Assembly: GCA_963790025.1 (NCBI GenBank) | Contig: CAWBMP010000002.1 | Coordinates: 192,001-256,000 of the forward strand | DNA: 64,000 nt | Direction of reading: 5' to 3' | Origin: Nitrospirota bacterium | GTDB lineage: Bacteria; Nitrospirota; Thermodesulfovibrionia; Thermodesulfovibrionales; Dissulfurispiraceae | Shown: piece after piece, positions 1 to 64,000 of the stretch | Position numbering within the stretch: position 1 is the stretch's first letter | How the letters are laid out: every line of letters starts with the position of its first letter | Made by a program: the position numbers and the translations under genes | Notes under the pieces: model-generated | What the model was told of the DNA's origin: nothing | What the model saw: the letters and a program-made list of their open reading frames with translations, nothing else | Database searches by the model: none

Positions 1-379
1 CCGTTATAGAGCCGCCCCGCTGCGGAGACGTTAGGGAGTAATTGATACTCTTTTGTGGCACGCCTAAAAGCAAGACTTGGGCGAAACCGAGAAACGACCC
101 CCGAGCATTACGGGTTGCAACAAACAGCCCCAAAACAAAAGATTCGCCCTGTCAGTTTCTTGGTGCAGTATTGCAGAATGCTGCCTTTTTTAATATGGCA
201 GGGTACGGTTAAATATCCGTAAATCCGTTTTGACAACTTCTTCTATAATTGACCGTTGAGTAATAACCGACATCATACGGTATTTCCTCCAGCCACCAGT
301 TTTTGCCCAGTTGCGTTTTAACAGACTTGTGCAAAAATAATTTTGATAAGCTAAAATTACGCCAAGAGGAATCTTGAAT

Positions 380-943
380 ATGAGTGTGTTACATTTATTT
401 ATTGTGGGATTGGCCGCGGTTGCAGGAGGCATGGTAAATGCTCTCGCCGGCGGTGGAACACTAATTACATTCCCCATGCTTACGGCTGTAGGCATTCCTG
501 TTGTTGCTGCCAATATAACCAATACAGTGGCCCTTTGTCCGGGCTATCTTGGCGCAACCCTTGCGCAAATGAAGGACCTGCGTGTACAATCTCTCCGCTT
601 GTGGCTCCTTCTTCCGATTGGCGTGCTTGGAGGAATAGGCGGAGGCATTTTGCTCCTTCACACGGATGATCAAATCTTTAGGAAGATTGTTCCGTATCTG
701 ATCATTATGGCAGTTGTTCTCCTGGCTATCCAGGATAAAGTGCGGGCATGGCTTATTCGTAGTACAGGCAAGTCAGAAAAGGTTACATTACACGATGCGT
801 GGTCTATAATTCCGATTATTCTTGCCGCTATTTATGGTGGTTATTTCGGGGCCGGAGTAAGCGTAATAGTCATTGCGTCGTTCGGAGTTGTCATAGTAGA
901 CTCGCTTATACGCCTCAATGTGTTAATCGGCGTCGAATTCTGA
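380..943 (+). pseudogene. TSUP (TauE/SafE sulfite exporter-like) family membrane protein, 3'-truncated by a MITE at 921
   Basis: Motifs [18 protein letters not shown] and [10 protein letters not shown] are present. Similarity stops at ...RLN, where the IS21-type terminal repeat begins, and the last TM helices are missing. Confidence 0.8.
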
Positions 944-1082
944 CCCATATATACACTTAATTTAGACTCAGAGCAATTTGCCATTGTATCTTTGATTTTA
1001 GGACATTGGTTACACATAGGGGGGATCAACACTCGACGCCGAAAAGTGCCAAAAGTGGGTCAGGATCAGATGCCGATTAACA
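921..1082. mobile_element. IS21-family-derived MITE (162 bp, non-autonomous)
   Basis: TG...CA ends. Left TGTTAATCGGCGTCGAATTCTGACCCA matches the reverse complement of the right end, TGTTAATCGGCATCTGATCCTGACCCA. A degenerate sub-terminal repeat lies at ~1021-1045. No transposase. Confidence 0.8.
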
Positions 1083-1226
1083 ATCAAACCCGCTGTCGAT
1101 GATCTTTGCTATTTCAGAGCGGTACTTGATTGTAAACTCGTTTCACAGAAAGGGATGGTTAAACCACGAGACAGGCAGTACTACATGCATGCCGACCTTC
1201 GAATCTTTCACCTTTATCGTCTGGAT
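1083..1226 (-). pseudogene. N-terminal DUF3391-like fragment of an HD-GYP-type protein, with internal stop, cut by the MITE
   Basis: Manual translation gives IQTIKVKDSKVGMHVVLPVSWFNHPFL*NEFTIKYRSEIAKIIDSGFD, which resembles the LKVGM...W..HPF..N.F.I N-terminus. TGA at 1143-1145. Confidence 0.6.
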
Positions 1227-1298
1227 CTCACAGCTACTTTATAACATAACTATATGGTTTTGAAAAAGAGGCATTCTGAAATACCATCGGGCAAGTCT

Positions 1299-1826
1299 TT
1301 AGGGTGACTTGTAGTGATCTATAAACTGTATTAGCCCGGTCAGTATATCCATGGGAGAAGGAGGGCATCCCTTGATATAGAAGTCGACAGGGATTACCCC
1401 GGCAACTCCATTTGTGACCGCATAACTCCCTTTATATATCCCCCCGTCGATTGTGCAATCGCCGCACGCAACGACAAATTTCGGCCCGGGTGTTGCAATG
1501 AATGTCTTTTTAAGGGCCAGTTCCATCTGCCTTGAAACAGGACCGGTAACGAGCAGGAGATCGGCATGTCTCGGTGATGCCACGAAATCGATACCGAATC
1601 TCTGGATATCATAGACGGGGTTGATCAGCGCAGTGCACTCCCATTCACAGGCATTGCACGAGCCTGCGTCCACCTGCCTTATCCTCAAGGACCTGCCGAA
1701 GATACTGTCAATCTTTTCCTTAAATGAAGCAATCCGTGCCGCTTCTTCAGGAGAAATCACGGGACCTTCCGGAAGGGGAAGCGCACTTTTCCTGCCTGTA
1801 ATGTTCCGCAATATTTCTTTAATCAC
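1299..1826 (-). CDS. hyfI: Hyf/Ehr complex small Fe-S subunit (NuoB/HyfI-like)
   Basis: GSCNACE, ASPRHAD, ACGDC and GCPP motifs. The start overlaps the large-subunit stop. Confidence 0.9.
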   Translation of the reverse strand: MIKEILRNITGRKSALPLPEGPVISPEEAARIASFKEKIDSIFGRSLRIRQVDAGSCNACEWECTALINPVYDIQRFGIDFVASPRHADLLLVTGPVSRQMELALKKTFIATPGPKFVVACGDCTIDGGIYKGSYAVTNGVAGVIPVDFYIKGCPPSPMDILTGLIQFIDHYKSP

Positions 1827-3355
1827 ATGTCACATCCCGAGTAAGATAAATTAAAGCTCTTGTTGCACAGGGGAAAATCAGGCACTATATTTCCATGAAC
1901 TGCAAACGGGACCACGGGCCAGTTGCAATAGGAGGGAGACCTTAATTTTACACGCAATGGTTTCCCGTCCTTATCCGACTTGACCCAATAGAACACCGAC
2001 CCCCTTGGCGTCTCCGTATAACCCAAAGCGGAAGAAAAAGCCGGGACCTCTTTGGGACCTGCCGACAATCCCCCGTCATATTTTTTTTCGAGAAGCTCAT
2101 TGACCAGAGACATTGAGCATTCTGTCTCGCTTGCCCGGACCATCATCCGAGCATAAACATCTCCTTTAAGCTTTGTGTGCACTTCAAAAACAAGCCTGTC
2201 ATAAAGCAGGTGGGGATGGGCTCTTCTAATATCATCGTTGATCCCCGAGGCCCTTGCCGTTATGCCGGTTGCGCCCAACTTCCTTGCAATATCCTTTGAC
2301 AGCACGCCCGCATTTTCGAGCCTCTCAGTATGCGAAACCGTGCCCAGCAGCAACTTCATGAATGCCTTGTATTCTGACGATACGGCATCGATCGTCGACC
2401 GAATATCGTCCCTTTGCAAAAATATATCTTTTTCAACTCCGCCGATAATGTTGATCCCTCTCAGAAATCTGCTCCCTGTGAGTCTTCCGTTAAGCTGCAT
2501 AAGCCTTTCTTTGATGACGGCCCCTCTTGCGTATCCCACCGCAAGGCCGGTGCCGGCGCACATATTCCCGATGTCTCCGATGTGGTTATAGAGTCTTTCA
2601 AGCTCCACGAGAAGGGTCCTCACCGCTTTTGCGTTTTCCGGTATTTCAATTCCCGACATTTTCTCCACCGCCATGCAATAGGCGGACGAATGAGAGAAGG
2701 AAGATGTTCCTGAAACCCTTTCCGCAAGCCTGACACCGGCATGGAACCCGATATGCTCGAAATGCTTCTCGGTCCCTTTGTGAGTATAAAACAATCTCGG
2801 CTCAAGGAAAAGAATCGTTTCACCGACGGCGCTGAACCTGAAATGGCCGGGTTCGATGACGCCGGCGTGAACAGGACCGACAGGGATTTCGTAAATCCCT
2901 TCTCCCTCAACCTCGATAAAATTGTACGGCTCTTTTATGACAGTGCCTTCCCCCCATTCCTTCAAATCCGCGTCTGTAATATTCCAGTCCTTTCTCAACG
3001 GGTATGAGCCGGTGGGGAAGGAATCGTGGAACATAAGCCTCCGCAAGTCAGGATGTCCCACCGGCGTCAGGCCGAACATGTCCCGGATCTCGCGTTCATA
3101 CCAGTGCACTGCAGGGATATCGGGTGTCAGGCTCTTGTATGAAGGGTCATCTTCGCTAAGCCGCATGAATGGGACATGGAAAATATCCTTACCCTGCTCA
3201 GAAAAAACAGCATATACTTTAAAGCTTCCATCATCCGCCCTCTCGTCTGTCGCAAACATAAGGCGCGGAATGAATTTGCCGCCCTCCGAAAGGGAGATGC
3301 AGTGGTCCCTGAATTCATCCTTTCCAAATTCTTTATAAAGTTCGTTTTCAGGCAT
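1823..3355 (-). CDS. hyfG: Hyf/Ehr complex large subunit (NuoC+NuoD/HyfG-like), lacking NiFe-binding CxxC motifs
   Basis: WYEREIRDMFG, VGPVHAGVIEPGHFRF and ELERLYNHIGD motifs. The L1 site reads ERVSGTSS and the L2 site reads FNLSYSG. Confidence 0.9.
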   Translation of the reverse strand: MPENELYKEFGKDEFRDHCISLSEGGKFIPRLMFATDERADDGSFKVYAVFSEQGKDIFHVPFMRLSEDDPSYKSLTPDIPAVHWYEREIRDMFGLTPVGHPDLRRLMFHDSFPTGSYPLRKDWNITDADLKEWGEGTVIKEPYNFIEVEGEGIYEIPVGPVHAGVIEPGHFRFSAVGETILFLEPRLFYTHKGTEKHFEHIGFHAGVRLAERVSGTSSFSHSSAYCMAVEKMSGIEIPENAKAVRTLLVELERLYNHIGDIGNMCAGTGLAVGYARGAVIKERLMQLNGRLTGSRFLRGINIIGGVEKDIFLQRDDIRSTIDAVSSEYKAFMKLLLGTVSHTERLENAGVLSKDIARKLGATGITARASGINDDIRRAHPHLLYDRLVFEVHTKLKGDVYARMMVRASETECSMSLVNELLEKKYDGGLSAGPKEVPAFSSALGYTETPRGSVFYWVKSDKDGKPLRVKLRSPSYCNWPVVPFAVHGNIVPDFPLCNKSFNLSYSGCDM

Positions 3356-3359
3356 TATC

Positions 3360-4814
3360 TTAAACTCCCAAAATTACCTTCACTGAATTTTGCAGCATAT
3401 TCCCGAGAACGACCGGAATATAAAGTCCGCCTAAAAGCATTACAGCGGCCATTACAACCAGGACCGCACTGACCGGCTTTCTCTCTTTTCCGGTCTCGGC
3501 GCCTTCGCAATTGCCAAAGGCCATGGCGCCGAAATGATGCAGGATCCCGCCGAAGATGATTGCAGCGAAGATGATGAAAAGCGCAAAGGTTGTCCAGTCG
3601 CCAAAATCGGCAGCAGCCTTAAGGATAATGAATTCGCTCAGGAATATATTGAACGGGGGCGCCCCTGCAATCGCCAGCGCAGCGAGCAGCATTATGGTAC
3701 CTGAAACAGGCATTCTTGTTATTACACCTTTGACCTTTTCTATCTTTGTAGAATGATACTTGAGCTTTACCCTTCCGGTTGTAAAAAACAGGAGTGTCTT
3801 TACAATTGCATGGTTAAAGATGTGCAGCAAAGAACCGTATAAACCCCAGAAACCGCCTATCCCCACACCCGTTGCTATGATGCCTATGTGTTCGATGCTG
3901 CTGTATGCAAGAAGCCTCTTGTAGTTGTTTTGAAGCAGTATGAAGGCAGTTGCGATTCCCATAGATAACAGTCCAAAAAAAAGCATGAGCCGGTTCGCAT
4001 AAGAATCTCCCGTGGCCTTGTTAACTATAATAATGAACCTGATGATCCCGATGAATGAGCATTTAAGAAGTATGCCCGAGAGCAGCGCGCTTATCGGTGT
4101 GGGGGCCTGGCTGTGGGCATCGGGAAGCCAATTGTGAACAGGCGCCAGACCGGCCTTTGCGCCGTATCCGACGAGAATAAAAATGAACGCCAATTTCATG
4201 GTTGACGGATTTAACTTATATGCCATGTCCCTGAGTTCCGTCCAGTTCAGTGTGCCGCCTCCTCCCATAATGGTGGCAGAGGCATAATATGTGATGAAAA
4301 TGCCGAGGAGCGCAAAGGTTATGCCGACCGTGCAAAGCATTATATATTTCCACGCGGCTTCTATTGACTGCCTGGTCTTATAAAAACCTACCAGAAGCGC
4401 AGACACCAGTGTTGTAGCTTCTACTGCTATCCAGAATACCGCAAGGTTGTTCGAGACCGTTGTAAGAAGCATTGTAAATATAAAAAGATGCATTAAGGCA
4501 TAGTAATGCCGTAAGTCCTTCATCTGCAATATCCCTTCCTCAAACTCCTGTCCCATATAATCCATCGAATATATTGCCGCAAGGAGAGAAAGAAGGACCA
4601 CGATCGCCATGATATATGAAGAAAGCGCGTCCATATACAACATACCGCCAAGAAAAAGCCGGGGCGCAGTTAGCGCGGCGCTTATCGGGTGGATAGAAAC
4701 CCCGGCCAGCAGGACAGTTCCCAAAAGGCTGCTATATTCAACAGCTCTTTTATTTCTGAAAGACCAGCATAAGAAAGCCGTAAAAACCGGAATGAAAAGC
4801 AAGGCCGCTATCAT
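3360..4814 (-). CDS. hyfF: Hyf/Ehr antiporter-like membrane subunit (HyfF)
   Basis: Polytopic. EAAWKYIMLC, GYGAKAGLAPVHNWLPDAHSQAP and KRLLAYSSIEH motifs. Confidence 0.9.
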   Translation of the reverse strand: MIAALLFIPVFTAFLCWSFRNKRAVEYSSLLGTVLLAGVSIHPISAALTAPRLFLGGMLYMDALSSYIMAIVVLLSLLAAIYSMDYMGQEFEEGILQMKDLRHYYALMHLFIFTMLLTTVSNNLAVFWIAVEATTLVSALLVGFYKTRQSIEAAWKYIMLCTVGITFALLGIFITYYASATIMGGGGTLNWTELRDMAYKLNPSTMKLAFIFILVGYGAKAGLAPVHNWLPDAHSQAPTPISALLSGILLKCSFIGIIRFIIIVNKATGDSYANRLMLFFGLLSMGIATAFILLQNNYKRLLAYSSIEHIGIIATGVGIGGFWGLYGSLLHIFNHAIVKTLLFFTTGRVKLKYHSTKIEKVKGVITRMPVSGTIMLLAALAIAGAPPFNIFLSEFIILKAAADFGDWTTFALFIIFAAIIFGGILHHFGAMAFGNCEGAETGKERKPVSAVLVVMAAVMLLGGLYIPVVLGNMLQNSVKVILGV

Positions 4815-4823
4815 AAATGATCG

Positions 4824-5483
4824 TTATCCTTTTAGTATCGTTAGTTTATCGAGATCGGCGGAGGCAAAGGCCCGCTTTATCTGGACAGAAAAAATCCCGA
4901 GAATTATCACTCCCATCAGCATATCGAACAAGACGCCGAGCTCCACAATAATCGGCATACCGAACGTCAGGGAAAAACCGGCCAGGAAAAGCCCGTTCTC
5001 CATGCATAATAATCCGATGACCTGGGTTATCGCTTTTTTCCTTGTTATCATTATGAACAGTCCGATCAGTATTACGGCAATCGATATCTGAAGCACGTTT
5101 CTTGAAAAGCCGCTCACAAAAATACCTTCACTTAACGATGTGTAAACAACAGCGACCAGGATTCCCGATATGGTGAGTGAAAGGGTATGACTGATATATG
5201 GTTCGGCATCATAAGTGACGTCCATCTGCCGGACTATCTTCTTCAGCAGCAGGGGAATAACAATCCCCTTGCTTACCAGGGTAGTAACGGATGCGATGTA
5301 AAGGTGTGTCTCGCCGACCATGAATGCCACTATGGCTATTAACGATGAAAGAAGCCATGAGTTGCAGATATAGGCCCGTATGTAAGATTCGAGTCTCCTG
5401 AAGGCATTCATGGCGATGGCGGTCAGCAATATGCCTACCGAGACGAAATCAATTACCGAAAAAACCTGGATCCAGTTTTTCAT
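4824..5483 (-). CDS. hyfE: Hyf/Ehr membrane subunit (HyfE)
   Basis: Hydrophobic. RKKAITQVIGLLCMENG and GMPIIVELGVLFD motifs, plus operon position. Confidence 0.88.
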   Translation of the reverse strand: MKNWIQVFSVIDFVSVGILLTAIAMNAFRRLESYIRAYICNSWLLSSLIAIVAFMVGETHLYIASVTTLVSKGIVIPLLLKKIVRQMDVTYDAEPYISHTLSLTISGILVAVVYTSLSEGIFVSGFSRNVLQISIAVILIGLFIMITRKKAITQVIGLLCMENGLFLAGFSLTFGMPIIVELGVLFDMLMGVIILGIFSVQIKRAFASADLDKLTILKG

Positions 5484-5484
5484 T

Positions 5485-6402
5485 TTATTTCCCCATCATC
5501 AGATACGTTAAAAGAGATAGCACTGCAAGCACAAAGGCCCCTCCGAGCAATGACGGCAACTGAAAGAACCTCATTTTGGACCTTGTTGTCTCTGCCAATG
5601 CCATCAAAACAGACAGAAAAAGCATTTTAAGAAGATAAAGGCCGAAGGATAAAGCGAGGCCCGGTACCTCCAAAGTATTTGAAATCCCCACCGGGAAGAA
5701 AATGTCGACGACAATGGTAAACAGCAGCATCTGTTTCATGTAATGGGCCCATTCCATAAGCGCGAGATATTTTCCGGAGTACTCAAGGACCATGCCTTCA
5801 TGGATCATGGTAAGTTCCAGATGCGTATCAGGGTTGTCAACCGGTATTCTGCCGGTTTCTGCAATTATCGCTATCATGAAAGCGGAGAGTGCTAGCATAT
5901 GGGATGGTGAATACAAAATACTATGTGTTGCTGCGATCCGGGCCACATTCGTTGAACCTGCCGATATCGCTGAAGTGAATATGCTGAGCACCATCATCGG
6001 CTCCACAAGAATTGCCACTGTCATTTCCCTGCTGCTGCCCTCTCCGCCAAAAGCTGTTCCCGCATCAAGGCCCGCAAGCGCCATAAAAAACCGTCCCAGT
6101 GCAAACAGGTAGATCAGCGCTATAACATCGCCCATCATTCCAAAGCGATAGCTTGTCGTCATAACGGGCACAATCATGGCAGCAGCAGCGGTTGACGCAA
6201 ATACTATGTAGGGAGTTGCCTTGAATATCCATGACGTGATACCGGAAATAACCATATCTTTATGGAAAAGCCTTATCAGGTCATAGTACGGCTGAAAAAC
6301 ACCGGGACCCACCCGGCCCTGCATGTTCGCCTTGAGTTTCCGTATGACGCCCTGAATCAACGGAGAAAAAAGAATGATTACTATGAATTGCAAATATTCC
6401 AT
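5485..6402 (-). CDS. hyfC: Hyf/Ehr NuoH-like membrane subunit (HyfC/HycD)
   Basis: QGRVGP..FQPYYDL and ETGRIPVDNPDTHLELTMIHEGMVLEYSG motifs. Confidence 0.9.
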   Translation of the reverse strand: MEYLQFIVIILFSPLIQGVIRKLKANMQGRVGPGVFQPYYDLIRLFHKDMVISGITSWIFKATPYIVFASTAAAAMIVPVMTTSYRFGMMGDVIALIYLFALGRFFMALAGLDAGTAFGGEGSSREMTVAILVEPMMVLSIFTSAISAGSTNVARIAATHSILYSPSHMLALSAFMIAIIAETGRIPVDNPDTHLELTMIHEGMVLEYSGKYLALMEWAHYMKQMLLFTIVVDIFFPVGISNTLEVPGLALSFGLYLLKMLFLSVLMALAETTRSKMRFFQLPSLLGGAFVLAVLSLLTYLMMGK

Positions 6403-6403
6403 G

Positions 6404-8395
6404 TCAGTGTCCGAATATAAGAAGCAGAATTAAAGTGACTAATATATACAACAGATACAGATGAAGACTTCCTGATTGCAGGGGTCTCACCTTTCCGGCA
6501 ACTTTGAAAATAAGGACCGTAACAGGCTCGTAAATATATTTTTCAAAAAATGGTGTTATCTCTGCCCTGTATTTTATCGCTTTTATAAAGAACGGCTTGA
6601 CATAATAAGAGACCTTGAGTTCTCTCCTTGGGAGATATATCTTCTTGAATATCATCCTTATGGGTTTTGTGAATCCTGTCGCTGAATATTGCATTCTTGG
6701 GGTCAGCGAAGGTATTCCGCAGTCCCACGAAGCGCCATATGTTATTTTCCTTCTGCCTCCAATCCCGAAGACAAAAACAATTGAAGCAAGAGCCATGACA
6801 AGCAGCGTTATAAGTATCGATAAAGGCGCCAGGGTGGCCACGGTATCGTTGATATAAAGGGACCAGTTTCCCGACGCTATGCCGTAGGAACCTGTAAGCT
6901 GAAGTGCAGAGGGAGAAATCATCCTGATTGCCACATTGGGGAATATTCCGAAGATGAGGCATAGCATGGCAAGTATAATCATGCCGGCTATCATGGATGG
7001 CGGCGCTTCTTTGGCATTCTCTGCATGATGGCTTCGTGGCATCCCGAGAAACGCTATGCCGAAAGCCTTTACAAAGCATGCAGCGGCAAGCGCGCCTGTA
7101 AGCGCAAGTGCAGCAGCGCCCATTGGTGAGATAATCTTAGATACCATGGACGATGATTTGAAGCCGAGTATCAATGATTGGTAGGTGAGCCACTCGCTTA
7201 TGAACCCGTTGAAAGGAGGAAGCGCGCATATTGAAATAGATCCTATCAGGAAGGACATTGCTGTAAGAGGCATCGACTTTATCAGACCACCCAGGCCTTC
7301 CATATCTTTTGTATGCGTAGCATGCATTACAGAGCCCGCGCCGAGAAAGAGCAGACCTTTAAAAATTGCGTGATTCAATGTATGGTAAAGTCCCGCTACC
7401 ACGGCTATTGCCGCCAGTGTGTAAAAGCCGTTACTCCTGAACATCATCGAAGCCCCGATCCCGAGGAGAATGATTCCGATGTTTTCAACACTATGGTAGG
7501 CCAGGAGCCTTTTCATATCATGCTCCATAAGGGCATATAACACACCAAGTATTGAAGAGATGGCTCCGATCACAATGATGGTGATTCCCCACCACTCCGG
7601 GCCCTGTCCCATAATATCCATGCCTACCCTAATAAACCCGTAGATCCCCGTCTTTATCATTATCCCCGACATTAGTGCCGAGATATTCGATGGCGCCGCG
7701 GGATGCGCCTTTGGAAGCCAGGCGTGAAGGGGTATAATGCCGGCCTTTGTACCAAATCCGATCACTGAAAAAATAAAGACCATTGATTTAATGCCGGCAG
7801 ATAACTTCGGCATTAAGGTCTTTATGGCTGCGAAGTCCATTTGCCCGGTATTTTTATAAAGCACTAAAAAGAGCACAATTATGAATGCAGTCCCAATATG
7901 AGTCATAACAGCATATATCAGTCCGGCCTTTGCAGATTGTTCAGTCCTGTCAAATGTCACCAGGAAGTATGAAACAAGAGACATGGTCTCCCATGATACG
8001 AGGAACGTAATTATATTACCCGACAGAATTACCGCATACATGCTCAAAATAAAAAGGTTATAGAGAAAACCGATTGACCCTTTGTTGGCGATGTCTTTTG
8101 TATAGCCGATAGAATACATTGAAACCGGCAGGACCAGGATAGACATTACAGTTACAAAAAAACCCGAGAGGGGGTCTCCGCGAAATACAAACTCAAGGGC
8201 TGATGTTATCGGGATGGAAGGTAAATGCAGCTCGATCCCCGAGGAAAGATATAACCCCGAAACAAGAAGGTTAACTGCCCCTAAGGCTGAGAGGACATAA
8301 GTATATCGTTTCGCTTTCTGGAAGATTAGTAGGGAACCAACTGCACCCGAAAGGAAAAAAAGAAGCCCTGTATTGAAATAAAATTCCGCGTCCAT
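6404..8395 (-). CDS. hyfB: Hyf/Ehr antiporter-like membrane subunit (HyfB/HycC)
   Basis: GFGTKAGIIPLHAWLPKAHPAAPS, KRLLAYHSVENIG and WDCG...RMQYS motifs. Confidence 0.9.
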   Translation of the reverse strand: MDAEFYFNTGLLFFLSGAVGSLLIFQKAKRYTYVLSALGAVNLLVSGLYLSSGIELHLPSIPITSALEFVFRGDPLSGFFVTVMSILVLPVSMYSIGYTKDIANKGSIGFLYNLFILSMYAVILSGNIITFLVSWETMSLVSYFLVTFDRTEQSAKAGLIYAVMTHIGTAFIIVLFLVLYKNTGQMDFAAIKTLMPKLSAGIKSMVFIFSVIGFGTKAGIIPLHAWLPKAHPAAPSNISALMSGIMIKTGIYGFIRVGMDIMGQGPEWWGITIIVIGAISSILGVLYALMEHDMKRLLAYHSVENIGIILLGIGASMMFRSNGFYTLAAIAVVAGLYHTLNHAIFKGLLFLGAGSVMHATHTKDMEGLGGLIKSMPLTAMSFLIGSISICALPPFNGFISEWLTYQSLILGFKSSSMVSKIISPMGAAALALTGALAAACFVKAFGIAFLGMPRSHHAENAKEAPPSMIAGMIILAMLCLIFGIFPNVAIRMISPSALQLTGSYGIASGNWSLYINDTVATLAPLSILITLLVMALASIVFVFGIGGRRKITYGASWDCGIPSLTPRMQYSATGFTKPIRMIFKKIYLPRRELKVSYYVKPFFIKAIKYRAEITPFFEKYIYEPVTVLIFKVAGKVRPLQSGSLHLYLLYILVTLILLLIFGH

Positions 8396-8549
8396 TTTTT
8401 AAAACAACTTTTTATTCTAACATATTACGATCAAAATAATGAGGTAGCGAGGGTCGTGAAAGATTCCTTTTTCTCGATATATGGGCGATGAGAGGCGGCT
8501 CGATTAGCGCAGACCTCGCATGCCGTGATATTACCATCAACGCGACATT

Positions 8550-8853
8550 GTTTATGGAAATAATGGATGATTACGGAGCAAAACTCGGCAAGCAATTTTG
8601 CCGCCGCTGTGAATATTGCCAGCCCTGTCCTAATGGTGTAATGATTACAGTTGCTATGGGTTACAGCATCCTTGCCTCACGAATGTCTCCGGCTGTATCT
8701 GTTGATTTTGCGAGGCTGGCAATGGAAAGCGTAAGATCATGTGTCGATTGTGGTGAATGCCTGGAGCGTTGTCCATACGAACTTCCTATCCCTCAAATTC
8801 TGAAGACAAATCTGGATCTCTATGAGTCACACCGCGCCCAACTTTGGAAGTAG
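8550..8853 (+). pseudogene. C-terminal 4Fe-4S dicluster fragment of an aldo/keto reductase
   Basis: FCRRCEYCQPCPNGV and CVDCGECLERCPYELPIP are present. The catalytic barrel is absent and there is no room for it after hyfB. Start is approximate. Confidence 0.7.
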
Positions 8854-9001
8854 ACTGGTGTATGCGAGACAGAAGCTTTTTCGCTACAGTGCTAAGGTTA
8901 CACTTGGAATTAAACGCCAGTTGCTCTGAAAGCAACCGCAGACTTCCCCTCCAACTCTGAAAATCAGCCCCCGGCATAGCAGCCAATTCCAAGGGTGACT
9001 C

Positions 9002-10498
9002 TCACTCACCCGCCCCTCCGCCGAGCACCTTGTAGAGCGTCACCAGATTGGTGAGACGGGAGAGGTGAACAGCAATCAGTCCTTGCTGCGCGCCGTAAAG
9101 GGAGCGCTGAGAGTCAAGGACATCCAGATAGCTCGATATGCCTTTGCTGTAACGCGCCTGGGATAAACGATAAGTTGCGGCGGTGGCATCCGTTAGAGCC
9201 TGCTGGGCCTCCAGTTGAGCGCCGAGCGTACCATGTTGAGCAAGGGCGTCCACCACTTCCCTGAAGGCGCTCTGGATCGCCTTCTCATATTGGGCAAGAA
9301 AGATTTCGCGGTCGACTTTTGACACTTTCAGATTGGCCTTGTTTCGCCCTGCATCGAAGATGGGCAAAGTGATCTGCGGCGCGAAGCTCCATACGCCGGA
9401 TCCTCCCTTGAAGAGTCCGGTCAACTCAGCGCTTGAGAGGCCAAGGCTGCTCGTGAGAGTTATGCGCGGGAAGAATGCGGCGCGTGCCGCGCCGATGTCG
9501 GCGTTGGCAGCCTTGAGAAGGTGCTCCGCCTGCATGATATCGGGCCGGCGCTGCAGCACATCGGAAGGCAGGCCCGGGCTGAGATCTTTAAGTGCGGTAA
9601 TTGCACTGAGCCCGGACGGCAGGAGATCCGGCGGTACCGCCGAGCCTATCACGAGAGTCAGCGCGTTTTCGTCCTGGGCTACCCGGCTCGTAAAAGCAGC
9701 AATGTCCACCCGTGCTGTATCAACACTCGTCTCGGCTTGACGGACATCCAACTCCGACGAGGCGCCTGCTTTGAAGCGACTATTAATAAGGTTGTATGAA
9801 GCCTGCTGGCTTTCGAATGTCTGCTGAGCGATTTTCAGATGCTCTTCATCAGCCGCAAGGGTCAGGTAGTCGCTTGCTACCTCAGCCACAAGGCTGATCT
9901 GCGCGCTGCGGCGCACCTCCGCGGTGGCGAAGAACTGCTCCAGCGCCTGTTCTTTAAGGCTTCGTACCCTGCCGAACAGATCGAGCTCGTAGCCGCTGAA
10001 ACCGAGACCGACACTGTATTGATGTGATGCGACCACTTGGCCGGTTGTAGAGAGGCTTGCAGGTATTCGTTGGTCGAGGCCGGCGCCGGCCGCAACCACC
10101 GTTGGAAAGAGATCGGCGCGCTGGATTCGATAAACCGCCTGAGACCTTTCTACATTGAGTGCCGCTATCCGCAGATCCCGGTTGTTGTTCAGTGCGAGTG
10201 CAATCAACTTTTGCAGTTGTTCGTTAACAAAAAACTCCTGCCATTTAATGTCGGCAACGGCCTTACCGGTCGGCTTGACTTCGCCTTGCTTATAAGCAGG
10301 ACCGCTCGGCCACCCGGCCGGGACAGGCGCTTCCGGCCGCGTATATTCAGGAATCATTGTGCAGCCCGAAAGAGCAAATAGAACAAGACCAATAGTTACA
10401 CTGCGGAATACAAAGCATTCCGAGCGTGAATGGTCGGCGGCTTGATGGCTCGGAGGCTTATCGGCGATGAAAAGTCTTTTCATTTCACTCCTCCGCAA
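9002..10498 (-). CDS. RND efflux outer membrane factor lipoprotein (OprM/NodT family)
   Basis: Lipobox [39 protein letters not shown] and LYKVLGGG. Confidence 0.95.
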
Positions 10499-13400
10499 CA
10501 GCAGTGCCGACAGCTGGCGCCGTCACGTGTGCTTTGTATTTTTCACGACCCAACAAGCGCGATACCATCACGAAGAAGAATGGAATGAAGATCAGGTCGA
10601 TAAAGGTGGCAGAGAGGAGTCCGCCCGTTACGGCCGTGCCTATCGCGTTCTGGGCCCCGGCGCCGGCCCCCTTGGTCAGCGCGAGCGGCAACGTGCCGAA
10701 GAAGAAGGCAAGGGAAGTCATGAGAACCGGACGGAGTCTGATTTTCACGGCGTTCAACGTCGCCTCCACAAGTTCGTGCCCCTGGAGCATCTGTTCCTTG
10801 ATGAACTGGATGATCAGGATGGCGTTCTTGGTCGAAAGCCCGACTGTCGTAAGCAGACCGATCTGGAGATAAACGTCATTGGGAAGGCCGCGGAGCGTAA
10901 CCATGCTGACAGCGCCAACCAGACCGAGCGGCAGCATCAGCATATTCACAAAAGGAATCGTCCAGCTTTCATACAATGCTGCAACCGCGAGAAAGACAAC
11001 GAGGAGGGAGATTGCATAAAGCGCAGGCGCCTGCTCACCGGCATTCTTTTCCTCGTACGAAAGGCCGGTCCATTCGTATCCGATTCCTGGCGGGAGCTGA
11101 GCCGCCATCTTCTCCATCTCGGCCATTGCCTCGCCTGTGCTTACACCTGGAACGGCCTGCCCCAGGATCTCGACCGACGGGAGGCCGTTGTAACGCTCAA
11201 GGCGGGGCGAGCCGTACTGCCAGCGGGCTGTAGCAAAGGCGGAGAACGGCACCATCTGGCCGTCTTTGTTGCTGACGTACCAGCTGTTGATGTCCTCCGG
11301 CAGCATCCGGTAGCGTGGATCGGACTGGAGATAGACCTTCTTCACCCGGCCGTCCTGGATGAAGTTGTTAACGTAGGTGCTCCCCCATGCGGCAGAGAGA
11401 ACGTCGTTGATATTACTCAACGAGACCCCGAGCGCACCGGCCCTTACGTCATCGATATCCAGCTTGAACTGGGGAGAATCGTCCTGGCCATTGGGGCGCA
11501 CCGCAGTCAGTTTCGGATCCTTCATTGCCATGCCGAGCAGTTGGTTGCGCGCCTCCATCAGCTTCTCGTGCCCTACCCCTCCCCGATCCTGCAACTGGAA
11601 GTCGAAGCCGTTGGCCACCCCCAACTCAAGCACCGCCGGCGGGGCAAAGGCAAAGGCGATGCCGTCACGGATTTGCGAGAACGCCTTCATCGCCCGCGCC
11701 GCAATGGCAGGGGCCTTCAGGTCCGGGGTTTTGCGCACATTCCAGTCCTTGAGCCTCACCCATGCGAGCCCCATGTTCTGCCCGCGGCCGGCAAAGCTGA
11801 ACCCGGACACGGTGATAATCCCCTCCACCGTCTTCTTCTCGTCCTCCAGGAAGTGGCGCTCCATCTGTTTCAGGGACTGCAGCGTTCGTTCCACGGTGGC
11901 GCCGGGGGGGAGCTGTATCTGGCAGAGCAGGAATCCCTGGTCCTCGTCCGGCAGGAACGAGGTGGGGAGGTTGTGGAAGAAGTACCCCATCGCGACCACG
12001 ATAGCGCCGTAAACCACCAGGTAGCGCACCGGCTTTCCAAAGGAACGGCCGACGATCCCTTCGTATTTGCCCCGGCAGAAGTCGAATCCCCGATTGAAAT
12101 AACGGAAAAACCAGGCAAGCCAGCCGGTCTCGCCGGCATGTTGTCCCTTTGCGACAGGCTTCAGGATAGTGGCGCATAGGGCCGGGGTCAGGATCTGGGC
12201 CACCAGCACTGACAGGATCATGGCCGAGATTATAGTGATGGAGAATTGGCGATAGATGACGCCAGTAGAACCGCCGAAGAACGCCATCGGGAGGAAGACC
12301 GCCGAAAGGACGGTGGCGATCCCCCACAGGGCGCTGGTTATCTGTCCCATGGACTTGATGGTAGCGTCACGGGGGGAGAGCCCCTCCTCGGTCATGATCC
12401 TCTCCACGTTCTCAACCACCACGATGGCGTCGTCCACCAGGAGGCCGATGACGATGACTAGGGCGAACATGGTAAGGGTGTTGATGGAGAACCCGCTGGC
12501 AGCCAGCACTCCCATGGTTCCCAGGAGTACCACCGGCACGGCGATGGTCGGTATAAAGGTAGCCCGGATGTTCTGCAGGAACAAGAACATGATGATAAAT
12601 ACCAGGCAGATAGCCTCCAACAGCGTGTGTACCACTTCTTCAATGGAAATCTTCACGAAGGGGGTGGAATCGTAGGGATAGACTACCTTCATTGCTGGCG
12701 GGAAGTACTTTGAGAGTTCCGCCATCTTAGCCTTAACCCGGTTTGCGGTATCCAGGGCGTTGGCCCCGGCCGCCAGCCGGAGCGCCACTCCCCCCATCGG
12801 CTTCCCATTGTAGAACGACTGAATGTCGTAATTTTCGGTGCCGATCTTGCACTCAGCCACATCCCTAACTTTTACGGTAGAGCCGTCGGTGTTGGTGCGA
12901 AGGATGACATTATTGAACTGATCGGGCGTCTGCAGCAAGGTGCGGGCCGTGATCGTAGCATTCAGTTGCTGCCCTTTGACGGCAGGAGTCCCGCCGAACT
13001 GGCCGGCCGATACCTGGACATTCTGGGACTGCAGGGCACTTATAACGTCATTCGTGGTCAGATGGTAGTTGTTGAGCTTCGCCGGGTCGAGCCATATCCT
13101 CATGGCGTTCTGGGTGCCGAACACCAACACTTCGCCTACCCCGTCCAGGCGGCTGATGGTATCCTGAATATTCGAAACCATGTAGTCGGTCAGGGTATTG
13201 CGGTCCATGGAGCCATCTTCCGAAACCAGACCCACGATCAGCATGTAGTTCCGGCCGGACTTGACCACCTGAATCCCCTGCTGCTGCACGATCTGGGGGA
13301 GAAGCGGCATGGCCAGCTGGAGCTTATTCTGCACCTGCACCTGGGCGATGTTCGGGTCAGTCCCCGCCTTGAAGGTCAGAGCGATGCTAACCGCCCCGGC

Positions 13401-13652
13401 CGAGTCGCTCGTGGAGGCCATGTAGATCATGTTATCGATACCATTCAGCTTCTGTTCGATCACTTGGGTGACCGTATCCTGCGCCGTCTGCGCCGAGGCG
13501 CCCGGATAGGTTGCGTTAATGGCAATCTGGGGCGGTGCGATGGGGGGGTACTGAGAAACCGGCAGTGTTTTGATCGACAGGAGGCCCGCCAGCATGACCA
13601 TGATGGCGATTACCCATGCAAAGATAGGACGATTTATAAAGAATCTGGACAT
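10485..13652 (-). CDS. acrB: RND efflux permease (AcrB/MexB, HAE1 family)
   Basis: [33 protein letters not shown] and RLRPVLMTS; 1055 aa. Confidence 0.95.
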
Positions 13653-13662
13653 GAACTCTCCT

Positions 13663-14901
13663 TTACTTCTTTGCTTCCGCCGTCTTCACCGGGCCTGCAG
13701 GCGAGCTGTCTACCTTACTCGCGAACGTAACGGCCTTTACGGGCATTCCCGAACGCACCCTTTGAATTCCTTCGAGGATAACCCGGTCGCCTGTTTTAAG
13801 TCCGTCGCTGACCAGCCAGCAGTCGCCGACTGTACGGACGACCTTTATGGCGCGCGGCTCCGCCTTTTCTTCGCTTTCTACTACCGTAACCATTGGGTCT
13901 CCGGCAGGGTTGCGTGTCACCCCTCTCTGAGGAACAAGAATCGCATGTTCATTGACCCCTTCCTCTATGACCGCGCGGACGAACATCCCCGGAAGCAGGG
14001 TCTGCTTTGGGTTCGGGAAGACCGCGCGCAGTGTTATGGAGCCGGTACTTTGGTCAACCGTAACTTCAGAAAACTTGAGCGTTCCGGTCAGCGGATACAT
14101 ACTGCCGTCCTCCAGCAAAAGCTTCACCCGGGTCTGCGCTGCGCCACTGCTTTTCATAAGGCCGCTGGCCATGTCCTGTTTCAGGTGGAGCAGGTCTGCG
14201 CTGGACTGGGTGACATCAACATATATGGGACTGAGCTGCTGGATCGTGGCCAGCGCGGCGGGCTGACTTGCCGTTACGAGAGCGCCATTGGTCACTGATG
14301 ACCGGCCTATCCGTCCTGAGATGGGTGCAGTTACCTTCGTATATGCCAGGTTTATCCGCGCGGATTCGAGCGCTGCCTTTCCTGCCTCTACATCGGCCTC
14401 AGCCTGCTTGACCGCTGCACTTGCATCATCGTAGTCCTGCTGACTGACCGCGTTGATTTCGACGAGATCTTTATAGCGCTCGGCCTTAAGCCGGGCCGGC
14501 ACGAGATTGGCTTCAACTTTATCAAGTGCGGCCTTTGCACTGTTGAAAGATGCCTGGTACGTGGCCGGATCTATCTGATAGAGCACCTCTCCCGCCTTGA
14601 CATCAGCACCTTCGGTAAACAGTCGCTGTTTGATAATGCCGCTTACCTGTGGTCTCACCTCGGCTATAAGGTATGCAGATGTCCGGCCCGCAAGCTCTGT
14701 TGAAAGCGCCACGCGCTGAGGCCTCACCACAACAACGCTTACCTCGGGAGGTGCGCTCGGCGTCTTTGCGATTGCAGTACTCCGTTTTGCGCATCCTGCA
14801 ATTAAAAGAAATGTGGCAAGTATCCCGGTGACAGCAATTATGCCAGATTTCCTCTTGCTCAGTACAAGAATCTCCAAAAGCGTCATGTCAACTTCCTCCA
14901 T
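13663..14901 (-). CDS. acrA: RND efflux periplasmic adaptor (AcrA/MexA) lipoprotein
   Basis: Lipobox [15 protein letters not shown] and [10 protein letters not shown]. Confidence 0.95.
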
Positions 14902-14930
14902 ATGTGAGACATACGTAACAACGTAATAAG

Positions 14931-15542
14931 TTACTTCAGGTACCCTTTAAGCAAACATTCAACCAGAGCAGCAGCTAACACATTCCGATCCGCCCATGGA
15001 AAACTTTTTCTGTACATTGTCATCAGGATCAGACCCTGAACTGCTACAGCAAGAGACTGCGTCATCACATCTGTATCCATCGCCTGAAGCCTGCCTGCAT
15101 CAATGCAATCCTGTACAATTTCTCTGAATATGAAATATGAATTTCGTGCCATGGACTCCTTTCCCATGAATTCTTCCTGTTTGCCATAAACATCGGGTCT
15201 CGTGAAGAAAAATACTTTATATTGGTGCGGGTTATTGAATCCGAATTCTATAAAATAGAGTAAAGCTTGACGAAGGGTATTAAGAGGATCGGTGTAACGC
15301 GCTCTTATATGTTTGAGATTTGCAAGATATTGTTCAGCAACTTCTTCACATATAGCTAATAGCAAATCGTCCTTGTCTTTGAAATAAAGATAGATGGTGG
15401 TAGGTGAATAGTCTATTTTTTCGGCGAGCTTACGCATAGAGAAGTTTTCATAGCCCTCAGCTATAAAAAGTTCGCGGGCCTCATCCAGAATCTCCCGACG
15501 GAATTCCTCCCTGTACTTGGTCCTCTTTTCTTTGACTCCCAT
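14931..15542 (-). CDS. TetR/AcrR family transcriptional regulator
   Basis: HTH GYENFSMRKLAEKIDYSPTTIYLYFKDK; first gene of the efflux operon. Confidence 0.95.
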   Translation of the reverse strand: MGVKEKRTKYREEFRREILDEARELFIAEGYENFSMRKLAEKIDYSPTTIYLYFKDKDDLLLAICEEVAEQYLANLKHIRARYTDPLNTLRQALLYFIEFGFNNPHQYKVFFFTRPDVYGKQEEFMGKESMARNSYFIFREIVQDCIDAGRLQAMDTDVMTQSLAVAVQGLILMTMYRKSFPWADRNVLAAALVECLLKGYLK

Positions 15543-15570
15543 TAATTCACCTTAACGAAGATATCTTAAC

Positions 15571-15583
15571 TTAACACTGTTAA
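15571..15583. promoter_or_regulatory. Putative TetR operator palindrome TTAACA-C-TGTTAA
   Basis: Perfect 6-1-6 inverted repeat about 30 bp upstream of the tetR start. Confidence 0.6.
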
Positions 15584-15629
15584 ATTTAACTCGTCACATT
15601 TATTTTTGTCAAACCTCCCGAGAAGTGCA

Positions 15630-15844
15630 ACAGAAAATATCTCTCTTGGCCGGCAGAGCACCCGGATATCGGAGCACTCGGGATTGCCTGCATCCCGGAG
15701 CTGGCCCAGGGTATACGGCTTTGCATCAATCTTGGAATTGCCCCCTTAGGAATACCTCTGAACGCCAACCGATGTGCGATATGGATGAAACAGGCTCGCC
15801 AGAGTTTATTCAGCCTTGAGGAGCTTGAGGAACTGGTAAAATAA
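15630..15844 (+). pseudogene. C-terminal fragment of a DUF116-like protein
   Basis: Manual translation gives ...EHPDIGALGIACIPELAQGIRLCINLGIAPLGIPLNANRCAIWMKQARQSLFSLEELEELVK*. No start codon or N-terminal part. Confidence 0.6.
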
Positions 15845-15937
15845 ACCTTACCCTGTCTTTTTTTCGTTGCGAAGTCGACGCCGGCGGTTTCTGTCATAAT
15901 ATAAGCTGAAGTTAATAGGTGAAAAAGGATAATAGTA

Positions 15938-16231
15938 ATGAAGTGCAAAATCATCGCAGAGCAGACACTCTTGGCCTCGATTATTTTTGACAATACCAGG
16001 TTTGTTGAGGCACGAGCGCTTATTGGCCCGGATGATTTTTCTCAGGACGTGCACAGACTAATCTATGAGGTGATGCTCGTGCTCTATGCAAACAATGAGT
16101 TCATCGATTTCATTAATCTTTCTGAGAAACTTCTCAGCAAGGGGCAGATAGCGGCATTCTCCTATCTTAAGAATTTTTATACCTGGCCGGTTTCGGAAGA
16201 CATAGGTGATCTTGCTGAAAACATCCTCTAA
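15938..16231 (+). CDS. Stand-alone DnaB-helicase N-terminal-like domain protein (or fragment)
   Basis: AEQTLLASII...DDF...HRLIYEVM..L....IDFINL matches the DnaB N-domain pattern. There is no ATPase domain. Confidence 0.7.
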   Translation: MKCKIIAEQTLLASIIFDNTRFVEARALIGPDDFSQDVHRLIYEVMLVLYANNEFIDFINLSEKLLSKGQIAAFSYLKNFYTWPVSEDIGDLAENIL

Positions 16232-16258
16232 ACGACTCTTTAGGAAGCACCTGCATTG

Positions 16259-17329
16259 TCACTTTTGAGGACGCAGCAACAAGTTCTCGGTCTGTAGCTC
16301 CAATTCTGCCCAGCGAACCTTGTAGTCCATGGCTTGCCCCAGATCGTATCGTGATATACCCTCTTCACACAACCACCTTACCTTTTCCATTTGCAGCAGG
16401 TTGCCTATAGAATATCTGCTCCAATCCTCCGCATAGCTGAATTGCTGGCCCCGATAATATCTCCCGGTTATGCCGCCAAACATAAACCCGATATCCCGGC
16501 CGCCTTTTTTTGCAAAAATAACTCTGCCCATCCCGGAAAGGCTGAGCCGCCGGAGCATCAGCCAGTAGAAGTCACGGGAAGGCTGAACAGTCATGCCGCA
16601 CTGTCCTATACCTTTCCAACTTGCCTCTTCAACAGCCAGCATCCGCGCATAAGCTTCGTCTGCCTGCTCTATAGACATGGGCAGACAACGCTCAAAAACC
16701 ACACCTCTGTCGGCCAGCTGCAAGGCTGCCCTCCTAAGATTCCGGCGCAGGTTGGCTGACCGCCTGGACAAGTATCCATCCACATTCCCGGCGAGTGAGG
16801 CACATTGAAAAATAGAGGGCTCCAGTTGAACAACATCGTAATGTTTGTTAAAAGTCGTCAGTACCTTAATTAACAAAGAGGATCCATAAATAATACCGCT
16901 CAGCAGGACAAACGGTTGGCTGTGACAAAAGGATTCCTCCTGCAGCAGCAATGCCAGTAGTTCAACAGCATCCGGCCCAAGCAAAGGACAGCCAAAAAAC
17001 CAGTTCGACTCGATCGGTTCCAAGATAAACCCAATGTTCGGGAGTTCATAACCTGCAAAGGCAATAATACTATTATTAGAACTACGGAAATACAATTCCC
17101 TATGAGGGCTGAACGCTTCGTGGAAAGAGAACTGCCACTCAGTCCGGCAACAGAAAGGATCGGCTTGCTCAGTATTTCCGGCAATCTGGTTCAGGAACGA
17201 GTTTGCATGATCCAGCATTTCCTTCGTAAAATATGCAAGGTCCTGGCGTTCCGGTTGCCCGACACGACGATTGCACCCACCTGGACTTAACTGCATGAGC
17301 TCCCGATGCACATTAACGGCATTACACAC
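16259..17329 (-). CDS. GNAT-family acetyltransferase (CelD/BcsL-like); true start may be near 17222
   Basis: YLSRRSANLRRNLRR, ASWKG, YSIGNLLQ and YDLGQAMDYKVRWA. Confidence 0.75.
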   Translation of the reverse strand: MCNAVNVHRELMQLSPGGCNRRVGQPERQDLAYFTKEMLDHANSFLNQIAGNTEQADPFCCRTEWQFSFHEAFSPHRELYFRSSNNSIIAFAGYELPNIGFILEPIESNWFFGCPLLGPDAVELLALLLQEESFCHSQPFVLLSGIIYGSSLLIKVLTTFNKHYDVVQLEPSIFQCASLAGNVDGYLSRRSANLRRNLRRAALQLADRGVVFERCLPMSIEQADEAYARMLAVEEASWKGIGQCGMTVQPSRDFYWLMLRRLSLSGMGRVIFAKKGGRDIGFMFGGITGRYYRGQQFSYAEDWSRYSIGNLLQMEKVRWLCEEGISRYDLGQAMDYKVRWAELELQTENLLLRPQK

Positions 17330-17515
17330 ATTGAATTCTTAGAAAATTGCTTTCTCAGCACAAAAAAAGAATAACACGCGTCACAAAATTTATCAAAATA
17401 GCTCACATGATACGCAATCGCTATAACAACTCTAACTGTTAAAATAAAGTTAAATATGGACAGACCTTTCCACGTGATAGTGTCAGAGAAGCGGTTTGAG
17501 ATTTTTGGGGGGGAA

Positions 17516-18271
17516 TCATATTAAAAGTCGTATGGCCACACAGACGAGAACTATATCTACAAGAATATAAAATGTTTTTATGTTTATCCTTTCAATAATC
17601 CTGCCTGATAACAATATTGAAATTAAAACACAAGGGAGGCTAATCAGCGTATACTTAAATGGAAGCAAGAGAGATTGATGTAAAACCGAGTAGTATAAAA
17701 TTAACCATATCGTGTCGAATGCCATCCAAACCAGAAGAAGCGTTGTTCGAAAAGAAGAAATCCGCTTAAATGTGTTTTTAGCTGCTATCGTGACCAACGG
17801 GCCTCCAATTGCTATGGCGCTATTGACGACGCCTCCGGCAAAAGAACATATAACGGCGTATATCCTATTGTCTTTGAGAAAGCTGTTTTTCAATTTAAGG
17901 CTTATCAGATTAAAAATTACGTTTCCAAGGATAAAAAAGCCAAGGATTGTTTTAAGAACATTGCTGTCAAAATATGAATAGACAAAGAAACCAAAAGGCA
18001 ATCCGAATAGTGCCGGAAATAGTATCCATGATAGTTTTGTGTAATTGATGCCGGTCTTTTCTTTAATCAATAATATACCCGATGTTATAACTGAGAGCAT
18101 CATTGTTGTCGGAATTAACACGATTTTTATGTCAAATAGAAACGAAAGAAAGGGGAGAACTATCAGTGTGTTGCCAAAACCGAGTACCGCGTATACAACG
18201 TGTGCGGCGAACATTACGATGCAGAATATCAGCCACTTGACCATTATGTAGTATACTGTGAATGATGTCAA
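17516..18271 (-). CDS. TSUP (TauE/SafE) family membrane protein, AT-rich
   Basis: About 8 TM helices, GFGNTLIVLP and AIGGP motifs. Confidence 0.8.
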   Translation of the reverse strand: MTSFTVYYIMVKWLIFCIVMFAAHVVYAVLGFGNTLIVLPFLSFLFDIKIVLIPTTMMLSVITSGILLIKEKTGINYTKLSWILFPALFGLPFGFFVYSYFDSNVLKTILGFFILGNVIFNLISLKLKNSFLKDNRIYAVICSFAGGVVNSAIAIGGPLVTIAAKNTFKRISSFRTTLLLVWMAFDTIWLILYYSVLHQSLLLPFKYTLISLPCVLISILLSGRIIERINIKTFYILVDIVLVCVAIRLLI

Positions 18272-18373
18272 AAAGAGTCCCTAAAAAAATCTCTTATCTC
18301 AAGATTAAAACCGGGGCTGTCACTTCGAATAGTCCGAAACATAGCTGGCAGGCTTCTGCATCACTTGAAGGGA

Positions 18374-18611
18374 TTAGAGCCAGGAAGTCGAACTCTCCTC
18401 TGTATTGTCAGAGTTATTCATGAAAGAGATACCCGCAGTTACAGGCGGCATCTTCCCAAAGGCCTTTTTGTAATAATTTACTATATTTATTTCTTCCTCG
18501 CGCCATTTTTCCGATCTGTTCCTCTCCAGCCTCAAGCACTATATATTTCATCTGCCTAAAACTTGGGCTCAGGATTGTCCTGTCTTTGTGCAGTCTCAAA
18601 ATAGCTACCAC
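18374..18611 (-). pseudogene. Frameshifted C-terminal fragment of a DUF3047-like protein
   Basis: HKDRTILSPSFRQMKYIVLEAGEEQIGK, then an extra A in the run at ~18506-18510, then WREEEINIVNYYKKAFGKMPPVTAGISFMNNSDNTEESS. Confidence 0.6.
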
Positions 18612-18718
18612 TTAAAAGAGTACACATACCAAGTCCACACTTTTGACACGACTATAGTACTCTCGATTTTCGTAGGAGGTGCGCCAACTTCGGTCAAAAA
18701 TTCAATGCTGATTAACAC

Positions 18719-19585
18719 TCACACGCTCAGAACTGGAATCGGCACCGCGCAAATGATTGCGTAGCCGTGGGTCCGCAGGTGACCTCCATAAGGCCGGCAA
18801 CCGGTAACCAGCAAGTCCGCCTTCGTCTGTTTCGCAGCTTGACTCAGCACCTTGGGCACGTCACCACTACCGATAAATACGTCTGCCTTGATGCCCATGA
18901 CTTGCTGGAACTCTGCTATATGCCGAGAAGCATTGCCGACAAGCGCCTCTTTCAACTCTCCATCAACGTTGCTGCCGCCCGGCCCCCACAACTCCACCCC
19001 GGGAGTGACGTGGGCAAGCGTAAGACGGGCACCAAATTCGGCGGCCATTTGAGAGGCACATGACACAGCTTTATGATTATAGGTTGTGAAATCGACTGCG
19101 CACAGGACATTGCGGATAGCAAACTTCTGCACTGACAGTTCTTCCACGTGGGCGTCGGTCCAAACCGGGCACTCGGTCCCGTGTAAAACTTTCGCCGTCA
19201 CAGAGCCCAGAAGAAACTGGCTGAACGTGTGGCCATAGGACGGCATCATTATCAGGTCGGCTTTTTCCTTCTCGGCCGTCTGCACAATTGCCTGGGCCGC
19301 GTTGCCTTTGACCAATACGCGCTGAATGGCAAGGTCATCAAGCTCCGGCCCGAGAGACCGGTCCAGGTTTTTCTCGGCCTCTCTGGTGATCTCCGTGAGC
19401 ATATCCCAACCAGCCAGCCCTGGACCATCCTCTGGCACACCGGCGGTGTGGCTCAGCGCTGTCAGGACATGGAGCATCACGATCTCAGAGTGGAAATGAC
19501 GGGCCAATGCCGCAGCCTGATGAATCACATGCAGCGAGGTATCCGGGAAATCAACCGGAAGAAGAATTTTTTTAATATTCAGCAT
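18719..19585 (-). CDS. Universal stress protein, tandem USP domains
   Basis: KKILLPVDF, ADLIMM...LLGSVTAKVL..TECPVW and a second domain starting NVLCAVD. Confidence 0.92.
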   Translation of the reverse strand: MLNIKKILLPVDFPDTSLHVIHQAAALARHFHSEIVMLHVLTALSHTAGVPEDGPGLAGWDMLTEITREAEKNLDRSLGPELDDLAIQRVLVKGNAAQAIVQTAEKEKADLIMMPSYGHTFSQFLLGSVTAKVLHGTECPVWTDAHVEELSVQKFAIRNVLCAVDFTTYNHKAVSCASQMAAEFGARLTLAHVTPGVELWGPGGSNVDGELKEALVGNASRHIAEFQQVMGIKADVFIGSGDVPKVLSQAAKQTKADLLVTGCRPYGGHLRTHGYAIICAVPIPVLSV

Positions 19586-19609
19586 CGCTCTGCCTGTTTA
19601 TGGTCCACT

Positions 19610-19975
19610 TTAGGGCTGACTTCCCCCTTTACTCTTTCTATGCGTACTGTCAGCAAATGAATAGCCGACAGCCTTAATAGTACTGAGGAATTCCGGTGAT
19701 TGCCCGCTGATTGTAACATGCTTGCCCAGCCTATTCCCCATTTTGTAACATATTGAAATTATGTCCAGGCATGAAGTATCTATTACCGTCACTTTTCCAA
19801 AATCCAGAAAAAGATTATCCACGGATAAGAGTGCCTCTAAAATTGCCGATTTCAGGTTTGCCTCCTGCTGCAAGGTCAATTCACCGGATACAGATAAAAT
19901 CCCAACAGTATTTGTTTCGGCCCTACTAAATGATATCACAGGAATCCTCGAATTAAGTTGATCAAAACAATTCAC
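19610..19975 (-). CDS. STAS domain protein (anti-sigma factor antagonist-like)
   Basis: LSVSGELT and LFLDFGKVTVIDTSCL. Confidence 0.8.
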   Translation of the reverse strand: MNCFDQLNSRIPVISFSRAETNTVGILSVSGELTLQQEANLKSAILEALLSVDNLFLDFGKVTVIDTSCLDIISICYKMGNRLGKHVTISGQSPEFLSTIKAVGYSFADSTHRKSKGGSQP

Positions 19976-20408
19976 TGATGTGGGCTATTATATTTTTTCT
20001 TATGTATCGACTATTTGCTAAATTTCTTGTCACCACATAAGACTTAATCACGCGCATGGCATGTTCTCCTCCAATATTAAATTTAAGTCGCATATTACTG
20101 CCGAAAAGTTACACAAAAGCGTCATAGACTATTTTTTTTGCCTCCACTTGAACGTAGGGAGAGCAAGCGGTGTGCAATTCTATAAATCCTAAAATTGTTT
20201 GGTTTCATTGTAACTTTCTGATTATCCCCTCCGACTTATTTAATATGAAATCCGTCAAGGGGTGGAACATTCATTTTGAAAGCCTGTCCACAGAAATTAA
20301 AACTGCAGTGATGGATCTCTTATTCCACCTCAACAGGGCACTGCTGATTTCCAGTTTTAACATCGTACTTGCCTTTGCCCTTTTATTCCTTGAAAGAAAA
20401 GGGGATGC

Positions 20409-20870
20409 ATGATGTTTGCAAGGCACGGGAGTTATCTGAGAAATCTTATCTATGGAGGATATGCTTTGTTCTTTTGTTTTTTTTCAGTTGTGTTGCCTTT
20501 TCCAGCTCAGGCCGCTGATCCTTCAAATGTGGATACAACGCCTGATCAGATAATCTCAAAATTGAAAGATCGCCTCCATCTTACGGAAGACCAGGAAACA
20601 AGGGTAAGGCCTGTCATTGAGGAATTTGTCAATAAACGCGGCCAGATTATGGGAAACAGCATGATGGATGCAAAAACGAAAAGAAGTTCATTACAGCAGC
20701 TTCAATGGTCCACGGATATGCGGCTCGGCCAGATTTTTACAGAGGATCAGATGACGGTGTACCAAAGGCTACGGGAGGAACAGAATGAACGCCAGCATGG
20801 CGACACGCGACAAGGCGGTGACATGCAACGTAGCAGAGGCTCGCGCTCAGGCGGACAAATTGGTTTCTGA
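20409..20870 (+). CDS. Exported helical protein, Spy/CpxP (LTXXQ)-like
   Basis: Signal peptide ending AQA, LHLTEDQ and IFTEDQ repeats, good RBS. Confidence 0.7.
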   Translation: MMFARHGSYLRNLIYGGYALFFCFFSVVLPFPAQAADPSNVDTTPDQIISKLKDRLHLTEDQETRVRPVIEEFVNKRGQIMGNSMMDAKTKRSSLQQLQWSTDMRLGQIFTEDQMTVYQRLREEQNERQHGDTRQGGDMQRSRGSRSGGQIGF

Positions 20871-20880
20871 GTAAAGTGAT

Positions 20881-21196
20881 TGCTCATTCTGGCCAATTTG
20901 AGCGGGCATTAGGAGAGCTTGGATCTGATCGACGATAAATGCACAACAAAAAAGGTAACCTTTGAGCAAAGGATCAACGGCTCTCTGTTCATCCTAAGCA
21001 ATGGCGTGAGACTCACCTATAAGGTGATTACTGAAAGACCAAAAATTTCACAGAAGAAAACAGTGCGACGCAAAAAATCCAGCGTTCCCTCGAAGGATCA
21101 TCCCTGGAGAAAAAGCATAATTCAGAACAGCCTTCCCAAAAGAAAATTTAACCCTTACTCATACTGAAAAGGGGACATTTCTAAATTGGCGTAACA
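20881..21196 (+). mobile_element. IS remnant: transposase C-terminus (ISNCY/IS481-like) with right terminal sequence
   Basis: Peptide ends ...VPSKDHPWRK, followed by GGGGACATTTCTAAATTGGCGTAACA (21171-21196). An IS-end-like TGCTCATTCTGGCCAATTTGAGCGGGCATT lies at 20881. Confidence 0.7.
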
Positions 21197-21320
21197 GAAA
21201 TAAGAAGCTGGAAGCTATTCTGACATTGTGGAGAGTCAAAAGTGCGGACTCATATTTGATCCCGATACGGGACAGTGTGCCACATCTCTGAAGATTATGA
21301 ATTCATACTAGACTGAAGAT

Positions 21321-21483
21321 TGCAAATCGGCAGTGATTTTTGACCCATCATCGGCGTCCAATTGACCCGCTCATTCTGATGTTAACTGCTTTTTGCAGCA
21401 ATAGGTTACTATGTCAAATGACGGGTCACAGTTAAGTGCCGATAATGCCAAAATGTGGGTCAAATTTGCCGCGCCTGTCAACA
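21321..21483. mobile_element. IS21-family-derived MITE (163 bp), related to 921-1082
   Basis: TG...CA ends. The left end has two ATCGGC-n8-TGACCC repeats and the right end has two inverted GGGTCA... copies. Size and architecture match the first element. Confidence 0.75.
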
Positions 21484-21576
21484 TATGCTGCATTGTTGCG
21501 CACCAGGTCTGATATAATTACAATAGTATGAATGAAAATTATTACGTAAGTAATCTTTCATTTTAAGGAGGATTCG

Positions 21577-22134
21577 ATGAAGAAATCGCTTGGTGCAAAA
21601 ACACTTGCCTACCCGACCCCGGTATGGGTCATAGGAACATACGATAAGAGCGGAAAGCCAAACGTGATGACTATAGCATGGGGAGGAATTTGCTGTTCTA
21701 AGCCACCCTGTGTTGCTATATCTCTCAGAAAAGCTACTTATACTTATGGCAATATTATTGAACGGAAAGCATTTACTGTAAATATTCCCTCCGAGACTTA
21801 TGCAAAGGAGACTGATTATTTTGGCATAGTTTCAGGTAAGGACACAGATAAGTTTTTAACGACAGGGCTTACTGCAACTAAAGGTGACTTAGTAGATGCT
21901 CCTTATGTAAAAGAATTTCCAATTATTTTAGAATGCAGGGTTAATCATACAATAGAAATCGGCTTACACACCCAATTTATAGGCGAAATCATGGATGTTA
22001 AAGCAGATGAATCCGTGCTTGACGACGATGGACGCCCTGATATAGAGAAGATTAGACCTATCGTTTTTAGTCCCGAAGTGCGCAAATATCATAAAATTGG
22101 AGACTGTATTGGCGAAGCTTTCAAGATTTTTTGA
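21577..22134 (+). CDS. Flavin reductase family protein (flavoredoxin-like)
   Basis: [24 protein letters not shown] and [10 protein letters not shown]; strong RBS. Confidence 0.92.
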
Positions 22135-22145
22135 ACTATAAAGCC

Positions 22146-22790
22146 TCATCCCTTTGATAGTCTTTGTCCCATCTCAAATGCTTTATTACAATCAAGAGGA
22201 AACACTTCCTTACGCCTCTTAGCCTTACTCTCAGGATCAAATCTGGGAGCAAAATATTTGGAGTAGTCCTTAAACTGAAAAGTGTCAAAGGAGCACAGTG
22301 ACTCTGAAGACCCAAATGTCCTTGTCAGGAACATTGAAATCAAATTCATGAACTGACTGTAGGCCAACTGGTTCATGCCTTCTTCAGTAACACCCATCGT
22401 ATAGATGAACCCAGTTTTTATTTGCCGGTTAAAAAGCGAGCCTGGGGGGTCCGTATATGTCAGATACTGAAATACGAGCCGTTCCAAAAATGAGCGCATC
22501 TCTCCTGTAACATTTCCCAAATAAATGGGCGAGCCAAAAATGAGAGTATCAGCGCCCTCAATTTTCTGGAAAACAGGCTTAAGGTCATCAGTGACAACGC
22601 ATTTTCCATAACTCTTTCCACCCTTTTCCTTACATGCAAAACAGCTTATACATCCTCTGTAGTTGAGATCGTAGAGGTGAATAAGTTTTGTTTTTGCTCC
22701 CTGAGATTTTGCTCCTTCCAATGCTTTTTCAAGCAACATTGCTGTGTTCCAGTGCTTTCGTGGACTACCATTAAATGCAATAACTTTCAT
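22146..22790 (-). CDS. Iron-sulfur flavoprotein / NADPH-dependent FMN reductase (flavodoxin fold)
   Basis: MKVIAFNGSPRK..NT, CISCFAC...C and FGSPIY. Confidence 0.92.
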   Translation of the reverse strand: MKVIAFNGSPRKHWNTAMLLEKALEGAKSQGAKTKLIHLYDLNYRGCISCFACKEKGGKSYGKCVVTDDLKPVFQKIEGADTLIFGSPIYLGNVTGEMRSFLERLVFQYLTYTDPPGSLFNRQIKTGFIYTMGVTEEGMNQLAYSQFMNLISMFLTRTFGSSESLCSFDTFQFKDYSKYFAPRFDPESKAKRRKEVFPLDCNKAFEMGQRLSKG

Positions 22791-22862
22791 ATGTAACCCT
22801 CCTTTGCCCACCTTCTATAGCTGCGAATGATGTTGACTGTGGATTTCTGAGATAATGTGTCA

Positions 22863-24923
22863 CTATGACCCAATCTTGGGAAGACTGAAATAAAATGTGG
22901 CACCCTGTTCCTTAACGCCTTCAGCCCATGTCATACCGTTATGGCGCGAAATAATGCGCCTGACGCTGGCAAGGCCGATGCCTGTGCCTTCAAATTCATC
23001 CTGCGTATGTAGACGCTGGAATACCCCGAACAGCTTATCCGCGGATGCCATGTCAAATCCCACGCCATTGTCTTTCACGAAAAATACGATCGCGTTCCCC
23101 TCGTCTTTGCACCCAATGCTGATTTCAGCCTCAGTACGTGTACGAGTATATTTCACAGCATTCGACACAAGATTGACAAGTACCAGCCTCAGCATCGATT
23201 GATCGCCATATACGTCAGGCAGTTCATTGATTTTCCATATAATATTGCGGTCTTTTGCAGCAGTTTGAATTTCAAATACCACTTCCCTTATGATAATATT
23301 GAAATTAATTTTTTCCATTTTCATTTCTGAACGCCCAACGCGAGAAAAGGCGAGCAGATCATCAATAAGCACCTCCATCCTCTTTGCGGCGCCGACTATT
23401 GTTGCCGCATATCCATGAGCTTTTTCATCAGGGTGTTCAAGCAGTCTTTTTTGCAACAGTTCCGCAAAACCCGTCATATGTCGAAGTGGAGCGCGAAGAT
23501 CGTGGGAAACCGAGTAGCTGAATGCATCAAGCTCTTTGTTTGCAGCTTCAAGCTTCTCGATTATTTCCTTCAATTTCTCTTCCGCACGCTTTCGCTCGGT
23601 GATGTTTCTTGCAATCGCCGAGGCCCCCGTTATTTTGCCGGTGGAATCCTTAACGGGTGATATTGTTACAGAAACATCTATAATATCGCCGCCTTTTTTC
23701 ATGCGCGCCGTTTCGTATTGATCGACTCGTTTTCCATATCTGACCTGTTCAAGAAGAAAAAAAACTTCATCGCTATGATCAGGCGGGACCAAGAATGATA
23801 TGGGACGTCCAATGGCTTCCTCTTTTGTATAGTCATAAAGCCTTTCCGCGCCGGAGTTCCAGCTTGTAACGATACCATCCAAAGTTTTGCCTATAATAGC
23901 ATCATCAGATGATTCAACAAGGGCTGCCAGTTTGGAAATAGCTTCCTCGGCTTGCTTGCGCTCATGTATGTAACGGTAAAGCAGCCATGCCCCCAAAAGT
24001 GTTAAAAGGAAAAACAGTACCAGTATTGCCGACATTTTTGTATTTTCGTTCCGCCACTCGGCAAGATAATCCTCTCTGGCTAATCCGACAAGTATATAAA
24101 GCGGGTAGGCGTAGATTTTTCGGAAAGAATATATTCGTTGGATTCCATCAATAGTAGAACGGGCTTCATACGTTACTGACGTTTGACCCCTTCTAAAAAA
24201 TCCCAGGATATCGGCAGATTTTGACTTCTTGCCGATGATACCGCCATCCCGTTGCGGTTCCGGATAACGAGAAAGAATAGTGATTTCATTGTCGAATAAT
24301 GTGACAACACCGTGTTTGCCCACGTTAACCCTTGAGAATGCCTCGGCAAACTTCTCCAGTATGATCGCCGTATAGACTATACCTGCAAATGAACCGTTGG
24401 GGTGATTAAACCGGCGGGCAATGACTACTACCCTTTTACCGGAGATGCGACCAATAATCGGCTTTGAGATGAAAATTCCACTTTTGGAGTTATTGGATAG
24501 GGAAATGAAATAATCGCGGTCGGCAACATTTATCGGAGAGCTTGGCACCACAGATGTCCCGTATAAAACAAAACCCTGTGCATTGCTCATTCTCAGACTG
24601 TCAATTTCCGGTATAAGGGCTTTCTGCCGGGCTATATATGCATTAAATACTCGCCTATTGATACCTCCGCCGGCAAGCTGTTTCTCAGCTTCATCTGCTA
24701 CTGTCAGCAGTGCATTATCAGTCTTTGTAATGACTCCATTGATATACTCCTCAAGTACCTGTGACAGGTTCTGGGTCGTAATAGCAGCCGTTTCCTCATA
24801 CTGAAGACGGCTTTGACGGATGGAAATGCCAACTAATACAAGAATGACAAGGTTGACCAGCAGGACCCATATTGCCAATTGCTTTCGAAAAGCAGCGGTA
24901 GAGGCTGTTTCTTCCATTGGCAA
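22863..24923 (-). CDS. Sensor histidine kinase (2 TM, Cache, PAS, HisKA, HATPase)
   Basis: ADRDYF Cache signature, VESSDDAIIG PAS, SVSHDLRAPLRH H-box, DNGVGF and GTGIGLA. Confidence 0.93.
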   Translation of the reverse strand: MPMEETASTAAFRKQLAIWVLLVNLVILVLVGISIRQSRLQYEETAAITTQNLSQVLEEYINGVITKTDNALLTVADEAEKQLAGGGINRRVFNAYIARQKALIPEIDSLRMSNAQGFVLYGTSVVPSSPINVADRDYFISLSNNSKSGIFISKPIIGRISGKRVVVIARRFNHPNGSFAGIVYTAIILEKFAEAFSRVNVGKHGVVTLFDNEITILSRYPEPQRDGGIIGKKSKSADILGFFRRGQTSVTYEARSTIDGIQRIYSFRKIYAYPLYILVGLAREDYLAEWRNENTKMSAILVLFFLLTLLGAWLLYRYIHERKQAEEAISKLAALVESSDDAIIGKTLDGIVTSWNSGAERLYDYTKEEAIGRPISFLVPPDHSDEVFFLLEQVRYGKRVDQYETARMKKGGDIIDVSVTISPVKDSTGKITGASAIARNITERKRAEEKLKEIIEKLEAANKELDAFSYSVSHDLRAPLRHMTGFAELLQKRLLEHPDEKAHGYAATIVGAAKRMEVLIDDLLAFSRVGRSEMKMEKINFNIIIREVVFEIQTAAKDRNIIWKINELPDVYGDQSMLRLVLVNLVSNAVKYTRTRTEAEISIGCKDEGNAIVFFVKDNGVGFDMASADKLFGVFQRLHTQDEFEGTGIGLASVRRIISRHNGMTWAEGVKEQGATFYFSLPKIGS

Positions 24924-25041
24924 CTATTTTATCACAGGGCTTTATCCGCGGTCACCATGCTGCTATACAATGACATATCATTACGCTAATGGCAACAAAT
25001 TCCAGGCGTGCTCTTCATATAGTCGAAGTACTCTGTCGAGC

Positions 25042-25290
25042 CTACTCCTCGACAAGTTGCCACTCAGCGTAACCGTCTTTCCTATCAAGAAACTTCCTAC
25101 CGGTTAATCTGACGCCGGCTATTGTAGGATGCGTCTTGATATTTATATAGGCTCTTATCAGATTGGCTATTGTCGCTTCTTGCAGTGTAAATTCCGTATC
25201 ATCTTGAAGTACAATAGTTGTCCTCAGGTGCTTATGACCCTCCGGTATCTCAACCAGTAATTCCTTCACATCTTCATTTCTAATTATCAT
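25042..25290 (-). CDS. Hypothetical protein (82 aa)
   Basis: AGGAG RBS and protein-like composition (EIPEGHKHLRTTI, QEATIANL.RAYI.IKTHP). Confidence 0.7.
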   Translation of the reverse strand: MIIRNEDVKELLVEIPEGHKHLRTTIVLQDDTEFTLQEATIANLIRAYINIKTHPTIAGVRLTGRKFLDRKDGYAEWQLVEE

Positions 25291-25413
25291 GAAAGCTCCT
25301 TTTCACTCGCCACGCTAACCGTTTTACAATGATTTTAGCATACAATTGAATTATGCCGACCCCGGTACACGTTGTGGCACATTCCCGTATATTAAATAGA
25401 AAAATTCTGGCAT

Positions 25414-25456
25414 TTGACAAACAGTAAAAATAAGTTATTCTATAGATATAATCTAT
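25414..25456 (+). promoter_or_regulatory. Putative sigma70 promoter (TTGACA-16-TATTCT) with downstream palindrome ATAGAT-ATA-ATCTAT
   Basis: TTGACA at 25414-25419, TATTCT at 25436-25441 and an inverted repeat at 25442-25456, all upstream of the peptide ORF. Confidence 0.5.
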
Positions 25457-25498
25457 TTGTATCGGTAAACCTATAGACTGAAGGGAGGTGAAAGAAGG

Positions 25499-25621
25499 AT
25501 GAAAAAGACATTGTCCGCAAGGGCCCTCGCGAAAGAAACTGCTTTCTGGGATAACCTGAAACAGACTGCAAAAGAAAATCCTGGGAAAACATGTCACAAG
25601 TGAAAGGGTTGAAAGAGTTAA
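25499..25621 (+). CDS. Putative RiPP precursor with two selenocysteines: MKKTLSARALAKETAFWDNLKQTAKENPGKTCHKUKGUKS (40 aa; 34 aa if UGA is a stop)
   Basis: RBS GGGAGGTG 8 nt before ATG. In-frame TGA at 25601 and 25610 give C-x2-U-x2-U spacing, with TAA at 25619. A SECIS-like hairpin follows, and the ORF precedes a radical SAM/SPASM gene. Confidence 0.7.
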
Positions 25622-25622
25622 A

Positions 25623-25639
25623 GTTGCCGGTTCGGCAAC
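25623..25639 (+). promoter_or_regulatory. SECIS-like hairpin GTTGCCG-GTT-CGGCAAC
   Basis: Perfect 7-bp stem with a G-U apical loop, 10 nt after the second UGA. It resembles the E. coli fdhF SECIS upper stem and is followed by an A-run, not a U-run. Confidence 0.6.
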
Positions 25640-25719
25640 GAAAAAAAAGGCAGATATGAACGCTAAATACCGGCAGAATTGGTACCAATCGTCATATCTG
25701 CCTGTTATTTTGATAATAA

Positions 25720-26808
25720 ATGGCAATGATGGATGCTAAATCTGAAATCATACGGAAACCAATGTCAATAAACGAACCTCTGGAATTCTTCATTCAGCTG
25801 CATCTTACGGAGAGATGTAACCTCAAATGCACGCACTGCTATCAATCCGGAGAGAGCCCGGATGAGATGTCTTTGGCCGAGATAAGAAGTGTAATCAGTG
25901 AGGTTGCTGATATGCTCAGGGAATGGTCAGCGGCTTACGATGTTACTTTTTCTTCCAGTTTCAATATCACCGGCGGTGAGCCGTTTCTTAGACAGGACAT
26001 TTTCGATGTACTGGAGGAACTAACCAAGCAAGGAATTGATGCCTATTTGCTTTCTAACGGGATACTCATCAGTCGGGATAAGGCTGAAATGCTTGCTCAG
26101 TTGGGAGTGAAAGGAGTACAGGTAAGCATTGAGGGCCCGGAAGATATTCATGACGCAATAAGAGGCAAGGGAAGTCTGAAGCGGTCTCTTGCAGGAATAA
26201 AATACCTCCTTGATGCTGGAATAGAAGTGACCTTGAATACAACGCTTTCCGATATAAATGCCCCGTATTTTTTGGACGTAATAGCCCTGGCATCTTCAAT
26301 AGGCGTTCAGAAGTTGGGGTTTTCAAGGCTGGTACCGTCCGGAAGTGCGAGAAAATTATTGAATAGAATGCTTACTAAAGAAGTCCTGGAGGTTTTGTAC
26401 AGCAAAATATTTTCGCTGAATACCGGCAACCTGAAAATTGTCACGGGTGACCCCGTAGCGTCACAGTTTAGAAAACCAGTGAGTGAAGAGGGTAATAACT
26501 CCTTTCCATCCGGTGGATGCGCGGCAGGTGTCTCGGGCTTGACAATCCTGCCTGATGGAACAGTAACTCCATGCAGAAGACTTCCTGTTCCTATTGGAAA
26601 TGTAAGAACAGATTCTCTGAGGGAGATATGGTCGACATCGGAGGTCTTAAACTCACTGAGGGACAGGTCCGGATACGATGGGAAATGCGGCGGATGCAAA
26701 AAATGGTCAGCATGCAGAGGGTGCAGAGCAATAGCTTATGAATTTTCATGTTCTCATGGGACAACAAATTACCTGGCAGAGGACCCACAGTGTTTTCTGC
26801 AAAACTGA
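25720..26808 (+). CDS. Radical SAM/SPASM domain protein, probable peptide maturase
   Basis: CNLKCTHC and ITGGEP. SPASM region GCAAG...PDGTVTPC...IGNV...EIW...CGGC....CRGCRA...DPQC. Confidence 0.93.
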   Translation: MAMMDAKSEIIRKPMSINEPLEFFIQLHLTERCNLKCTHCYQSGESPDEMSLAEIRSVISEVADMLREWSAAYDVTFSSSFNITGGEPFLRQDIFDVLEELTKQGIDAYLLSNGILISRDKAEMLAQLGVKGVQVSIEGPEDIHDAIRGKGSLKRSLAGIKYLLDAGIEVTLNTTLSDINAPYFLDVIALASSIGVQKLGFSRLVPSGSARKLLNRMLTKEVLEVLYSKIFSLNTGNLKIVTGDPVASQFRKPVSEEGNNSFPSGGCAAGVSGLTILPDGTVTPCRRLPVPIGNVRTDSLREIWSTSEVLNSLRDRSGYDGKCGGCKKWSACRGCRAIAYEFSCSHGTTNYLAEDPQCFLQN

Positions 26809-26814
26809 AAAAGG

Positions 26815-27357
26815 ATGGTTGAAATGGCTAAATGGATTATAGATTCTGATCACTCAGTAGCAGCATTTTCTGTCCACCACATGATGATTGCGTATGTTCG
26901 CGGTCAGTTCAATAGAATTGAAGGGACTATTTTTTTTGATCCTCTGAACATTAATAACTCTTCAATCGCGCTGTCCATCGATGCCTCAAGCATTTTTACG
27001 GGGATACAGAAACGTGACGACCACCTGAAAAGCCCCGATTTTTTTGATATCGATACTTATCCCACCATCTCTTTTAAATCCAGCCGGATAGATTCAGGGA
27101 ATGGTAACAAGGTAAAAGTGACCGGCGGCTTAACAATACATGGCATAACACGTGAGACATCTGTCTTGGCAGAATTTTCAGGGCCTGTAAAAGACCCTTT
27201 TGGAGACGGATTAAGCATGGGCTTTTCAGTATCAGCCACAATAAACCGCGAAGACTATAAGATTATGTGGAATCAGCCAATGGCCGACAATGGCATCATG
27301 GTTGGCAGGGAAGTCCAGCTTTTTATAGATGTGGAAGCTGATCTTGACACTGAATAA
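26815..27357 (+). CDS. yceI: YceI family (lipid/polyisoprenoid-binding) protein without signal peptide
   Basis: WIIDSDHS, VRGQF, RDDHLKSPDFFD and GGLTIHGITR; starts 6 bp after the rSAM stop. Confidence 0.92.
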   Translation: MVEMAKWIIDSDHSVAAFSVHHMMIAYVRGQFNRIEGTIFFDPLNINNSSIALSIDASSIFTGIQKRDDHLKSPDFFDIDTYPTISFKSSRIDSGNGNKVKVTGGLTIHGITRETSVLAEFSGPVKDPFGDGLSMGFSVSATINREDYKIMWNQPMADNGIMVGREVQLFIDVEADLDTE

Positions 27358-27403
27358 AATAGTATCGATCTTTTAAAATCAACCGACCCTTGATTTTCGC
27401 TGC

Positions 27404-29164
27404 CTAACTTAACTCCGTTTCCAACAAATCGAGGGGAAGATCGATCTGGTCAGTACTCTCAGGTGAAGCAGGAAGATAGACATGAACAACTGTCCCTTTC
27501 ACAGGTTCAGATTCGACAGTAATATATCCTTTGTGTCCTTTTACTATGGCATAACAAAGAGCAAGGCCGAGTCCGACCCCACTCCTGTAATCCATTTGTT
27601 TCGTCGTAAAATACGGCTCAAAGATGTTTGAGAGATTTTCCTTTGGTATCCCAACTCCGTGGTCCTTCACGGATATTTTTATATAGTGTCCTTCTTGCAA
27701 AGGGAGCAGGTCGCGGCTGCTGATGACTGTGTTTTTTGCAACGATATCAATAACCCCGCCGTTGGGCATTGCTTCACCGGCATTTTCAAGCAGTTCATGC
27801 ATCACCTGGAAAATCTGTCTCTCATCTATTTCAGCAGACCATAGATTGTCCGGAATCGATATATTGACCCTGAAGTTTGCATTTGTCGATAACAATCCGG
27901 ATGAATCCTGTAATAGGTGTGCCAGTGACAATGTCTTTCTTTCTAATTTGACACCTGATGCAAAATTATCTAATTGGTGAGTCAACTCCTTCGCTTTCAC
28001 GCAGGCATTTTCCGCAATCGTCAGATACTTATACACCTCATCGGAGGGTGGAACGAGTGCCCTGGAAAGAGATACGAAGCCTAAAACTGACGTCAATAGG
28101 TTGTTAAAATCATGGGCTATGCCTTTTGAAAGTATAGAAACTGATTCCAGTTTTCTGCTTTTTAAAAGGTCCTCCTCCATTTTTTTCCGCTCGGTTATGT
28201 CATTAAATATCACTATATTTACATCTTGCAGTGATGCCATCCTGAATTCAATGTCGCGCAAAGACCCGTCCTTACACCTTACTCTCCATTCATGATTTTC
28301 TGTCTCTTTTCCGTCTTTTATAGCTTTCCTTGCGGCAGATCTCCAACTATTTATGACCTTCTGCCTATATTCCGGTTCCGGGTAAGCAAGAGGCCACCAA
28401 TCATCTACAGTGGGAATATCTGCTATAGTGTAGCCGAACGTTTCTACGAATTTATTGTTAAAATGTATAAATTTGCCGGTTTTGTCTGCCACTGCCATTG
28501 CAACTGGATTGCGCTCTATCAACCGTCTGAAATTATCTTCATTTTTGCTGAGTTCATATTGAGTTCTCTCGAAAAAGATAATTATGATGCCTATTGCAAC
28601 TGATATTGCAAAAAACCCTCCAATAATGAATCCGAACGGAGCAAACCATTGCACGGGGCGAAGCAGCGGGTAATCAAGTTGATGAATACCCCAGGCAATA
28701 AAAAGCCAACCAACAATGCGGGCTGTAAATTCACCTTTATTGATATTCTTTATAATGAGGTAACCGGTAAGGATGTATATTAGTCCCTGAAATCCGAAAA
28801 CTACAATATTGATAAACAAGACTGGAAAACTGTGAAATAATGAAAAGACAACGAAGGGACCCATAATTGTCCCTGTAATGATGGGCCATTTTGCGGGGGT
28901 TTGCCCAATCAATATTACAGTACCGTTCAGAAGGAAAATGGCACTTATTACGATGAAAAGATAGTATCCTGTGCTAAGAAGGAGAGAGTCATGCCAGAGT
29001 AACGAAATGATCAGACATGCAAACCGCAGAAAATAAATGCCCCACGATATCGCCCAAAACTTTATTGACCTTTGCCGATGCTGGACATATAGGTAGGTGT
29101 TGATGACTACCAATATGAATACACCAGTTGCGTACGCAATGGTGGCAGGCAAAAGCCACTGCAT
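27404..29164 (-). CDS. Membrane sensor histidine kinase (about 7 TM, PAS), no receiver domain
   Basis: GIAHDFNNLL H-box, DHGVGI, FEPYFTTK and GLGLA; ends soon after YLPAS. Confidence 0.9.
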   Translation of the reverse strand: MQWLLPATIAYATGVFILVVINTYLYVQHRQRSIKFWAISWGIYFLRFACLIISLLWHDSLLLSTGYYLFIVISAIFLLNGTVILIGQTPAKWPIITGTIMGPFVVFSLFHSFPVLFINIVVFGFQGLIYILTGYLIIKNINKGEFTARIVGWLFIAWGIHQLDYPLLRPVQWFAPFGFIIGGFFAISVAIGIIIIFFERTQYELSKNEDNFRRLIERNPVAMAVADKTGKFIHFNNKFVETFGYTIADIPTVDDWWPLAYPEPEYRQKVINSWRSAARKAIKDGKETENHEWRVRCKDGSLRDIEFRMASLQDVNIVIFNDITERKKMEEDLLKSRKLESVSILSKGIAHDFNNLLTSVLGFVSLSRALVPPSDEVYKYLTIAENACVKAKELTHQLDNFASGVKLERKTLSLAHLLQDSSGLLSTNANFRVNISIPDNLWSAEIDERQIFQVMHELLENAGEAMPNGGVIDIVAKNTVISSRDLLPLQEGHYIKISVKDHGVGIPKENLSNIFEPYFTTKQMDYRSGVGLGLALCYAIVKGHKGYITVESEPVKGTVVHVYLPASPESTDQIDLPLDLLETELS

Positions 29165-29196
29165 GTTTGAGCACCCCGATAGAGTTTTGTAAGAAC

Positions 29197-29228
29197 GGGG
29201 CGCCGGAACTTCCGGCGCCGCCTTTTAT
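29197..29228. terminator. GC-rich hairpin GGCGCCGGAA-C-TTCCGGCGCC downstream of the Spy-like gene
   Basis: 10-bp inverted repeat between two co-oriented genes; the U-tract on the minus strand is weak. Confidence 0.5.
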
Positions 29229-29263
29229 TTCCGCATCAAGTCGGCAAAAATACGGTGCACCGG

Positions 29264-29896
29264 CTATTTCATCATTTTCTCGTGGTCATGATGCTCCATT
29301 CCCTTCATCATGTCGCCCTTCATCATACCGCAGCCGCATCCCTCGCCGCCCTTCATCATGCCGCCGCACATACCGCCCTCCATCATACCGCCGCCCATCA
29401 TGTGCTTTTCCATCATCTCTTTGAGTTTTGCTCTCTGTTCGGGGGTCAACACTGCCTTGCCTTCCTGAACAGCACTCAGGCGCGCAAGGGTCATGGCCGT
29501 CTTCATGGATTCTATCTCTTTCAGCTTCGATTCCGCTGCTTTCATATCTACGGGATCTTTGCTGATAATATCTTCGAGGTCAACTTCCGCTATCTTCAGT
29601 TCGGCCTTCCTTTTGATCATATCTTTCTTTGTTCTGAGGATTATTCTGTCTATTTGTTCCTTTTGCTTTTGATCGAGACCGAGGTGACTAAGCATCATCC
29701 TGATATGATGTTCGCTCATCATCATACCGCCGCCCATCAGACCACCCATCTTGCCGCACATCATGCCGCCGCCCAGTGGGGGATCGTCCTGCATCCCAAC
29801 ATTCTGTCCCATCGGCTGTGCAACAGCGCCGGTAATGCCGAATCCCATGACCAGTAATAAAATTGCCAAAATCGTTATGTAACGTTTCATCTTCAA
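29264..29896 (-). CDS. Spy/CpxP-family periplasmic protein with Met/Gly/Cys/His-rich termini
   Basis: Signal peptide, VLTPEQRAK, and tail GGMMEGGMCGGMMKGGEGCGCGMM...EHHDHE. Confidence 0.85.
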   Translation of the reverse strand: MKMKRYITILAILLLVMGFGITGAVAQPMGQNVGMQDDPPLGGGMMCGKMGGLMGGGMMMSEHHIRMMLSHLGLDQKQKEQIDRIILRTKKDMIKRKAELKIAEVDLEDIISKDPVDMKAAESKLKEIESMKTAMTLARLSAVQEGKAVLTPEQRAKLKEMMEKHMMGGGMMEGGMCGGMMKGGEGCGCGMMKGDMMKGMEHHDHEKMMK

Positions 29897-30029
29897 TGCC
29901 TCCTGTTTAGTATTATTGTTTTTCGGACGACATTACAATTATAGTGTTTCCAGCCTCAATGTCAAGACACCGACAATATTTTACATTTGTTGCCTTGACA
30001 CCTTGGCCGCCCTCTTGATACTTTAACTT

Positions 30030-30419
30030 ATGGACGCCTTCACCAAAATTGCCGAACAGAGAATCAAAGAGGCCATCGATAACGGCGATTTCGATAACCT
30101 GAGCGGGTCCGGTAAGCCTCTTGTTTTCGAGGATGAGAGCTGGATTCCGGAAGATTTGAGGCTCGCTTACAGGATACTGAAGAATAACGGCTTCATTCCG
30201 CCCGAACTGGAACTGAGAAATGAGATAATCAACCTTCAGCGGTTCATAGAAACGATCGACGATGATAAGGAGCGGCTGAAAAAGCTCAGGGAGCTTAACT
30301 TCAAGATTACGAAATTCGAGCTTACCAGGAAAACGCCGCTCCATCTGGAACGGTTCCCCGAATACGAAAGTCGCTTTTACGAAAAAACGCTGAGCCAGCA
30401 AGTAAGCAGTAGGCAGTAA
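30030..30419 (+). CDS. DUF1992 (DnaJ C28-like) domain protein
   Basis: IAEQRIKEAI.NGDFDNL.G.GKPL and LRLAYRILKN.GFIPPE. Confidence 0.88.
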   Translation: MDAFTKIAEQRIKEAIDNGDFDNLSGSGKPLVFEDESWIPEDLRLAYRILKNNGFIPPELELRNEIINLQRFIETIDDDKERLKKLRELNFKITKFELTRKTPLHLERFPEYESRFYEKTLSQQVSSRQ

Positions 30420-30522
30420 GCAGCAAAAACCAAAAGCCTATATCATTGAAAAGACTAATTGATTAATTCTTTTCTTTTTTTCTCTTCTTTTGCTTCCTAC
30501 TGCTTACTGCCTGCTGCTTACT
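30401..30522. repeat. Inverted pair of heptamer tandem arrays
   Basis: AGTAAGCAGTAGGCAGTAAGCAG (30401-30423) pairs with CTGCTTACTGCCTGCTGCTTACT (30500-30522) with one mismatch, between convergent genes. Confidence 0.8.
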
Positions 30523-30523
30523 T

Positions 30524-33214
30524 TTACGGCGTTGGGCCCTGGATTACCTGCGCAAAACCTTTTGGCCGAATCCAGCGTGCAAATGCCGCTCGTATGTCTT
30601 TTGCCTTGATCTTCAGGTAATTCCGTGCAGCAACGAAAGGCTCATCCAGGGGCAGTCCTGCCACCGAGCGTTCGAGTAGGCCCGATGCAATGCTTTCCAC
30701 GCTAGCTTCTGAAAGAGGGATCTGACGTATGAGCAGTGTTTTAGCCCTCTGCAATTCCGCAGGTGAAACCGGATTTGTCTGCATAAGGCGAAGGTTGTGT
30801 TCAACGAGCGTCCTCGCCTTGTATACGTTTGGCGGGTCGCAGGCATAAAAGACCGCGAAGAGTGCCCGTGTCTTTCTGGCCTGGATGAAGGACTCCACTG
30901 TGTAAACCAGCCCTGCCTGTTCGCGCAGATCGTGGTAGAGACGCGTGGCGTAAAAGGCCCCTGACAGCACATGGTTACCGACCTCCAACTTATAGAAGTC
31001 TGGATGTGAGCGGGTTATGCCGAGGGTCTCGGCGAGTATCACCGCGTCCTGCACACGGCTTTTATCGGACACTACTGAAGAGGACGGCTTGTTCCGGGGC
31101 ACCCGCGGCTCCTCAGTCACCGGTCTGGGTCCAGCGGCCTTCCATCCACCGAAGGCCTTTTCGATTACCTCCCTCGCCTCCTCCGGCTTAACCTTGCCTG
31201 CGATAACGATAGTGGTCAAATCAGGCCTGAAGTTTTTTTGGTAGTATTCCTTCACATCTTCGATAGTCAGACGCCCAACGGTTTCAGGCGTCGCCTGCCG
31301 CAACGAGGGGTCTCCCGGAGGATACAGTTCCTTTCGGAGGGTGTGCTTTGAAAGATAGTCGGGGCTCTGTAATTTTCCCGCAAGCATGCCTCCAGCCTCC
31401 TCCTTCACCACGGCGAAAGCAGTTTCCGGGAGTGCGGGATGCAGAAGATCATCTGCGATCAGCTGCGCACCTCTTTCAAAATGATCAGCGGTTACTTTGA
31501 GAGAAAAAGTCGACCCCACCGAGACATCCGCACCGATATCGTCCAGGGCCGCTCTCAGGGCCAGCCGGTCAAGGGTAGTGGTCCCGTAAGAAAAGAGGTT
31601 GTCCAGTACCATAGAGACGCCCTCTTTCCCATCCGGTTCCTGCATGCCGGGATTGTTCTTGATCATGCCATAGATGCTTACCGTAGGACTGACGGCTATG
31701 GGCTGGACAATAAGCCGCAAGCCGTTGGGCAGCCTGAAATCCGCGGGTCTTACATTGGAAACCGGTATTATGGGGGGGTTCTCTACCGTCCTCGCCCATG
31801 CCGGAAGGCGCACAGGCTTCGCGTGTTTGGGAGTAAATGATTCCTTGCCGCCGAAACCCTTTGAAGAGACCGGCTGCCCGGACGGCTGAGGAGAAAGCAC
31901 AGCTTCAATGGCGGTGTCATTCGCAAGATAGGTCCTGGCGACCCTGTTTACGTCTTCTACCGTAACTTTTTTCATTGCCTCAACATCGTCCTCCGGCGAG
32001 GTCCGCCCTTCCACTGCCAGCGCTTGTGACCATTCCATCGCAAGCCCCATTACCGAGTTCTTCTGGAACTCCGCCTCAGCAATCTCCCGGCGTTTTGCTG
32101 CCTCCATCAGTTCTGCAGGCACGCCATTCTTCACGTATCCTGCAATGATTTCTTTTATTCTCCTGATCAGTGCCGCACCGTCTCCACCTTTGGGAAAGGC
32201 TGCCATTGCATAAGCCGATGCTGCCTTGGGCAGGGGATTCACGCTGAATTCCGTTTCGAGGGCCTTGCCCTGAGGAACGAGTGCAAAGAGTTCTGCCCGC
32301 TGACTGCCCAGCACGTCAGCAAGTATCTGGCTTGCCGCATAGTCAGTACTATCGAAACCGGGAAGACGGTAGGCCACCACCGCCAGTCCGTAAGGAAGAT
32401 CAGTCTCAAGAGTGATAGTATCAGCTTTCATAGGCCGAAGCCTGACTTCTGGACGGTTGAACAGGGGCCTGGAAGGTATGTCCCCGAATATCCGGTCCAC
32501 CTCGGCCAGGGCCATTTCCGGCTCCAGGTCGCCGGTAAGGACAAGAATAGCGTTATTCGGCGCGTACCAGGCCTCATGAAAAGCCCTGATCATCGCATCT
32601 GTCGTCTTCTGGAAAGAGGCACGGGTGCCGAGGGCGTCGTGCGCATAAGGCGAGCCGGCGAACATACGCTCCAGCAGTTTCGTGTAAAAAATATATGTGG
32701 GATTCGAGAGGTCCTGCGCAACCTCCTGTTCTATGGCCCCGCGCTCCTGTTCCCATAGCTTCTCGTCTGCAAGCAGGCTTCGCATGCGCATTGCCTCTAT
32801 ATGCAGGGCAACAGAGAGGTTGTCGGCAGGCACCGTGAAAAAATATTGAGTAATGGTCTGCTGGGTGTCGGCTTCAAAGCCGCCGCCCATTGCAGCTATA
32901 ATGTTGGAAAGCTGTGCCGCCGAAAGCCCGGAGCTGCCACGGAACATCATATGCTCCGTGGCATGCGCCATACCGGGAAAGCCTTCAGGTGTCTCATTGG
33001 CCCCAACGAGGTAGTTGATTCCTGTAGTCACAACTGGAGCGAGAGGATTTCGCACAATTACCACCCGCAAGCCGTTCTTCAGGGTAGCGCGCAATATTTC
33101 CGAGTTCTGGCCCGACTTCTGGACGGAGTCCTGGCCGGAAACCGGAGGCGCAGCCGCAAGAGTCAGCAGGGAAAACAGAACCAGCGCAACATGCAGAATA
33201 ACTTTAAACATCAT
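30524..33214 (-). CDS. M16 (pitrilysin-like) zinc peptidase, exported
   Basis: GMAHATEHMMFRG (HxxEH), two M16 halves (TLKNGLRV, LPNGLRL) and a signal peptide. Start moved to the ATG at 33214. Confidence 0.92.
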   Translation of the reverse strand: MMFKVILHVALVLFSLLTLAAAPPVSGQDSVQKSGQNSEILRATLKNGLRVVIVRNPLAPVVTTGINYLVGANETPEGFPGMAHATEHMMFRGSSGLSAAQLSNIIAAMGGGFEADTQQTITQYFFTVPADNLSVALHIEAMRMRSLLADEKLWEQERGAIEQEVAQDLSNPTYIFYTKLLERMFAGSPYAHDALGTRASFQKTTDAMIRAFHEAWYAPNNAILVLTGDLEPEMALAEVDRIFGDIPSRPLFNRPEVRLRPMKADTITLETDLPYGLAVVAYRLPGFDSTDYAASQILADVLGSQRAELFALVPQGKALETEFSVNPLPKAASAYAMAAFPKGGDGAALIRRIKEIIAGYVKNGVPAELMEAAKRREIAEAEFQKNSVMGLAMEWSQALAVEGRTSPEDDVEAMKKVTVEDVNRVARTYLANDTAIEAVLSPQPSGQPVSSKGFGGKESFTPKHAKPVRLPAWARTVENPPIIPVSNVRPADFRLPNGLRLIVQPIAVSPTVSIYGMIKNNPGMQEPDGKEGVSMVLDNLFSYGTTTLDRLALRAALDDIGADVSVGSTFSLKVTADHFERGAQLIADDLLHPALPETAFAVVKEEAGGMLAGKLQSPDYLSKHTLRKELYPPGDPSLRQATPETVGRLTIEDVKEYYQKNFRPDLTTIVIAGKVKPEEAREVIEKAFGGWKAAGPRPVTEEPRVPRNKPSSSVVSDKSRVQDAVILAETLGITRSHPDFYKLEVGNHVLSGAFYATRLYHDLREQAGLVYTVESFIQARKTRALFAVFYACDPPNVYKARTLVEHNLRLMQTNPVSPAELQRAKTLLIRQIPLSEASVESIASGLLERSVAGLPLDEPFVAARNYLKIKAKDIRAAFARWIRPKGFAQVIQGPTP

Positions 33215-33301
33215 CCCATTATAACTGCTTCCCTGGGACATTACAACATGACTCATGATATAATTTATAATTCTCATAAGTTGAGTGGTCCCATAACAAA
33301 T

Positions 33302-33829
33302 ATGCCCCATACTTACCGACAGGCCGTCAGCGAAGACATCCCCGGGATACAGGCGCTCGCCCGCCGCATTTGGGAGGAAGCCTATAACGAAATTTTGTCG
33401 AAAGAGCAGATAGACTATATGCTGGAGATGATGTACTCTGAAAAGGTATTGAATGAAGAACTATCGGGTGGTGTTGTCTGGGACATTATATTGGAAAGCG
33501 GCAAACCTTGCGGTTACCTGTCATATTCATCCGGAGAAGACAATTCGGTCAAGATTTCGAAAATCTATATAGAGAAGGACTTTCGCGGAAAAACAATTGC
33601 CGGGGACTCGATCCGTCGTGTAGTGCAATATGCAGCGAGAAAAGGTAATTATTATGTTTTTCTTACAGTGAATAAAAACAATAAAAGGGCTATTCGGGCA
33701 TATGAAAAGAGCGGTTTTACCATTACCAAATCGGTTGTCACAGACATCGGTAATGGCTTTGTCATGGATGACTATATAATGAAATACATACTTACGGGAG
33801 ATTATGATGGGAAAATTGAACATGACTGA
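33302..33829 (+). CDS. GNAT N-acetyltransferase
   Basis: QIDYMLEMMYS, ISKIYI...FRGK and LTVNKNNKRAIRAYEKSGF. Likely start ATG 33302. Confidence 0.9.
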   Translation: MPHTYRQAVSEDIPGIQALARRIWEEAYNEILSKEQIDYMLEMMYSEKVLNEELSGGVVWDIILESGKPCGYLSYSSGEDNSVKISKIYIEKDFRGKTIAGDSIRRVVQYAARKGNYYVFLTVNKNNKRAIRAYEKSGFTITKSVVTDIGNGFVMDDYIMKYILTGDYDGKIEHD

Positions 33830-35387
33830 CAGGGTGCTGCTCTCGGGAAACGAGGCGATTGGCAGAGGGGCCATGGAAGCAGGGATTTCCCTTGCCACCA
33901 GCTATGCGGGGACACCGGCCACCGATATCCTGGAGTATTTAGCCCGCAATTTTGCGGGTAATGCCGAGTGGGCCGTAAATGAAAAGGTCGCACTCGAAAC
34001 AGCTATCGGCGCCTCATACGCAAACAAGAGGGTTCTCTGCTCGATGAAACACGTGGGACTCAATGTGGCGGCAGACCCTCTTATGACCGCTTCCTATCTT
34101 GGAATAAAAGGCGGCCTGGTGCTTGCCATAGGTGATGACCCCGGGGCTTATTCTTCACAGAATGAGCAGGATTCGCGCTTCTACGCAAGATTCGCAAAGA
34201 TCCCGTGTCTTGAGCCGAGCGACTCGCAGGAAGCCAAAGACATGACAATCATCGCTTTCGACCTTTCCGAAAAATTTGGACTTCCTGTGATGCTGAGGAC
34301 CCTCACAAGGGTTTCGCATGCTTATTCTCCTGTCCAAATCGGTACTCCCAGAGAAGAAAACCATCTTTCATTGAAAAAAGATCCCGACAGAATGCTGGCA
34401 ATCCCTAAAAACGTGATCAGGCTGCACTCTGCTTTAAACAAAAAATACGATGCATTGCAAGATTGGGTCCTGGAATCGAAGCTCAATAAAATATTCAGGA
34501 GTAAACAGAAAAAAGGCATCATAGCGTGCGGCATCACTTACGCATATGCAAAAGAATACGGCGATGAGTTTGCCTTACTGAAAATCTCCGCTTATCCTGT
34601 CAATGAAAACACAATCAGGAAATTTGTAAGAGGGCTTGATGAGGTTTGGGTCCTTGAGGAGGGCGAGCCGCTCGTCGAAGAAATAACAAGAAAATACTCT
34701 AAAAATGTTAAAGGAAAAATAACCGGGGAACTCGGGGCTGAAGGAGAGCTGGGCCCTGACGCACTCTCAAAACATATTGCAACAGGGACTGCTGAAGGTC
34801 CCCTCCAGGCTTCGGCTGAACCTCTTCCGCTGAGGCCGCCTGTAATGTGTCCCGGCTGCCCTCATCGTGAGTTTTACAGGGCACTGAAGGCTGCCGCCCC
34901 CGCATTCACGACTGGAGATATAGGCTGCTATACGCTTGGTGCAACACCACCTTTAAATGCCCTCGATACCTGTCTCTGCATGGGAGCAAGCATCGGCAAG
35001 GCGGCAGGCATTGCAAAGCAGGGAGTAAAAAGAATTGCTGCGGTCATCGGTGATTCAACATTCATACATTCCGGAATCACCGGGCTTATCAATGCAGTTT
35101 ACAACAAGGCGAACATAACAGTGTTCATTCTGGACAACTCGTCAACCGCGATGACGGGACATCAGCCGACTCCGCTCCTCGGCATTTCAGCAAAAGGGGA
35201 GGAAGCCGGCAAGGTTGATCTCGAAGCACTTTGCAAGGCCTGCGGGGCCAACTCGGTCACTGTAGTTGACCCTTATGACATAGAGACAACGGAAAAAGTG
35301 ATGAGGGAAAAACTGGATGCCGAAGGCGTAAACGTAGTCGTCTCACGCAAGCCCTGCCTCCTGGTATCCAGGAAAATCAAAAAGTAA
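33822..35387 (+). CDS. iorA: Indolepyruvate:ferredoxin oxidoreductase alpha subunit, lacking C-terminal ferredoxin domain
   Basis: GNEAI, SMKHVGLNVAAD, SSQNEQD, RPPVMCPGCPHR, GDIGCY and IGDSTFIHSG; ends at KPCLL. Confidence 0.92.
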   Translation: MTDRVLLSGNEAIGRGAMEAGISLATSYAGTPATDILEYLARNFAGNAEWAVNEKVALETAIGASYANKRVLCSMKHVGLNVAADPLMTASYLGIKGGLVLAIGDDPGAYSSQNEQDSRFYARFAKIPCLEPSDSQEAKDMTIIAFDLSEKFGLPVMLRTLTRVSHAYSPVQIGTPREENHLSLKKDPDRMLAIPKNVIRLHSALNKKYDALQDWVLESKLNKIFRSKQKKGIIACGITYAYAKEYGDEFALLKISAYPVNENTIRKFVRGLDEVWVLEEGEPLVEEITRKYSKNVKGKITGELGAEGELGPDALSKHIATGTAEGPLQASAEPLPLRPPVMCPGCPHREFYRALKAAAPAFTTGDIGCYTLGATPPLNALDTCLCMGASIGKAAGIAKQGVKRIAAVIGDSTFIHSGITGLINAVYNKANITVFILDNSSTAMTGHQPTPLLGISAKGEEAGKVDLEALCKACGANSVTVVDPYDIETTEKVMREKLDAEGVNVVVSRKPCLLVSRKIKK

Positions 35388-35566
35388 AATGCTTGGTTGT
35401 CAACAAAATAGCTGGCGTCCCGGGCCTGGGGCAGGTAAAGCAAAAACCTGTATTGTAAATTCTTTGCCTGTATGATAAATTGAAATCAAGGGAGTCGACA
35501 TAAAGCCCTACTGCCGACGGACATATAAAGAGCAGCGATAAAAACGGCCATGGGGAAAGGAGTGCA

Positions 35567-35830
35567 ATGACAAGCGCAAGAAGTATAAAAGACATGGGAA
35601 ATAATTGCGACGGCGGAGAATTTGACGACCTTAAGGAGATAAAATCGGCGTTTCTTTCGTTTATAGCAAGTCGCGAACAGATGCGGGGGCTTAACAAAAA
35701 AATGTCCGACAGGTTGCATGACCATGTAAACCATGATCATATAAGCCGCATCCGCGATATTGTCGCTACGATTGAATGCAAGCTCAATATTCTAAGCCAG
35801 GGTTGTCCTGAACCTTCAACCCGGCGTTGA
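35567..35830 (+). CDS. Hypothetical protein (87 aa)
   Basis: AGGAG RBS, helical composition, fills the intergenic gap. Confidence 0.45.
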   Translation: MTSARSIKDMGNNCDGGEFDDLKEIKSAFLSFIASREQMRGLNKKMSDRLHDHVNHDHISRIRDIVATIECKLNILSQGCPEPSTRR

Positions 35831-35831
35831 G

Positions 35832-36263
35832 CTACAAATTGTAAAGCTCTTTCGCGGAAAGCACCGTAATGCCGCCGTCTTTAAGGGCTTTAATGGCCCC
35901 ATCGGAGTTCTCGGTGCGTATTACAACCACTGCTTTTTCAGCTGTCTTCTCAACAAAGGCGTACAGATATTCGACATTGATCTGCGCGTCATTCAAGACC
36001 TTCAGCGCGTCGGAAAGTCCGCCGGGCTGGTCCGACACGCCGACGGCGATAACATTATTTTCCCTTACGGTAAAACCGCTTTTCTCAAGGACCTTCTTTG
36101 CCTTGTCCGGCCCTGGGACGATGAGACGCAGTATACCGAATTCAGAAGTGTCGGCAATCGACAGCGCCCGTATATTTATCTTTGCCTTAGCCAGTGCATC
36201 TATAGCTTCGTATAACCTGCCCTTCTTGTTCTCCAGAAAGATTGAAATCTGCTTTACCTTCAT
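35832..36263 (-). CDS. Tandem ACT domain protein
   Basis: QISIFLENKKGRL, INIRALSIADT.EFGILRLIV and D.PGGL..INVEYLYAF. Confidence 0.92.
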   Translation of the reverse strand: MKVKQISIFLENKKGRLYEAIDALAKAKINIRALSIADTSEFGILRLIVPGPDKAKKVLEKSGFTVRENNVIAVGVSDQPGGLSDALKVLNDAQINVEYLYAFVEKTAEKAVVVIRTENSDGAIKALKDGGITVLSAKELYNL

Positions 36264-36274
36264 ATGGCGCTCCT

Positions 36275-37573
36275 TTATAATTGACGCTTGTCGATTACTC
36301 TTTTGGCCTTGCCCTCACTGCGCGGGATGGTCTTTGGTTCTACGAGTGTGACTTTAACCCTCAATCCGATTGCTCTTTCTATGTTCTTCTCCAGCTTTTT
36401 CTTCAACTCTTCAATATGCCTCACCTCGTCGGAGATAAGTTTCTTTGATATCTCGACCTGAACTTCAATCTCATCGAGATGCTGCGGCCGGGTCACGATT
36501 ATCTGATAATGAGGTTCTATGCCCTTAATTTCGAGCAGCGCCTTTTCTATCTTGTAGGGGAATACAATCACGCCCCTGATCTTCAGCATGTCATCGGTAC
36601 GGCCTTGTATGCGGTCCATTCTGATCGTCGTTCTTCCGCACTTGCATTCTTCCCTCCTCAACGCCGTTACGTCTCGCGTTCTGAAGCGGAGCATAGGCAT
36701 GCCTTCGCGGGTCAAGGTAGTAAGCACAAGTTCGCCCTTTTCTCCGTCAGGCAACGGTTCAAGAGTTTCAGGTGATATGACCTCAGGATAAAAATGGTCT
36801 TCATGTATGTGGAGCCCTGTCTTTTCCGGACACTCGTGCGCTACGCCGGGCCCTATTATCTCTGTCAGGCCATAAATGTTCAATGCCAGAATATTGAATC
36901 TCTTCTCTATTTCATCGCGGATTTTTTCGGTCCACATCTCGGCGCCGAAACATCCCGCCTTCAACTTGATCTTTTTGGTATCTACACCCTCTTCTTCCGC
37001 CACTTCGGCCAGATATAGTGAGTACGAGGGCGTGCATGTTATGATCGTAGTACTGAAGTCCTGCATTATCTCCAGCTGTCTTTTGGTATTTCCGGCGGAT
37101 ATCGGAACAACGGTGGCCCCGATCCTCTGTGAGCCATAATGAACGCCAAGCCCGCCGGTGAACATCCCGTATCCGTAACAGTTCTGTATTATATCTTCCT
37201 CGGTCGCTCCGGCCATAGTCAGACAGCGGGCCATCACTTCGCTCCACAGGTCTATGTCACCGCGGGTATATCCGGCCACCACAGGTTTTCCGGTAGTGCC
37301 TGAGGATGTGTGGACCTCGACTATTTCATTGCGGGGTACCGCAAACATGCCGAACGGATAACTCTCGCGGAGATCGGCCTTTGTGGTGAAAGGTATTTTG
37401 GTTATGTCCTTCAGCGTTTTAATGTCTTCAGGTTTGAGTTTAGCTTCGGTGAATTTCTTCTTGAACCAGGGGACATTATCACATGCCCTCCTGACAGCCT
37501 TCCTCAATCTCTCGAGCTGCAACCTCTCCCTCTCCCTGACGGGCATACACTCCGCATGTCTGTCCCAGATCAT
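36275..37573 (-). CDS. paaK: Phenylacetate-CoA ligase family protein (paralog 1)
   Basis: [32 protein letters not shown] and [11 protein letters not shown]. Confidence 0.93.
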
Positions 37574-37583
37574 TTTTCTCTCC

Positions 37584-38012
37584 TTATTTGGCGCCTTTCT
37601 CGCTGTAAAATTTCAGGTCCGTTTTTTTAAGAAGTTGTTTTGCGTTCTCTATGTCCTTGACCTCAACCAGCAGATAGGCCCTCTTCCTGGATTCAGCAAC
37701 ATATACGGATGCATTTTCTATGTTGACGTTATTTTGTGCAAGGACGTGAACCACTTCGTATAATCCTCCAGGCTGGTCCGTCATTTCGATGGCAAGCACT
37801 TCGGTGAGGGAAACCGTAAAACCGGCCTCCTTCAGTTTCTCAAGTGCAAGCTCGGGCTTGTCGACCATGAGCTTGATGATTCCGAATGCATTTGTGCTGG
37901 TAATTGATATGGCAAGAATATTGACTTTAGAATCAGAGAGGACTTTTGTCACTTTTTCCATCTTGCCGAGCTTATTTTCTGCAAATATCGAAATTTGCGT
38001 TACCTTGTCCAT
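37584..38012 (-). CDS. Tandem ACT domain protein (paralog 2)
   Basis: [12 protein letters not shown] and DQPGGL. Confidence 0.9.
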
Positions 38013-38072
38013 AGCCGCTCCCCCTTTTAGGTCTCGTGAAAAAATAATGCTGACTCATTTTTTCGTGAGATA

Positions 38073-39380
38073 TTACAATGTCCTGTTGTCTATGACTCTC
38101 TTTGCCTTCCCCTCACTGACCGGTAGTGTGCCCGGCTCCAAAAGATCCACTTTAGGTTTTACCAGGACAGCAGACCTTATCCTGTCCGTTATCAATTTTT
38201 TCAACTCCAGGAGGTGCTCTATGTTCCCGTCAAACACGCCTCTCGATATCTCAACTCTAATGGTCATGTCGTCATAAGATTCGAGTATGATCTGGTAATT
38301 CTCGGCAACACCCTTGATGCACATCAGCACCTGCTCTATCTGCTGCGGGAATATGTTGACCCCCTTTACGATGAACATGTCGTCAGACCGCCCGATAATG
38401 CGTGATATCCTTCGATGCGTTCTGCCGCATTTGCATTTCCCTTCCACGACTTTTGTAATGTCTCGCGTGCGGTAACGGAGTATAGGCATCGCATCGCGCT
38501 GCAAGGTAGTGAAAACCAGTTCTCCCTCTTCACCTTCCGGGACTTCTTCTCCTGTTTCAGGGTTGATTATTTCCATTAAAAACATATCTTCCCATATGTG
38601 CATTCCGTTTTTCTCGGTGCATTCAAAACCGACGCCCGGGCCGTTCATTTCTGTCAGGCCATATGAGTTGTAAACATCTATGCCGAAGATATTCTCAAGC
38701 TTTCCTCTTGTCTCTTCAGAGTAAGGTTCCGCGCCCAGATATGCCCTCTTGAGTTTCAGTCCTGTCTTAGGATCGATCCCTCTCTTCTGCAGGACTGCTC
38801 CGAGATACAGCGCATAACTTGGTGTTATATGAATGGCTGTAGTGTTGAAATCCTGCATCAGCGCGATCTGCCTGTCCGTATTCCCGGGTCCAGCCGGAAT
38901 CACAAGAGCGCCCAATTTCTCGGCGCCATAATGCATGACAAGGGCCCCTGTAAAAAGACCGTAGGTCATCATGTTCTGCAGTATATCGCCTTTTGTCATT
39001 CCGGTCATTGTAAGGCACCTGGCAATCAGTTGAGCAGAATTGTCTATGTCCTTCCCCGAGAAAAATATCGCCTTTGGCTTGCCGGTGGTGCCGCTTGAGG
39101 TATGAAGCCGCACCACATTGTCCTTCGGAACTGCAAGCATTCCAAAAGGATAGTTCAACCTTAGGTCATCCCTCGTGGTAAATGGAAGTCTTTTGATATC
39201 TTTCAGTGTTTTGATGTCCGATGGTTTGACTTTCAATTCATCAAATCTATCTTTGTAAAATGAGACCTTCCGGTACACATTCCGTACCGTCTTTTGGAGC
39301 TTCTGAAGCTGGAAAGCCTCCAGTGTCCTTCGTCCCATTGTTTCAACCTGCTTTTGCCAGAACATCTTTGTCCCTCTCAT
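38073..39380 (-). CDS. paaK: Phenylacetate-CoA ligase family protein (paralog 2)
   Basis: [21 protein letters not shown] and GRSDDMFIVKGVN. Confidence 0.93.
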   Translation of the reverse strand: MRGTKMFWQKQVETMGRRTLEAFQLQKLQKTVRNVYRKVSFYKDRFDELKVKPSDIKTLKDIKRLPFTTRDDLRLNYPFGMLAVPKDNVVRLHTSSGTTGKPKAIFFSGKDIDNSAQLIARCLTMTGMTKGDILQNMMTYGLFTGALVMHYGAEKLGALVIPAGPGNTDRQIALMQDFNTTAIHITPSYALYLGAVLQKRGIDPKTGLKLKRAYLGAEPYSEETRGKLENIFGIDVYNSYGLTEMNGPGVGFECTEKNGMHIWEDMFLMEIINPETGEEVPEGEEGELVFTTLQRDAMPILRYRTRDITKVVEGKCKCGRTHRRISRIIGRSDDMFIVKGVNIFPQQIEQVLMCIKGVAENYQIILESYDDMTIRVEISRGVFDGNIEHLLELKKLITDRIRSAVLVKPKVDLLEPGTLPVSEGKAKRVIDNRTL

Positions 39381-39952
39381 CTAATCTCTCTGCCTGTTTC
39401 AAATGCCTTTATGTTTATTTCTGTCGTTTTGGCCGGTACCGACTCTTCGATCGCCTTCTGCCAATCCGCCATAGTAAAAGGAAGATAACGGGAGAGGGCA
39501 CCGACGAGAATAATGTTTTCCACCTTGAGGTTGCCCAATTCTTTGGCGATCTCAAGCGCTTTAATCACGTCAACCCGGAATCCCCGGGATTCCATCTTTT
39601 CTTTAATGTTTTCCGGGTACCTGGAGTTTTCAGGGATTATGATGGACGGTGCCACCTGTTTGCTGTTAAGTATCACCTGTGCCGCGGGTCGCAGAAAATA
39701 AGTATATCTGAGTCCTTCAAGTTCTTCGAGGGCGACCATAAAATCGGCCTTGCCCCTTGGAATCAGGGGTGAATAGACCTCTTCACCAAAACGGACATGG
39801 CTGATTACGCTGCCGCCTCTCTGGGCCATCCCGTGAAGCTCGCTCTCTTTAACCATGAAGCCGGCTGTGAATGCACATTTCGCAAGGATTTTGCTGGCCA
39901 AAACAATCCCCTGGCCTCCCACCCCTGCCAACAATATACTTGTAATATTCAC
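39377..39952 (-). CDS. iorB: Indolepyruvate:ferredoxin oxidoreductase beta subunit
   Basis: LAGVGGQG and ELHGMAQRGGSV.SHVRFG. Likely GTG start at 39952. Confidence 0.92.
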   Translation of the reverse strand: MNITSILLAGVGGQGIVLASKILAKCAFTAGFMVKESELHGMAQRGGSVISHVRFGEEVYSPLIPRGKADFMVALEELEGLRYTYFLRPAAQVILNSKQVAPSIIIPENSRYPENIKEKMESRGFRVDVIKALEIAKELGNLKVENIILVGALSRYLPFTMADWQKAIEESVPAKTTEINIKAFETGREIR

Positions 39953-40035
39953 GAGCCGCCCTTTCTGTTGAAAGTTAAAAATAGCTAAAAATTTTATCAC
40001 ACATCCGGGAATTACTGCAACCGGCGTTGGTAGTG

Positions 40036-40243
40036 GGTAGTGGGTCAGTTTGTTTTTGCTCTGGATCACAGTGGTTCTCAGCAGTGGGGTGGTACCGCCC
40101 GCCCCATAAATCGAGAAAGGGGTCCCCGAAAAGTCACAGACTTTTTGGGGTGCAGTTGGGCTCCCAGATAATCTTCAGTACGTGCCGGTGATGGAAACTA
40201 AAGACTATTTGATCCAGAGGGAAAAACAAACTGACCCACTACC
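40036..40243. mobile_element. MITE-like element (208 bp) with ~33-bp terminal inverted repeats
   Basis: GGTAGTGGGTCAGTTTGTTTTTGCTCTGGATCA pairs with TGATCCAGAGGGAAAAACAAACTGACCCACTACC. Internal hairpin CCCCGAAAAGTC...GACTTTTTGGGG. Confidence 0.8.
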
Positions 40244-40257
40244 AACCATCGCGCACA

Positions 40258-40436
40258 TGCAGTAAAACATGGCATAGCCGTCTTTCGGCCAAATAAAACT
40301 ACTATTGTTCCAGTCAAAACATTTAATTGTAGACTAGTACGCAATAATCACAGCGTTGGGGCTCGGCGTCACTCGCCCCCGCTACAGCAGACCCGTGATA
40401 TTTTGCCGAAAGACGGCTATGCCATGTTCTGCTGCA
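40258..40436. repeat. REP/REPIN- or MITE-like element with ~38-bp inverted repeats
   Basis: TGCAGTAAAACATGGCATAGCCGTCTTTCGGCCAAATA pairs with TATTTTGCCGAAAGACGGCTATGCCATGTTCTGCTGCA. Confidence 0.75.
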
Positions 40437-40561
40437 GCGGTATGTGCTTTATTGATCTAGTATATTGTTTTTATAGCTGAAAATTTGCTATCTTATGATG
40501 CTCATAGAGGCATTGGATACTTTTTCATTATAAATATAGTTATGGAACAAAGGGGGGTCAA

Positions 40562-41719
40562 ATGAAAAGAGTTACAACAGTGTTTTTTGCACTGACCGGA
40601 TTTCTTTTATCGTTGTTAGTTACAGGGAGCACATATGCCGCAGAGCCCTACAAGGTCGGTGCGGTTTTTTCCGTGACAGGAGCGGCTTCTTTTCTGGGTG
40701 AGCCCGAGAAGAATACGGCCCTGCTGCTGCAGGACCAGATCAATAAGGCCGGAGGCATAAACGGCCATCCGCTTGAGATCATCATTGAGGACTCAAAGAG
40801 TGATGAAACTCAGGCCGTGCTTTCCGCCAAAAAACTCATCGAAAGAGATAAAGTGCTTGCCATCATCGGGCCCTCAACCACAGGAGAGTCAATGGCCCTC
40901 GTGCCTATAATGAACAGTGCCCAGACTCCTCTTATTTCGTGTGCGGCAGGAGCAGGCATAACCCAGCCTGTTGAAGAAAGATACTGGATATTCAAAACTG
41001 CTCAATACGATACCAGCGCTGTTGAGGCGATCTATACATACATGAAAAAGCATGGCATCTCAAAGATCGGCATTATCACTATATCAACCGGGTTCGGCGA
41101 TGCCGGGAAAAAAGCCCTCCTCGAAACAGCTTCCAGATACGGCATTAAAATAGTCGCTGATGAAAAATACGGACCAAAAGATTCCGATATGACAACCCAG
41201 CTTGTAAAGATTAAGGCAACGGGTGCCCAGGCGATTATAAACTGGTCTGTGGGCCCCGGTCAGGTGATCGTAACGAAAAACTGGCAATCATTAAAGATGG
41301 GAATCCCTCTTTATCAGAGCCATGGATGGGGAAGCAGGAAGAACATCGAACTTGCCGGCAAGGCATCTGAGGGAGTTATCTCTCCTCTTGGCAGGCTCGT
41401 TGTATGGGAGAAGATGCCGGTCACGCATCCCCAGTACAACCTGCTGAAAAAATTTACCGTGGATTATGAGGCCAGGTTTAAAGGAGAACCGGGTACATTT
41501 GGCGGACATGCATACGATGCGGTCATGATAATAGAAAAGGCAATTAAGAATGCCGGGGGAGACAAAAAGAAGATCAGGGACTATATTGAAGCCAAAATAA
41601 AAAAATGGCCGGGTGCAGGGGGTATCTTCAACATGTCTCCTAAGGACCACTGCGGCCTCGACAAGACAGCATTTGAAATGGTGGTTGTCAAGAACGGAGA
41701 TTGGGAAATATTGAAGTGA
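40562..41719 (+). CDS. livK: Liv-type ABC transporter substrate-binding protein (aromatic-acid type)
   Basis: Signal peptide, TGAASFLGEPE, GGINGHPLE and DHCGL. Confidence 0.9.
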   Translation: MKRVTTVFFALTGFLLSLLVTGSTYAAEPYKVGAVFSVTGAASFLGEPEKNTALLLQDQINKAGGINGHPLEIIIEDSKSDETQAVLSAKKLIERDKVLAIIGPSTTGESMALVPIMNSAQTPLISCAAGAGITQPVEERYWIFKTAQYDTSAVEAIYTYMKKHGISKIGIITISTGFGDAGKKALLETASRYGIKIVADEKYGPKDSDMTTQLVKIKATGAQAIINWSVGPGQVIVTKNWQSLKMGIPLYQSHGWGSRKNIELAGKASEGVISPLGRLVVWEKMPVTHPQYNLLKKFTVDYEARFKGEPGTFGGHAYDAVMIIEKAIKNAGGDKKKIRDYIEAKIKKWPGAGGIFNMSPKDHCGLDKTAFEMVVVKNGDWEILK

Positions 41720-41729
41720 GCTTGATCAT

Positions 41730-42617
41730 TTGCTGACCGTTTTTTTGCAGTTTCTTTTTTCAGGCCTCACCGTCGGGGCAGTTTACGCCCTGGTCGGCAC
41801 GGGGTTTAATATCATTTACAATGCCACCTCTATCATCAACCTGGCCCAGGGAGAATTTGTCGTAATAGGCGGCCTGATGATGTGGTTCTTCACGGAATCT
41901 GTAAAACTGCCTTTCTTAGTCTCAATTCTTCTCACCATCCTCACGGCTGGACTTGTAGGGCTTCTGATGGAGAGGCTGACAATAAGGCCCCTGAAAAAAA
42001 CAGACCTCCTTCTCATGATAATGATCACTATCTCCGTCTCAATTGTTTTGCGGGGAATCCTCATGTTCAAGTTCGGGAAGGACACCTATTCTTACGATCC
42101 ATTTACAGAGGGTGAGCCGATCAGCATATGCGGCGCAATCATCCAGCAGCAGACGTTGTGGGTCATCAGCGTGACGGCTTTATGCATAGTCCTGCTGTTC
42201 CTCTTCTTCAGCAAAACGTTAATTGGCAAAGCGATGAAGGCGTGCTCGGTGGACCCCACTGCAGCGAGGCTGGTCGGAATAAATGTATCTCAGATGGTAA
42301 TGCTTTCGTTCATTTTCAGCGCCATGGTGGGCGCCATAGGCGGAATAGCAATAACTCCCATTTCGTTGATGCAATACGACAACGGGCCCATGCTCGCCGT
42401 AAAGGGCTTCTGCGCCGCAATAATGGGAGGACTGGGAAGAGGCAGGGGTGCGGTCCTCGGCGGATTTCTGATCGGCATCCTGGAATCCATGACAGCCGGA
42501 TATCTGAATTCCGGGTTGAAAGACGCAGTCGCGCTCATAATACTCCTGCTGGTACTTTTCTTCAGGCCTTCCGGTATTTTAGGGAGCAGTGCCGCGGCCC
42601 GGCTGAGAAAGTTTTGA
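41730..42617 (+). CDS. livH: Liv-type ABC transporter permease
   Basis: GAVYALV..GF.IIY....INLAQGE and KGFCAAIMGGLG. Confidence 0.92.
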   Translation: MLTVFLQFLFSGLTVGAVYALVGTGFNIIYNATSIINLAQGEFVVIGGLMMWFFTESVKLPFLVSILLTILTAGLVGLLMERLTIRPLKKTDLLLMIMITISVSIVLRGILMFKFGKDTYSYDPFTEGEPISICGAIIQQQTLWVISVTALCIVLLFLFFSKTLIGKAMKACSVDPTAARLVGINVSQMVMLSFIFSAMVGAIGGIAITPISLMQYDNGPMLAVKGFCAAIMGGLGRGRGAVLGGFLIGILESMTAGYLNSGLKDAVALIILLLVLFFRPSGILGSSAAARLRKF

Positions 42618-42619
42618 CC

Positions 42620-43570
42620 ATGGACAGATCGAACTCATTGGCGATGCTGATTTTCGTGCTTCTTATTGTCTCTCTGCCCTTCCTGGCAGGAAGCAGCTAT
42701 ACATTAACGGTCGGTATTTTTTCGGGAATCAACGCGCTCGTTGCAATCGGACTCTGTATCCTGATGGGATTTGCCGGCCAGATATCTCTTGGACAGGCAG
42801 GCTTCTACGGCATAGGGGCTTATGTATCATCCATCTTAAGCGCACATTACGGCTTGCCGGTCATAACGAGTCTTGCTCTCGGAATGTTGGCTGCTGCGCT
42901 GGCTGCGGTCGTTCTGGCTGTCCCATCTTTAAGGTTGCAGGGCCATTATCTTGCAGTTGCGACACTCGGATTCGGTGAGATAGTTCAAATTGCCCTGAAC
43001 GAATGGGGACCGGGCGGTCCCTCCGGATTCGGTGACATACCCCAGTTCGGCATTTTCGGACACACCCTCAAAACAACAGCAGGTTATTTCTATCTCATCT
43101 GGTTGATCGTCGCTGCGATTTTGACCTTTTCTTTGAACCTTATGAACTCGAGAAGCGGCAGGGCCTTGAAGGCGATCCACGGCAGCGAGCTTGCAAGTAA
43201 CGCGATGGGACTGGACGTAGTTACGCTTAAGATCAAGGTGTTTGTACTCAGTGCAGTCTATGCTGCGCTTGCAGGCGGCCTTTACGCGCATTACATTACA
43301 TTTATAAGCCCCGGCAGCTTTTCATTTTTCTATTCAATTCTGGTGTTGATGATGGTCGTTGTTGGCGGGATTACAAATCTGTGGGGCGGTATAATCGGCG
43401 CCATAGCTATAACGATACTGCCGGAGCTTTTAAGACAATTCGAAGAATTCGATGTGCTTGCATATGGCCTGATACTGACACTCTCGCTGCTGTTCTTAAG
43501 AAAGGGCATCGTCCCGCTTCTAATTGATAAATTCAAAAAATTTAGGGGAGTTACAGTTGCTCGAAGTTAA
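42620..43570 (+). CDS. livM: Liv-type ABC transporter permease
   Basis: GFAGQISLGQAGFYGIGAY and RLQGHYLAVATLGFGE. Start ATG 42620. Confidence 0.92.
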   Translation: MDRSNSLAMLIFVLLIVSLPFLAGSSYTLTVGIFSGINALVAIGLCILMGFAGQISLGQAGFYGIGAYVSSILSAHYGLPVITSLALGMLAAALAAVVLAVPSLRLQGHYLAVATLGFGEIVQIALNEWGPGGPSGFGDIPQFGIFGHTLKTTAGYFYLIWLIVAAILTFSLNLMNSRSGRALKAIHGSELASNAMGLDVVTLKIKVFVLSAVYAALAGGLYAHYITFISPGSFSFFYSILVLMMVVVGGITNLWGGIIGAIAITILPELLRQFEEFDVLAYGLILTLSLLFLRKGIVPLLIDKFKKFRGVTVARS

Positions 43571-44307
43571 AAAGATGACAAAGTATTTCGGAGGGCTGAG
43601 GGCCCTGAATAACGTGAGTTTAAGTGCCACGGAAAACTCTATCAGCGCTCTTATCGGCCCGAATGGCGCAGGGAAAACGACCCTCTTGAATATCATCACC
43701 GGCATGTATGCTGCGGACAAGGGAGAGGTTTTTTTCTCGGGCATCGACATAAGCAGTCTGTCTACTCTCACGAGATCAAGGCAGGGCATCTCGCGGACTT
43801 TTCAGCATCTGGAATTGTTCGGAGAGATGACAGCACTGGAAAACATCATGGTCGGCAGATATTCAAAGACAAAAGCGGGTTTCATCTCTTCAGGACTAAG
43901 GCTGCCTTTTGTTATAAGGGAAGAGAAGGAGGCAAGACGCAGGAGCGAAGAGATCCTTGAATATGTCAATCTGGGCCACAGGATAAACGACATTGCATCA
44001 AATCTTCCTGCAGGAGAGCAAAGGACACTCGAAATCGGGAGGGCACTTGCAACGGAGCCAAGGCTTCTTCTGCTCGATGAGCCCGCTGCTGGATTGAACA
44101 TCAAAGAGACCCGCAGTCTTGGCGAGATGCTAAAAAAGATGCGCTATGAAATGGACATAACTATTGTCCTTGTCGAACATGACATGGACCTTGTAATGCA
44201 TATAAGCGACAGGATAACCGTTCTGAATTTCGGGGAGGCAATAGCAGAAGGCACTCCACCGGAAATCCAGAAAAACAAAGCAGTAATAGAAGCATATCTC
44301 GGGGTCG

Positions 44308-44318
<11 letters not shown>
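43557..44318 (+). CDS. livG: Liv-type ABC transporter ATPase
   Basis: GPNGAGKTT, LLLDEPAAG and VEHDM. Confidence 0.93.
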
Positions 44319-45120
<802 letters not shown>

Positions 45121-45160
45121 AGGGTAGAGTCCTGCTTCAAACAATTACAAGGAGGGTGCT

Positions 45161-46459
45161 ATGTACTGGGAAGCCGTGAAGGAGTGCATGTCGAGGGAGG
45201 AACTCGAACAGTTGCAGCTTGAGCGTTTGCAGTCAACGCTTTTCAGGGTATATATGAACGTACCTTTTTATAAAAAGAAATTTGATGAACTTTCAATAGA
45301 TCCCGACGGTATCCGTTCTCTGGAAGACCTTCAAAGACTTCCCTTCACCACCAAGGATGATCTGAGAGAGAGCTATCCCTATGGCATGTTTGCTGTGCCT
45401 TTAAGGGAAGTTGTCAGGGTGCAGGCTTCATCGGGGACAACGGGAACGCCAACAGTAGTCGGCTATACGAGCAACGATATAAAAAACTGGTCCAATCTCG
45501 CAGCCAGGATACTCACCGCCGGGGGAGTTACGCAGAATGACATCGTCCAGATTGCCTTCGACTACGGCCTTTTTACCGGAGCGTTGGGCCTTCACTATGG
45601 TGCGGAAAGGTTGGGGGCATCGGTCATACCGATATCAAGCGGCAATACCAAGCGGCAGGTCAAAATAATGGAGGATTTCAAGACAACGGCACTCATGTGT
45701 ACACCCGGCTATGCCCTTGCCATTGCGGATACGATAATCGAAATGGGAATAAACGTGAACTCTTTTTCACTGAGATACGGTCTTTTCGGCGCTGAACCAT
45801 GGTCTGAAGGGCTTCGCCGTGAACTTCAGGAAAAGCTCAAAATAATTGCAACCGACAATTACGGACTTAGCGAAGTCATGGGCCCGGGTGTTGCCGGTGA
45901 ATGCCTCGAGCGCAACGGCCTTCACATCAACGAAGACCATTTCCTGGTGGAAGTGGTCGACCCCGAGACGCTTACTCCCCTTCCTCCCGGTAAAACGGGG
46001 GAGTTGGTCATCACTTCGCTCACTAAAGAGGCCTTCCCGGTGATCCGGTACAGGACAAGAGACCTCACAAGCCTTATAGCAGGGCCCTGCCCTTGCGGCA
46101 GGACATTAGTCAGAATGGGCAAGGTGATGGGCAGGACAGACGACATGATAAAAATAAAGGGAATCAATGTATTTCCCTCCCAGATTGAGTCTGTGCTTTT
46201 CGAGATCGAAGGCGCTGAGCCGCACTATCAGATCACAGTGGACCGCAAAGGTCCTGTTGATGAACTGACCGTGTCCTTCGAAGTATCGGAATCCATCTTT
46301 TCCGACCAGATGGAAAACCTGGGGGAATTCATTGGGACTGTGAAAGCGAGGCTGGCAACAGAACTCGGCATCCCTGTGGAGGTTATGCCGGTGGAAAAAA
46401 ATACTATTGACAGGTCAGAGGGTAAGGCCCGGCGCGTAATAGACAAGCGAAGAATTTAA
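45161..46459 (+). CDS. paaK: Phenylacetate-CoA ligase family protein (paralog 3)
   Basis: ASSGTTGTP, YGLSEVMGPGV and GRTDDMIKIKG. Confidence 0.93.
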   Translation: MYWEAVKECMSREELEQLQLERLQSTLFRVYMNVPFYKKKFDELSIDPDGIRSLEDLQRLPFTTKDDLRESYPYGMFAVPLREVVRVQASSGTTGTPTVVGYTSNDIKNWSNLAARILTAGGVTQNDIVQIAFDYGLFTGALGLHYGAERLGASVIPISSGNTKRQVKIMEDFKTTALMCTPGYALAIADTIIEMGINVNSFSLRYGLFGAEPWSEGLRRELQEKLKIIATDNYGLSEVMGPGVAGECLERNGLHINEDHFLVEVVDPETLTPLPPGKTGELVITSLTKEAFPVIRYRTRDLTSLIAGPCPCGRTLVRMGKVMGRTDDMIKIKGINVFPSQIESVLFEIEGAEPHYQITVDRKGPVDELTVSFEVSESIFSDQMENLGEFIGTVKARLATELGIPVEVMPVEKNTIDRSEGKARRVIDKRRI

Positions 46460-46566
46460 TAAAATAATGAGACCAAAATGTAGGGTTTTATGTTATACTT
46501 GGGCAATTTTTAGCTTATAAAAACCTTGGTATGAGGTCGAAAAGGCAAAAGGGAGGATGGATTGCG

Positions 46567-48033
46567 ATGAAAAAGTTTTATGTAGTGCTGCTGCTGTCCC
46601 TTGCGACAGCAATTATTTTTGCATCATCCGTTTGTGCAGAAGATTTCAAGTTCGATTATGGGGCAGCGGAAAGAGTCAGGGAGGAAATCTGGAACAATAT
46701 TATTGATCTGCATACCCTCGCGCGCGGCGATGCAGGCAACACGAGCAGGGAAAGAGATTTCTTTCGTTTCAGGACATCTCTGTGGGGCAGTGTTTATTAT
46801 GTAGATAATAAAGAAGACAGGGCTGGCTTATTCGTAAGACTGACCAATGAAGCAAAGGAATATGTGGGTCAAGGCAAATATGGCCTGGCTCAAAACGTCT
46901 CTCAGACCTCGGGTGCAGTAATTCCGGGTACACATTTCGAATCTTTTGAAGAGGACGAAATCTTTTTCGACAACCTTTATGCAGATTACAAGAAAGTCTT
47001 CGGGGGTCCAGTCGATATCAGGATCGGAAGACAGGAACTGACTTATGGCGAAGGTTTTCTGATAAGCGAAGGAACTCCGGGTGACGGATCCAGAAGTTTC
47101 TATTTTAACGCTGCCAAAGCAACCGTCAATATAACACCAAACAACAGTGTCGACCTGGTTTTTATAGCCGATCCAAAGACGGACATATTTTTGCCTTCAG
47201 AACACTCATCATTGGTGGCCAACCCGGGTTCACTTTATTTCCATAACAAAAGAGTTTTGAACACCTCGAATGAAACGGGTGCGGTGGTGTACAGCAAAAA
47301 TAAAATCGGTAATTTCAACGTGGAGCCTTATTATATTTATAAGTCTGAGGCAGGGTTCACTGCAGTGAACGGGGTCACTACTCCCAGACTCGGACTTAAC
47401 ACGCTCGGCACCAGGCTTTTGTATGATAACAACGTCTGGAAAGCCGGTGCGGAGTATGCCCATGAGTCTGGTGAATATGCTCACGGCGGAATCTATCCGA
47501 ATGGTCAAGCCCGAAGGGGAAACGGCGGTTATGTTTTTGGAGGATATAATTTTAATAATATTCCTCTAAAACCATATGCGGAATTGCGCTATGTTTATCT
47601 GTCAGGTGATGATCAAAGTACAGCTGCCGACGAATCATGGGACCCCCTGTTTTCCAGAGCTCCATACTGGAATGAACTTTTTATATATACATTGATAAAT
47701 GAAACGGTTAAATACAGCAACACTATTCCGGGTTACTGGACCAACCTGAATATTTACAAGGCAACCGTCAAACTGAACTTCTGTGACAACGCCAATTTGA
47801 CCCTCGCATGGGAATACCTGACGGCTCCTCAGACAACTTCCGGCCTTAATTCGGCAATGTTCACTAACAACGGGCACGACATCGGGAACCTGCCTACCAC
47901 GCTCCTTTATTATAAATTCAATAAGAATATAGACGGTTTCGTCCAGTGGGAATACCTTTTGCCGGGAAACTTTTATCAATCAACTGCAAAAAATGCGTCT
48001 TTCTTCAGATGGCAGCTCATGTTTAAGATCTAA
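46567..48033 (+). CDS. Outer-membrane beta-barrel, alginate export (AlgE-like) family
   Basis: Signal peptide, IRIGRQELTYGEG, YLSGDD...WDPLF and an aromatic C-terminal strand. Start ATG 46567. Confidence 0.8.
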   Translation: MKKFYVVLLLSLATAIIFASSVCAEDFKFDYGAAERVREEIWNNIIDLHTLARGDAGNTSRERDFFRFRTSLWGSVYYVDNKEDRAGLFVRLTNEAKEYVGQGKYGLAQNVSQTSGAVIPGTHFESFEEDEIFFDNLYADYKKVFGGPVDIRIGRQELTYGEGFLISEGTPGDGSRSFYFNAAKATVNITPNNSVDLVFIADPKTDIFLPSEHSSLVANPGSLYFHNKRVLNTSNETGAVVYSKNKIGNFNVEPYYIYKSEAGFTAVNGVTTPRLGLNTLGTRLLYDNNVWKAGAEYAHESGEYAHGGIYPNGQARRGNGGYVFGGYNFNNIPLKPYAELRYVYLSGDDQSTAADESWDPLFSRAPYWNELFIYTLINETVKYSNTIPGYWTNLNIYKATVKLNFCDNANLTLAWEYLTAPQTTSGLNSAMFTNNGHDIGNLPTTLLYYKFNKNIDGFVQWEYLLPGNFYQSTAKNASFFRWQLMFKI

Positions 48034-48059
48034 CTGCAGTATCCAATAACTGTTTTTGT

Positions 48060-48090
48060 AGAGCAACCCCTTGCGGGGTTGCTCTTTTTT
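48060..48090 (+). terminator. Rho-independent terminator
   Basis: AGAGCAACCCC-TTGC-GGGGTTGCTCT followed by a T-run, between convergent genes. Confidence 0.85.
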
Positions 48091-48277
48091 ATTGCATGTC
48101 ACTCATCAGCGTGCCTGCCTTGGCAATATTAGTTTTCGGCAGTTCCCGAAGGATGATCGTAACGGCTTCCGGAGGGCATTTCGCCGTCTCACAAATGGCC
48201 TGGGTCACTTTTTTCGCCAGTTCCCTCTTTTGTTCAACAGAACGACCCTCTAAAAAATCAATCTGGACTATAGGCAT
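48089..48277 (-). CDS. 4-oxalocrotonate tautomerase family protein
   Basis: Catalytic Pro after Met (MPIVQI) and GRSVEQKREL; 62 aa; strong RBS. Confidence 0.92.
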   Translation of the reverse strand: MPIVQIDFLEGRSVEQKRELAKKVTQAICETAKCPPEAVTIILRELPKTNIAKAGTLMSDMQ

Positions 48278-48373
48278 ATTCTCTCCTCCCGATATTTTAT
48301 CTGTAAATATAAATGAGCACCTTCATTTATAACCGTCAGATAACTCCCATTTCCTTTTCATCTTACCATATTT

Positions 48374-48475
48374 TCACTGCCCTTCGTCCTCCGGAGCTGC
48401 AGGAGGCACCACTTTCTGCCAACCGCCGGGACACTGTCTTATATAAGGATAGTTGCCTTCAGGCTTAGTGCAGAT
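48374..48475 (-). pseudogene. C-terminal remnant of a Pro/Tyr-rich exported hypothetical protein
   Basis: CTKPEGNYPYIRQCPGGWQKVVP resembles the C...GYYPYV..CPGGW..V.P tail; the upstream part is missing. Confidence 0.45.
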
Positions 48476-48611
48476 TTGCCTAATGACTGAGCCGGCGATA
48501 TAATTCTTATGTGACCACAGGTGCACCCTTGTTGGTTGATGAAAGAGTGGCAAAGAGTGCTTATGTATTCTTTGCTTTGATAAAAACTCATTACCGAGAA
48601 AGGAGTTATTC

Positions 48612-49343
48612 ATGGACGATTTGACAGGTAAAGTGGCTCTTGTAACAGGGGCGAGCCGTGGTATCGGACGGGCTATCGCTTTAGCTCTTGCCGCTGCCGG
48701 TGCAAATATTGCGGTTAACTACCGGAGTCGTGACAACGAAGCGACAGAGGTAATTTCACGGATCAGGAGGTCCGGTCGTCTTGCCGTGGCACTCAAAGCA
48801 GATGTGTCAGTTTCGACTGACGTCGACCGAATGGTCGCTATAACACAAAAAGAACTGGGCACACCATCCATCCTTGTGAACAATGCCGGAATAGGCACGA
48901 CGCATTCTATCGACGATATAACTGAACAAGACTGGAACTACACAATGGCTGTGAATCTCACGTCGGCATTTCTCGTGATTCAGGCCGTACTTCCGGGCAT
49001 GCGTGCCCTTAAGTGGGGACGTATAATCAGCCTTTCCTCGGTCGCAGCACAGATCGGCGGAGTTGTGGGTCCTCATTACGCTGCATCAAAAGCCGGCATT
49101 CTGGGATTGACTCATTATTACGCTACTCACCTTGCCAAGGAAGGTATTACAGTCAATTCTATCGCTCCCGGACCTGTCAGCACTGAAATGGCGGCCGGCA
49201 TTCGGCTACTGAAACCCGATCTGGTGCCGGTTGGTCGTTTTGGCACTGTAGAGGAGATATCCGACGTAGCTCTCATGCTTGTTCGCAACGGCTATATTAC
49301 AGGTCAGACGATTGGTGTCAACGGGGGCAGATATCTGAGCTGA
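48612..49343 (+). CDS. Short-chain dehydrogenase/reductase (FabG-like)
   Basis: TGASRGIG, NNAG and YAASK. Confidence 0.93.
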   Translation: MDDLTGKVALVTGASRGIGRAIALALAAAGANIAVNYRSRDNEATEVISRIRRSGRLAVALKADVSVSTDVDRMVAITQKELGTPSILVNNAGIGTTHSIDDITEQDWNYTMAVNLTSAFLVIQAVLPGMRALKWGRIISLSSVAAQIGGVVGPHYAASKAGILGLTHYYATHLAKEGITVNSIAPGPVSTEMAAGIRLLKPDLVPVGRFGTVEEISDVALMLVRNGYITGQTIGVNGGRYLS

Positions 49344-49372
49344 TTGTATCGCACTGAACCAAGGCCCATCTT

Positions 49373-49618
49373 TCAAGCGCTTCCACTTTTCCGCGCTGCC
49401 TTATGACATTTAAAGCATTCGAATTTGGGAGGATGGGTCCTTTTAAGTGCGTTTTTTTTGCCGGGACCATGACATTCCATGCACGCTGTGCTGTTGCTGA
49501 CCTCAAGAGCCTTGTGAACGTTGTCGCCGGGGACTTGTGGATAACGTTTTCCCGAAATAGAGTATAAGACTGATACGATAATGAGCACGAAAATTATAAA
49601 CATGATTGTGCTTTTCAT
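49373..49618 (-). CDS. Small membrane-anchored diheme c-type cytochrome
   Basis: N-terminal hydrophobic helix, CMECH and CFKCH. Confidence 0.85.
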   Translation of the reverse strand: MKSTIMFIIFVLIIVSVLYSISGKRYPQVPGDNVHKALEVSNSTACMECHGPGKKNALKRTHPPKFECFKCHKAARKSGSA

Positions 49619-49747
49619 ATGAGAATTGTACCATACTTTTTTAAAACAGCTGAGAGCTAATTTCGTATAGGTAAGTTATTATGTCTATCAATTAATACTT
49701 TTTCCCCGAAATTAAGAAGAATCTCTAATCTGTCGCGAACTCGAATC

Positions 49748-49775
49748 TTGACAACGTACCGGATAATGATAACAT
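49748..49775 (+). promoter_or_regulatory. Putative sigma70 promoter for the sbtA-like ORF (TTGACA-16-TAACAT, extended -10 TG)
   Basis: TTGACA at 49748-49753 and TGATAACAT at 49767-49775. Confidence 0.5.
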
Positions 49776-49857
49776 TTGAGTATATGCATGATTTCTTGGT
49801 TGGAAGTTTCTTCGACGTAACAGAAAGAGTTGCGGCACATAGGGAAGGAGGTTTATT

Positions 49858-50058
49858 ATGGATTCAGCGGATTTGAAAAGGATTCTTGCGGGTTTCAGCA
49901 TCGCTGTCCTGCTCAGTTCTGCTATTGCTCTTTCAGGTTGTTCATCGAGTTGATCCGGGTCCAAAAAAGAGGGTGCCGGGAGCACCCAGAAGGAGCAGTC
50001 TGAACAAAAGCCAGGAGAAAAACCAGGTCAGAGCGGCTGAAGCGGTTCAAAGAAATAG
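49858..50058 (+). CDS. sbtA: SbtA-like selenobiotic / thio(seleno)oxazole RiPP precursor with two Sec: MDSADLKRILAGFSIAVLLSSAIALSGCSSSUSGSKKEGAGSTQKEQSEQKPGEKPGQSGUSGSKK
   Basis: RBS AGGAGG and a family-typical leader (DLK+ILAG.SIA.L). In-frame TGA at 49951 and 50038, both in an S-x-U-S-G-S-K-K context and each followed by a hairpin. TAG at 50056. Confidence 0.8.
49971..49987 (+). promoter_or_regulatory. SECIS-like hairpin 1, GGGTGC-CGGGA-GCACCC
   Basis: 6-bp stem 17 nt after UGA 49951 with a G-containing loop. Confidence 0.65.
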
Positions 50059-50072
50059 TGCCGTAGGCACTA
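50056..50072 (+). promoter_or_regulatory. SECIS-like hairpin 2, TAGTGCC-GTA-GGCACTA
   Basis: 7-bp stem 15 nt after UGA 50038 with a GU loop. Confidence 0.65.
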
Positions 50073-50116
50073 CGGAAAATGTGGTACCAAGCATGTTCAT
50101 TGTTAAGAGAGGCCGG

Positions 50117-50884
50117 CTAAAGAGATTGGATGACCCGGGGGCTGAACAGTGAATCTGATAAATCAGGATTCAGAGAATAGCTACTGATGACTGTCCGGGC
50201 TATTTCCAAACCTTGGGCATAATTGGTAATCCGGAAGGGAAAGAGAGAGCCGCCGACTTTTTTAAAGTCCGCGAATTCGGAAGAGAGGTATGCCTTTTTA
50301 TTTCCTGCGCTAAAAAACCCGGTAACTTTTATGATTACAGCATTGCGATCACTGATATAAAGATCCATGACCGTACCCTCCTTGTCATGCAGTTCTAAAA
50401 CCTCAACAGCGGTATCATTTACCATAGATTTTCCTGCAGACTGTATCTGGTAAGCCCCTTCTATGAGACCATGGAGTATGTCCAGGTGCTTATATTGATA
50501 TACTATCGAAAAGTATCGCGGGCCATCCACTTCTTCCATGGGAAGCGAGTCTGTGCCCCTGTATGCCTTGTCCCCAACCAGGATCCTGAATTCAGATGAC
50601 CGTTCGTATTTTGTTTCTACGCGGAGTTTTCTTTCTCTTTTAAAGTAAAGCTCATATGTCCCGCTGTCGTGGAGCATAAGTGCTTCGATCTCCCCCTTTA
50701 CATGGAGGGAATGTATTCCTTCGATAACCGCTTTCCCGCCATAGGCAGCGATTACTTTATTGATGACGGCGCCTATCCTTTGGGCCTCATCGGGCGCTTC
50801 TGCCGAACAAACTCCTTCCGGTCCCGTGATGAAAAAGATGTAAATAAAAAAAACCAGGAAAATACGTATCGGCAAATGTCTCAT
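50117..50884 (-). CDS. Exported hypothetical protein (LolA-like/outer-membrane sorting fold suspected)
   Basis: Signal peptide, VIAAYGG, FADFKKVGG.LFPF and NPDL.DSLF pattern. Confidence 0.7.
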   Translation of the reverse strand: MRHLPIRIFLVFFIYIFFITGPEGVCSAEAPDEAQRIGAVINKVIAAYGGKAVIEGIHSLHVKGEIEALMLHDSGTYELYFKRERKLRVETKYERSSEFRILVGDKAYRGTDSLPMEEVDGPRYFSIVYQYKHLDILHGLIEGAYQIQSAGKSMVNDTAVEVLELHDKEGTVMDLYISDRNAVIIKVTGFFSAGNKKAYLSSEFADFKKVGGSLFPFRITNYAQGLEIARTVISSYSLNPDLSDSLFSPRVIQSL

Positions 50885-51004
50885 TTATGAATACCGCTCA
50901 TATGTAATAATAATGCTTTGCAAAGGTGAATTGCAATAACAGCAGCTTGCACTTGCAATTTCTGAGGAATCAATGAATAATATTGCTTTGATCTTGGCTT
51001 TTTC

Positions 51005-51436
51005 GTGGCACAACAGGAGGTTTGCGTGGGCAGGATAAAAAACATCATCCAGGGCGACAGGCTTTTTCACCTCTTCGGTATGGAATTGGTGGAGGCCTCT
51101 GAGGGCCACGCCGTTGTACGGGCGGAGGTGAAGGAAGACTTTCTCAACGCCCACGGGATCGCCCACGGTGGGCTGATATTCGGACTCCTGGACGTCGTAT
51201 TCGCATTGGCTGTAAACTCCATAGTCGATGCCGTCGGCGTGCAGTGGAGCTTTAACGTGTTCCGCTCCACAACAAAGGGAGATTTTGTGAGGGCCGAGGC
51301 CAACACTGTACATAAGGGCAAAAGCCTGCTTGTGGTCGAATTCAAGGCCGACAGTGAAACATCCGGAAAGCTTATAGCCCAGGGAATGGCGACCGCGCTG
51401 CCGCTGCCACACAGAGAAAAAAAGGATAAAGTATGA
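51005..51436 (+). CDS. paaI: PaaI-like hotdog-fold acyl-CoA thioesterase
   Basis: FLNAHGIAHGGLIFGLLD..FALA.NS. Confidence 0.9.
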   Translation: MAQQEVCVGRIKNIIQGDRLFHLFGMELVEASEGHAVVRAEVKEDFLNAHGIAHGGLIFGLLDVVFALAVNSIVDAVGVQWSFNVFRSTTKGDFVRAEANTVHKGKSLLVVEFKADSETSGKLIAQGMATALPLPHREKKDKV

Positions 51437-51587
51437 AACCACAGAGTGCACGGAGAAATCCTCTGTGTTCTCTAAAAGAATTTCTGAGGAATAAAAAAAC
51501 TAATAGTTTGAGAGGACACAGAGTGGAGAGAATCAAGTTTTTTCAAACTTTTTTATATCAAAGGGTTACTCTGCGTTCTCTGTGGTT
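51437..51587. repeat. Intergenic inverted repeat built of ACAGAG-type units
   Basis: AACCACAGAGTGCACGGAG pairs imperfectly with CTCTGCGTTCTCTGTGGTT. There is an internal pair CTCTGTGTTCTCT / AGAGGACACAGAG. Confidence 0.65.
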
Positions 51588-51610
51588 ATGACGATAGGAG
51601 GAGCAAAGCA

Positions 51611-52627
51611 TTGATAGTCGTAATGAAAATAGGGGCAACGGAAGCCGAGTTGAAGCAGGTCTGCAAAAAGGCCGAAGAGCTGGATTTTACAACTCACGTG
51701 ATCTATGGCAAGGAGAGGAATGTTGTCGGACTTATCGGCATCTCCGGCGACAGGGAAGGGGTCAGCATCATCGAAGAATTGCCCGGGGTAGATAAAATCG
51801 TCCCGATTTCAAAGCCGTACAAGCTCGCCAGTCGTGAGGTGAAACAAGAGACCTCCGTAGTCGACGTAGAGGGAGTGAAGTTCGGCAGCGAAGACTTCAT
51901 CATCATCGCCGGCCCCTGTTCGGTCGAAAGAGAAGACCAGATTATCAGCGCTGCTATAAGAGTGAAGGAAGCAGGCGCCCGTATGCTTAGGGGCGGCGCC
52001 TTCAAGCCCAGGACCAGTCCGTACTCGTTTAAAGGTTTGGGCGAAGACGGGTTGAAGCTCCTTGCCAAGGCCCGCGAGGCGACAGGACTGCCCATTGTGA
52101 CCGAGGTTGTCGATCCCAAAGACGTCGAAGTCGTCGATAAATATGCAGACATGTTCCAGGTTGGGGCCCGCAATATTCAAAACTTTGCGCTCCTGACCCT
52201 GCTGGGGCAGACACAAAAGCCTGTCCTGCTCAAGAGAGGACCGGCAACGACTATTGACGAGTTTCTCATGGCTGCCGAGTATATCCTCTCCGAAGGCAAC
52301 CGTGGGCTGGTGCTGTGCGAAAGGGGCATCAGAACTTTCGAAACCGCCACCAGAAATACCCTCGACATAAGCTGTGTGCCGGTAGTCAAGGCCAAATCGC
52401 ACCTGCCCATAATCATCGATCCCAGCCACGCGGCCGGCCAGTCCCGCTACGTCCCGGCCCTGTGCAAGGCAGCTGTCGCGGTTGGGGCTGACGGGCTTAT
52501 TGTCGAAGTACATCCTGATCCTGAAAAAGCCCTCTGCGACGGCGCTCAGTCGCTGAACCCGTCACAGTTTACGATCTTGATGAAAGAGCTCAAAGGTATA
52601 GCCATGGCCGTGGGAAAACGGATTTAA
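51611..52627 (+). CDS. aroF: DAHP synthase, type I-beta with N-terminal regulatory domain
   Basis: IAGPCSVE, GGAFKPRTSPYSF, LCERGIRTFE and DPSH. Confidence 0.95.
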   Translation: MIVVMKIGATEAELKQVCKKAEELDFTTHVIYGKERNVVGLIGISGDREGVSIIEELPGVDKIVPISKPYKLASREVKQETSVVDVEGVKFGSEDFIIIAGPCSVEREDQIISAAIRVKEAGARMLRGGAFKPRTSPYSFKGLGEDGLKLLAKAREATGLPIVTEVVDPKDVEVVDKYADMFQVGARNIQNFALLTLLGQTQKPVLLKRGPATTIDEFLMAAEYILSEGNRGLVLCERGIRTFETATRNTLDISCVPVVKAKSHLPIIIDPSHAAGQSRYVPALCKAAVAVGADGLIVEVHPDPEKALCDGAQSLNPSQFTILMKELKGIAMAVGKRI

Positions 52628-52637
52628 AGGAGGGAGT

Positions 52638-53795
52638 ATGAGTAACAGTATTAGAGCAATAACATTATTCTTCATCCTCGTTTCTCTTGCCATCACATGC
52701 AGGACCTCTTGCGCAAAAGAGCCCTACAGGATTGGTGCAGTTGTGGCTGCCACAGGCAGTGCGTCCTTTTTAGGTGAGCCTGAGAGGAATACGATCATTA
52801 TGCTGCAGGACCAGGTCAATAAATCGGGCGGGATCAACGGCCATCCTTTAGAGGTGATTATCGAGGACTCGAAAAGCGATGAGACGCAGGCTGTCCTTTC
52901 GGCAAAGAAACTTCTGGAAAAAGATAATGTCCTGGCTATATTGGGGCCATCGACCACCGGCGAGACGATGGCAATTATTCCGATTATGACAAAGGCTCAA
53001 ATTCCCCTTATTTCGGTTGCATCCGGGGCAGTCATTGTCCAACCCGTAGAAGAGAGATACTGGATATTCAAGACACCCCAGAACGATTCCAGCATGATAG
53101 AAACGATATACAGCTATATGAAAAAGCATGGCATATCCAGGGTGGGAATGCTGACGGTAACAACAAGCTTTGGCGATTCGGCCAGAAAGGCTCTTCATGA
53201 ACTGGCCTCCAGATACGGCATCACCATTGTCGCTGACGAGCGTTACGGGCCAAAAGATGCCGATATGACAACACAGCTTGTGAAGATAAAGACCTCAGGG
53301 GCCCAAGCAGTAATCAACATGTCGATCGGTCCCTCACAGGTAATAGTAACAAAAAACTGGCACGCCCTTAAAATGGGTATGCCTCTCTTTCAGAGTCATG
53401 GTTGGGGTAACAAGAAAAATATTGAGTTATCGGGGAAGGCAGCGGAAGGGGTAATGTCCCCATCGGGAAGGCTTATAGTATGGCATAAACTTGCAGACAA
53501 AAATCCCCAGAAAGCGCTTCTCAAAAAATATGCCCAGGACTATGAGGCAAGATTCAAAACCGAACCTGCCATGTTTGGAGGGCATGCATATGATGCCTTT
53601 ATGATGGCAGTAGAGGCACTTAGGAAAGTGGGACCTGACAAGAATAAGATCAGAGATTATATTGAAACCAAAATCGTTAATTGGCCCGGGACTGGCGGGG
53701 TCTTCAAAATGTCTCCAAGGGACCATTGCGGATTGGATAAGGAATCTATGGATATGATCATAGTCAGGAACGGGGATTGGGAAATACTTAAATAA
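52638..53795 (+). CDS. livK: Liv-type ABC substrate-binding protein (close paralog of 40562-41719)
   Basis: Shares long identical stretches with the first copy (EDSKSDETQAVLSAKKL, FGGHAYDA, DHCGLDK, NGDWEILK). Confidence 0.9.
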   Translation: MSNSIRAITLFFILVSLAITCRTSCAKEPYRIGAVVAATGSASFLGEPERNTIIMLQDQVNKSGGINGHPLEVIIEDSKSDETQAVLSAKKLLEKDNVLAILGPSTTGETMAIIPIMTKAQIPLISVASGAVIVQPVEERYWIFKTPQNDSSMIETIYSYMKKHGISRVGMLTVTTSFGDSARKALHELASRYGITIVADERYGPKDADMTTQLVKIKTSGAQAVINMSIGPSQVIVTKNWHALKMGMPLFQSHGWGNKKNIELSGKAAEGVMSPSGRLIVWHKLADKNPQKALLKKYAQDYEARFKTEPAMFGGHAYDAFMMAVEALRKVGPDKNKIRDYIETKIVNWPGTGGVFKMSPRDHCGLDKESMDMIIVRNGDWEILK

Positions 53796-53810
53796 AGGCA
53801 AAAGGCGCCT

Positions 53811-55118
53811 TTAGTATGTCCTTGTGTCGAAGACTCTCCTGGTTTTCTTTTCGGTCCGGGGCAGGCTGCCGTAAGGCAGGATCTCAACCGTGCCGGACAC
53901 CATAAGTTGGTGCTTCAATTTTTTTGAGATTATTTCGGCGAGACCTTCGTCGGCGCTATGATGGATATTCACATCCCTTTCCACCTTCAGCGTCATGTAG
54001 TCCCTGCCGTCTGAACAGTGTTCGAGATGGACCTGGTACTCGCTTCCGACTCCCTTGACGCCCGAAAATACCTCGTCTATCTGCCCCGGGTAAACATTTA
54101 CGCCCCTGAAGATGAACATGTCATCAGACCTCCCAAGTATTTTGTCATGCCGCGGCAGGAGGCAGCCGCAGGGGCAGTCGTCCGGGACAAGCCTCGTCAG
54201 GTCCCTTGAACGGTAGCGGATGAGGGGGGAGCCTTCTTTGCAAAGAGTGGTAAAGACCATCTCACCGATCTCGCCCGGTCCGACGGGTTTCAAAGTCTCC
54301 GGGTTCAGGATTTCGAGGATGTAGAAGTCGGCCCAGTAATGGATGCCGTCATTGTATTTACAGCTCAGGCCGGTACCTGGGCCGTACAGCTCGGTCAGAC
54401 CGGTAATGTCGTAGACCTCTTCTATTTTGAGGAGTTCCTTTATCTTCTTTATCATGGCGCTGCTGGTCCGCTCGGCGCCGAGTATGATCTTTTTGAGATT
54501 GATCTTGTCCCGCAGGTTCCGGCGATGGACCTCCTCTGCCAACAGCAATGCCATGGAAGCTGTAGAACATACAACTGTAGTCTGCATATCGACCATAAAG
54601 GTACACTGCAGCTCCATATTGCCGGGACCTATAGGTATGGTAAGTGCCCCAAACTTCTCGCAGCCGAGCTGGAACCCGGCGCCTGCTGTCCACAACCCAT
54701 AGCCCACGCATATCTGCACCCTGTCTTCGCGGGTCACACCCGCCAATTCGTAACACCTCCCGAACATATATGCCCAATCGTCTATGTCCTTCTGCGTATA
54801 GGAGAGGATTTTCCTTTTACCGGTCGTTCCGGAAGAGGAATGCAACCTGACGATTTCGGTGAAATCAACCGCCCTCAGAGGAAACGGGTATTCGTTCCTC
54901 AGGTCTTCGGCTGTAGTGAAGGGCAACCTCTCAATGTCCTCAATCTGCTCAATATCTTCAGGCCTCACGCCTGCCGAATCAAGACGTCCCCTATAAAATT
55001 CCGAGCGGTGATAGGCGTGTGATACAGTCCATTGCAGGCCTTTCAACTGGTGCGTCTTTAAACCTTCCGGCATCCCTGCCCTGGGCGGGAACCTCTTGAG
55101 TGTAGATCCGTTATTCAT
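53811..55118 (-). CDS. paaK: Phenylacetate-CoA ligase family protein (paralog 4)
   Basis: HSSSGTTGKRK, GLTELYGPG and GRSDDMFIFRGVN. Confidence 0.92.
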   Translation of the reverse strand: MNNGSTLKRFPPRAGMPEGLKTHQLKGLQWTVSHAYHRSEFYRGRLDSAGVRPEDIEQIEDIERLPFTTAEDLRNEYPFPLRAVDFTEIVRLHSSSGTTGKRKILSYTQKDIDDWAYMFGRCYELAGVTREDRVQICVGYGLWTAGAGFQLGCEKFGALTIPIGPGNMELQCTFMVDMQTTVVCSTASMALLLAEEVHRRNLRDKINLKKIILGAERTSSAMIKKIKELLKIEEVYDITGLTELYGPGTGLSCKYNDGIHYWADFYILEILNPETLKPVGPGEIGEMVFTTLCKEGSPLIRYRSRDLTRLVPDDCPCGCLLPRHDKILGRSDDMFIFRGVNVYPGQIDEVFSGVKGVGSEYQVHLEHCSDGRDYMTLKVERDVNIHHSADEGLAEIISKKLKHQLMVSGTVEILPYGSLPRTEKKTRRVFDTRTY

Positions 55119-55687
55119 ATATTCACCTTTTCGCCGCGAAGCACACCGAGGTCAAATGCCGACATGGATGCCTTCAGGAGTTTGTCACGGTCAGCAAGTT
55201 TTTGATGGAGTATTGCCCTGATATCTTCAGGGTCGCAGAAGGCTTGCTTGCCGGTCCTGCCGAGGGCCGAGAGTGCGAAGCCTATAAGAATGAGGTTCAC
55301 AGACCCCGGCTGATGAACTTCCTTTGCCAATGCGTCAGCATCTATACAGAGCACTTTCCCGTTCCCGGTCCCCTCGGGTCGTGAAAGTGCATTAACAACG
55401 ACAACCCCACTTGGATTAAGGTAAAAAAGATGGCTCCGCAGGTTTTCCTCTTTCAGCAGCAGGAGGACATCGGCCTTGGCCGGCCTGATCAGGGGGCTTG
55501 TAAATCCGCCAACTTTCAGGTGTGAAACAACGATACCTCCACGTTGAGCCATACCGTGGGTTTCTGCGGTCAAAACGGGATATCCCCTGTAAATGGCGGC
55601 CCCGGCCAGGACACGTGTGATGAACAAGATGCCTTGCCCGCCAACCCCACTAACTATGATCTGCTGTCGTTCAGAAGGGGCGTTCAC
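55115..55687 (-). CDS. iorB: Indolepyruvate:ferredoxin oxidoreductase beta subunit (copy 2)
   Basis: SGVGGQG and ETHGMAQRGG.V.SH. The GTG start overlaps the iorA stop. Confidence 0.9.
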   Translation of the reverse strand: MNAPSERQQIIVSGVGGQGILFITRVLAGAAIYRGYPVLTAETHGMAQRGGIVVSHLKVGGFTSPLIRPAKADVLLLLKEENLRSHLFYLNPSGVVVVNALSRPEGTGNGKVLCIDADALAKEVHQPGSVNLILIGFALSALGRTGKQAFCDPEDIRAILHQKLADRDKLLKASMSAFDLGVLRGEKVNI

Positions 55688-57501
55688 TCCATCTCCACCT
55701 TTTTGATCGCCTTTCTGGGACAGACATGGATACATATCCCGCAGCCGCTGCACACGAGTTGATTGATCCTCGCCTGCTTGCCGCTTTCATCATATTCGAT
55801 GGCAGGGCATTCGAATTGTTTTATGCAATAAGAGCAGCCATCGCATGATGAAGATATGTCGACATCGATGCGCTCACTCTTCGCTTCTTTCGCCCGTTTA
55901 TCCACGAGGCATGGATGACGTGAAATCACCACTGCCAGGCCTTTGTCCTTTGCGTATCTGCGCGCCGACCTGAGGAGCCTTGTAAACGCTGACATATTGT
56001 AAGGATCTCCCACACGGCAGAACTTGACGCCGCAGCTCTTGACGATCCCCTCTATCGAAATCTTCACAAGCGGATTGCCGCAGGCGTCTATTCCCGTTGC
56101 GGGGGTAGGCTGATTACCGGTCATAGCGGTTGTGGAGTTGTCAAGCACCACCAGGACAAATCGTGCGTCCTGCACAACCGCGTCCATGAGCGCCGGGACC
56201 CCGGCATGGAAAAATGTGGCGTCACCGATAGTGGCTACAATATCCGTGTCCTTGCCGCCTAATCTGAATGCTTGATAAAAACCCGCTGCCTGGCTGATCG
56301 AGGCGCCCATGCAGAGCGCGGTGTCTATAGCACCCAGGTTCAGACCAAGTGTGTAACAGCCTATGTCACTCGTGTAAATGGCGCCGGGGACTGCCTTTTT
56401 GATCGCAAAGAAACTCGCACGGTGCGGGCATCCTGCGCAGAGGCTGGGTCGCCTGCCGCCCTCAGAGGTGCTCTTTAACTCAGTTTTTGCAACGGAGCAG
56501 AAAATCGATATGGTCCCTTCGATGATTTCCGGCAACAACTCACCGGACCCCGGAATGAAGCCGTTTAAACGGCCCCTTACCTTATTCCTGTCCGCTATCT
56601 GCATTTCCATAACAGGTGCGCTTTCTTCGATCACCAGAATATCTTCGTACCTGTCCAGGACATCTTTTATAAACCCGGAATGCAGAGGGAACGGCTGTAG
56701 GACCTGATAGACGGCAACCTTATTCAAGATACCAAGATCGGACATAATCTCCTGCACATGGGCAGCCGCAACGCCAGAGGTTACGATGGCCTTTGAAGAG
56801 ACAATGCCTGGATTTAGAAGACGCGGTTTGGTAAGATCGTGGGCAGCCAGCGCCGCCAGTTTTTCATTCAGCTTGGTGTGGAGTATGTAGCGATACCTTG
56901 GGGTTGCAGCCCATCTGGCAGGGTCTTTTTTAAAGGCCGCAGTACGATCAGTAAGCTTCACCTCTTCAAGCTCAATATCCTGCCCGCCATGGCAGACTCT
57001 TGTGGTCGGCCTTAGCATCACAGGCACCTCGAATTCCTCTGAAAGTTCATAGGCAAGACCCACAAACTCCTTTGCCTGCTCCGGTCCGGCAGGGTCCAGG
57101 ACAGGCACTTTGGCAAACATTGCCATCAATCGGCTGTCCTGTTCCGTCTGCGAGGAGTGCGGCCCCGGGTCGTCAGCACTGATGACAATGAAACCGCCCT
57201 TTGCGCCCATGTAGGCGGCACTCATAAGCGGGTCGGAAGCAACATTGAGACCCACCTGCTTCATACTTACTGCAGTGCGAAGCCCGGCGATGCTGCCGGC
57301 ATAGGCTATCTCAAACGCAATCTTTTCGTTTACAGCCCATTGGGCATGAATAGGCAAGGAGAGTTCAGCTTTCCATTTGACAATTGCCGGGAGGATCTCC
57401 GAGGCCGGGGTGCCCGGGTAGGAAAGGGCCATGGAACAGCCGTTTTCCACAAGTCCTCGAGCTATGGCCTCATTGCCGATCATTAGAATGCGATTATTCA
57501 C
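55684..57501 (-). CDS. iorA: Indolepyruvate:ferredoxin oxidoreductase alpha subunit (copy 2) with C-terminal 2x[4Fe-4S] domain
   Basis: GNEAIARG, CAGCPHR, DIGCY, CDGCSYC...CP and CSGCGICIHVCP. Confidence 0.93.
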   Translation of the reverse strand: MNNRILMIGNEAIARGLVENGCSMALSYPGTPASEILPAIVKWKAELSLPIHAQWAVNEKIAFEIAYAGSIAGLRTAVSMKQVGLNVASDPLMSAAYMGAKGGFIVISADDPGPHSSQTEQDSRLMAMFAKVPVLDPAGPEQAKEFVGLAYELSEEFEVPVMLRPTTRVCHGGQDIELEEVKLTDRTAAFKKDPARWAATPRYRYILHTKLNEKLAALAAHDLTKPRLLNPGIVSSKAIVTSGVAAAHVQEIMSDLGILNKVAVYQVLQPFPLHSGFIKDVLDRYEDILVIEESAPVMEMQIADRNKVRGRLNGFIPGSGELLPEIIEGTISIFCSVAKTELKSTSEGGRRPSLCAGCPHRASFFAIKKAVPGAIYTSDIGCYTLGLNLGAIDTALCMGASISQAAGFYQAFRLGGKDTDIVATIGDATFFHAGVPALMDAVVQDARFVLVVLDNSTTAMTGNQPTPATGIDACGNPLVKISIEGIVKSCGVKFCRVGDPYNMSAFTRLLRSARRYAKDKGLAVVISRHPCLVDKRAKEAKSERIDVDISSSCDGCSYCIKQFECPAIEYDESGKQARINQLVCSGCGICIHVCPRKAIKKVEME

Positions 57502-57724
57502 TGACTGTCTCTTCTCAGTTCAAAATTTTGACTACGATGCAATAAATATACTAAGTCTCACTGCAAAGGTATGTCAACCCAAAGCATCAGAGTGTAAGAG
57601 TAAAAACTCCAATGCACTACATTATAAGACTTTGTTTTACTTACTTACCTTTTGGCTTTGAAACTTTGATACTCTGACACTTTGATACTCCTTGAGCGCC
57701 TTGAATTACATATGCAGATGATGT

Positions 57725-57791
57725 AACCTAAATTATTAGTCAGACCGGCCGATAAATAATGATACAACCTAAATTATTAGTCAGTCCGGCC
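57725..57791 (+). repeat. 26-bp direct repeat, two copies 41 bp apart
   Basis: AACCTAAATTATTAGTCAG(A/T)CCGGCC at 57725-57750 and 57766-57791. Confidence 0.9.
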
Positions 57792-57815
57792 TATAACTAA
57801 GGAGGTTAATCGATC

Positions 57816-59033
57816 ATGAAAAAGAGGTTTTTGTTCTTTCTGCTCATATGTCTGTTCATAATTGCGCTTACATCGGGATGCGCAACTAAACAGGTTGCGA
57901 AATGCAACTCTCCCGAAGACAATCCCCAGCACCATTATCTCATGGGCATGGAGGCGCTGGAGAAAGGTGATCTTGATGCCGCCCAGGCCAAGTTTGATAG
58001 GGCCTTATACTGCGAAGATAATTTTTCTCCTGCTTACAGCGGACTGGCAATTGTGGCAGCCGGGAAGGCAAAAATCCAGCACGATGCCGGTTTTGGCAAG
58101 GTGGAAACTGACAGGGCGCTGGACTATCTAAAAAAGGCGGATAAGTTTTCAGAGACGCCGGAGGACAGGTTCGATTATCTGACCGCAACCATCAGAGTTT
58201 ATACGGCCATCAAGACAGAACAGTGGCTTAAAAAATCTACAGAAGCCTTTGACGACATAAAAGACCTTAAGGTCGATGAAAGAAAACTGACCTATTATCA
58301 GGGCACCGAGGCTGCTATCTACTTCATGGGTGCTGCCTATGTTAAAGCTCTCGAATTTCAGCAGGCACGGGACAAGTTTGCAGAGGTCCTGAATGCAAAG
58401 AAAGAGGGAAAATGGCATGAAAAGGCAGACAAGTTATGGAAGAAAACAGACAAGATCCTTCGTGCGATGGCGGGTATTACTGTTGGCAATATTGGCAGGA
58501 AAATAGCCATAAAAGATAGCATCACCCGAGGAGATCTTGCTGCCCTTCTTGTCGACGAGTTAAATATCGATCAACTCTCTGCCGGGCGCATTCCAGCGCA
58601 GTCCCAGACAGATAAAATCAAAGCCGAATTCATTCCTGCAGATGTCCTCAACTATCATTTCAAAGACGAAGTGCTTAACATTTTGAAATGGAAGATCAGG
58701 GGCCTCGAGCCGAAGTATGATGAAACAACCCAGGCATATCTCTTTAAACCGGCAGATAAGGTAAAGCGCGGTGAAATGGCCCTTATAATGGAAGATGTGC
58801 TGATCAAGCTCACAGGCAACGAGAAGCTTGCCACGGCTTATTTCGGACAGGAGAGGTCTCCGTTTCCTGATGTAAAACCGACTTCGGCTTTTTACAACGC
58901 AGTAATGAACATGACAACACGGAACATCATGGAAGGCGAACTCTCCGGTGAATTCAGGGTAGATGATCCTGTTGATGGGGCCGATGCGCTGCTTGCAATA
59001 AGGGTGTTAAAGACGAAAATGAATACGTATTAA
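57816..59033 (+). CDS. Lipoprotein with TPR-like N-terminus and SLH-like C-terminal motifs
   Basis: Lipobox TSGC and helical repeats. ITRGDLAALL, FKPADKVKRGEMA and SPFPDV are SLH-like. Confidence 0.75.
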   Translation: MKKRFLFFLLICLFIIALTSGCATKQVAKCNSPEDNPQHHYLMGMEALEKGDLDAAQAKFDRALYCEDNFSPAYSGLAIVAAGKAKIQHDAGFGKVETDRALDYLKKADKFSETPEDRFDYLTATIRVYTAIKTEQWLKKSTEAFDDIKDLKVDERKLTYYQGTEAAIYFMGAAYVKALEFQQARDKFAEVLNAKKEGKWHEKADKLWKKTDKILRAMAGITVGNIGRKIAIKDSITRGDLAALLVDELNIDQLSAGRIPAQSQTDKIKAEFIPADVLNYHFKDEVLNILKWKIRGLEPKYDETTQAYLFKPADKVKRGEMALIMEDVLIKLTGNEKLATAYFGQERSPFPDVKPTSAFYNAVMNMTTRNIMEGELSGEFRVDDPVDGADALLAIRVLKTKMNTY

Positions 59034-59106
59034 AAACCGAGAGCTCAACACACAACTCATAGGTGGTTTGAGTGCTCGGCAGCACGATATTTGAAGGAGG
59101 GCTTTC

Positions 59107-60045
59107 ATGAAAAGAACGATAATTTTAACATTGCTTTTGCTTTTCTCAATTGCCGGCGTTGTTTTTGCGCAGCAAGATGACATGTCGTCTCAGCAAGAGA
59201 AGTCTGCCATTTACCAGAGATTCGAGGCCGCCAATAAATGGCTGAACCTGAACAATCTTTCAGTAACAAATACTCAGCAGCAGGCTTTTATCAACGACTA
59301 CGTCCTTGTCGCAGGAGAAGGACTCCCGTCTCCTGCTTCGCAATCACCTGCCCAGAGAAGACTGACCGCAATAAGGGCCGCAACAATTGTTGCGTACCGG
59401 CAGTTGGCAGAATTCCTGGACGGTTTTTCCGTCGTGGGTGACACAATGGTCAGAGACGCTGCACTTCAGTATGACGTGATAAGGTCCGCGGTCTCCGGAT
59501 TTGTAAAAGGTGCGCAGGTTGTTTATGAGGAATACAATGATCAGGAAGGAGTAGCAATTGTTCTTGTCAAAATAGGCATGACAGGGCCGCAGGGCTTTGG
59601 GGAAAGAATGTACGATAAGCTTTTGGGAAATGCTGATATCAAAAATGCTGTTGTTCATCCTTCGCAGATACCTGCGTATAAACATAAACCCGTGCCTCTG
59701 GATGAGAAATACGATGGTCTGGTCATTGACGCTACCGAACAGAATTTCAGGCCTGCCTTAATCAACAGAATATTTACGGTAAAAGGCGACATTATCTACG
59801 ACCCGTCGAAAGTAAGCCAGAAGGTGCTTGTTGAACAGGGATGCGGAGAGTACACAAACAGTGTCGATAAGGCTAAGGCTGCCCTCGCCTCGAGAGGGGT
59901 CAAGAACCCCTTGCTGGTAAAGGCAGTAGGCACTGTGTCTGCATCCGACCTCCAGGTCTCCGATGATGATGCGGTAACGATATACTCTGCAAACCAGAAA
60001 GGTGGCTTTTTCGCCGCTGCAAAGGTGGCTTTTGTTCTTAAATAA
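59107..60045 (+). CDS. Exported LPP20/FlgP-like domain protein
   Basis: Signal peptide, AQRRLTAIRAA..VAYRQLAE...G and V.GFVKGA; C-terminal YDGLVIDA...PAL..RI. Confidence 0.65.
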   Translation: MKRTIILTLLLLFSIAGVVFAQQDDMSSQQEKSAIYQRFEAANKWLNLNNLSVTNTQQQAFINDYVLVAGEGLPSPASQSPAQRRLTAIRAATIVAYRQLAEFLDGFSVVGDTMVRDAALQYDVIRSAVSGFVKGAQVVYEEYNDQEGVAIVLVKIGMTGPQGFGERMYDKLLGNADIKNAVVHPSQIPAYKHKPVPLDEKYDGLVIDATEQNFRPALINRIFTVKGDIIYDPSKVSQKVLVEQGCGEYTNSVDKAKAALASRGVKNPLLVKAVGTVSASDLQVSDDDAVTIYSANQKGGFFAAAKVAFVLK

Positions 60046-60109
60046 ACAAAGGCGACGGGTTCCATACCCTATAACTTATAGCCTGCGTTATTGCAAGGAG
60101 ATTAAGGGA

Positions 60110-62395
60110 ATGCTTACCCGAAAATGGTTATATCCGTTATTTCCGATTTTGCTGATGGTCGCCTCCTGTGCAGGAACACAGGAGGCAATAAAAGAGACGC
60201 CTGAGGCAACCATCTCCGAAAATGAATTGCCCCGGACAGTCGCGATCATGCCCTTCCAGAATGATACAAAAGAAATCGGCTTGGCCAATCAGTTGAGGAG
60301 GGCCTTTGCCAACCATCTGAGCGCAAAAAACTACATAGACATGAAACTCCCGTTGGTTGACGAGAGAATTGTGCAACTTGAGAAATCAACGGGTAAAAAT
60401 ATCTTTGACCTGAAACCTCAGGAAATTTGCGAATCTGTGGGATGTGACGGATTGGTCTACGGGAAAATGACTGATTACACTAAAGTAGACGTGGGTGTTT
60501 ATTCGCAGATTGGCGCGGAAGCTGAAGTTTGGATGATCAACACCAGAACGGGTAAAGAGGTCTTCAGGCTGAAAGATAACGTGCGTTATCATGAGGGGGG
60601 TGTGCCGCTATCTCCCATAGGGGCGATTTTTACCGTAATTTCCACTGCAATGAATGTGAGAGATATCCAGCACGTGAGAATGATCAACGAACTCGGCTAC
60701 AAACTGGCCGGGAAGGTCCCATCTCCATCCAAGATGGCTGCTGAGAACAGGCCTGCAATAAAAGAAGTGCTTACCAATGCAAAAGAGGGGCCTTTCGGCA
60801 AAGGCAAGCTCATAAAGGTCGGACTTGAAGGTAAGTCCGGGCTGGTTGCAACTTTTGATATAGGCAATTTTAAACGGGGAATCCTGATGAAAGAGACAAA
60901 ACCAGGCATTTACCTCGGTGAATATCTGGTGCTTCCCGGAGATAACGCTGCGGATATGACTTTAATTGCGTCTTTAAAAAGACCCGGAGGTTATGAGAGC
61001 GAGTGGGTCGATATTAGCGGCTTTGTGACAATCGATACCATACCGCCTCCTCAGGTTAAGGGTCTCAGGGCCAAAGGATTCCAGGACCGGATAGATATTT
61101 CCTGGGATGAGTTGAAGGGCGTTCCTGATTTAAAGGAATATAAGGTGTTGAGAAGCGAGCAGCCTTTGAGCGGGTATGGAGTAATATCTGTTACCGAGCA
61201 AGCGTCCTGCGAGGACAAAACAGCAAAACCGGGAACAGTTTATCATTATAGAGTAACTGCCGTGGATTTCGCCGGTAATGAATCGGAATTGCAGGATGCC
61301 GCAACTGCATCTCTCGCATCAAAAGAAGCTGTCGTTCTTTCCGGAGAACTCAAGAAGGACGCCACACTTTCCGGCACATATGTTATAAAGGGGGATTTTC
61401 TGGTACCAAAGGGACTACAGCTCACCCTGGAGCCCGAGACCCTGATTATGTTTGACGAGGGCTCTTCACTTGTAATTCGGGGAAAATTGCAATGTGACGA
61501 CAAGGGACCGCCTGTAGACTTTGTACCGTCAGGAGATAAAAAATGGAAAGGGCTGATCATCGAGGGGGGGAGTGCGGTAATGCGCGGGTTCCATCTGAAA
61601 GGCGCCGCTTCGGCAATTCTGGTCACGGAGAGCGAAGGGAGTATTGAAAACGGAGTCATTGCAGATTGCGACTCGGGGATATCCATATCCGGGACACCAT
61701 CCGTTGCCGTAAAAAACTGTACCATATCCGGGAACATAACAGGCATCGAACTGCAGAGAACAGATGCGATAATTATGAAAAACGCCATTTTCCAGAATAA
61801 AGACGGCATTATCGCAATAGGTTTTTCAGGGGAGATTGCCGATAACAATATTTTCGACAATGAAAAAAATATCTCTTCAACATCCGACATTAAGATCGCT
61901 GCGAACTATCTGGGCTCAGTCAATATAGACGAAATGAAAATAAGCGGTGTAATTGTGACAAGGGTATATGACGGCAAAGTGCCGGATGGCAAAATAGTAG
62001 ATGCTATATCCAACCCTTATACGGCTCTGAACAGGGAGGAACGCGAGAAGAAGGCAATCGGATATGTAATTGAGGCCGGCAATTATTTCAGGCAGAGCAA
62101 TTACGGCAAGGCATCCACGCTTTTTGAGGAGGCGCTTAAGGCCCTTCCGACCGCTGAAGTCTACTATTACCTTGCGCTCAGCTATAAGAATATGAAAGAA
62201 GATGACAAGGCAATGCTGTTTTTGAAAGAGGGCGTTGAAAAATTCCCTAAAGACAGCAGTCTCCTGAAAAACCTGGGTCTAATGTACTACGAAAAAGGCG
62301 ACGAGAAGGAGGCACGGAAGACGTTTGATGAAGTTCTCCGGCTGAGCCCCGAAGACAAGCAGGCCAGGTTCTTGCTTGAGAGGATGGGGAAATAG
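60110..62395 (+). CDS. Multidomain lipoprotein: DUF799/GNA1162-like, FN3, right-handed beta-helix, TPR
   Basis: Lipobox VASC, RTVAIMPF.N, IDTIPP...YHYRVTAVD.AGNES, N..GI repeats and C-terminal TPRs. Confidence 0.75.
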   Translation: MLTRKWLYPLFPILLMVASCAGTQEAIKETPEATISENELPRTVAIMPFQNDTKEIGLANQLRRAFANHLSAKNYIDMKLPLVDERIVQLEKSTGKNIFDLKPQEICESVGCDGLVYGKMTDYTKVDVGVYSQIGAEAEVWMINTRTGKEVFRLKDNVRYHEGGVPLSPIGAIFTVISTAMNVRDIQHVRMINELGYKLAGKVPSPSKMAAENRPAIKEVLTNAKEGPFGKGKLIKVGLEGKSGLVATFDIGNFKRGILMKETKPGIYLGEYLVLPGDNAADMTLIASLKRPGGYESEWVDISGFVTIDTIPPPQVKGLRAKGFQDRIDISWDELKGVPDLKEYKVLRSEQPLSGYGVISVTEQASCEDKTAKPGTVYHYRVTAVDFAGNESELQDAATASLASKEAVVLSGELKKDATLSGTYVIKGDFLVPKGLQLTLEPETLIMFDEGSSLVIRGKLQCDDKGPPVDFVPSGDKKWKGLIIEGGSAVMRGFHLKGAASAILVTESEGSIENGVIADCDSGISISGTPSVAVKNCTISGNITGIELQRTDAIIMKNAIFQNKDGIIAIGFSGEIADNNIFDNEKNISSTSDIKIAANYLGSVNIDEMKISGVIVTRVYDGKVPDGKIVDAISNPYTALNREEREKKAIGYVIEAGNYFRQSNYGKASTLFEEALKALPTAEVYYYLALSYKNMKEDDKAMLFLKEGVEKFPKDSSLLKNLGLMYYEKGDEKEARKTFDEVLRLSPEDKQARFLLERMGK

Positions 62396-62420
62396 GCAAA
62401 AGGCAAAAGGCTAAAGGCTA

Positions 62421-64000
62421 ATGGAAAAAGACAAGAAATCATTTCTTCATTTTTACGTCGTATTGGCCCTTCGCCTTTTGCCTTTTGCCCTTAGCCTTTC
62501 TTTTTTGCCCGCTGTTCAGGCCAAGACCCTCATCCTTGAGGGAAAGATTGACAGCAGAATCAGTGTCACTCAGCAGATCACCTTCAGCCTGGACAAGCCC
62601 GTATCGACGCTTGAGTTTAAATTCGCCTTGCCTGCTTCATTCTCAAATAAAGCTGTCTATCAGGACATACAAACAATAAGCTATTCCTTCTCACCAGAAC
62701 CCGTAAGGGTCAGTGATGAGTCTGACGACTACGGTAATCATTTCAAACAGGTGTCCTGGAAAAATCTGAACAGCGATGTGCATGTCACTGTAACTTTTGA
62801 GGCACGCCTCAAGTCCGAGCTTTCAGCTATGGAGAGCACGATTGCCTTTCCAGTCAAGTCGAATGCTCCGGAAGAGGCGGTTTATTTGAGGCCCACGGAC
62901 ATGGTGCAAAGCGGCAGCGCTGAAATCATCGCAGTTGCAAAAAGGGTCACTGCGGGCGCTAGCACGGAGTATGGGGCTGTCACGGCTATTCTGAATTATG
63001 TCTCAGATACTATTAAATACTCTTACAACCCCACCCAATACGATGCACTGTACACACTAAGCACCAGGTCAGGCAACTGCCAGAACTTTGCACATCTCAG
63101 CATGGCGCTTCTGAGGGCAGTGGGTATTCCGGCAAGAATTGTGGGCGGCATCAGCCTTAAAGAGCCATGGAAGATACCTGTTGAAGGTCGTTCCTTTCTC
63201 GTTCAGAGCATGGGACAGGGAGGGCATGCCTGGATAGAAATTTATTTTCCCGATCTTGGATGGCTTTCATATGATCCTCAGCAGTCAAAGCAGTTCACCG
63301 ATACCCGTCATATAAAACAGACCCACGGGCTCGATTCAAATGATATTAACGATTTATGGCAGGCATTCCCATATTTGCCGGGCTATAGTGAGACGGTAAG
63401 CAGCCGTTTTCTTGGCGATACTATTGCGTTACAATCAAAAAGATCTGTAAAGGAGCCGAAATCCTATATTTTCAGCAATAGCTTTGTTGCCAAAGCCGGG
63501 CCGCGTGAGCAGGAAATAATTCCGGTGGAAGGGCCTTCTCAACCTCCGACACCGCCGCAGACGCCTCTACCTCCGCCACCACTTATAGCTCCGACGCCTT
63601 TTCCAACGCCACCTCCCACTTTGCCAAAAGAGAAGAAAGGGAAGGTCATTGAGTTCGGGAACATGGAATTCCCAAACTTTGTTAACCTATACCAGGTCAT
63701 CGGCGGCAGAGGCGTTAAGATCCTCGATCAGGAGACAGCCGAATATGTAACCTCGCAATATGTGTTCGCCCAGGCCTTTGAGGTTACCACTCCCCTGAAA
63801 ATCCAGGTAATTTCGCTTGCAATGCGGAAGTTCGGCGGCGACGGAACCGTATATATCGACCTCGTTAAGGACGCACATGGCAGACCGGAGCCCCCGGCAT
63901 TAGACACAGGACTGCGCTCCAGGCCGGTTTTTCTTGAAACGATCAGAAAAAATGCCGGTTATTACTGGGTCGATTTTCTCCTCCCTCCCGATGAGGCTGC
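62421..64000 (+). CDS. Exported transglutaminase-like protein with Pro-rich linker (runs off window end)
   Basis: Manual translation from ATG 62421: signal peptide ending AVQA, DDYGN, GNCQNFAHL..ALLRAVGIPARIVGG and HAWIE.YFP..GW..YDP (Cys-His-Asp triad), then PPTPPQTPLPPPP. Confidence 0.88.
   Translation, partial: MEKDKKSFLHFYVVLALRLLPFALSLSFLPAVQAKTLILEGKIDSRISVTQQITFSLDKPVSTLEFKFALPASFSNKAVYQDIQTISYSFSPEPVRVSDESDDYGNHFKQVSWKNLNSDVHVTVTFEARLKSELSAMESTIAFPVKSNAPEEAVYLRPTDMVQSGSAEIIAVAKRVTAGASTEYGAVTAILNYVSDTIKYSYNPTQYDALYTLSTRSGNCQNFAHLSMALLRAVGIPARIVGGISLKEPWKIPVEGRSFLVQSMGQGGHAWIEIYFPDLGWLSYDPQQSKQFTDTRHIKQTHGLDSNDINDLWQAFPYLPGYSETVSSRFLGDTIALQSKRSVKEPKSYIFSNSFVAKAGPREQEIIPVEGPSQPPTPPQTPLPPPPLIAPTPFPTPPPTLPKEKKGKVIEFGNMEFPNFVNLYQVIGGRGVKILDQETAEYVTSQYVFAQAFEVTTPLKIQVISLAMRKFGGDGTVYIDLVKDAHGRPEPPALDTGLRSRPVFLETIRKNAGYYWVDFLLPPDEA

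Follow-up and report, generated by a model that had tools for sequence, protein, structure and literature searches.

Does a short open reading frame that apparently ends at a stop codon encode a peptide with two selenocysteine (Sec) residues, and is that peptide the substrate of the radical SAM/SPASM enzyme encoded next to it? A locus of a Nitrospirota bacterium raises this question. It lies in a 64-kb stretch of contig CAWBMP010000002.1 (positions 192,001 to 256,000), hereafter called the window, for which a preliminary description made from the DNA letters had proposed a hidden precursor with a Cys/Sec/Sec core, a modifying enzyme and a YceI-like protein. In the available text of two papers (PMC9204691, PMC11002830), SbtM is the only radical SAM enzyme for which a natural Sec peptide has been described as substrate, and SbtA/SbtM the only described natural case of radical SAM tailoring of a ribosomal Sec peptide. 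We found that the peptide described here, its recoding signals and its pairing with the enzyme are conserved, and that the family is distinct from known ones: its enzyme clade and core motif differ from those of SbtA/SbtM, and its distribution is much wider.

A hidden peptide gene precedes a radical SAM/SPASM enzyme gene

The features of the locus, numbered from the first letter of the window, are as follows.
25414..25441, + strand, promoter-like site TTGACA-16-TATTCT (consensus match only, 10 of 12 positions)
25483..25490, + strand, ribosome-binding site GGGAGGTG, 8 nt 5' of the ATG
25499..25621, + strand, precursor peptide gene, 40 codons plus TAA
25601-25603, + strand, first in-frame TGA (predicted Sec35); TGA in 71/72 and TGC (Cys) in 1/72 distinct homologous sequences
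25610-25612, + strand, second in-frame TGA (predicted Sec38); TGA in 72/72 distinct homologous sequences
25623..25639, + strand, SECIS-type hairpin, perfect; stem 6-7 bp, loop GGUUC/GUU; covariation, fold
25648..25712, + strand, long hairpin and U-run, terminator- or attenuator-like, between the peptide and enzyme genes; MFE -35.1 kcal/mol, z -4.07
25720..26808, + strand, radical SAM/SPASM enzyme, 362 aa from 25720
26815..27357, + strand, YceI-like protein, 180 aa; PF04264 150 bits (gathering cut-off 23.7); start 6 nt past the enzyme stop

The uncalled open reading frame was present as proposed: it starts with an ATG at 25499 behind a ribosome-binding site, contains a Cys codon (TGT, 25592-25594) and the two in-frame TGA codons, and ends with a TAA at 25619-25621. 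Reading TGA as U gives the translation MKKTLSARALAKETAFWDNLKQTAKENPGKTCHKUKGUKS, in which a leader with a KE[AT]AFW motif (residues 12-17) is followed by the C-terminal core C32-H-K-U35-K-G-U38-K-S. In almost every relative, too, the peptide ORF has a GGAGGTG-type ribosome-binding site in front of it. The promoter-like sequence noted earlier does match the consensus, but such sites are no commoner in the region than in shuffled sequences (6 found vs 4.9 expected). The enzyme ORF, opening 98 nt past the peptide stop, and the yceI gene behind it were both located at the spacings first reported.

With TGA read as U, the six frames of the source genome contain considerably more than 100 instances of C-x-x-U-x-x-U, and the motif is therefore not significant by itself; it is conservation across genomes that raises the peptide above chance. 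Being short and seemingly closed by a stop codon, the gene escapes annotation. Gene callers, where they call it at all, report a 34-residue form. When proteins were searched with the 40-residue sequence, U being read as C, only the 34-residue ORF of the window itself came back, which indicates that the gene is almost never called; since the search requires shared 5-residue words, it is poorly informative on Cys homologues. A search for RNA sequencing runs containing the segment 25300-27500 listed none. Profile searches with the peptide matched no model in NCBIfam (E <= 1) or Pfam, in keeping with the earlier view that it differs from SbtA, SCIFF, PqqA and MftA, and no description of the peptide or enzyme family was found in the literature searched.

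The peptide and its pairing with the enzyme are conserved across phyla

Inspection of the regions upstream of enzyme homologues, suggested in the preliminary description as a check, revealed a conserved peptide with both TGA codons. Among the best 80 of about 594 enzyme relatives in public genomes, the peptide lay within 700 nt upstream of the enzyme gene in 69 loci and was separated from it by yceI in one more (70/80 in total); in 6 of these 80 loci no peptide was found within 700 nt of the enzyme gene. In related genomes carrying an orthologue, the peptide adjoined the enzyme in 13 of 17. Of the other four, L022 carries it some 1.5 kb upstream of the enzyme, and the remaining three have an intact, unlinked copy elsewhere. 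In 19 loci the peptide ORF runs into, or almost into, the start of the enzyme ORF. Sampling of the source phylum, Nitrospirota, gave the peptide in 74 of 401 genomes, and sampling of Dehalococcoidia in 12 of 301. The system spans several phyla of anaerobic bacteria, and the pairing of peptide and enzyme is conserved.

Homologues from public genomes are 35-42 residues long with TGA at both positions. The core consensus, C-x-K-U-K-x-U-K-S, is invariant, and the leader motif is conserved too.

Both UGA codons are very likely read as selenocysteine

The proposal of a hidden Sec precursor with a C/U/U core was borne out by conservation of both TGA codons and of the downstream frame across phyla. 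In the 72 distinct sequences the ORF always ends 2-4 codons past the second TGA. Serine residues between and after the TGAs are encoded by both AGY and TCN codons, and Lys39 by AAG (58) or AAA (14). Entropy at the three codon positions was 0.48/0.33/0.94 past the first TGA, as against 0.69/0.61/1.16 for the whole ORF; third-position variability continues past the first TGA, which is the pattern of protein-type codon conservation. One homologue (L109) has Cys (TGC) at the first Sec position, the sole such case among the 72 sequences. The terminal stop is itself a TGA in 28 of the 72, lying 1-4 nt 5' of the hairpin; in these we assumed that it terminates translation.

The genes on which standard selenoproteins depend are selA, selB, selC and selD, and a search for this machinery recovered selA, selB, selD and tRNA-Sec in the source genome, all above curated cut-offs; selD itself carries one TGA. 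Among 61 relative genomes selB was present in 58, and the three without it are 74-89% complete; this co-occurrence has no discriminating power. For most selenoproteins Cys homologues are frequent, whereas no all-Cys form of the peptide occurred among the 74 positive of 401 Nitrospirota genomes or the 12 positive of 301 Dehalococcoidia genomes searched. Findings named in the preliminary description as counting against its proposal were the absence of a conserved peptide upstream of enzyme homologues, homologues ending in TAA or TAG after the CHK triplet, missing Sec machinery and an enzyme of the heme type, while a hit to a family already described was named as removing the novelty; the only one of these encountered was a degenerate peptide copy (L029/L064) with TAA/TAG at the first Sec position.

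Collectively, these patterns in the codons and in the genome make it very likely that both UGA codons are read as Sec, so that the gene product would carry Sec at positions 35 and 38.

A second double-UGA peptide in the window had been cited as further support for Sec use by this organism. Two filters applied to the 64-kb window, one for ORFs that have a ribosome-binding site and a pair of TGAs within 8 codons, the other for hairpins with GGT[CT] loops, did not retrieve it. The candidate at 52709-52822 was rejected, as it lies out of frame inside the gene for a 385-aa substrate-binding protein.

A covarying hairpin just past the stop codon resembles FdhA SECIS elements

The hairpin that had been called SECIS-like lies outside the peptide ORF, just past its stop, or within the enzyme ORF in overlapping layouts. 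It begins 10 nt past the second UGA and 19 nt past the first. Its stem covaries: 88.6% of cells were paired, and 45 double-change cells were counted against 11.7 in shuffles, with 0 of 500 shuffles reaching 45. The covariation score was 0.312, and slid controls did not exceed 0.127. In the two FdhA genes of the source genome, which have one TGA each, the TGA is followed at 11 nt by a 7-bp hairpin with an AGTCT/GGTCT loop. The peptide hairpin has the same geometry; in both cases a short GC-rich hairpin with a loop of the G-G-U type stands about 10-11 nt behind an in-frame UGA. Neither Rfam models nor a tRNA scan matched anywhere in the window, so that Rfam supplies no family name for the hairpin. 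An interpretation as a plain terminator was rejected, since the hairpin is followed by an A-run, has a conserved loop and lies inside the enzyme ORF in overlapping layouts.

Unlike standard selenoprotein genes, this gene has two UGAs 9 nt apart that share one hairpin, placed outside the ORF past the stop. The 10- and 19-nt offsets may perhaps not both be efficient. We know of no experimental test of one hairpin serving two UGAs at such a distance, and the gene offers a natural test case.

The second, longer hairpin with its U-run is a putative terminator or attenuator; a comparable hairpin and T-run was present in 37 of 45 loci with a peptide-enzyme spacer of 60-250 nt.

The enzyme is distinct from known families, and its closest solved relatives are peptide maturases

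Although the ORF opens at 25720, the enzyme probably starts at Met15 (25762), giving 348 aa; this is the start used by orthologues and gene callers. The radical SAM motif CxxxCxxC corresponds to C33/C37/C40, and the canonical seven-Cys SPASM pattern to C267, C285, C323, C326, C332, C335 and C358; all these residues are invariant in the family. As had been stated, no RRE (PqqD-like) domain was detected: Pfam gave Radical_SAM and SPASM only, and the stretch N-terminal to the radical SAM core is about 28 residues long, or 14 when counted from the probable start. No stand-alone RRE gene recurred near the enzyme loci. An RRE is common in radical SAM/SPASM RiPP systems without being obligatory.

In the suggested check with NCBIfam models, the enzyme scored below every cut-off, including those of AhbD/NirJ and SbtM. 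Its highest scores were for AhbD (TIGR04545, 181.4) and NirJ2 (TIGR04055, 177.7), enzymes that are similar in length and likewise devoid of an RRE, but both scores are far under the cut-off of 500. A separate paralogue in the source genome reached 441.7 bits for AhbD and is a much better candidate; an AhbD-type paralogue is present in most relatives, with or without the peptide system, and AhbD has no peptide partner. An assignment to AhbD/NirJ was rejected on the two low scores and the better paralogue.

SbtA/SbtM (TIGR04081/TIGR04082, 'selenobacteriocin') is alike in layout: in the available text on this system, a short peptide with at least two UGA-encoded Sec residues adjoins a radical SAM/SPASM gene in anaerobes, and radical SAM core and SPASM domain are common to both enzymes. 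The enzyme described here, however, scored 133.9 bits against a TIGR04082 cut-off of 350, aligned only to positions 198-516 of the 516-position model and is missing the N-terminal part of about 200 residues, so that we rejected its identification as SbtM. The peptide had no TIGR04081 match at E <= 1. Its Sec residues stand in K-U-K / x-U-K after a Cys, flanked by Lys, Ser or Ala without a preceding Gly, whereas SbtA, as far as the available text describes it, has a GGUG/SGUG context. The distribution differs too, as it includes Nitrospirota and Dehalococcoidia.

By profile, the closest solved relatives were SkfB (1.3e-27), PqqE, anSME and CteB; by fold, they were SkfB, SuiB (TM 0.74), PqqE, anSME, ChlB, CteB and TigE. 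All are peptide or protein maturases. SkfB, CteB, PapB and the SCIFF maturase are likewise radical SAM/SPASM enzymes acting on Cys-rich cores of short adjacent precursors, and SkfB, of the sactipeptide/ranthipeptide type, was the best solved match by both profile and fold. The enzyme differs from the maturases of this type by having no N-terminal RRE/PqqD-like domain, by scores far below their cut-offs (SkfB 83.5/300, PapB 72.5/340, StsB 99.3/625) and by donor residues that are mainly Sec. With seven SPASM cysteines, one site on an auxiliary cluster would stay open; in CteB, such an open site binds the substrate thiolate.

Modelling places the leader on invariant enzyme residues

The predicted complex of peptide and enzyme gave an ipSAE of 0.88 (runs 0.87/0.88/0.89), compared with 0.02 for the best of 3 controls. 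In calibration, 116 of 157 solved complexes came up to this mark, as did 2 of 215 mismatched pairs, counts that hold only roughly here because the peptide was modelled as the 34-residue form without either Sec, with our own alignments and with ligands riding along. Part of the ipSAE may also reflect likeness to solved SPASM enzyme-peptide complexes (SuiB-SuiA, ChlB-ChlA, anSME-peptide). The runs shared at least 85% of contacts, with a partner pLDDT of at least 78. Peptide residues E13, A14, F16 and W17 contacted enzyme residues W69, A72, Y73, R301, E302, W304, S305, T306 and R314 in the model, and most enzyme residues of this leader site are family-invariant. Peptide residues 26-34 contacted enzyme residues 243-245, 262-268 and 287, beside the SPASM Cys267. 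The leader motif is thus predicted to be anchored on invariant enzyme residues, with the C-terminus threaded into the active-site region in a substrate-like manner.

YceI is an occasional neighbour

The yceI gene, which had been presented as a third member of the system, does adjoin the enzyme gene in the window but does so in only 15 of 98 loci overall; it is an occasional accessory neighbour, not a core part. The YceI-like protein has no evident signal peptide and falls below the NCBIfam YceI equivalog cut-off (116.7 vs 232). A class I pyridine-nucleotide disulfide oxidoreductase gene recurred near the enzyme in 6 of 98 loci. No protease, transporter or immunity gene was conserved near the enzyme in these 98 loci, which is unusual for an exported natural product. 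Nearby genes for two PAS histidine kinases, flavin reductases, a metal-resistance-type protein and an M16 peptidase were not counted as parts, since they do not recur at the other loci.

Proposed mechanism and alternative explanations

The locus is probably a two-gene peptide-modification system, made of a Sec peptide and its radical SAM/SPASM maturase, with yceI as an optional third gene. We infer the binding, the reaction and the biological role of the pair as follows. The small gene would be translated through both UGAs as Sec, directed at both by the single SECIS hairpin just past the stop. The 40-residue product would consist of a helical, Lys/Glu-rich leader and the C-x-K-U-K-x-U-K-S core. 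The enzyme, which has no RRE, would itself bind the leader, at the conserved KEAxFW motif; the C-terminal core would enter the active site beside the first auxiliary Fe-S cluster, and the 5'-deoxyadenosyl radical would modify the Cys/Sec core. Putative carbon-selenium and/or carbon-sulfur cross-links (selenoether/thioether) would be the likeliest outcome, although in a core of this length it is hard to see which residues could act as acceptors. The hairpin and U-run between the genes probably keep peptide transcripts in excess over enzyme transcripts; in other lineages the two ORFs overlap instead.

The main chemical alternative keeps the pair and the recoding and replaces the cross-links by an SbtM-like oxidation of the Cys/Sec beta-carbons, giving thio(seleno)oxazole-type heterocycles with the preceding carbonyl. 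SbtM is the precedent for a Sec peptide substrate in the available text of PMC9204691 and PMC11002830, the part of the SbtM model that the enzyme matches is the catalytic one, and anSME, which performs a related Cys oxidation, is among the closest folds. Yet the SbtM score is not only well under its cut-off but also below the AhbD, NirJ2, ACGX, TIGR04053 and GeoRSP scores, and neither the SbtM N-terminal part nor the Gly before Sec, present in the SbtA context as described there, is found here; we regard this chemistry as unlikely, though the most serious of the alternatives.

It is less probable still that the peptide is a small selenoprotein partner, serving as redox partner, electron acceptor or selenium/metal carrier while the enzyme acts on another molecule. 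C-x-x-U-x-x-U resembles redox and metal-binding motifs, and the available part of a 2026 selenoproteome review names two proteins with UxxU, a Prx-like oxidoreductase and a metal-binding protein. The lack of conserved export or protease genes, the recurrent YceI and disulfide oxidoreductase genes and the best NCBIfam scores, which are for the non-peptide enzymes AhbD and NirJ2, would fit such a role. A leader followed by a short core is, however, the typical layout of a precursor, and the model puts the C-terminus in the active-site region with a leader-like motif on invariant residues. The solved relatives, all of them maturases, and the separate AhbD candidate (441.7 vs 181.4 bits) also argue for a substrate.

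Two Sec codons, as rare regulatory codons 5' of a strong hairpin and U-run before the enzyme gene, in the window and in the 37 of 45 loci of such layout, recall a trp-type attenuator, in which a functionless peptide would make enzyme expression depend on selenium. We consider this very improbable: the leader is conserved with synonymous variation (E13 invariant, GAG 29/GAA 9; W17 in 37/38), which attenuator peptides do not need, the 19 loci in which the peptide overlaps the enzyme ORF have no terminator, some intact copies of the peptide gene lie away from the enzyme gene, and the model predicts specific binding of the leader to the enzyme. Sec supply may nevertheless affect enzyme expression as a regulatory side-effect. 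That the peptide simply ends at the first TGA, as bacterial UGA normally dictates and as the 34-residue form of the gene callers implies, with downstream conservation due to an RNA element only, is hardly credible given the codon periodicity and the Ser codon-family switch past the first and second TGA, the fixed ORF end, the Cys replacing the first TGA in L109, the SECIS-type hairpin and the complete Sec machinery.

Returning to the two-gene modification system, we tentatively put forward a more far-reaching reading, which is somewhat less likely than not. The peptides could form a second, independent class of genetically encoded, strictly selenium-requiring peptides, common in anaerobic Nitrospirota, Thermodesulfobacteriota and Dehalococcoidia, in which shared-SECIS decoding and an RRE-less SPASM enzyme would yield a selenoether or diselenide molecule. 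The product could then be an intracellular redox cofactor or a metal/metalloid binder and not an exported antibiotic. Such a selenium-dependent small molecule may be widespread among anaerobes that cycle sulfur or respire organohalides, and the pair is a compact two-gene target for finding new carbon-selenium chemistry. Members of the enzyme family are sometimes labelled 'AdoMet-dependent heme synthase' in public annotations, and in metagenomes this label can hide probable peptide maturases.

A conserved ORF with two in-frame UGA codons precedes a radical SAM/SPASM gene

Comparative sequence analysis indicated that the locus carries a real, conserved gene, so far unannotated, whose peptide has two selenocysteines and which is coupled to RRE-less radical SAM/SPASM enzymes of a distinct clade. 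The hidden CxxUxxU ORF proposed in the preliminary description was found in place, with its ribosome-binding site, both TGA codons in frame and a TAA end.

Features of the locus (window positions)
25414-25441, +, promoter-like site TTGACA-16-TATTCT (consensus match only)
ending 8 nt 5' of the peptide ATG, +, ribosome-binding site GGGAGGTG
25499-25621, +, peptide ORF, ATG at 25499, stop TAA at 25619-25621, read with TGA as selenocysteine (U)
25601-25603 and 25610-25612, +, in-frame TGA codons of the peptide ORF
25623-25639, +, perfect hairpin, 3' of the peptide stop
25648-25703, +, much longer hairpin followed by a U-run, before the enzyme gene (MFE -35.1 kcal/mol, z -4.07)
from 25720, +, enzyme ORF, 362 aa, Radical_SAM and SPASM domains and no others
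6 nt after the enzyme stop, +, YceI-domain protein, 180 aa

With TGA read as U, the peptide is MKKTLSARALAKETAFWDNLKQTAKENPGKTCHKUKGUKS, followed by TAA. The C-x-x-U-x-x-U motif alone means little, since it occurs more than 100 times in the six frames of the genome. The enzyme probably starts at Met15 (25762; 348 aa), 14 codons 3' of the ORF start, because orthologues and public gene calls begin there. Opposite-strand PAS histidine-kinase genes flank the peptide-enzyme-yceI trio on both sides. An M16 (insulinase-type) peptidase of 928 aa is encoded 3 kb downstream (30524-33310, -). Peptidases of this type process some modified peptides; this one did not recur beside the system at the other loci compared. 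Two reductase genes, one flavin reductase-like and one for an NADPH-dependent FMN reductase, are located 3 kb upstream (21577-22811); neither is conserved with the system.

Peptide and enzyme genes are conserved together

Enzyme orthologues were present in 17 of the 60 relatives searched (54-84% identity by tblastn, E ≤ 5.5e-126), 13 of which encoded the peptide directly upstream; two others lacked it there and had an intact copy on another contig. At the locus of the closest relative (L022, genome G004, same genus; enzyme 84% identical), about 1.5 kb of sequence that looks like an insertion separates the enzyme from the peptide upstream of it. At L029 the enzyme-linked copy is degenerate, with TAA/TAG at the first Sec position, and an intact copy is found elsewhere in the genome. 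Genome G012, whose enzyme-linked copy is degenerate, has an intact two-TGA gene elsewhere (L156:451-1620), convergent with an adjoining SelD-like ORF (by eye from the translation), after which come Fur-like and ZnuA-like genes.

A wider scan, with each species represented by one genome, yielded 594 relatives of the enzyme, of which the best 80 were kept. The peptide lay within 700 nt upstream in 69 of these 80 loci. One further locus had the order peptide-yceI-enzyme, one had a degenerate copy, three had too little upstream sequence to judge and six had no peptide in the 700 nt upstream. By record titles, the best 80 comprised Nitrospirota/Thermodesulfovibrionales, Thermodesulfobacteriota (Syntrophales, Syntrophorhabdus, Desulfobulbaceae, Desulfobaccales and a Geobacter), a Deferribacteres bin and Dehalococcoidia/Chloroflexi. 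Whole-genome searches with a peptide profile were positive for 74 of the 401 genomes sampled from the window's phylum and for 12 of the 301 sampled from the class of a Chloroflexi carrier.

Both UGA codons lie within the conserved reading frame

Several features of the gene speak for translation of both UGA codons. Among 72 distinct DNA sequences of the peptide gene, codon 38 was always TGA and codon 35 was TGA in 71. The remaining sequence (L109:2349-2474) was the sole homologue seen with Cys (TGC) at the first Sec codon, its second position still being TGA. The residue between the TGAs is Ser or Gly, with Ser encoded by both AGY (26) and TCN (9); Lys39 is invariant (AAG 58, AAA 14); residue 40 is small and again uses both Ser codon families, and the frame closes 2-4 codons past the second TGA in all 72. 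In the 38 peptides of exactly 40 codons, the third codon position was the most variable over the whole ORF (entropy 0.69/0.61/1.16) and remained so after the first TGA (0.48/0.33/0.94). Among the profile matches listed in the 401- and 301-genome searches, those spanning both Sec positions had TGA at both without exception; three matches without TGA were weak or partial, and no all-Cys form was seen. The presumed terminal stop is itself TGA in 28 of the 72 sequences, only 1-4 nt before the hairpin; in the window it is TAA.

A SECIS-type hairpin follows the peptide ORF

The SECIS-like nature proposed for the hairpin held up in an alignment of 75 sequences with six stem pairs. Pairing was found in 88.6% of cells, part of the unpaired cells being rows where MAFFT misplaced a one-base loop gap. 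Three pairs alternate (G-C/A-U, U-A/C-G and C-G/U-A) in 13-17 sequences each. There were 45 cells with double changes, whereas shuffles gave 11.7 and none of 500 reached 45; the covariation score was 0.312 against 0.182 in shuffles and at most 0.127 with partners slid. The loop core is kept as G-G-U or A-G-U.

A simple genome scan recovered the Sec codons of both formate dehydrogenase alpha (FdhA) genes, with a 7-bp hairpin 11 nt after each TGA and loops AGTCT and GGTCT. The peptide hairpin shares the build of these bona fide SECIS elements, its start being 10 nt from the second TGA and 19 nt from the first; unlike those of FdhA, it would serve two codons and sits outside the ORF.

The host is able to make selenoproteins: selA, selB, selD and tRNA-Sec, the components whose presence had been left to confirm, each scored above the curated cut-off in the window's genome. 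Judging from their in-frame TGA codons (one each), the two FdhA genes and selD bring the conventional selenoprotein genes to at least three.

Conventional selenoprotein genes, one in-frame TGA each (contig C4 of the same genome)
301738-303753, 691706-693709 and 824216-825151, two FdhA genes and selD

The enzyme falls below the cut-offs of NCBIfam families

The C33-x3-C37-x2-C40 motif and seven SPASM cysteines, in canonical spacing, were present in 18 of 18 aligned orthologues. The enzyme scored below every cut-off of NCBIfam release 20.

Enzyme scores against family models (bits; cut-off)
AhbD, 181.4; 500
NirJ2, 177.7; 500
ACGX, 166.1; 400
GeoRSP, 140.3; 400
SbtM (catalytic part only), 133.9; 350

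An AhbD/NirJ haem enzyme was rejected on these scores and on those of a separate paralogue in the window's genome, which reached 441.7 for AhbD. Most relatives have this AhbD-type paralogue, with or without the peptide system. The clustering with haem enzymes that would have counted against the preliminary description was thus not observed. In public records the enzymes of this family appear as 'radical SAM protein', 'radical SAM protein with 4Fe4S-binding SPASM domain' or 'AdoMet-dependent heme synthase'. The nearest proteins of solved structure are maturases of peptides or proteins: SkfB (1.3e-27), PqqE, anSME and CteB by profile, and, for the predicted model (pLDDT 82.8, pTM 0.83), SkfB, SuiB (TM 0.74), PqqE, anSME, ChlB, CteB and TigE by fold.

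Among natural Sec peptides, SbtA/SbtM is the only one described with a radical SAM maturase; passages of two papers put its Sec within a GGUG motif and restrict its range to Geobacter and Desulfobacteria (PMC9204691, PMC11002830). The present pair is a system of that kind, outside the SbtA/SbtM family. The portion available of a 2026 selenoproteome review gives UxxU only for a Prx-like oxidoreductase, a metal-binding protein (NF041115) and FmdB-family proteins, and has the entry 'Selenobacteriocin TIGR04081, SGUG'; the term CxxUxxU is absent from its text (PMC13188914). The accessible part of the Haft 2022 preprint mentions other radical SAM selenoproteins and not the present pair. A full-text literature search, with subscription journals outside its reach, found no description of the present pair.

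Two operon layouts and few recurrent neighbours

Measured from the peptide stop to the enzyme's conserved FFxQWH motif, the separation was 60-250 nt in 45 loci, and a strong hairpin with a T-run occupied the gap in 37 of them; most of the 45, as in the window, belong to Nitrospirota. In this layout a leaky terminator may stand between peptide and enzyme. In 19 loci of Syntrophales and Dehalococcoidia types the distance was 29-58 nt; many of them have an enzyme-ORF ATG overlapping the peptide stop, with the hairpin within the enzyme gene, an arrangement that would couple translation of peptide and enzyme.

When every ORF of 90 aa or more was clustered over 98 loci, the only recurrent partners were YceI and a class I pyridine-nucleotide disulfide oxidoreductase. 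No RRE protein recurred, and neither did a protease or a transporter. The preliminary description had counted yceI as part of the system; it lies 6 nt behind the enzyme gene in the window, but was near the enzyme in only 15 of the 98 loci (once between peptide and enzyme). The core is therefore two genes, peptide and enzyme, and YceI is accessory. The oxidoreductase follows yceI in 6 of the 98 loci (e.g. L052:3575-5556, L023 and L024); it resembles dihydrolipoyl dehydrogenase, mycothione reductase and MerA, below all equivalog cut-offs. It could serve as reductase for a selenylsulfide or diselenide. Since no export genes recur and a disulfide reductase is occasionally present, we speculatively favour a redox or metal-binding role inside the cell.

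The conserved leader is predicted to dock on the enzyme

A complex was predicted from the enzyme (18-row alignment), the 34-residue table-11 peptide, which excludes both Sec residues (67 alignment rows listed, 68 sequences submitted), three 4Fe-4S clusters and SAM. The prediction scored 0.88 (runs 0.87, 0.88 and 0.89), whereas the best of three controls gave 0.02, although existing solved SPASM enzyme-peptide complexes may raise the former. Of 157 solved complexes 116 attained this mark, as did 2 of 215 mismatched pairs, in a calibration setting from which our own alignments and ligands depart. The runs shared at least 85% of contacts, with partner pLDDT of at least 78. The model supports binding of the peptide by the enzyme: E13, A14, F16 and W17 of the conserved leader would contact W69, A72, Y73, R301, E302, W304, S305, T306 and R314, and most enzyme residues touching the leader are invariant in the family. 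Modelled peptide residues 26-34 reach enzyme positions 243-245, 262-268 and 287, beside the SPASM residue Cys267.

Follow-up and report, generated by a model that had tools for sequence, protein, structure and literature searches.

An overlooked SbtA-like gene with two predicted selenocysteines, a lipoprotein-type leader and no maturase gene nearby

A short reading frame in the 64-kb window (the whole stretch of DNA that was analysed) is crossed twice by in-frame TGA, is not called as a gene and has no maturase gene beside it. The question is whether this is a gene, whether both TGA codons are read as selenocysteine (Sec), and what could become of such a peptide where its usual modifying enzyme is missing from the neighbourhood. 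About 49.8 kb of the window precede the gene and 13.9 kb follow it.

The frame runs from an ATG at 49858 to a TAG at 50056-50058 and comprises 66 codons plus TAG, with no frameshift and no premature TAA or TAG. With the two TGA codons read as Sec (U) the product is MDSADLKRILAGFSIAVLLSSAIALSGCSSSUSGSKKEGAGSTQKEQSEQKPGEKPGQSGUSGSKK. The initial annotation had described an uncalled 66-codon ORF with TGA twice before SGSKK, a leader ending in LSGC and a hairpin 15-17 nt after each TGA. Translation bears out the first two points, with TGA at codons 32 and 61 and L-S-G-C at residues 25-28 (the Cys28 codon is TGT at 49939-41), and the hairpins begin 17 and 15 nt after the first and second TGA and are matched by an independent RNA model, as described below. 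The 15 nt coding for SGSKK differ between the two copies at five positions, all five synonymous, which is the mark of selection on a peptide translated downstream of both 'stops'. The left edge given in the initial annotation, 49748, is the TTGACA of a promoter-like site and the ORF itself starts at 49858; the site is a consensus match only and weak alone, the whole scan giving one site where 1.8 are expected from shuffles. The features are collected in Table 1.

The gene went uncalled because under translation table 11 its frame amounts only to an ORF of 31 codons, which looks shorter than one of 88 codons in another frame. No Pfam family was found at E <= 1 for the alternative-frame ORFs 49886-50152 (+), 49830-50003 (+) and 49725-49985 (-).

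Table 1. Positions of the selenopeptide gene and its signals in the window
Feature	Position	Strand	Basis or remark
SbtA-like selenopeptide CDS	49858..50058	+	Translation, TIGR04081, alignments
Leader, predicted lipoprotein-type signal peptide, residues 1-28	49858..49941	+	K7, R8; I9-L25 hydrophobic; L-S-G-C
UGA1, predicted Sec32, core S-S-S-U-S-G-S-K-K	49951..49953	+	Invariant Cys column in alignment A1
UGA2, predicted Sec61, core Q-S-G-U-S-G-S-K-K	50038..50040	+	Invariant Cys column in alignment A1
SECIS 1, stem GGGUGC/GCACCC, loop CGGGA	49971..49987	+	Fold and covariance model R1; also codes G-A-G-S-T
SECIS 2, stem UAGUGC/GCACUA, loop CGUAG	50056..50072	+	Fold and covariance model R1; starts on TAG and runs into the 3' untranslated region
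Shine-Dalgarno AGGAGG	49846..49851	+	6 nt 5' of ATG, direct read
Promoter-like site TTGACA-16-TAACAT, TG before -10	49748..49775	+	10/12 consensus matches

Both hairpins have a 6-bp stem, and the distance from UGA to the loop is 23 nt for SECIS 1 and 21 nt for SECIS 2. The rules for bSECIS elements in the legend of Fig. 2 of PMC13188914 give a loop of 3-9 nt, a stem of 4-16 bp, a G in loop positions 1-2, 16-37 nt from UGA to loop and an energy of -7.5 kcal/mol or lower. As far as that legend defines the element, the two window hairpins agree with it in loop (5 nt), stem, G (loop position 2), spacing and energy. Folded as 29 nt, SECIS 1 has -11.1 kcal/mol (z -3.04, 1 of 200 shuffles as good) and SECIS 2 has -9.1 kcal/mol (z -2.95, 3 of 200), and in 45-nt folds z is only -0.39 and -1.83, respectively. 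The folding energies alone are modest, and it is the comparative evidence that decides on the hairpins.

For this comparison 11 loci were obtained from one profile scan of genome contigs with the family alignment. Ten of them encode leader-plus-core peptides, eight of these with in-frame TGA at a total of 19 sites; the eleventh, L011, resembles the leader by chance, has no core and was rejected. With the window included, all 21 TGA sites are followed 15-18 nt later by a hairpin with the consensus GGUGC-[CA]G[GU]NN-GCACC. The hairpin is in register at 19 of the 21 sites, and the two offset sites (L004_U3 and L005_U2) were counted as unpaired in the helix statistics. In the 21-row alignment the paired share of helix cells is 90.5%; shuffles give 78.1 +/- 1.8, and 0 of 500 come up to the observed value. 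Changes on both sides occur in 19 cells, where shuffles have 4.8 (again 0 of 500). Controls with the register slid gave 23-47% paired. Two other covariation measures were not significant, namely both-side-changed pairs (97 of 500 shuffles) and further pair types (79 of 500).

A covariance model, R1, was built from 17 UGA-plus-hairpin sites outside the window, with the two offset sites dropped and no window sequence included. In the window its only significant matches are 49951-49998, with 36.5 bits (E 1.6e-6), and 50038-50083, with 31.9 bits (E 1.7e-5); of the 32 matches listed over 128 kb of strand, the next best reaches 12.3 bits (E 0.49). At the C-terminal cores (the second of the window, that of L008, the fourth of L009 and the fifth of L010) the hairpin overlaps the stop codon or follows it. 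Coding constraint is thus no explanation, and the hairpin is an RNA element. Inside the frame, SECIS 1 (GGU GCC GGG AGC ACC) reads G-A-G-S-T, and internal cores of L003, L006, L009 and L010 are followed likewise, with G-A-V-S-T as a variant in L009 and L010. The recurrence of G-A-G-S-T after internal cores appears to be dictated by the SECIS RNA element.

Nine Cys-type homologs (P0002-P0010), each with three to six T-S-C-S-G-x-K cores, were found by word-based searches. Both Sec correspond to Cys in nine of nine, and the G two residues after each U is also invariant. Homologs with TAA or TAG at the Sec positions, proposed at the outset as evidence against readthrough, were not encountered; the positions hold TGA or a Cys codon instead. 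The nine homologs are labelled PF27804.1 in the protein collection, and a Pfam search of P0002 found no family. Because each UGA is followed by a SelB-type SECIS common to the SbtA family, insertion of Sec at residues 32 and 61 is strongly supported as a prediction, as is the reality of a gene that is translated through both UGA codons.

The same hairpins might also be taken as intrinsic terminators of the convergent gene 50117-50884 (-), the TGA at codon 32 then being the true stop of a 31-residue ORF. Both are flagged as terminator-like on the minus strand (GGGTGCTCCCGGCACCC + TCTTTTTTGG and GTAGTGCCTACGGCACTAT + TTCTTTGAAC), and three such sites were found against 1.0 expected. However, the same hairpin follows UGA in eight other genomes, and in seven of these the downstream gene is a co-directional sbtM (none in L003), so there is no convergent gene needing a terminator there. 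The minus-strand T-run is the A-rich spacer of Lys and Glu codons, as in the family consensus, the 31-residue product would consist of a signal peptide and three mature residues, and the Cys homologs continue through both positions. An origin of the hairpins as terminators is highly improbable on these grounds.

Profile searches found no selA, selB or selD in the 64-kb window, and the tRNA scan of the window gave 0 genes, hence no tRNA-Sec there. Rfam at gathering thresholds gave 0 matches in the whole window; there is no curated family for this SECIS. Other selenoprotein genes were sought in the window with a scan for TGA-bridged ORFs that have a stable fold downstream (77 sites, 14 listed), and none was convincing or had the family hairpin.

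The peptide matches TIGR04081, the NCBIfam model 'SbtA family thio(seleno)oxazole RiPP natural product precursor', with 28.7 bits and E 7.8e-7, residues 1-23 aligning with profile positions 1-22 of 27. The curated cutoff is 30.5 bits, so the equivalog threshold is missed by 1.8 bits while the homology is significant. Of the 12 peptides scanned it has the lowest score, and it alone falls short of the cutoff, the other 11 scoring 38.7-51.1 bits (P0002 50 bits, the ten locus peptides 38.7-51.1 bits). The leader was also scored with a 19-column HMM built without the window, where it reached 31.0 bits, above 93 of the 150 best representatives, so the window leader is ordinary for the wider family. 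The family-invariant leader residues M1, L6, K7, I9, A11 and L18 are all kept. The family identity proposed initially stands, in that the TIGR04081 homology, leader, cores and SECIS type all fit, and by sequence homology the window peptide is an SbtA homolog.

The SbtA family is large. A profile search of 1.84 billion representatives gave 300 matches (clusters at 50% identity) at E <= 0.001 and 15 at E <= 1e-10. The closest locus peptide is that of L004, from a Desulfobulbaceae MAG, with 60% identity over residues 1-34 (...LTGC-ASA-U-SGDKAGAGSS, compared with ...LSGC-SSS-U-SGSKKEGAGST in the window). Both window cores have the context [SG]-[CU]-[SGT]-G. Ser-Sec, Ala-Sec and Ser-Cys cores adjoin sbtM, the maturase gene, in L007, L008, L004 and L001, so Gly before Sec is not required and a Ser-Sec core is acceptable. 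The eight related loci with TGA encode 1, 1, 1, 2, 2, 3, 4 and 5 Sec. A table in the review PMC13188914 lists TIGR04081 with 2 Sec, and the relevant text of PMC9204691 gives 'at least two SeCys'. Five representatives (P0034, P0067, P0107, P0111 and P0139) have Trp in place of Sec or Cys, for example S-G-W-G-G and S-A-W-A-G. These were most likely called under a code with TGA=Trp, so database copies of the SbtA family may hide Sec as W.

Bacterial lipoproteins are recognised by a basic n-region, a hydrophobic h-region and a lipobox, [LVI][ASTVI][GAS]C. The window peptide fits this signal peptidase II substrate pattern (K7/R8, I9-L25, LSGC). The Pfam model LPAM_1 matches it weakly (E 0.72), and weak matches to lipoprotein-family N-termini range from E 0.0078 to 0.24. 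A lipobox-like [GAS]-C at the end of the hydrophobic stretch is present in 7 of the 10 locus peptides, a lipobox-like Cys occurs in 124 of the best 150 representatives, the other 26 resembling signal peptidase I substrates, and the lipobox Cys is invariant in the alignment with the nine Cys-type homologs. Many representatives have a length of 32-40 residues and stop 3-10 residues past this Cys, which is expected of calls truncated at the first UGA. Seven of the best 150 end exactly three residues past it, matching C-x-x-x-U, which is C-S-S-S-U in the window and C-A-S-A-U in L004. That residues 1-28 are the conserved SbtA leader and a lipoprotein signal peptide at once is a strongly supported prediction, and the locus can be described as a small gene, absent from the annotation, whose product, with two Sec, would be secreted and probably lipid-anchored. 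A link between SbtA and lipoproteins was not found in the literature covered on SbtM, selenobiotics and TIGR04081; the word 'lipoprotein' has 0 occurrences in each of PMC13188914 and PMC12538549.

The initial annotation had regarded the duplicated core, the lipobox and the lack of an adjacent sbtM as unusual. The first two do not stand: relatives carry 1-5 Sec or 3-6 Cys cores, and by the counts above the lipobox is the family norm. The third is borne out, and of the features called unusual only the missing neighbouring maturase sets the window gene apart. No sbtM adjoins it or occurs anywhere in the 64-kb window, as judged with the TIGR04082 profile and tblastn with six SbtM proteins. By comparison, sbtM follows the peptide gene immediately and in the same orientation in L001, L004, L006, L007, L008 and L010 (TIGR04082 665-745 bits, cutoff 350), and tblastn places it downstream in L005 and L009 also, so that eight of the nine informative related loci have it directly behind the peptide gene. 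L003 is the informative locus without sbtM; L002 is uninformative because its contig ends 479 nt past the peptide. With this arrangement in the relatives, a maturase acting in trans would be an exception. Within the 64-kb window the orphan status is genuine and atypical, and the trivial answer, a maturase elsewhere in the genome, may apply.

One radical SAM gene in the window was considered as SbtM and rejected. This rSAM/SPASM gene, 25720-26808 (+), is 24 kb away and scores 133.9 bits on TIGR04082 against the cutoff of 350. It holds the sole tblastn match to SbtM (25786-26799, 27-31% identity, from about SbtM residue 191 on), aligns with the C-terminal two-thirds of SbtM and lacks roughly the first 200 profile positions. 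The protein, with 362 residues, is best matched by AhbD-like (181 bits) and NirJ2-like (178 bits) models, with cutoffs of 500, and is under every NCBIfam equivalog cutoff. The gene is located between two small ORFs and a YceI-family gene.

When 10 window neighbours were compared with the 11 loci, generic rSAM similarity was the only likeness found. The divergent upstream neighbour, 49373-49618 (-), is separated from the selenopeptide gene by 239 nt, in surrounding 300-nt windows of 35-38% GC. Its product of 81 residues has a hydrophobic stretch at the N-terminus and two CxxCH motifs and looks like a small membrane-anchored dihaem cytochrome c. The convergent neighbour, 50117-50884 (-), ends 58 nt from the selenopeptide stop and encodes 255 residues. 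The N-terminus of this protein is hydrophobic and resembles a signal peptide, and LolA_like (PF17131) matches the protein weakly, under the cutoff, at E 0.0022. The position of a LolA-like, that is lipoprotein-carrier-like, gene next to that of a putative lipoprotein is suggestive, and it does not recur in the related loci.

A second apparent orphan is the gene in L003, from a Rokubacteria MAG (L003:10001-10303, +). Its peptide combines a leader of SbtA type (44.8 bits) with a single A-A-U-S-G core, which is followed by the family SECIS, and lacks a lipobox Cys; the tail of about 60 residues is weakly similar to a region of the DegP family (E 0.0025, far under cutoff) that was read as the PDZ part. 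The 20-kb locus has no SbtM match.

The absence of sbtM could mean that Sec is inserted but the peptide works without SbtM, as a free-standing di-selenol lipoprotein for redox or metal handling in which the SbtA-type signal peptide and the U-SG module form a self-sufficient unit. Such a use would agree with a window of 64 kb without sbtM and with a TIGR04081 score that is the lowest of the peptides scanned, and L003, with its leader, single U-SG core, SECIS and PDZ-like tail, is a possible precedent. The leader, however, keeps all family invariants and exceeds 93 of 150 representatives on the independent leader HMM. Conservation of this degree goes beyond the needs of a generic signal peptide and speaks for a partner that still recognises the leader, and the absence of sbtM holds for 64 kb of the genome only. 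An SbtM-free function is rather unlikely.

The gene could also be a decaying relic, a duplicated or displaced copy of sbtA that is no longer expressed or matured. It is apart from any sbtM, shares no synteny with the 11 related loci and scores under the TIGR04081 cutoff, which speaks for decay. Against it, the start codon, AGGAGG, both UGA contexts and both SECIS are intact, the two SECIS score high, the coding frame is free of frameshifts and premature TAA or TAG, and the repeat differences are synonymous only. A relic is improbable.

The preferred reading, with a probability of about 0.6, is an exported, lipid-anchored peptide whose two Sec would be converted to selenooxazoles by an SbtM encoded elsewhere; soft-metal binding is a speculative addition. 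Maturation by SbtM is proposed because no invariant residue of the leader is lost, although a signal peptide alone would not call for them all. The radical SAM maturase, encoded outside the window, would recognise the leader and oxidise Ser31-Sec32 and Gly60-Sec61 to 5-selenooxazoles in the cytoplasm. The modified peptide would then be exported by the Sec pathway and acylated at Cys28, and signal peptidase II would cleave it. The predicted product is a hydrophilic lipopeptide of 39 residues, C-S-S-S-U...S-G-U-S-G-S-K-K, tethered to a membrane on the periplasmic side. By analogy with copper-binding 5-thiooxazole peptides, its two exocyclic selenols may bind soft metals such as Cu(I), which is speculative. 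Export, lipidation and heterocycle formation are all predictions of this scheme.

The chemistry has a basis in published work. SbtM turns Gly-Cys/Sec into a thio(seleno)oxazole that is still alkylatable, according to section 5 of PMC9204691. The relevant text of PMC12668002 describes Cu binding by 5-thiooxazole peptides and counts the SbtM product among the 5-thiooxazole compounds; passages of PMC12668002 and PMC12538549 group this product with 5-thiooxazole peptides spectroscopically. In the literature covered, the final form and function of the SbtM product are called unknown. A more general proposal is put forward tentatively: the SbtA leader may be a working lipoprotein signal peptide, and SbtA products may as a rule be membrane-anchored lipopeptides and not diffusible 'selenobiotics'. 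The orphan, matured in trans or not at all, would then give a lipopeptide of 39 residues with two selenooxazole or selenol groups that buffers soft metals or redox state in the periplasm.

Standard gene callers do not see this gene, and with it the selenoproteome of the organism gains an entry with two Sec. At the level of the family, the SbtA peptides form a large group that mostly bears a lipobox and has one shared SECIS type that appears to dictate G-A-G-S-T; the family-wide lipobox and the shared SECIS model are useful by-products of the analysis. If the peptides are lipid-anchored, the SbtM product should be sought in the membrane fraction rather than in the culture supernatant. The orphan copy lends itself as a natural test between SbtM acting in trans and a Sec module that works without modification. 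If the more general proposal above is true, the product of the orphan would be a selenium-based counterpart, made by a radical SAM enzyme, of the copper-binding thiooxazole peptides.

Two other observations were made in the window. A dense set of aryl-acid genes at 33804-46459 and 53811-57501 comprises four PaaK-like phenylacetate-CoA ligase paralogs, two IOR alpha genes, one IOR beta gene, an ACT-domain protein, PaaI and a Liv-type ABC transporter; the IOR alpha gene at 33804-35387 covers profile positions 2-539 of 595 only. The 97-residue ORF at 15938-16231 (+) matches only the N-terminal ~80 positions of DnaB-type helicases (E 4.5e-12, phage DnaB model) and looks like a gene fragment.

Among known systems the nearest is SbtA (TIGR04081) with SbtM (TIGR04082), named 'selenobiotic' or 'selenobacteriocin'. 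The window peptide shares the leader M-D-x-x-D-L-K-[KR]-I-L-A-G-F-S-I-A, the multiple [SG]-U-[SG]-G cores, a SECIS 15-18 nt after UGA and the lipobox Cys of most members. It differs in having no sbtM in 64 kb, whereas eight of nine informative loci have one, and in an HMM score 1.8 bits under the curated cutoff. Its cores differ too, being S-U-S-G and G-U-S-G in place of the GGUG and SGUG quoted for SbtA in passages of PMC9204691 and PMC13188914. Within the family, L004 has the same order of lipobox, three residues and U-SG-x-K-x-GAGS, and several Sec with a SECIS after each, but there are three Sec and an sbtM directly downstream (665 bits) in L004, against two Sec and no sbtM in the window.

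The 'captophorins' (bufferins, fontiphorin and oxazolin) are made by MNIO enzymes, which are unrelated to the radical SAM maturase, and bind copper; the window peptide differs from them further in having selenium for sulfur and a lipobox. Bufferin precursors carry Sec signal peptides. The likeness would lie in a 5-thio- or 5-selenooxazole with an expected free chalcogenol and in repeated cores within a hydrophilic peptide, by analogy with the captophorins as presented in the relevant text of PMC12668002. Metal binding by SbtA products is not reported in the literature covered. With regard to decoding, the gene resembles the fdhF paradigm in its UGA followed by a hairpin, a G near the 5' side of the loop, a spacing of 21-23 nt and the existence of Cys homologs, and it departs from that paradigm in having two Sec in 66 codons and a second SECIS that spans the stop into the 3' untranslated region.
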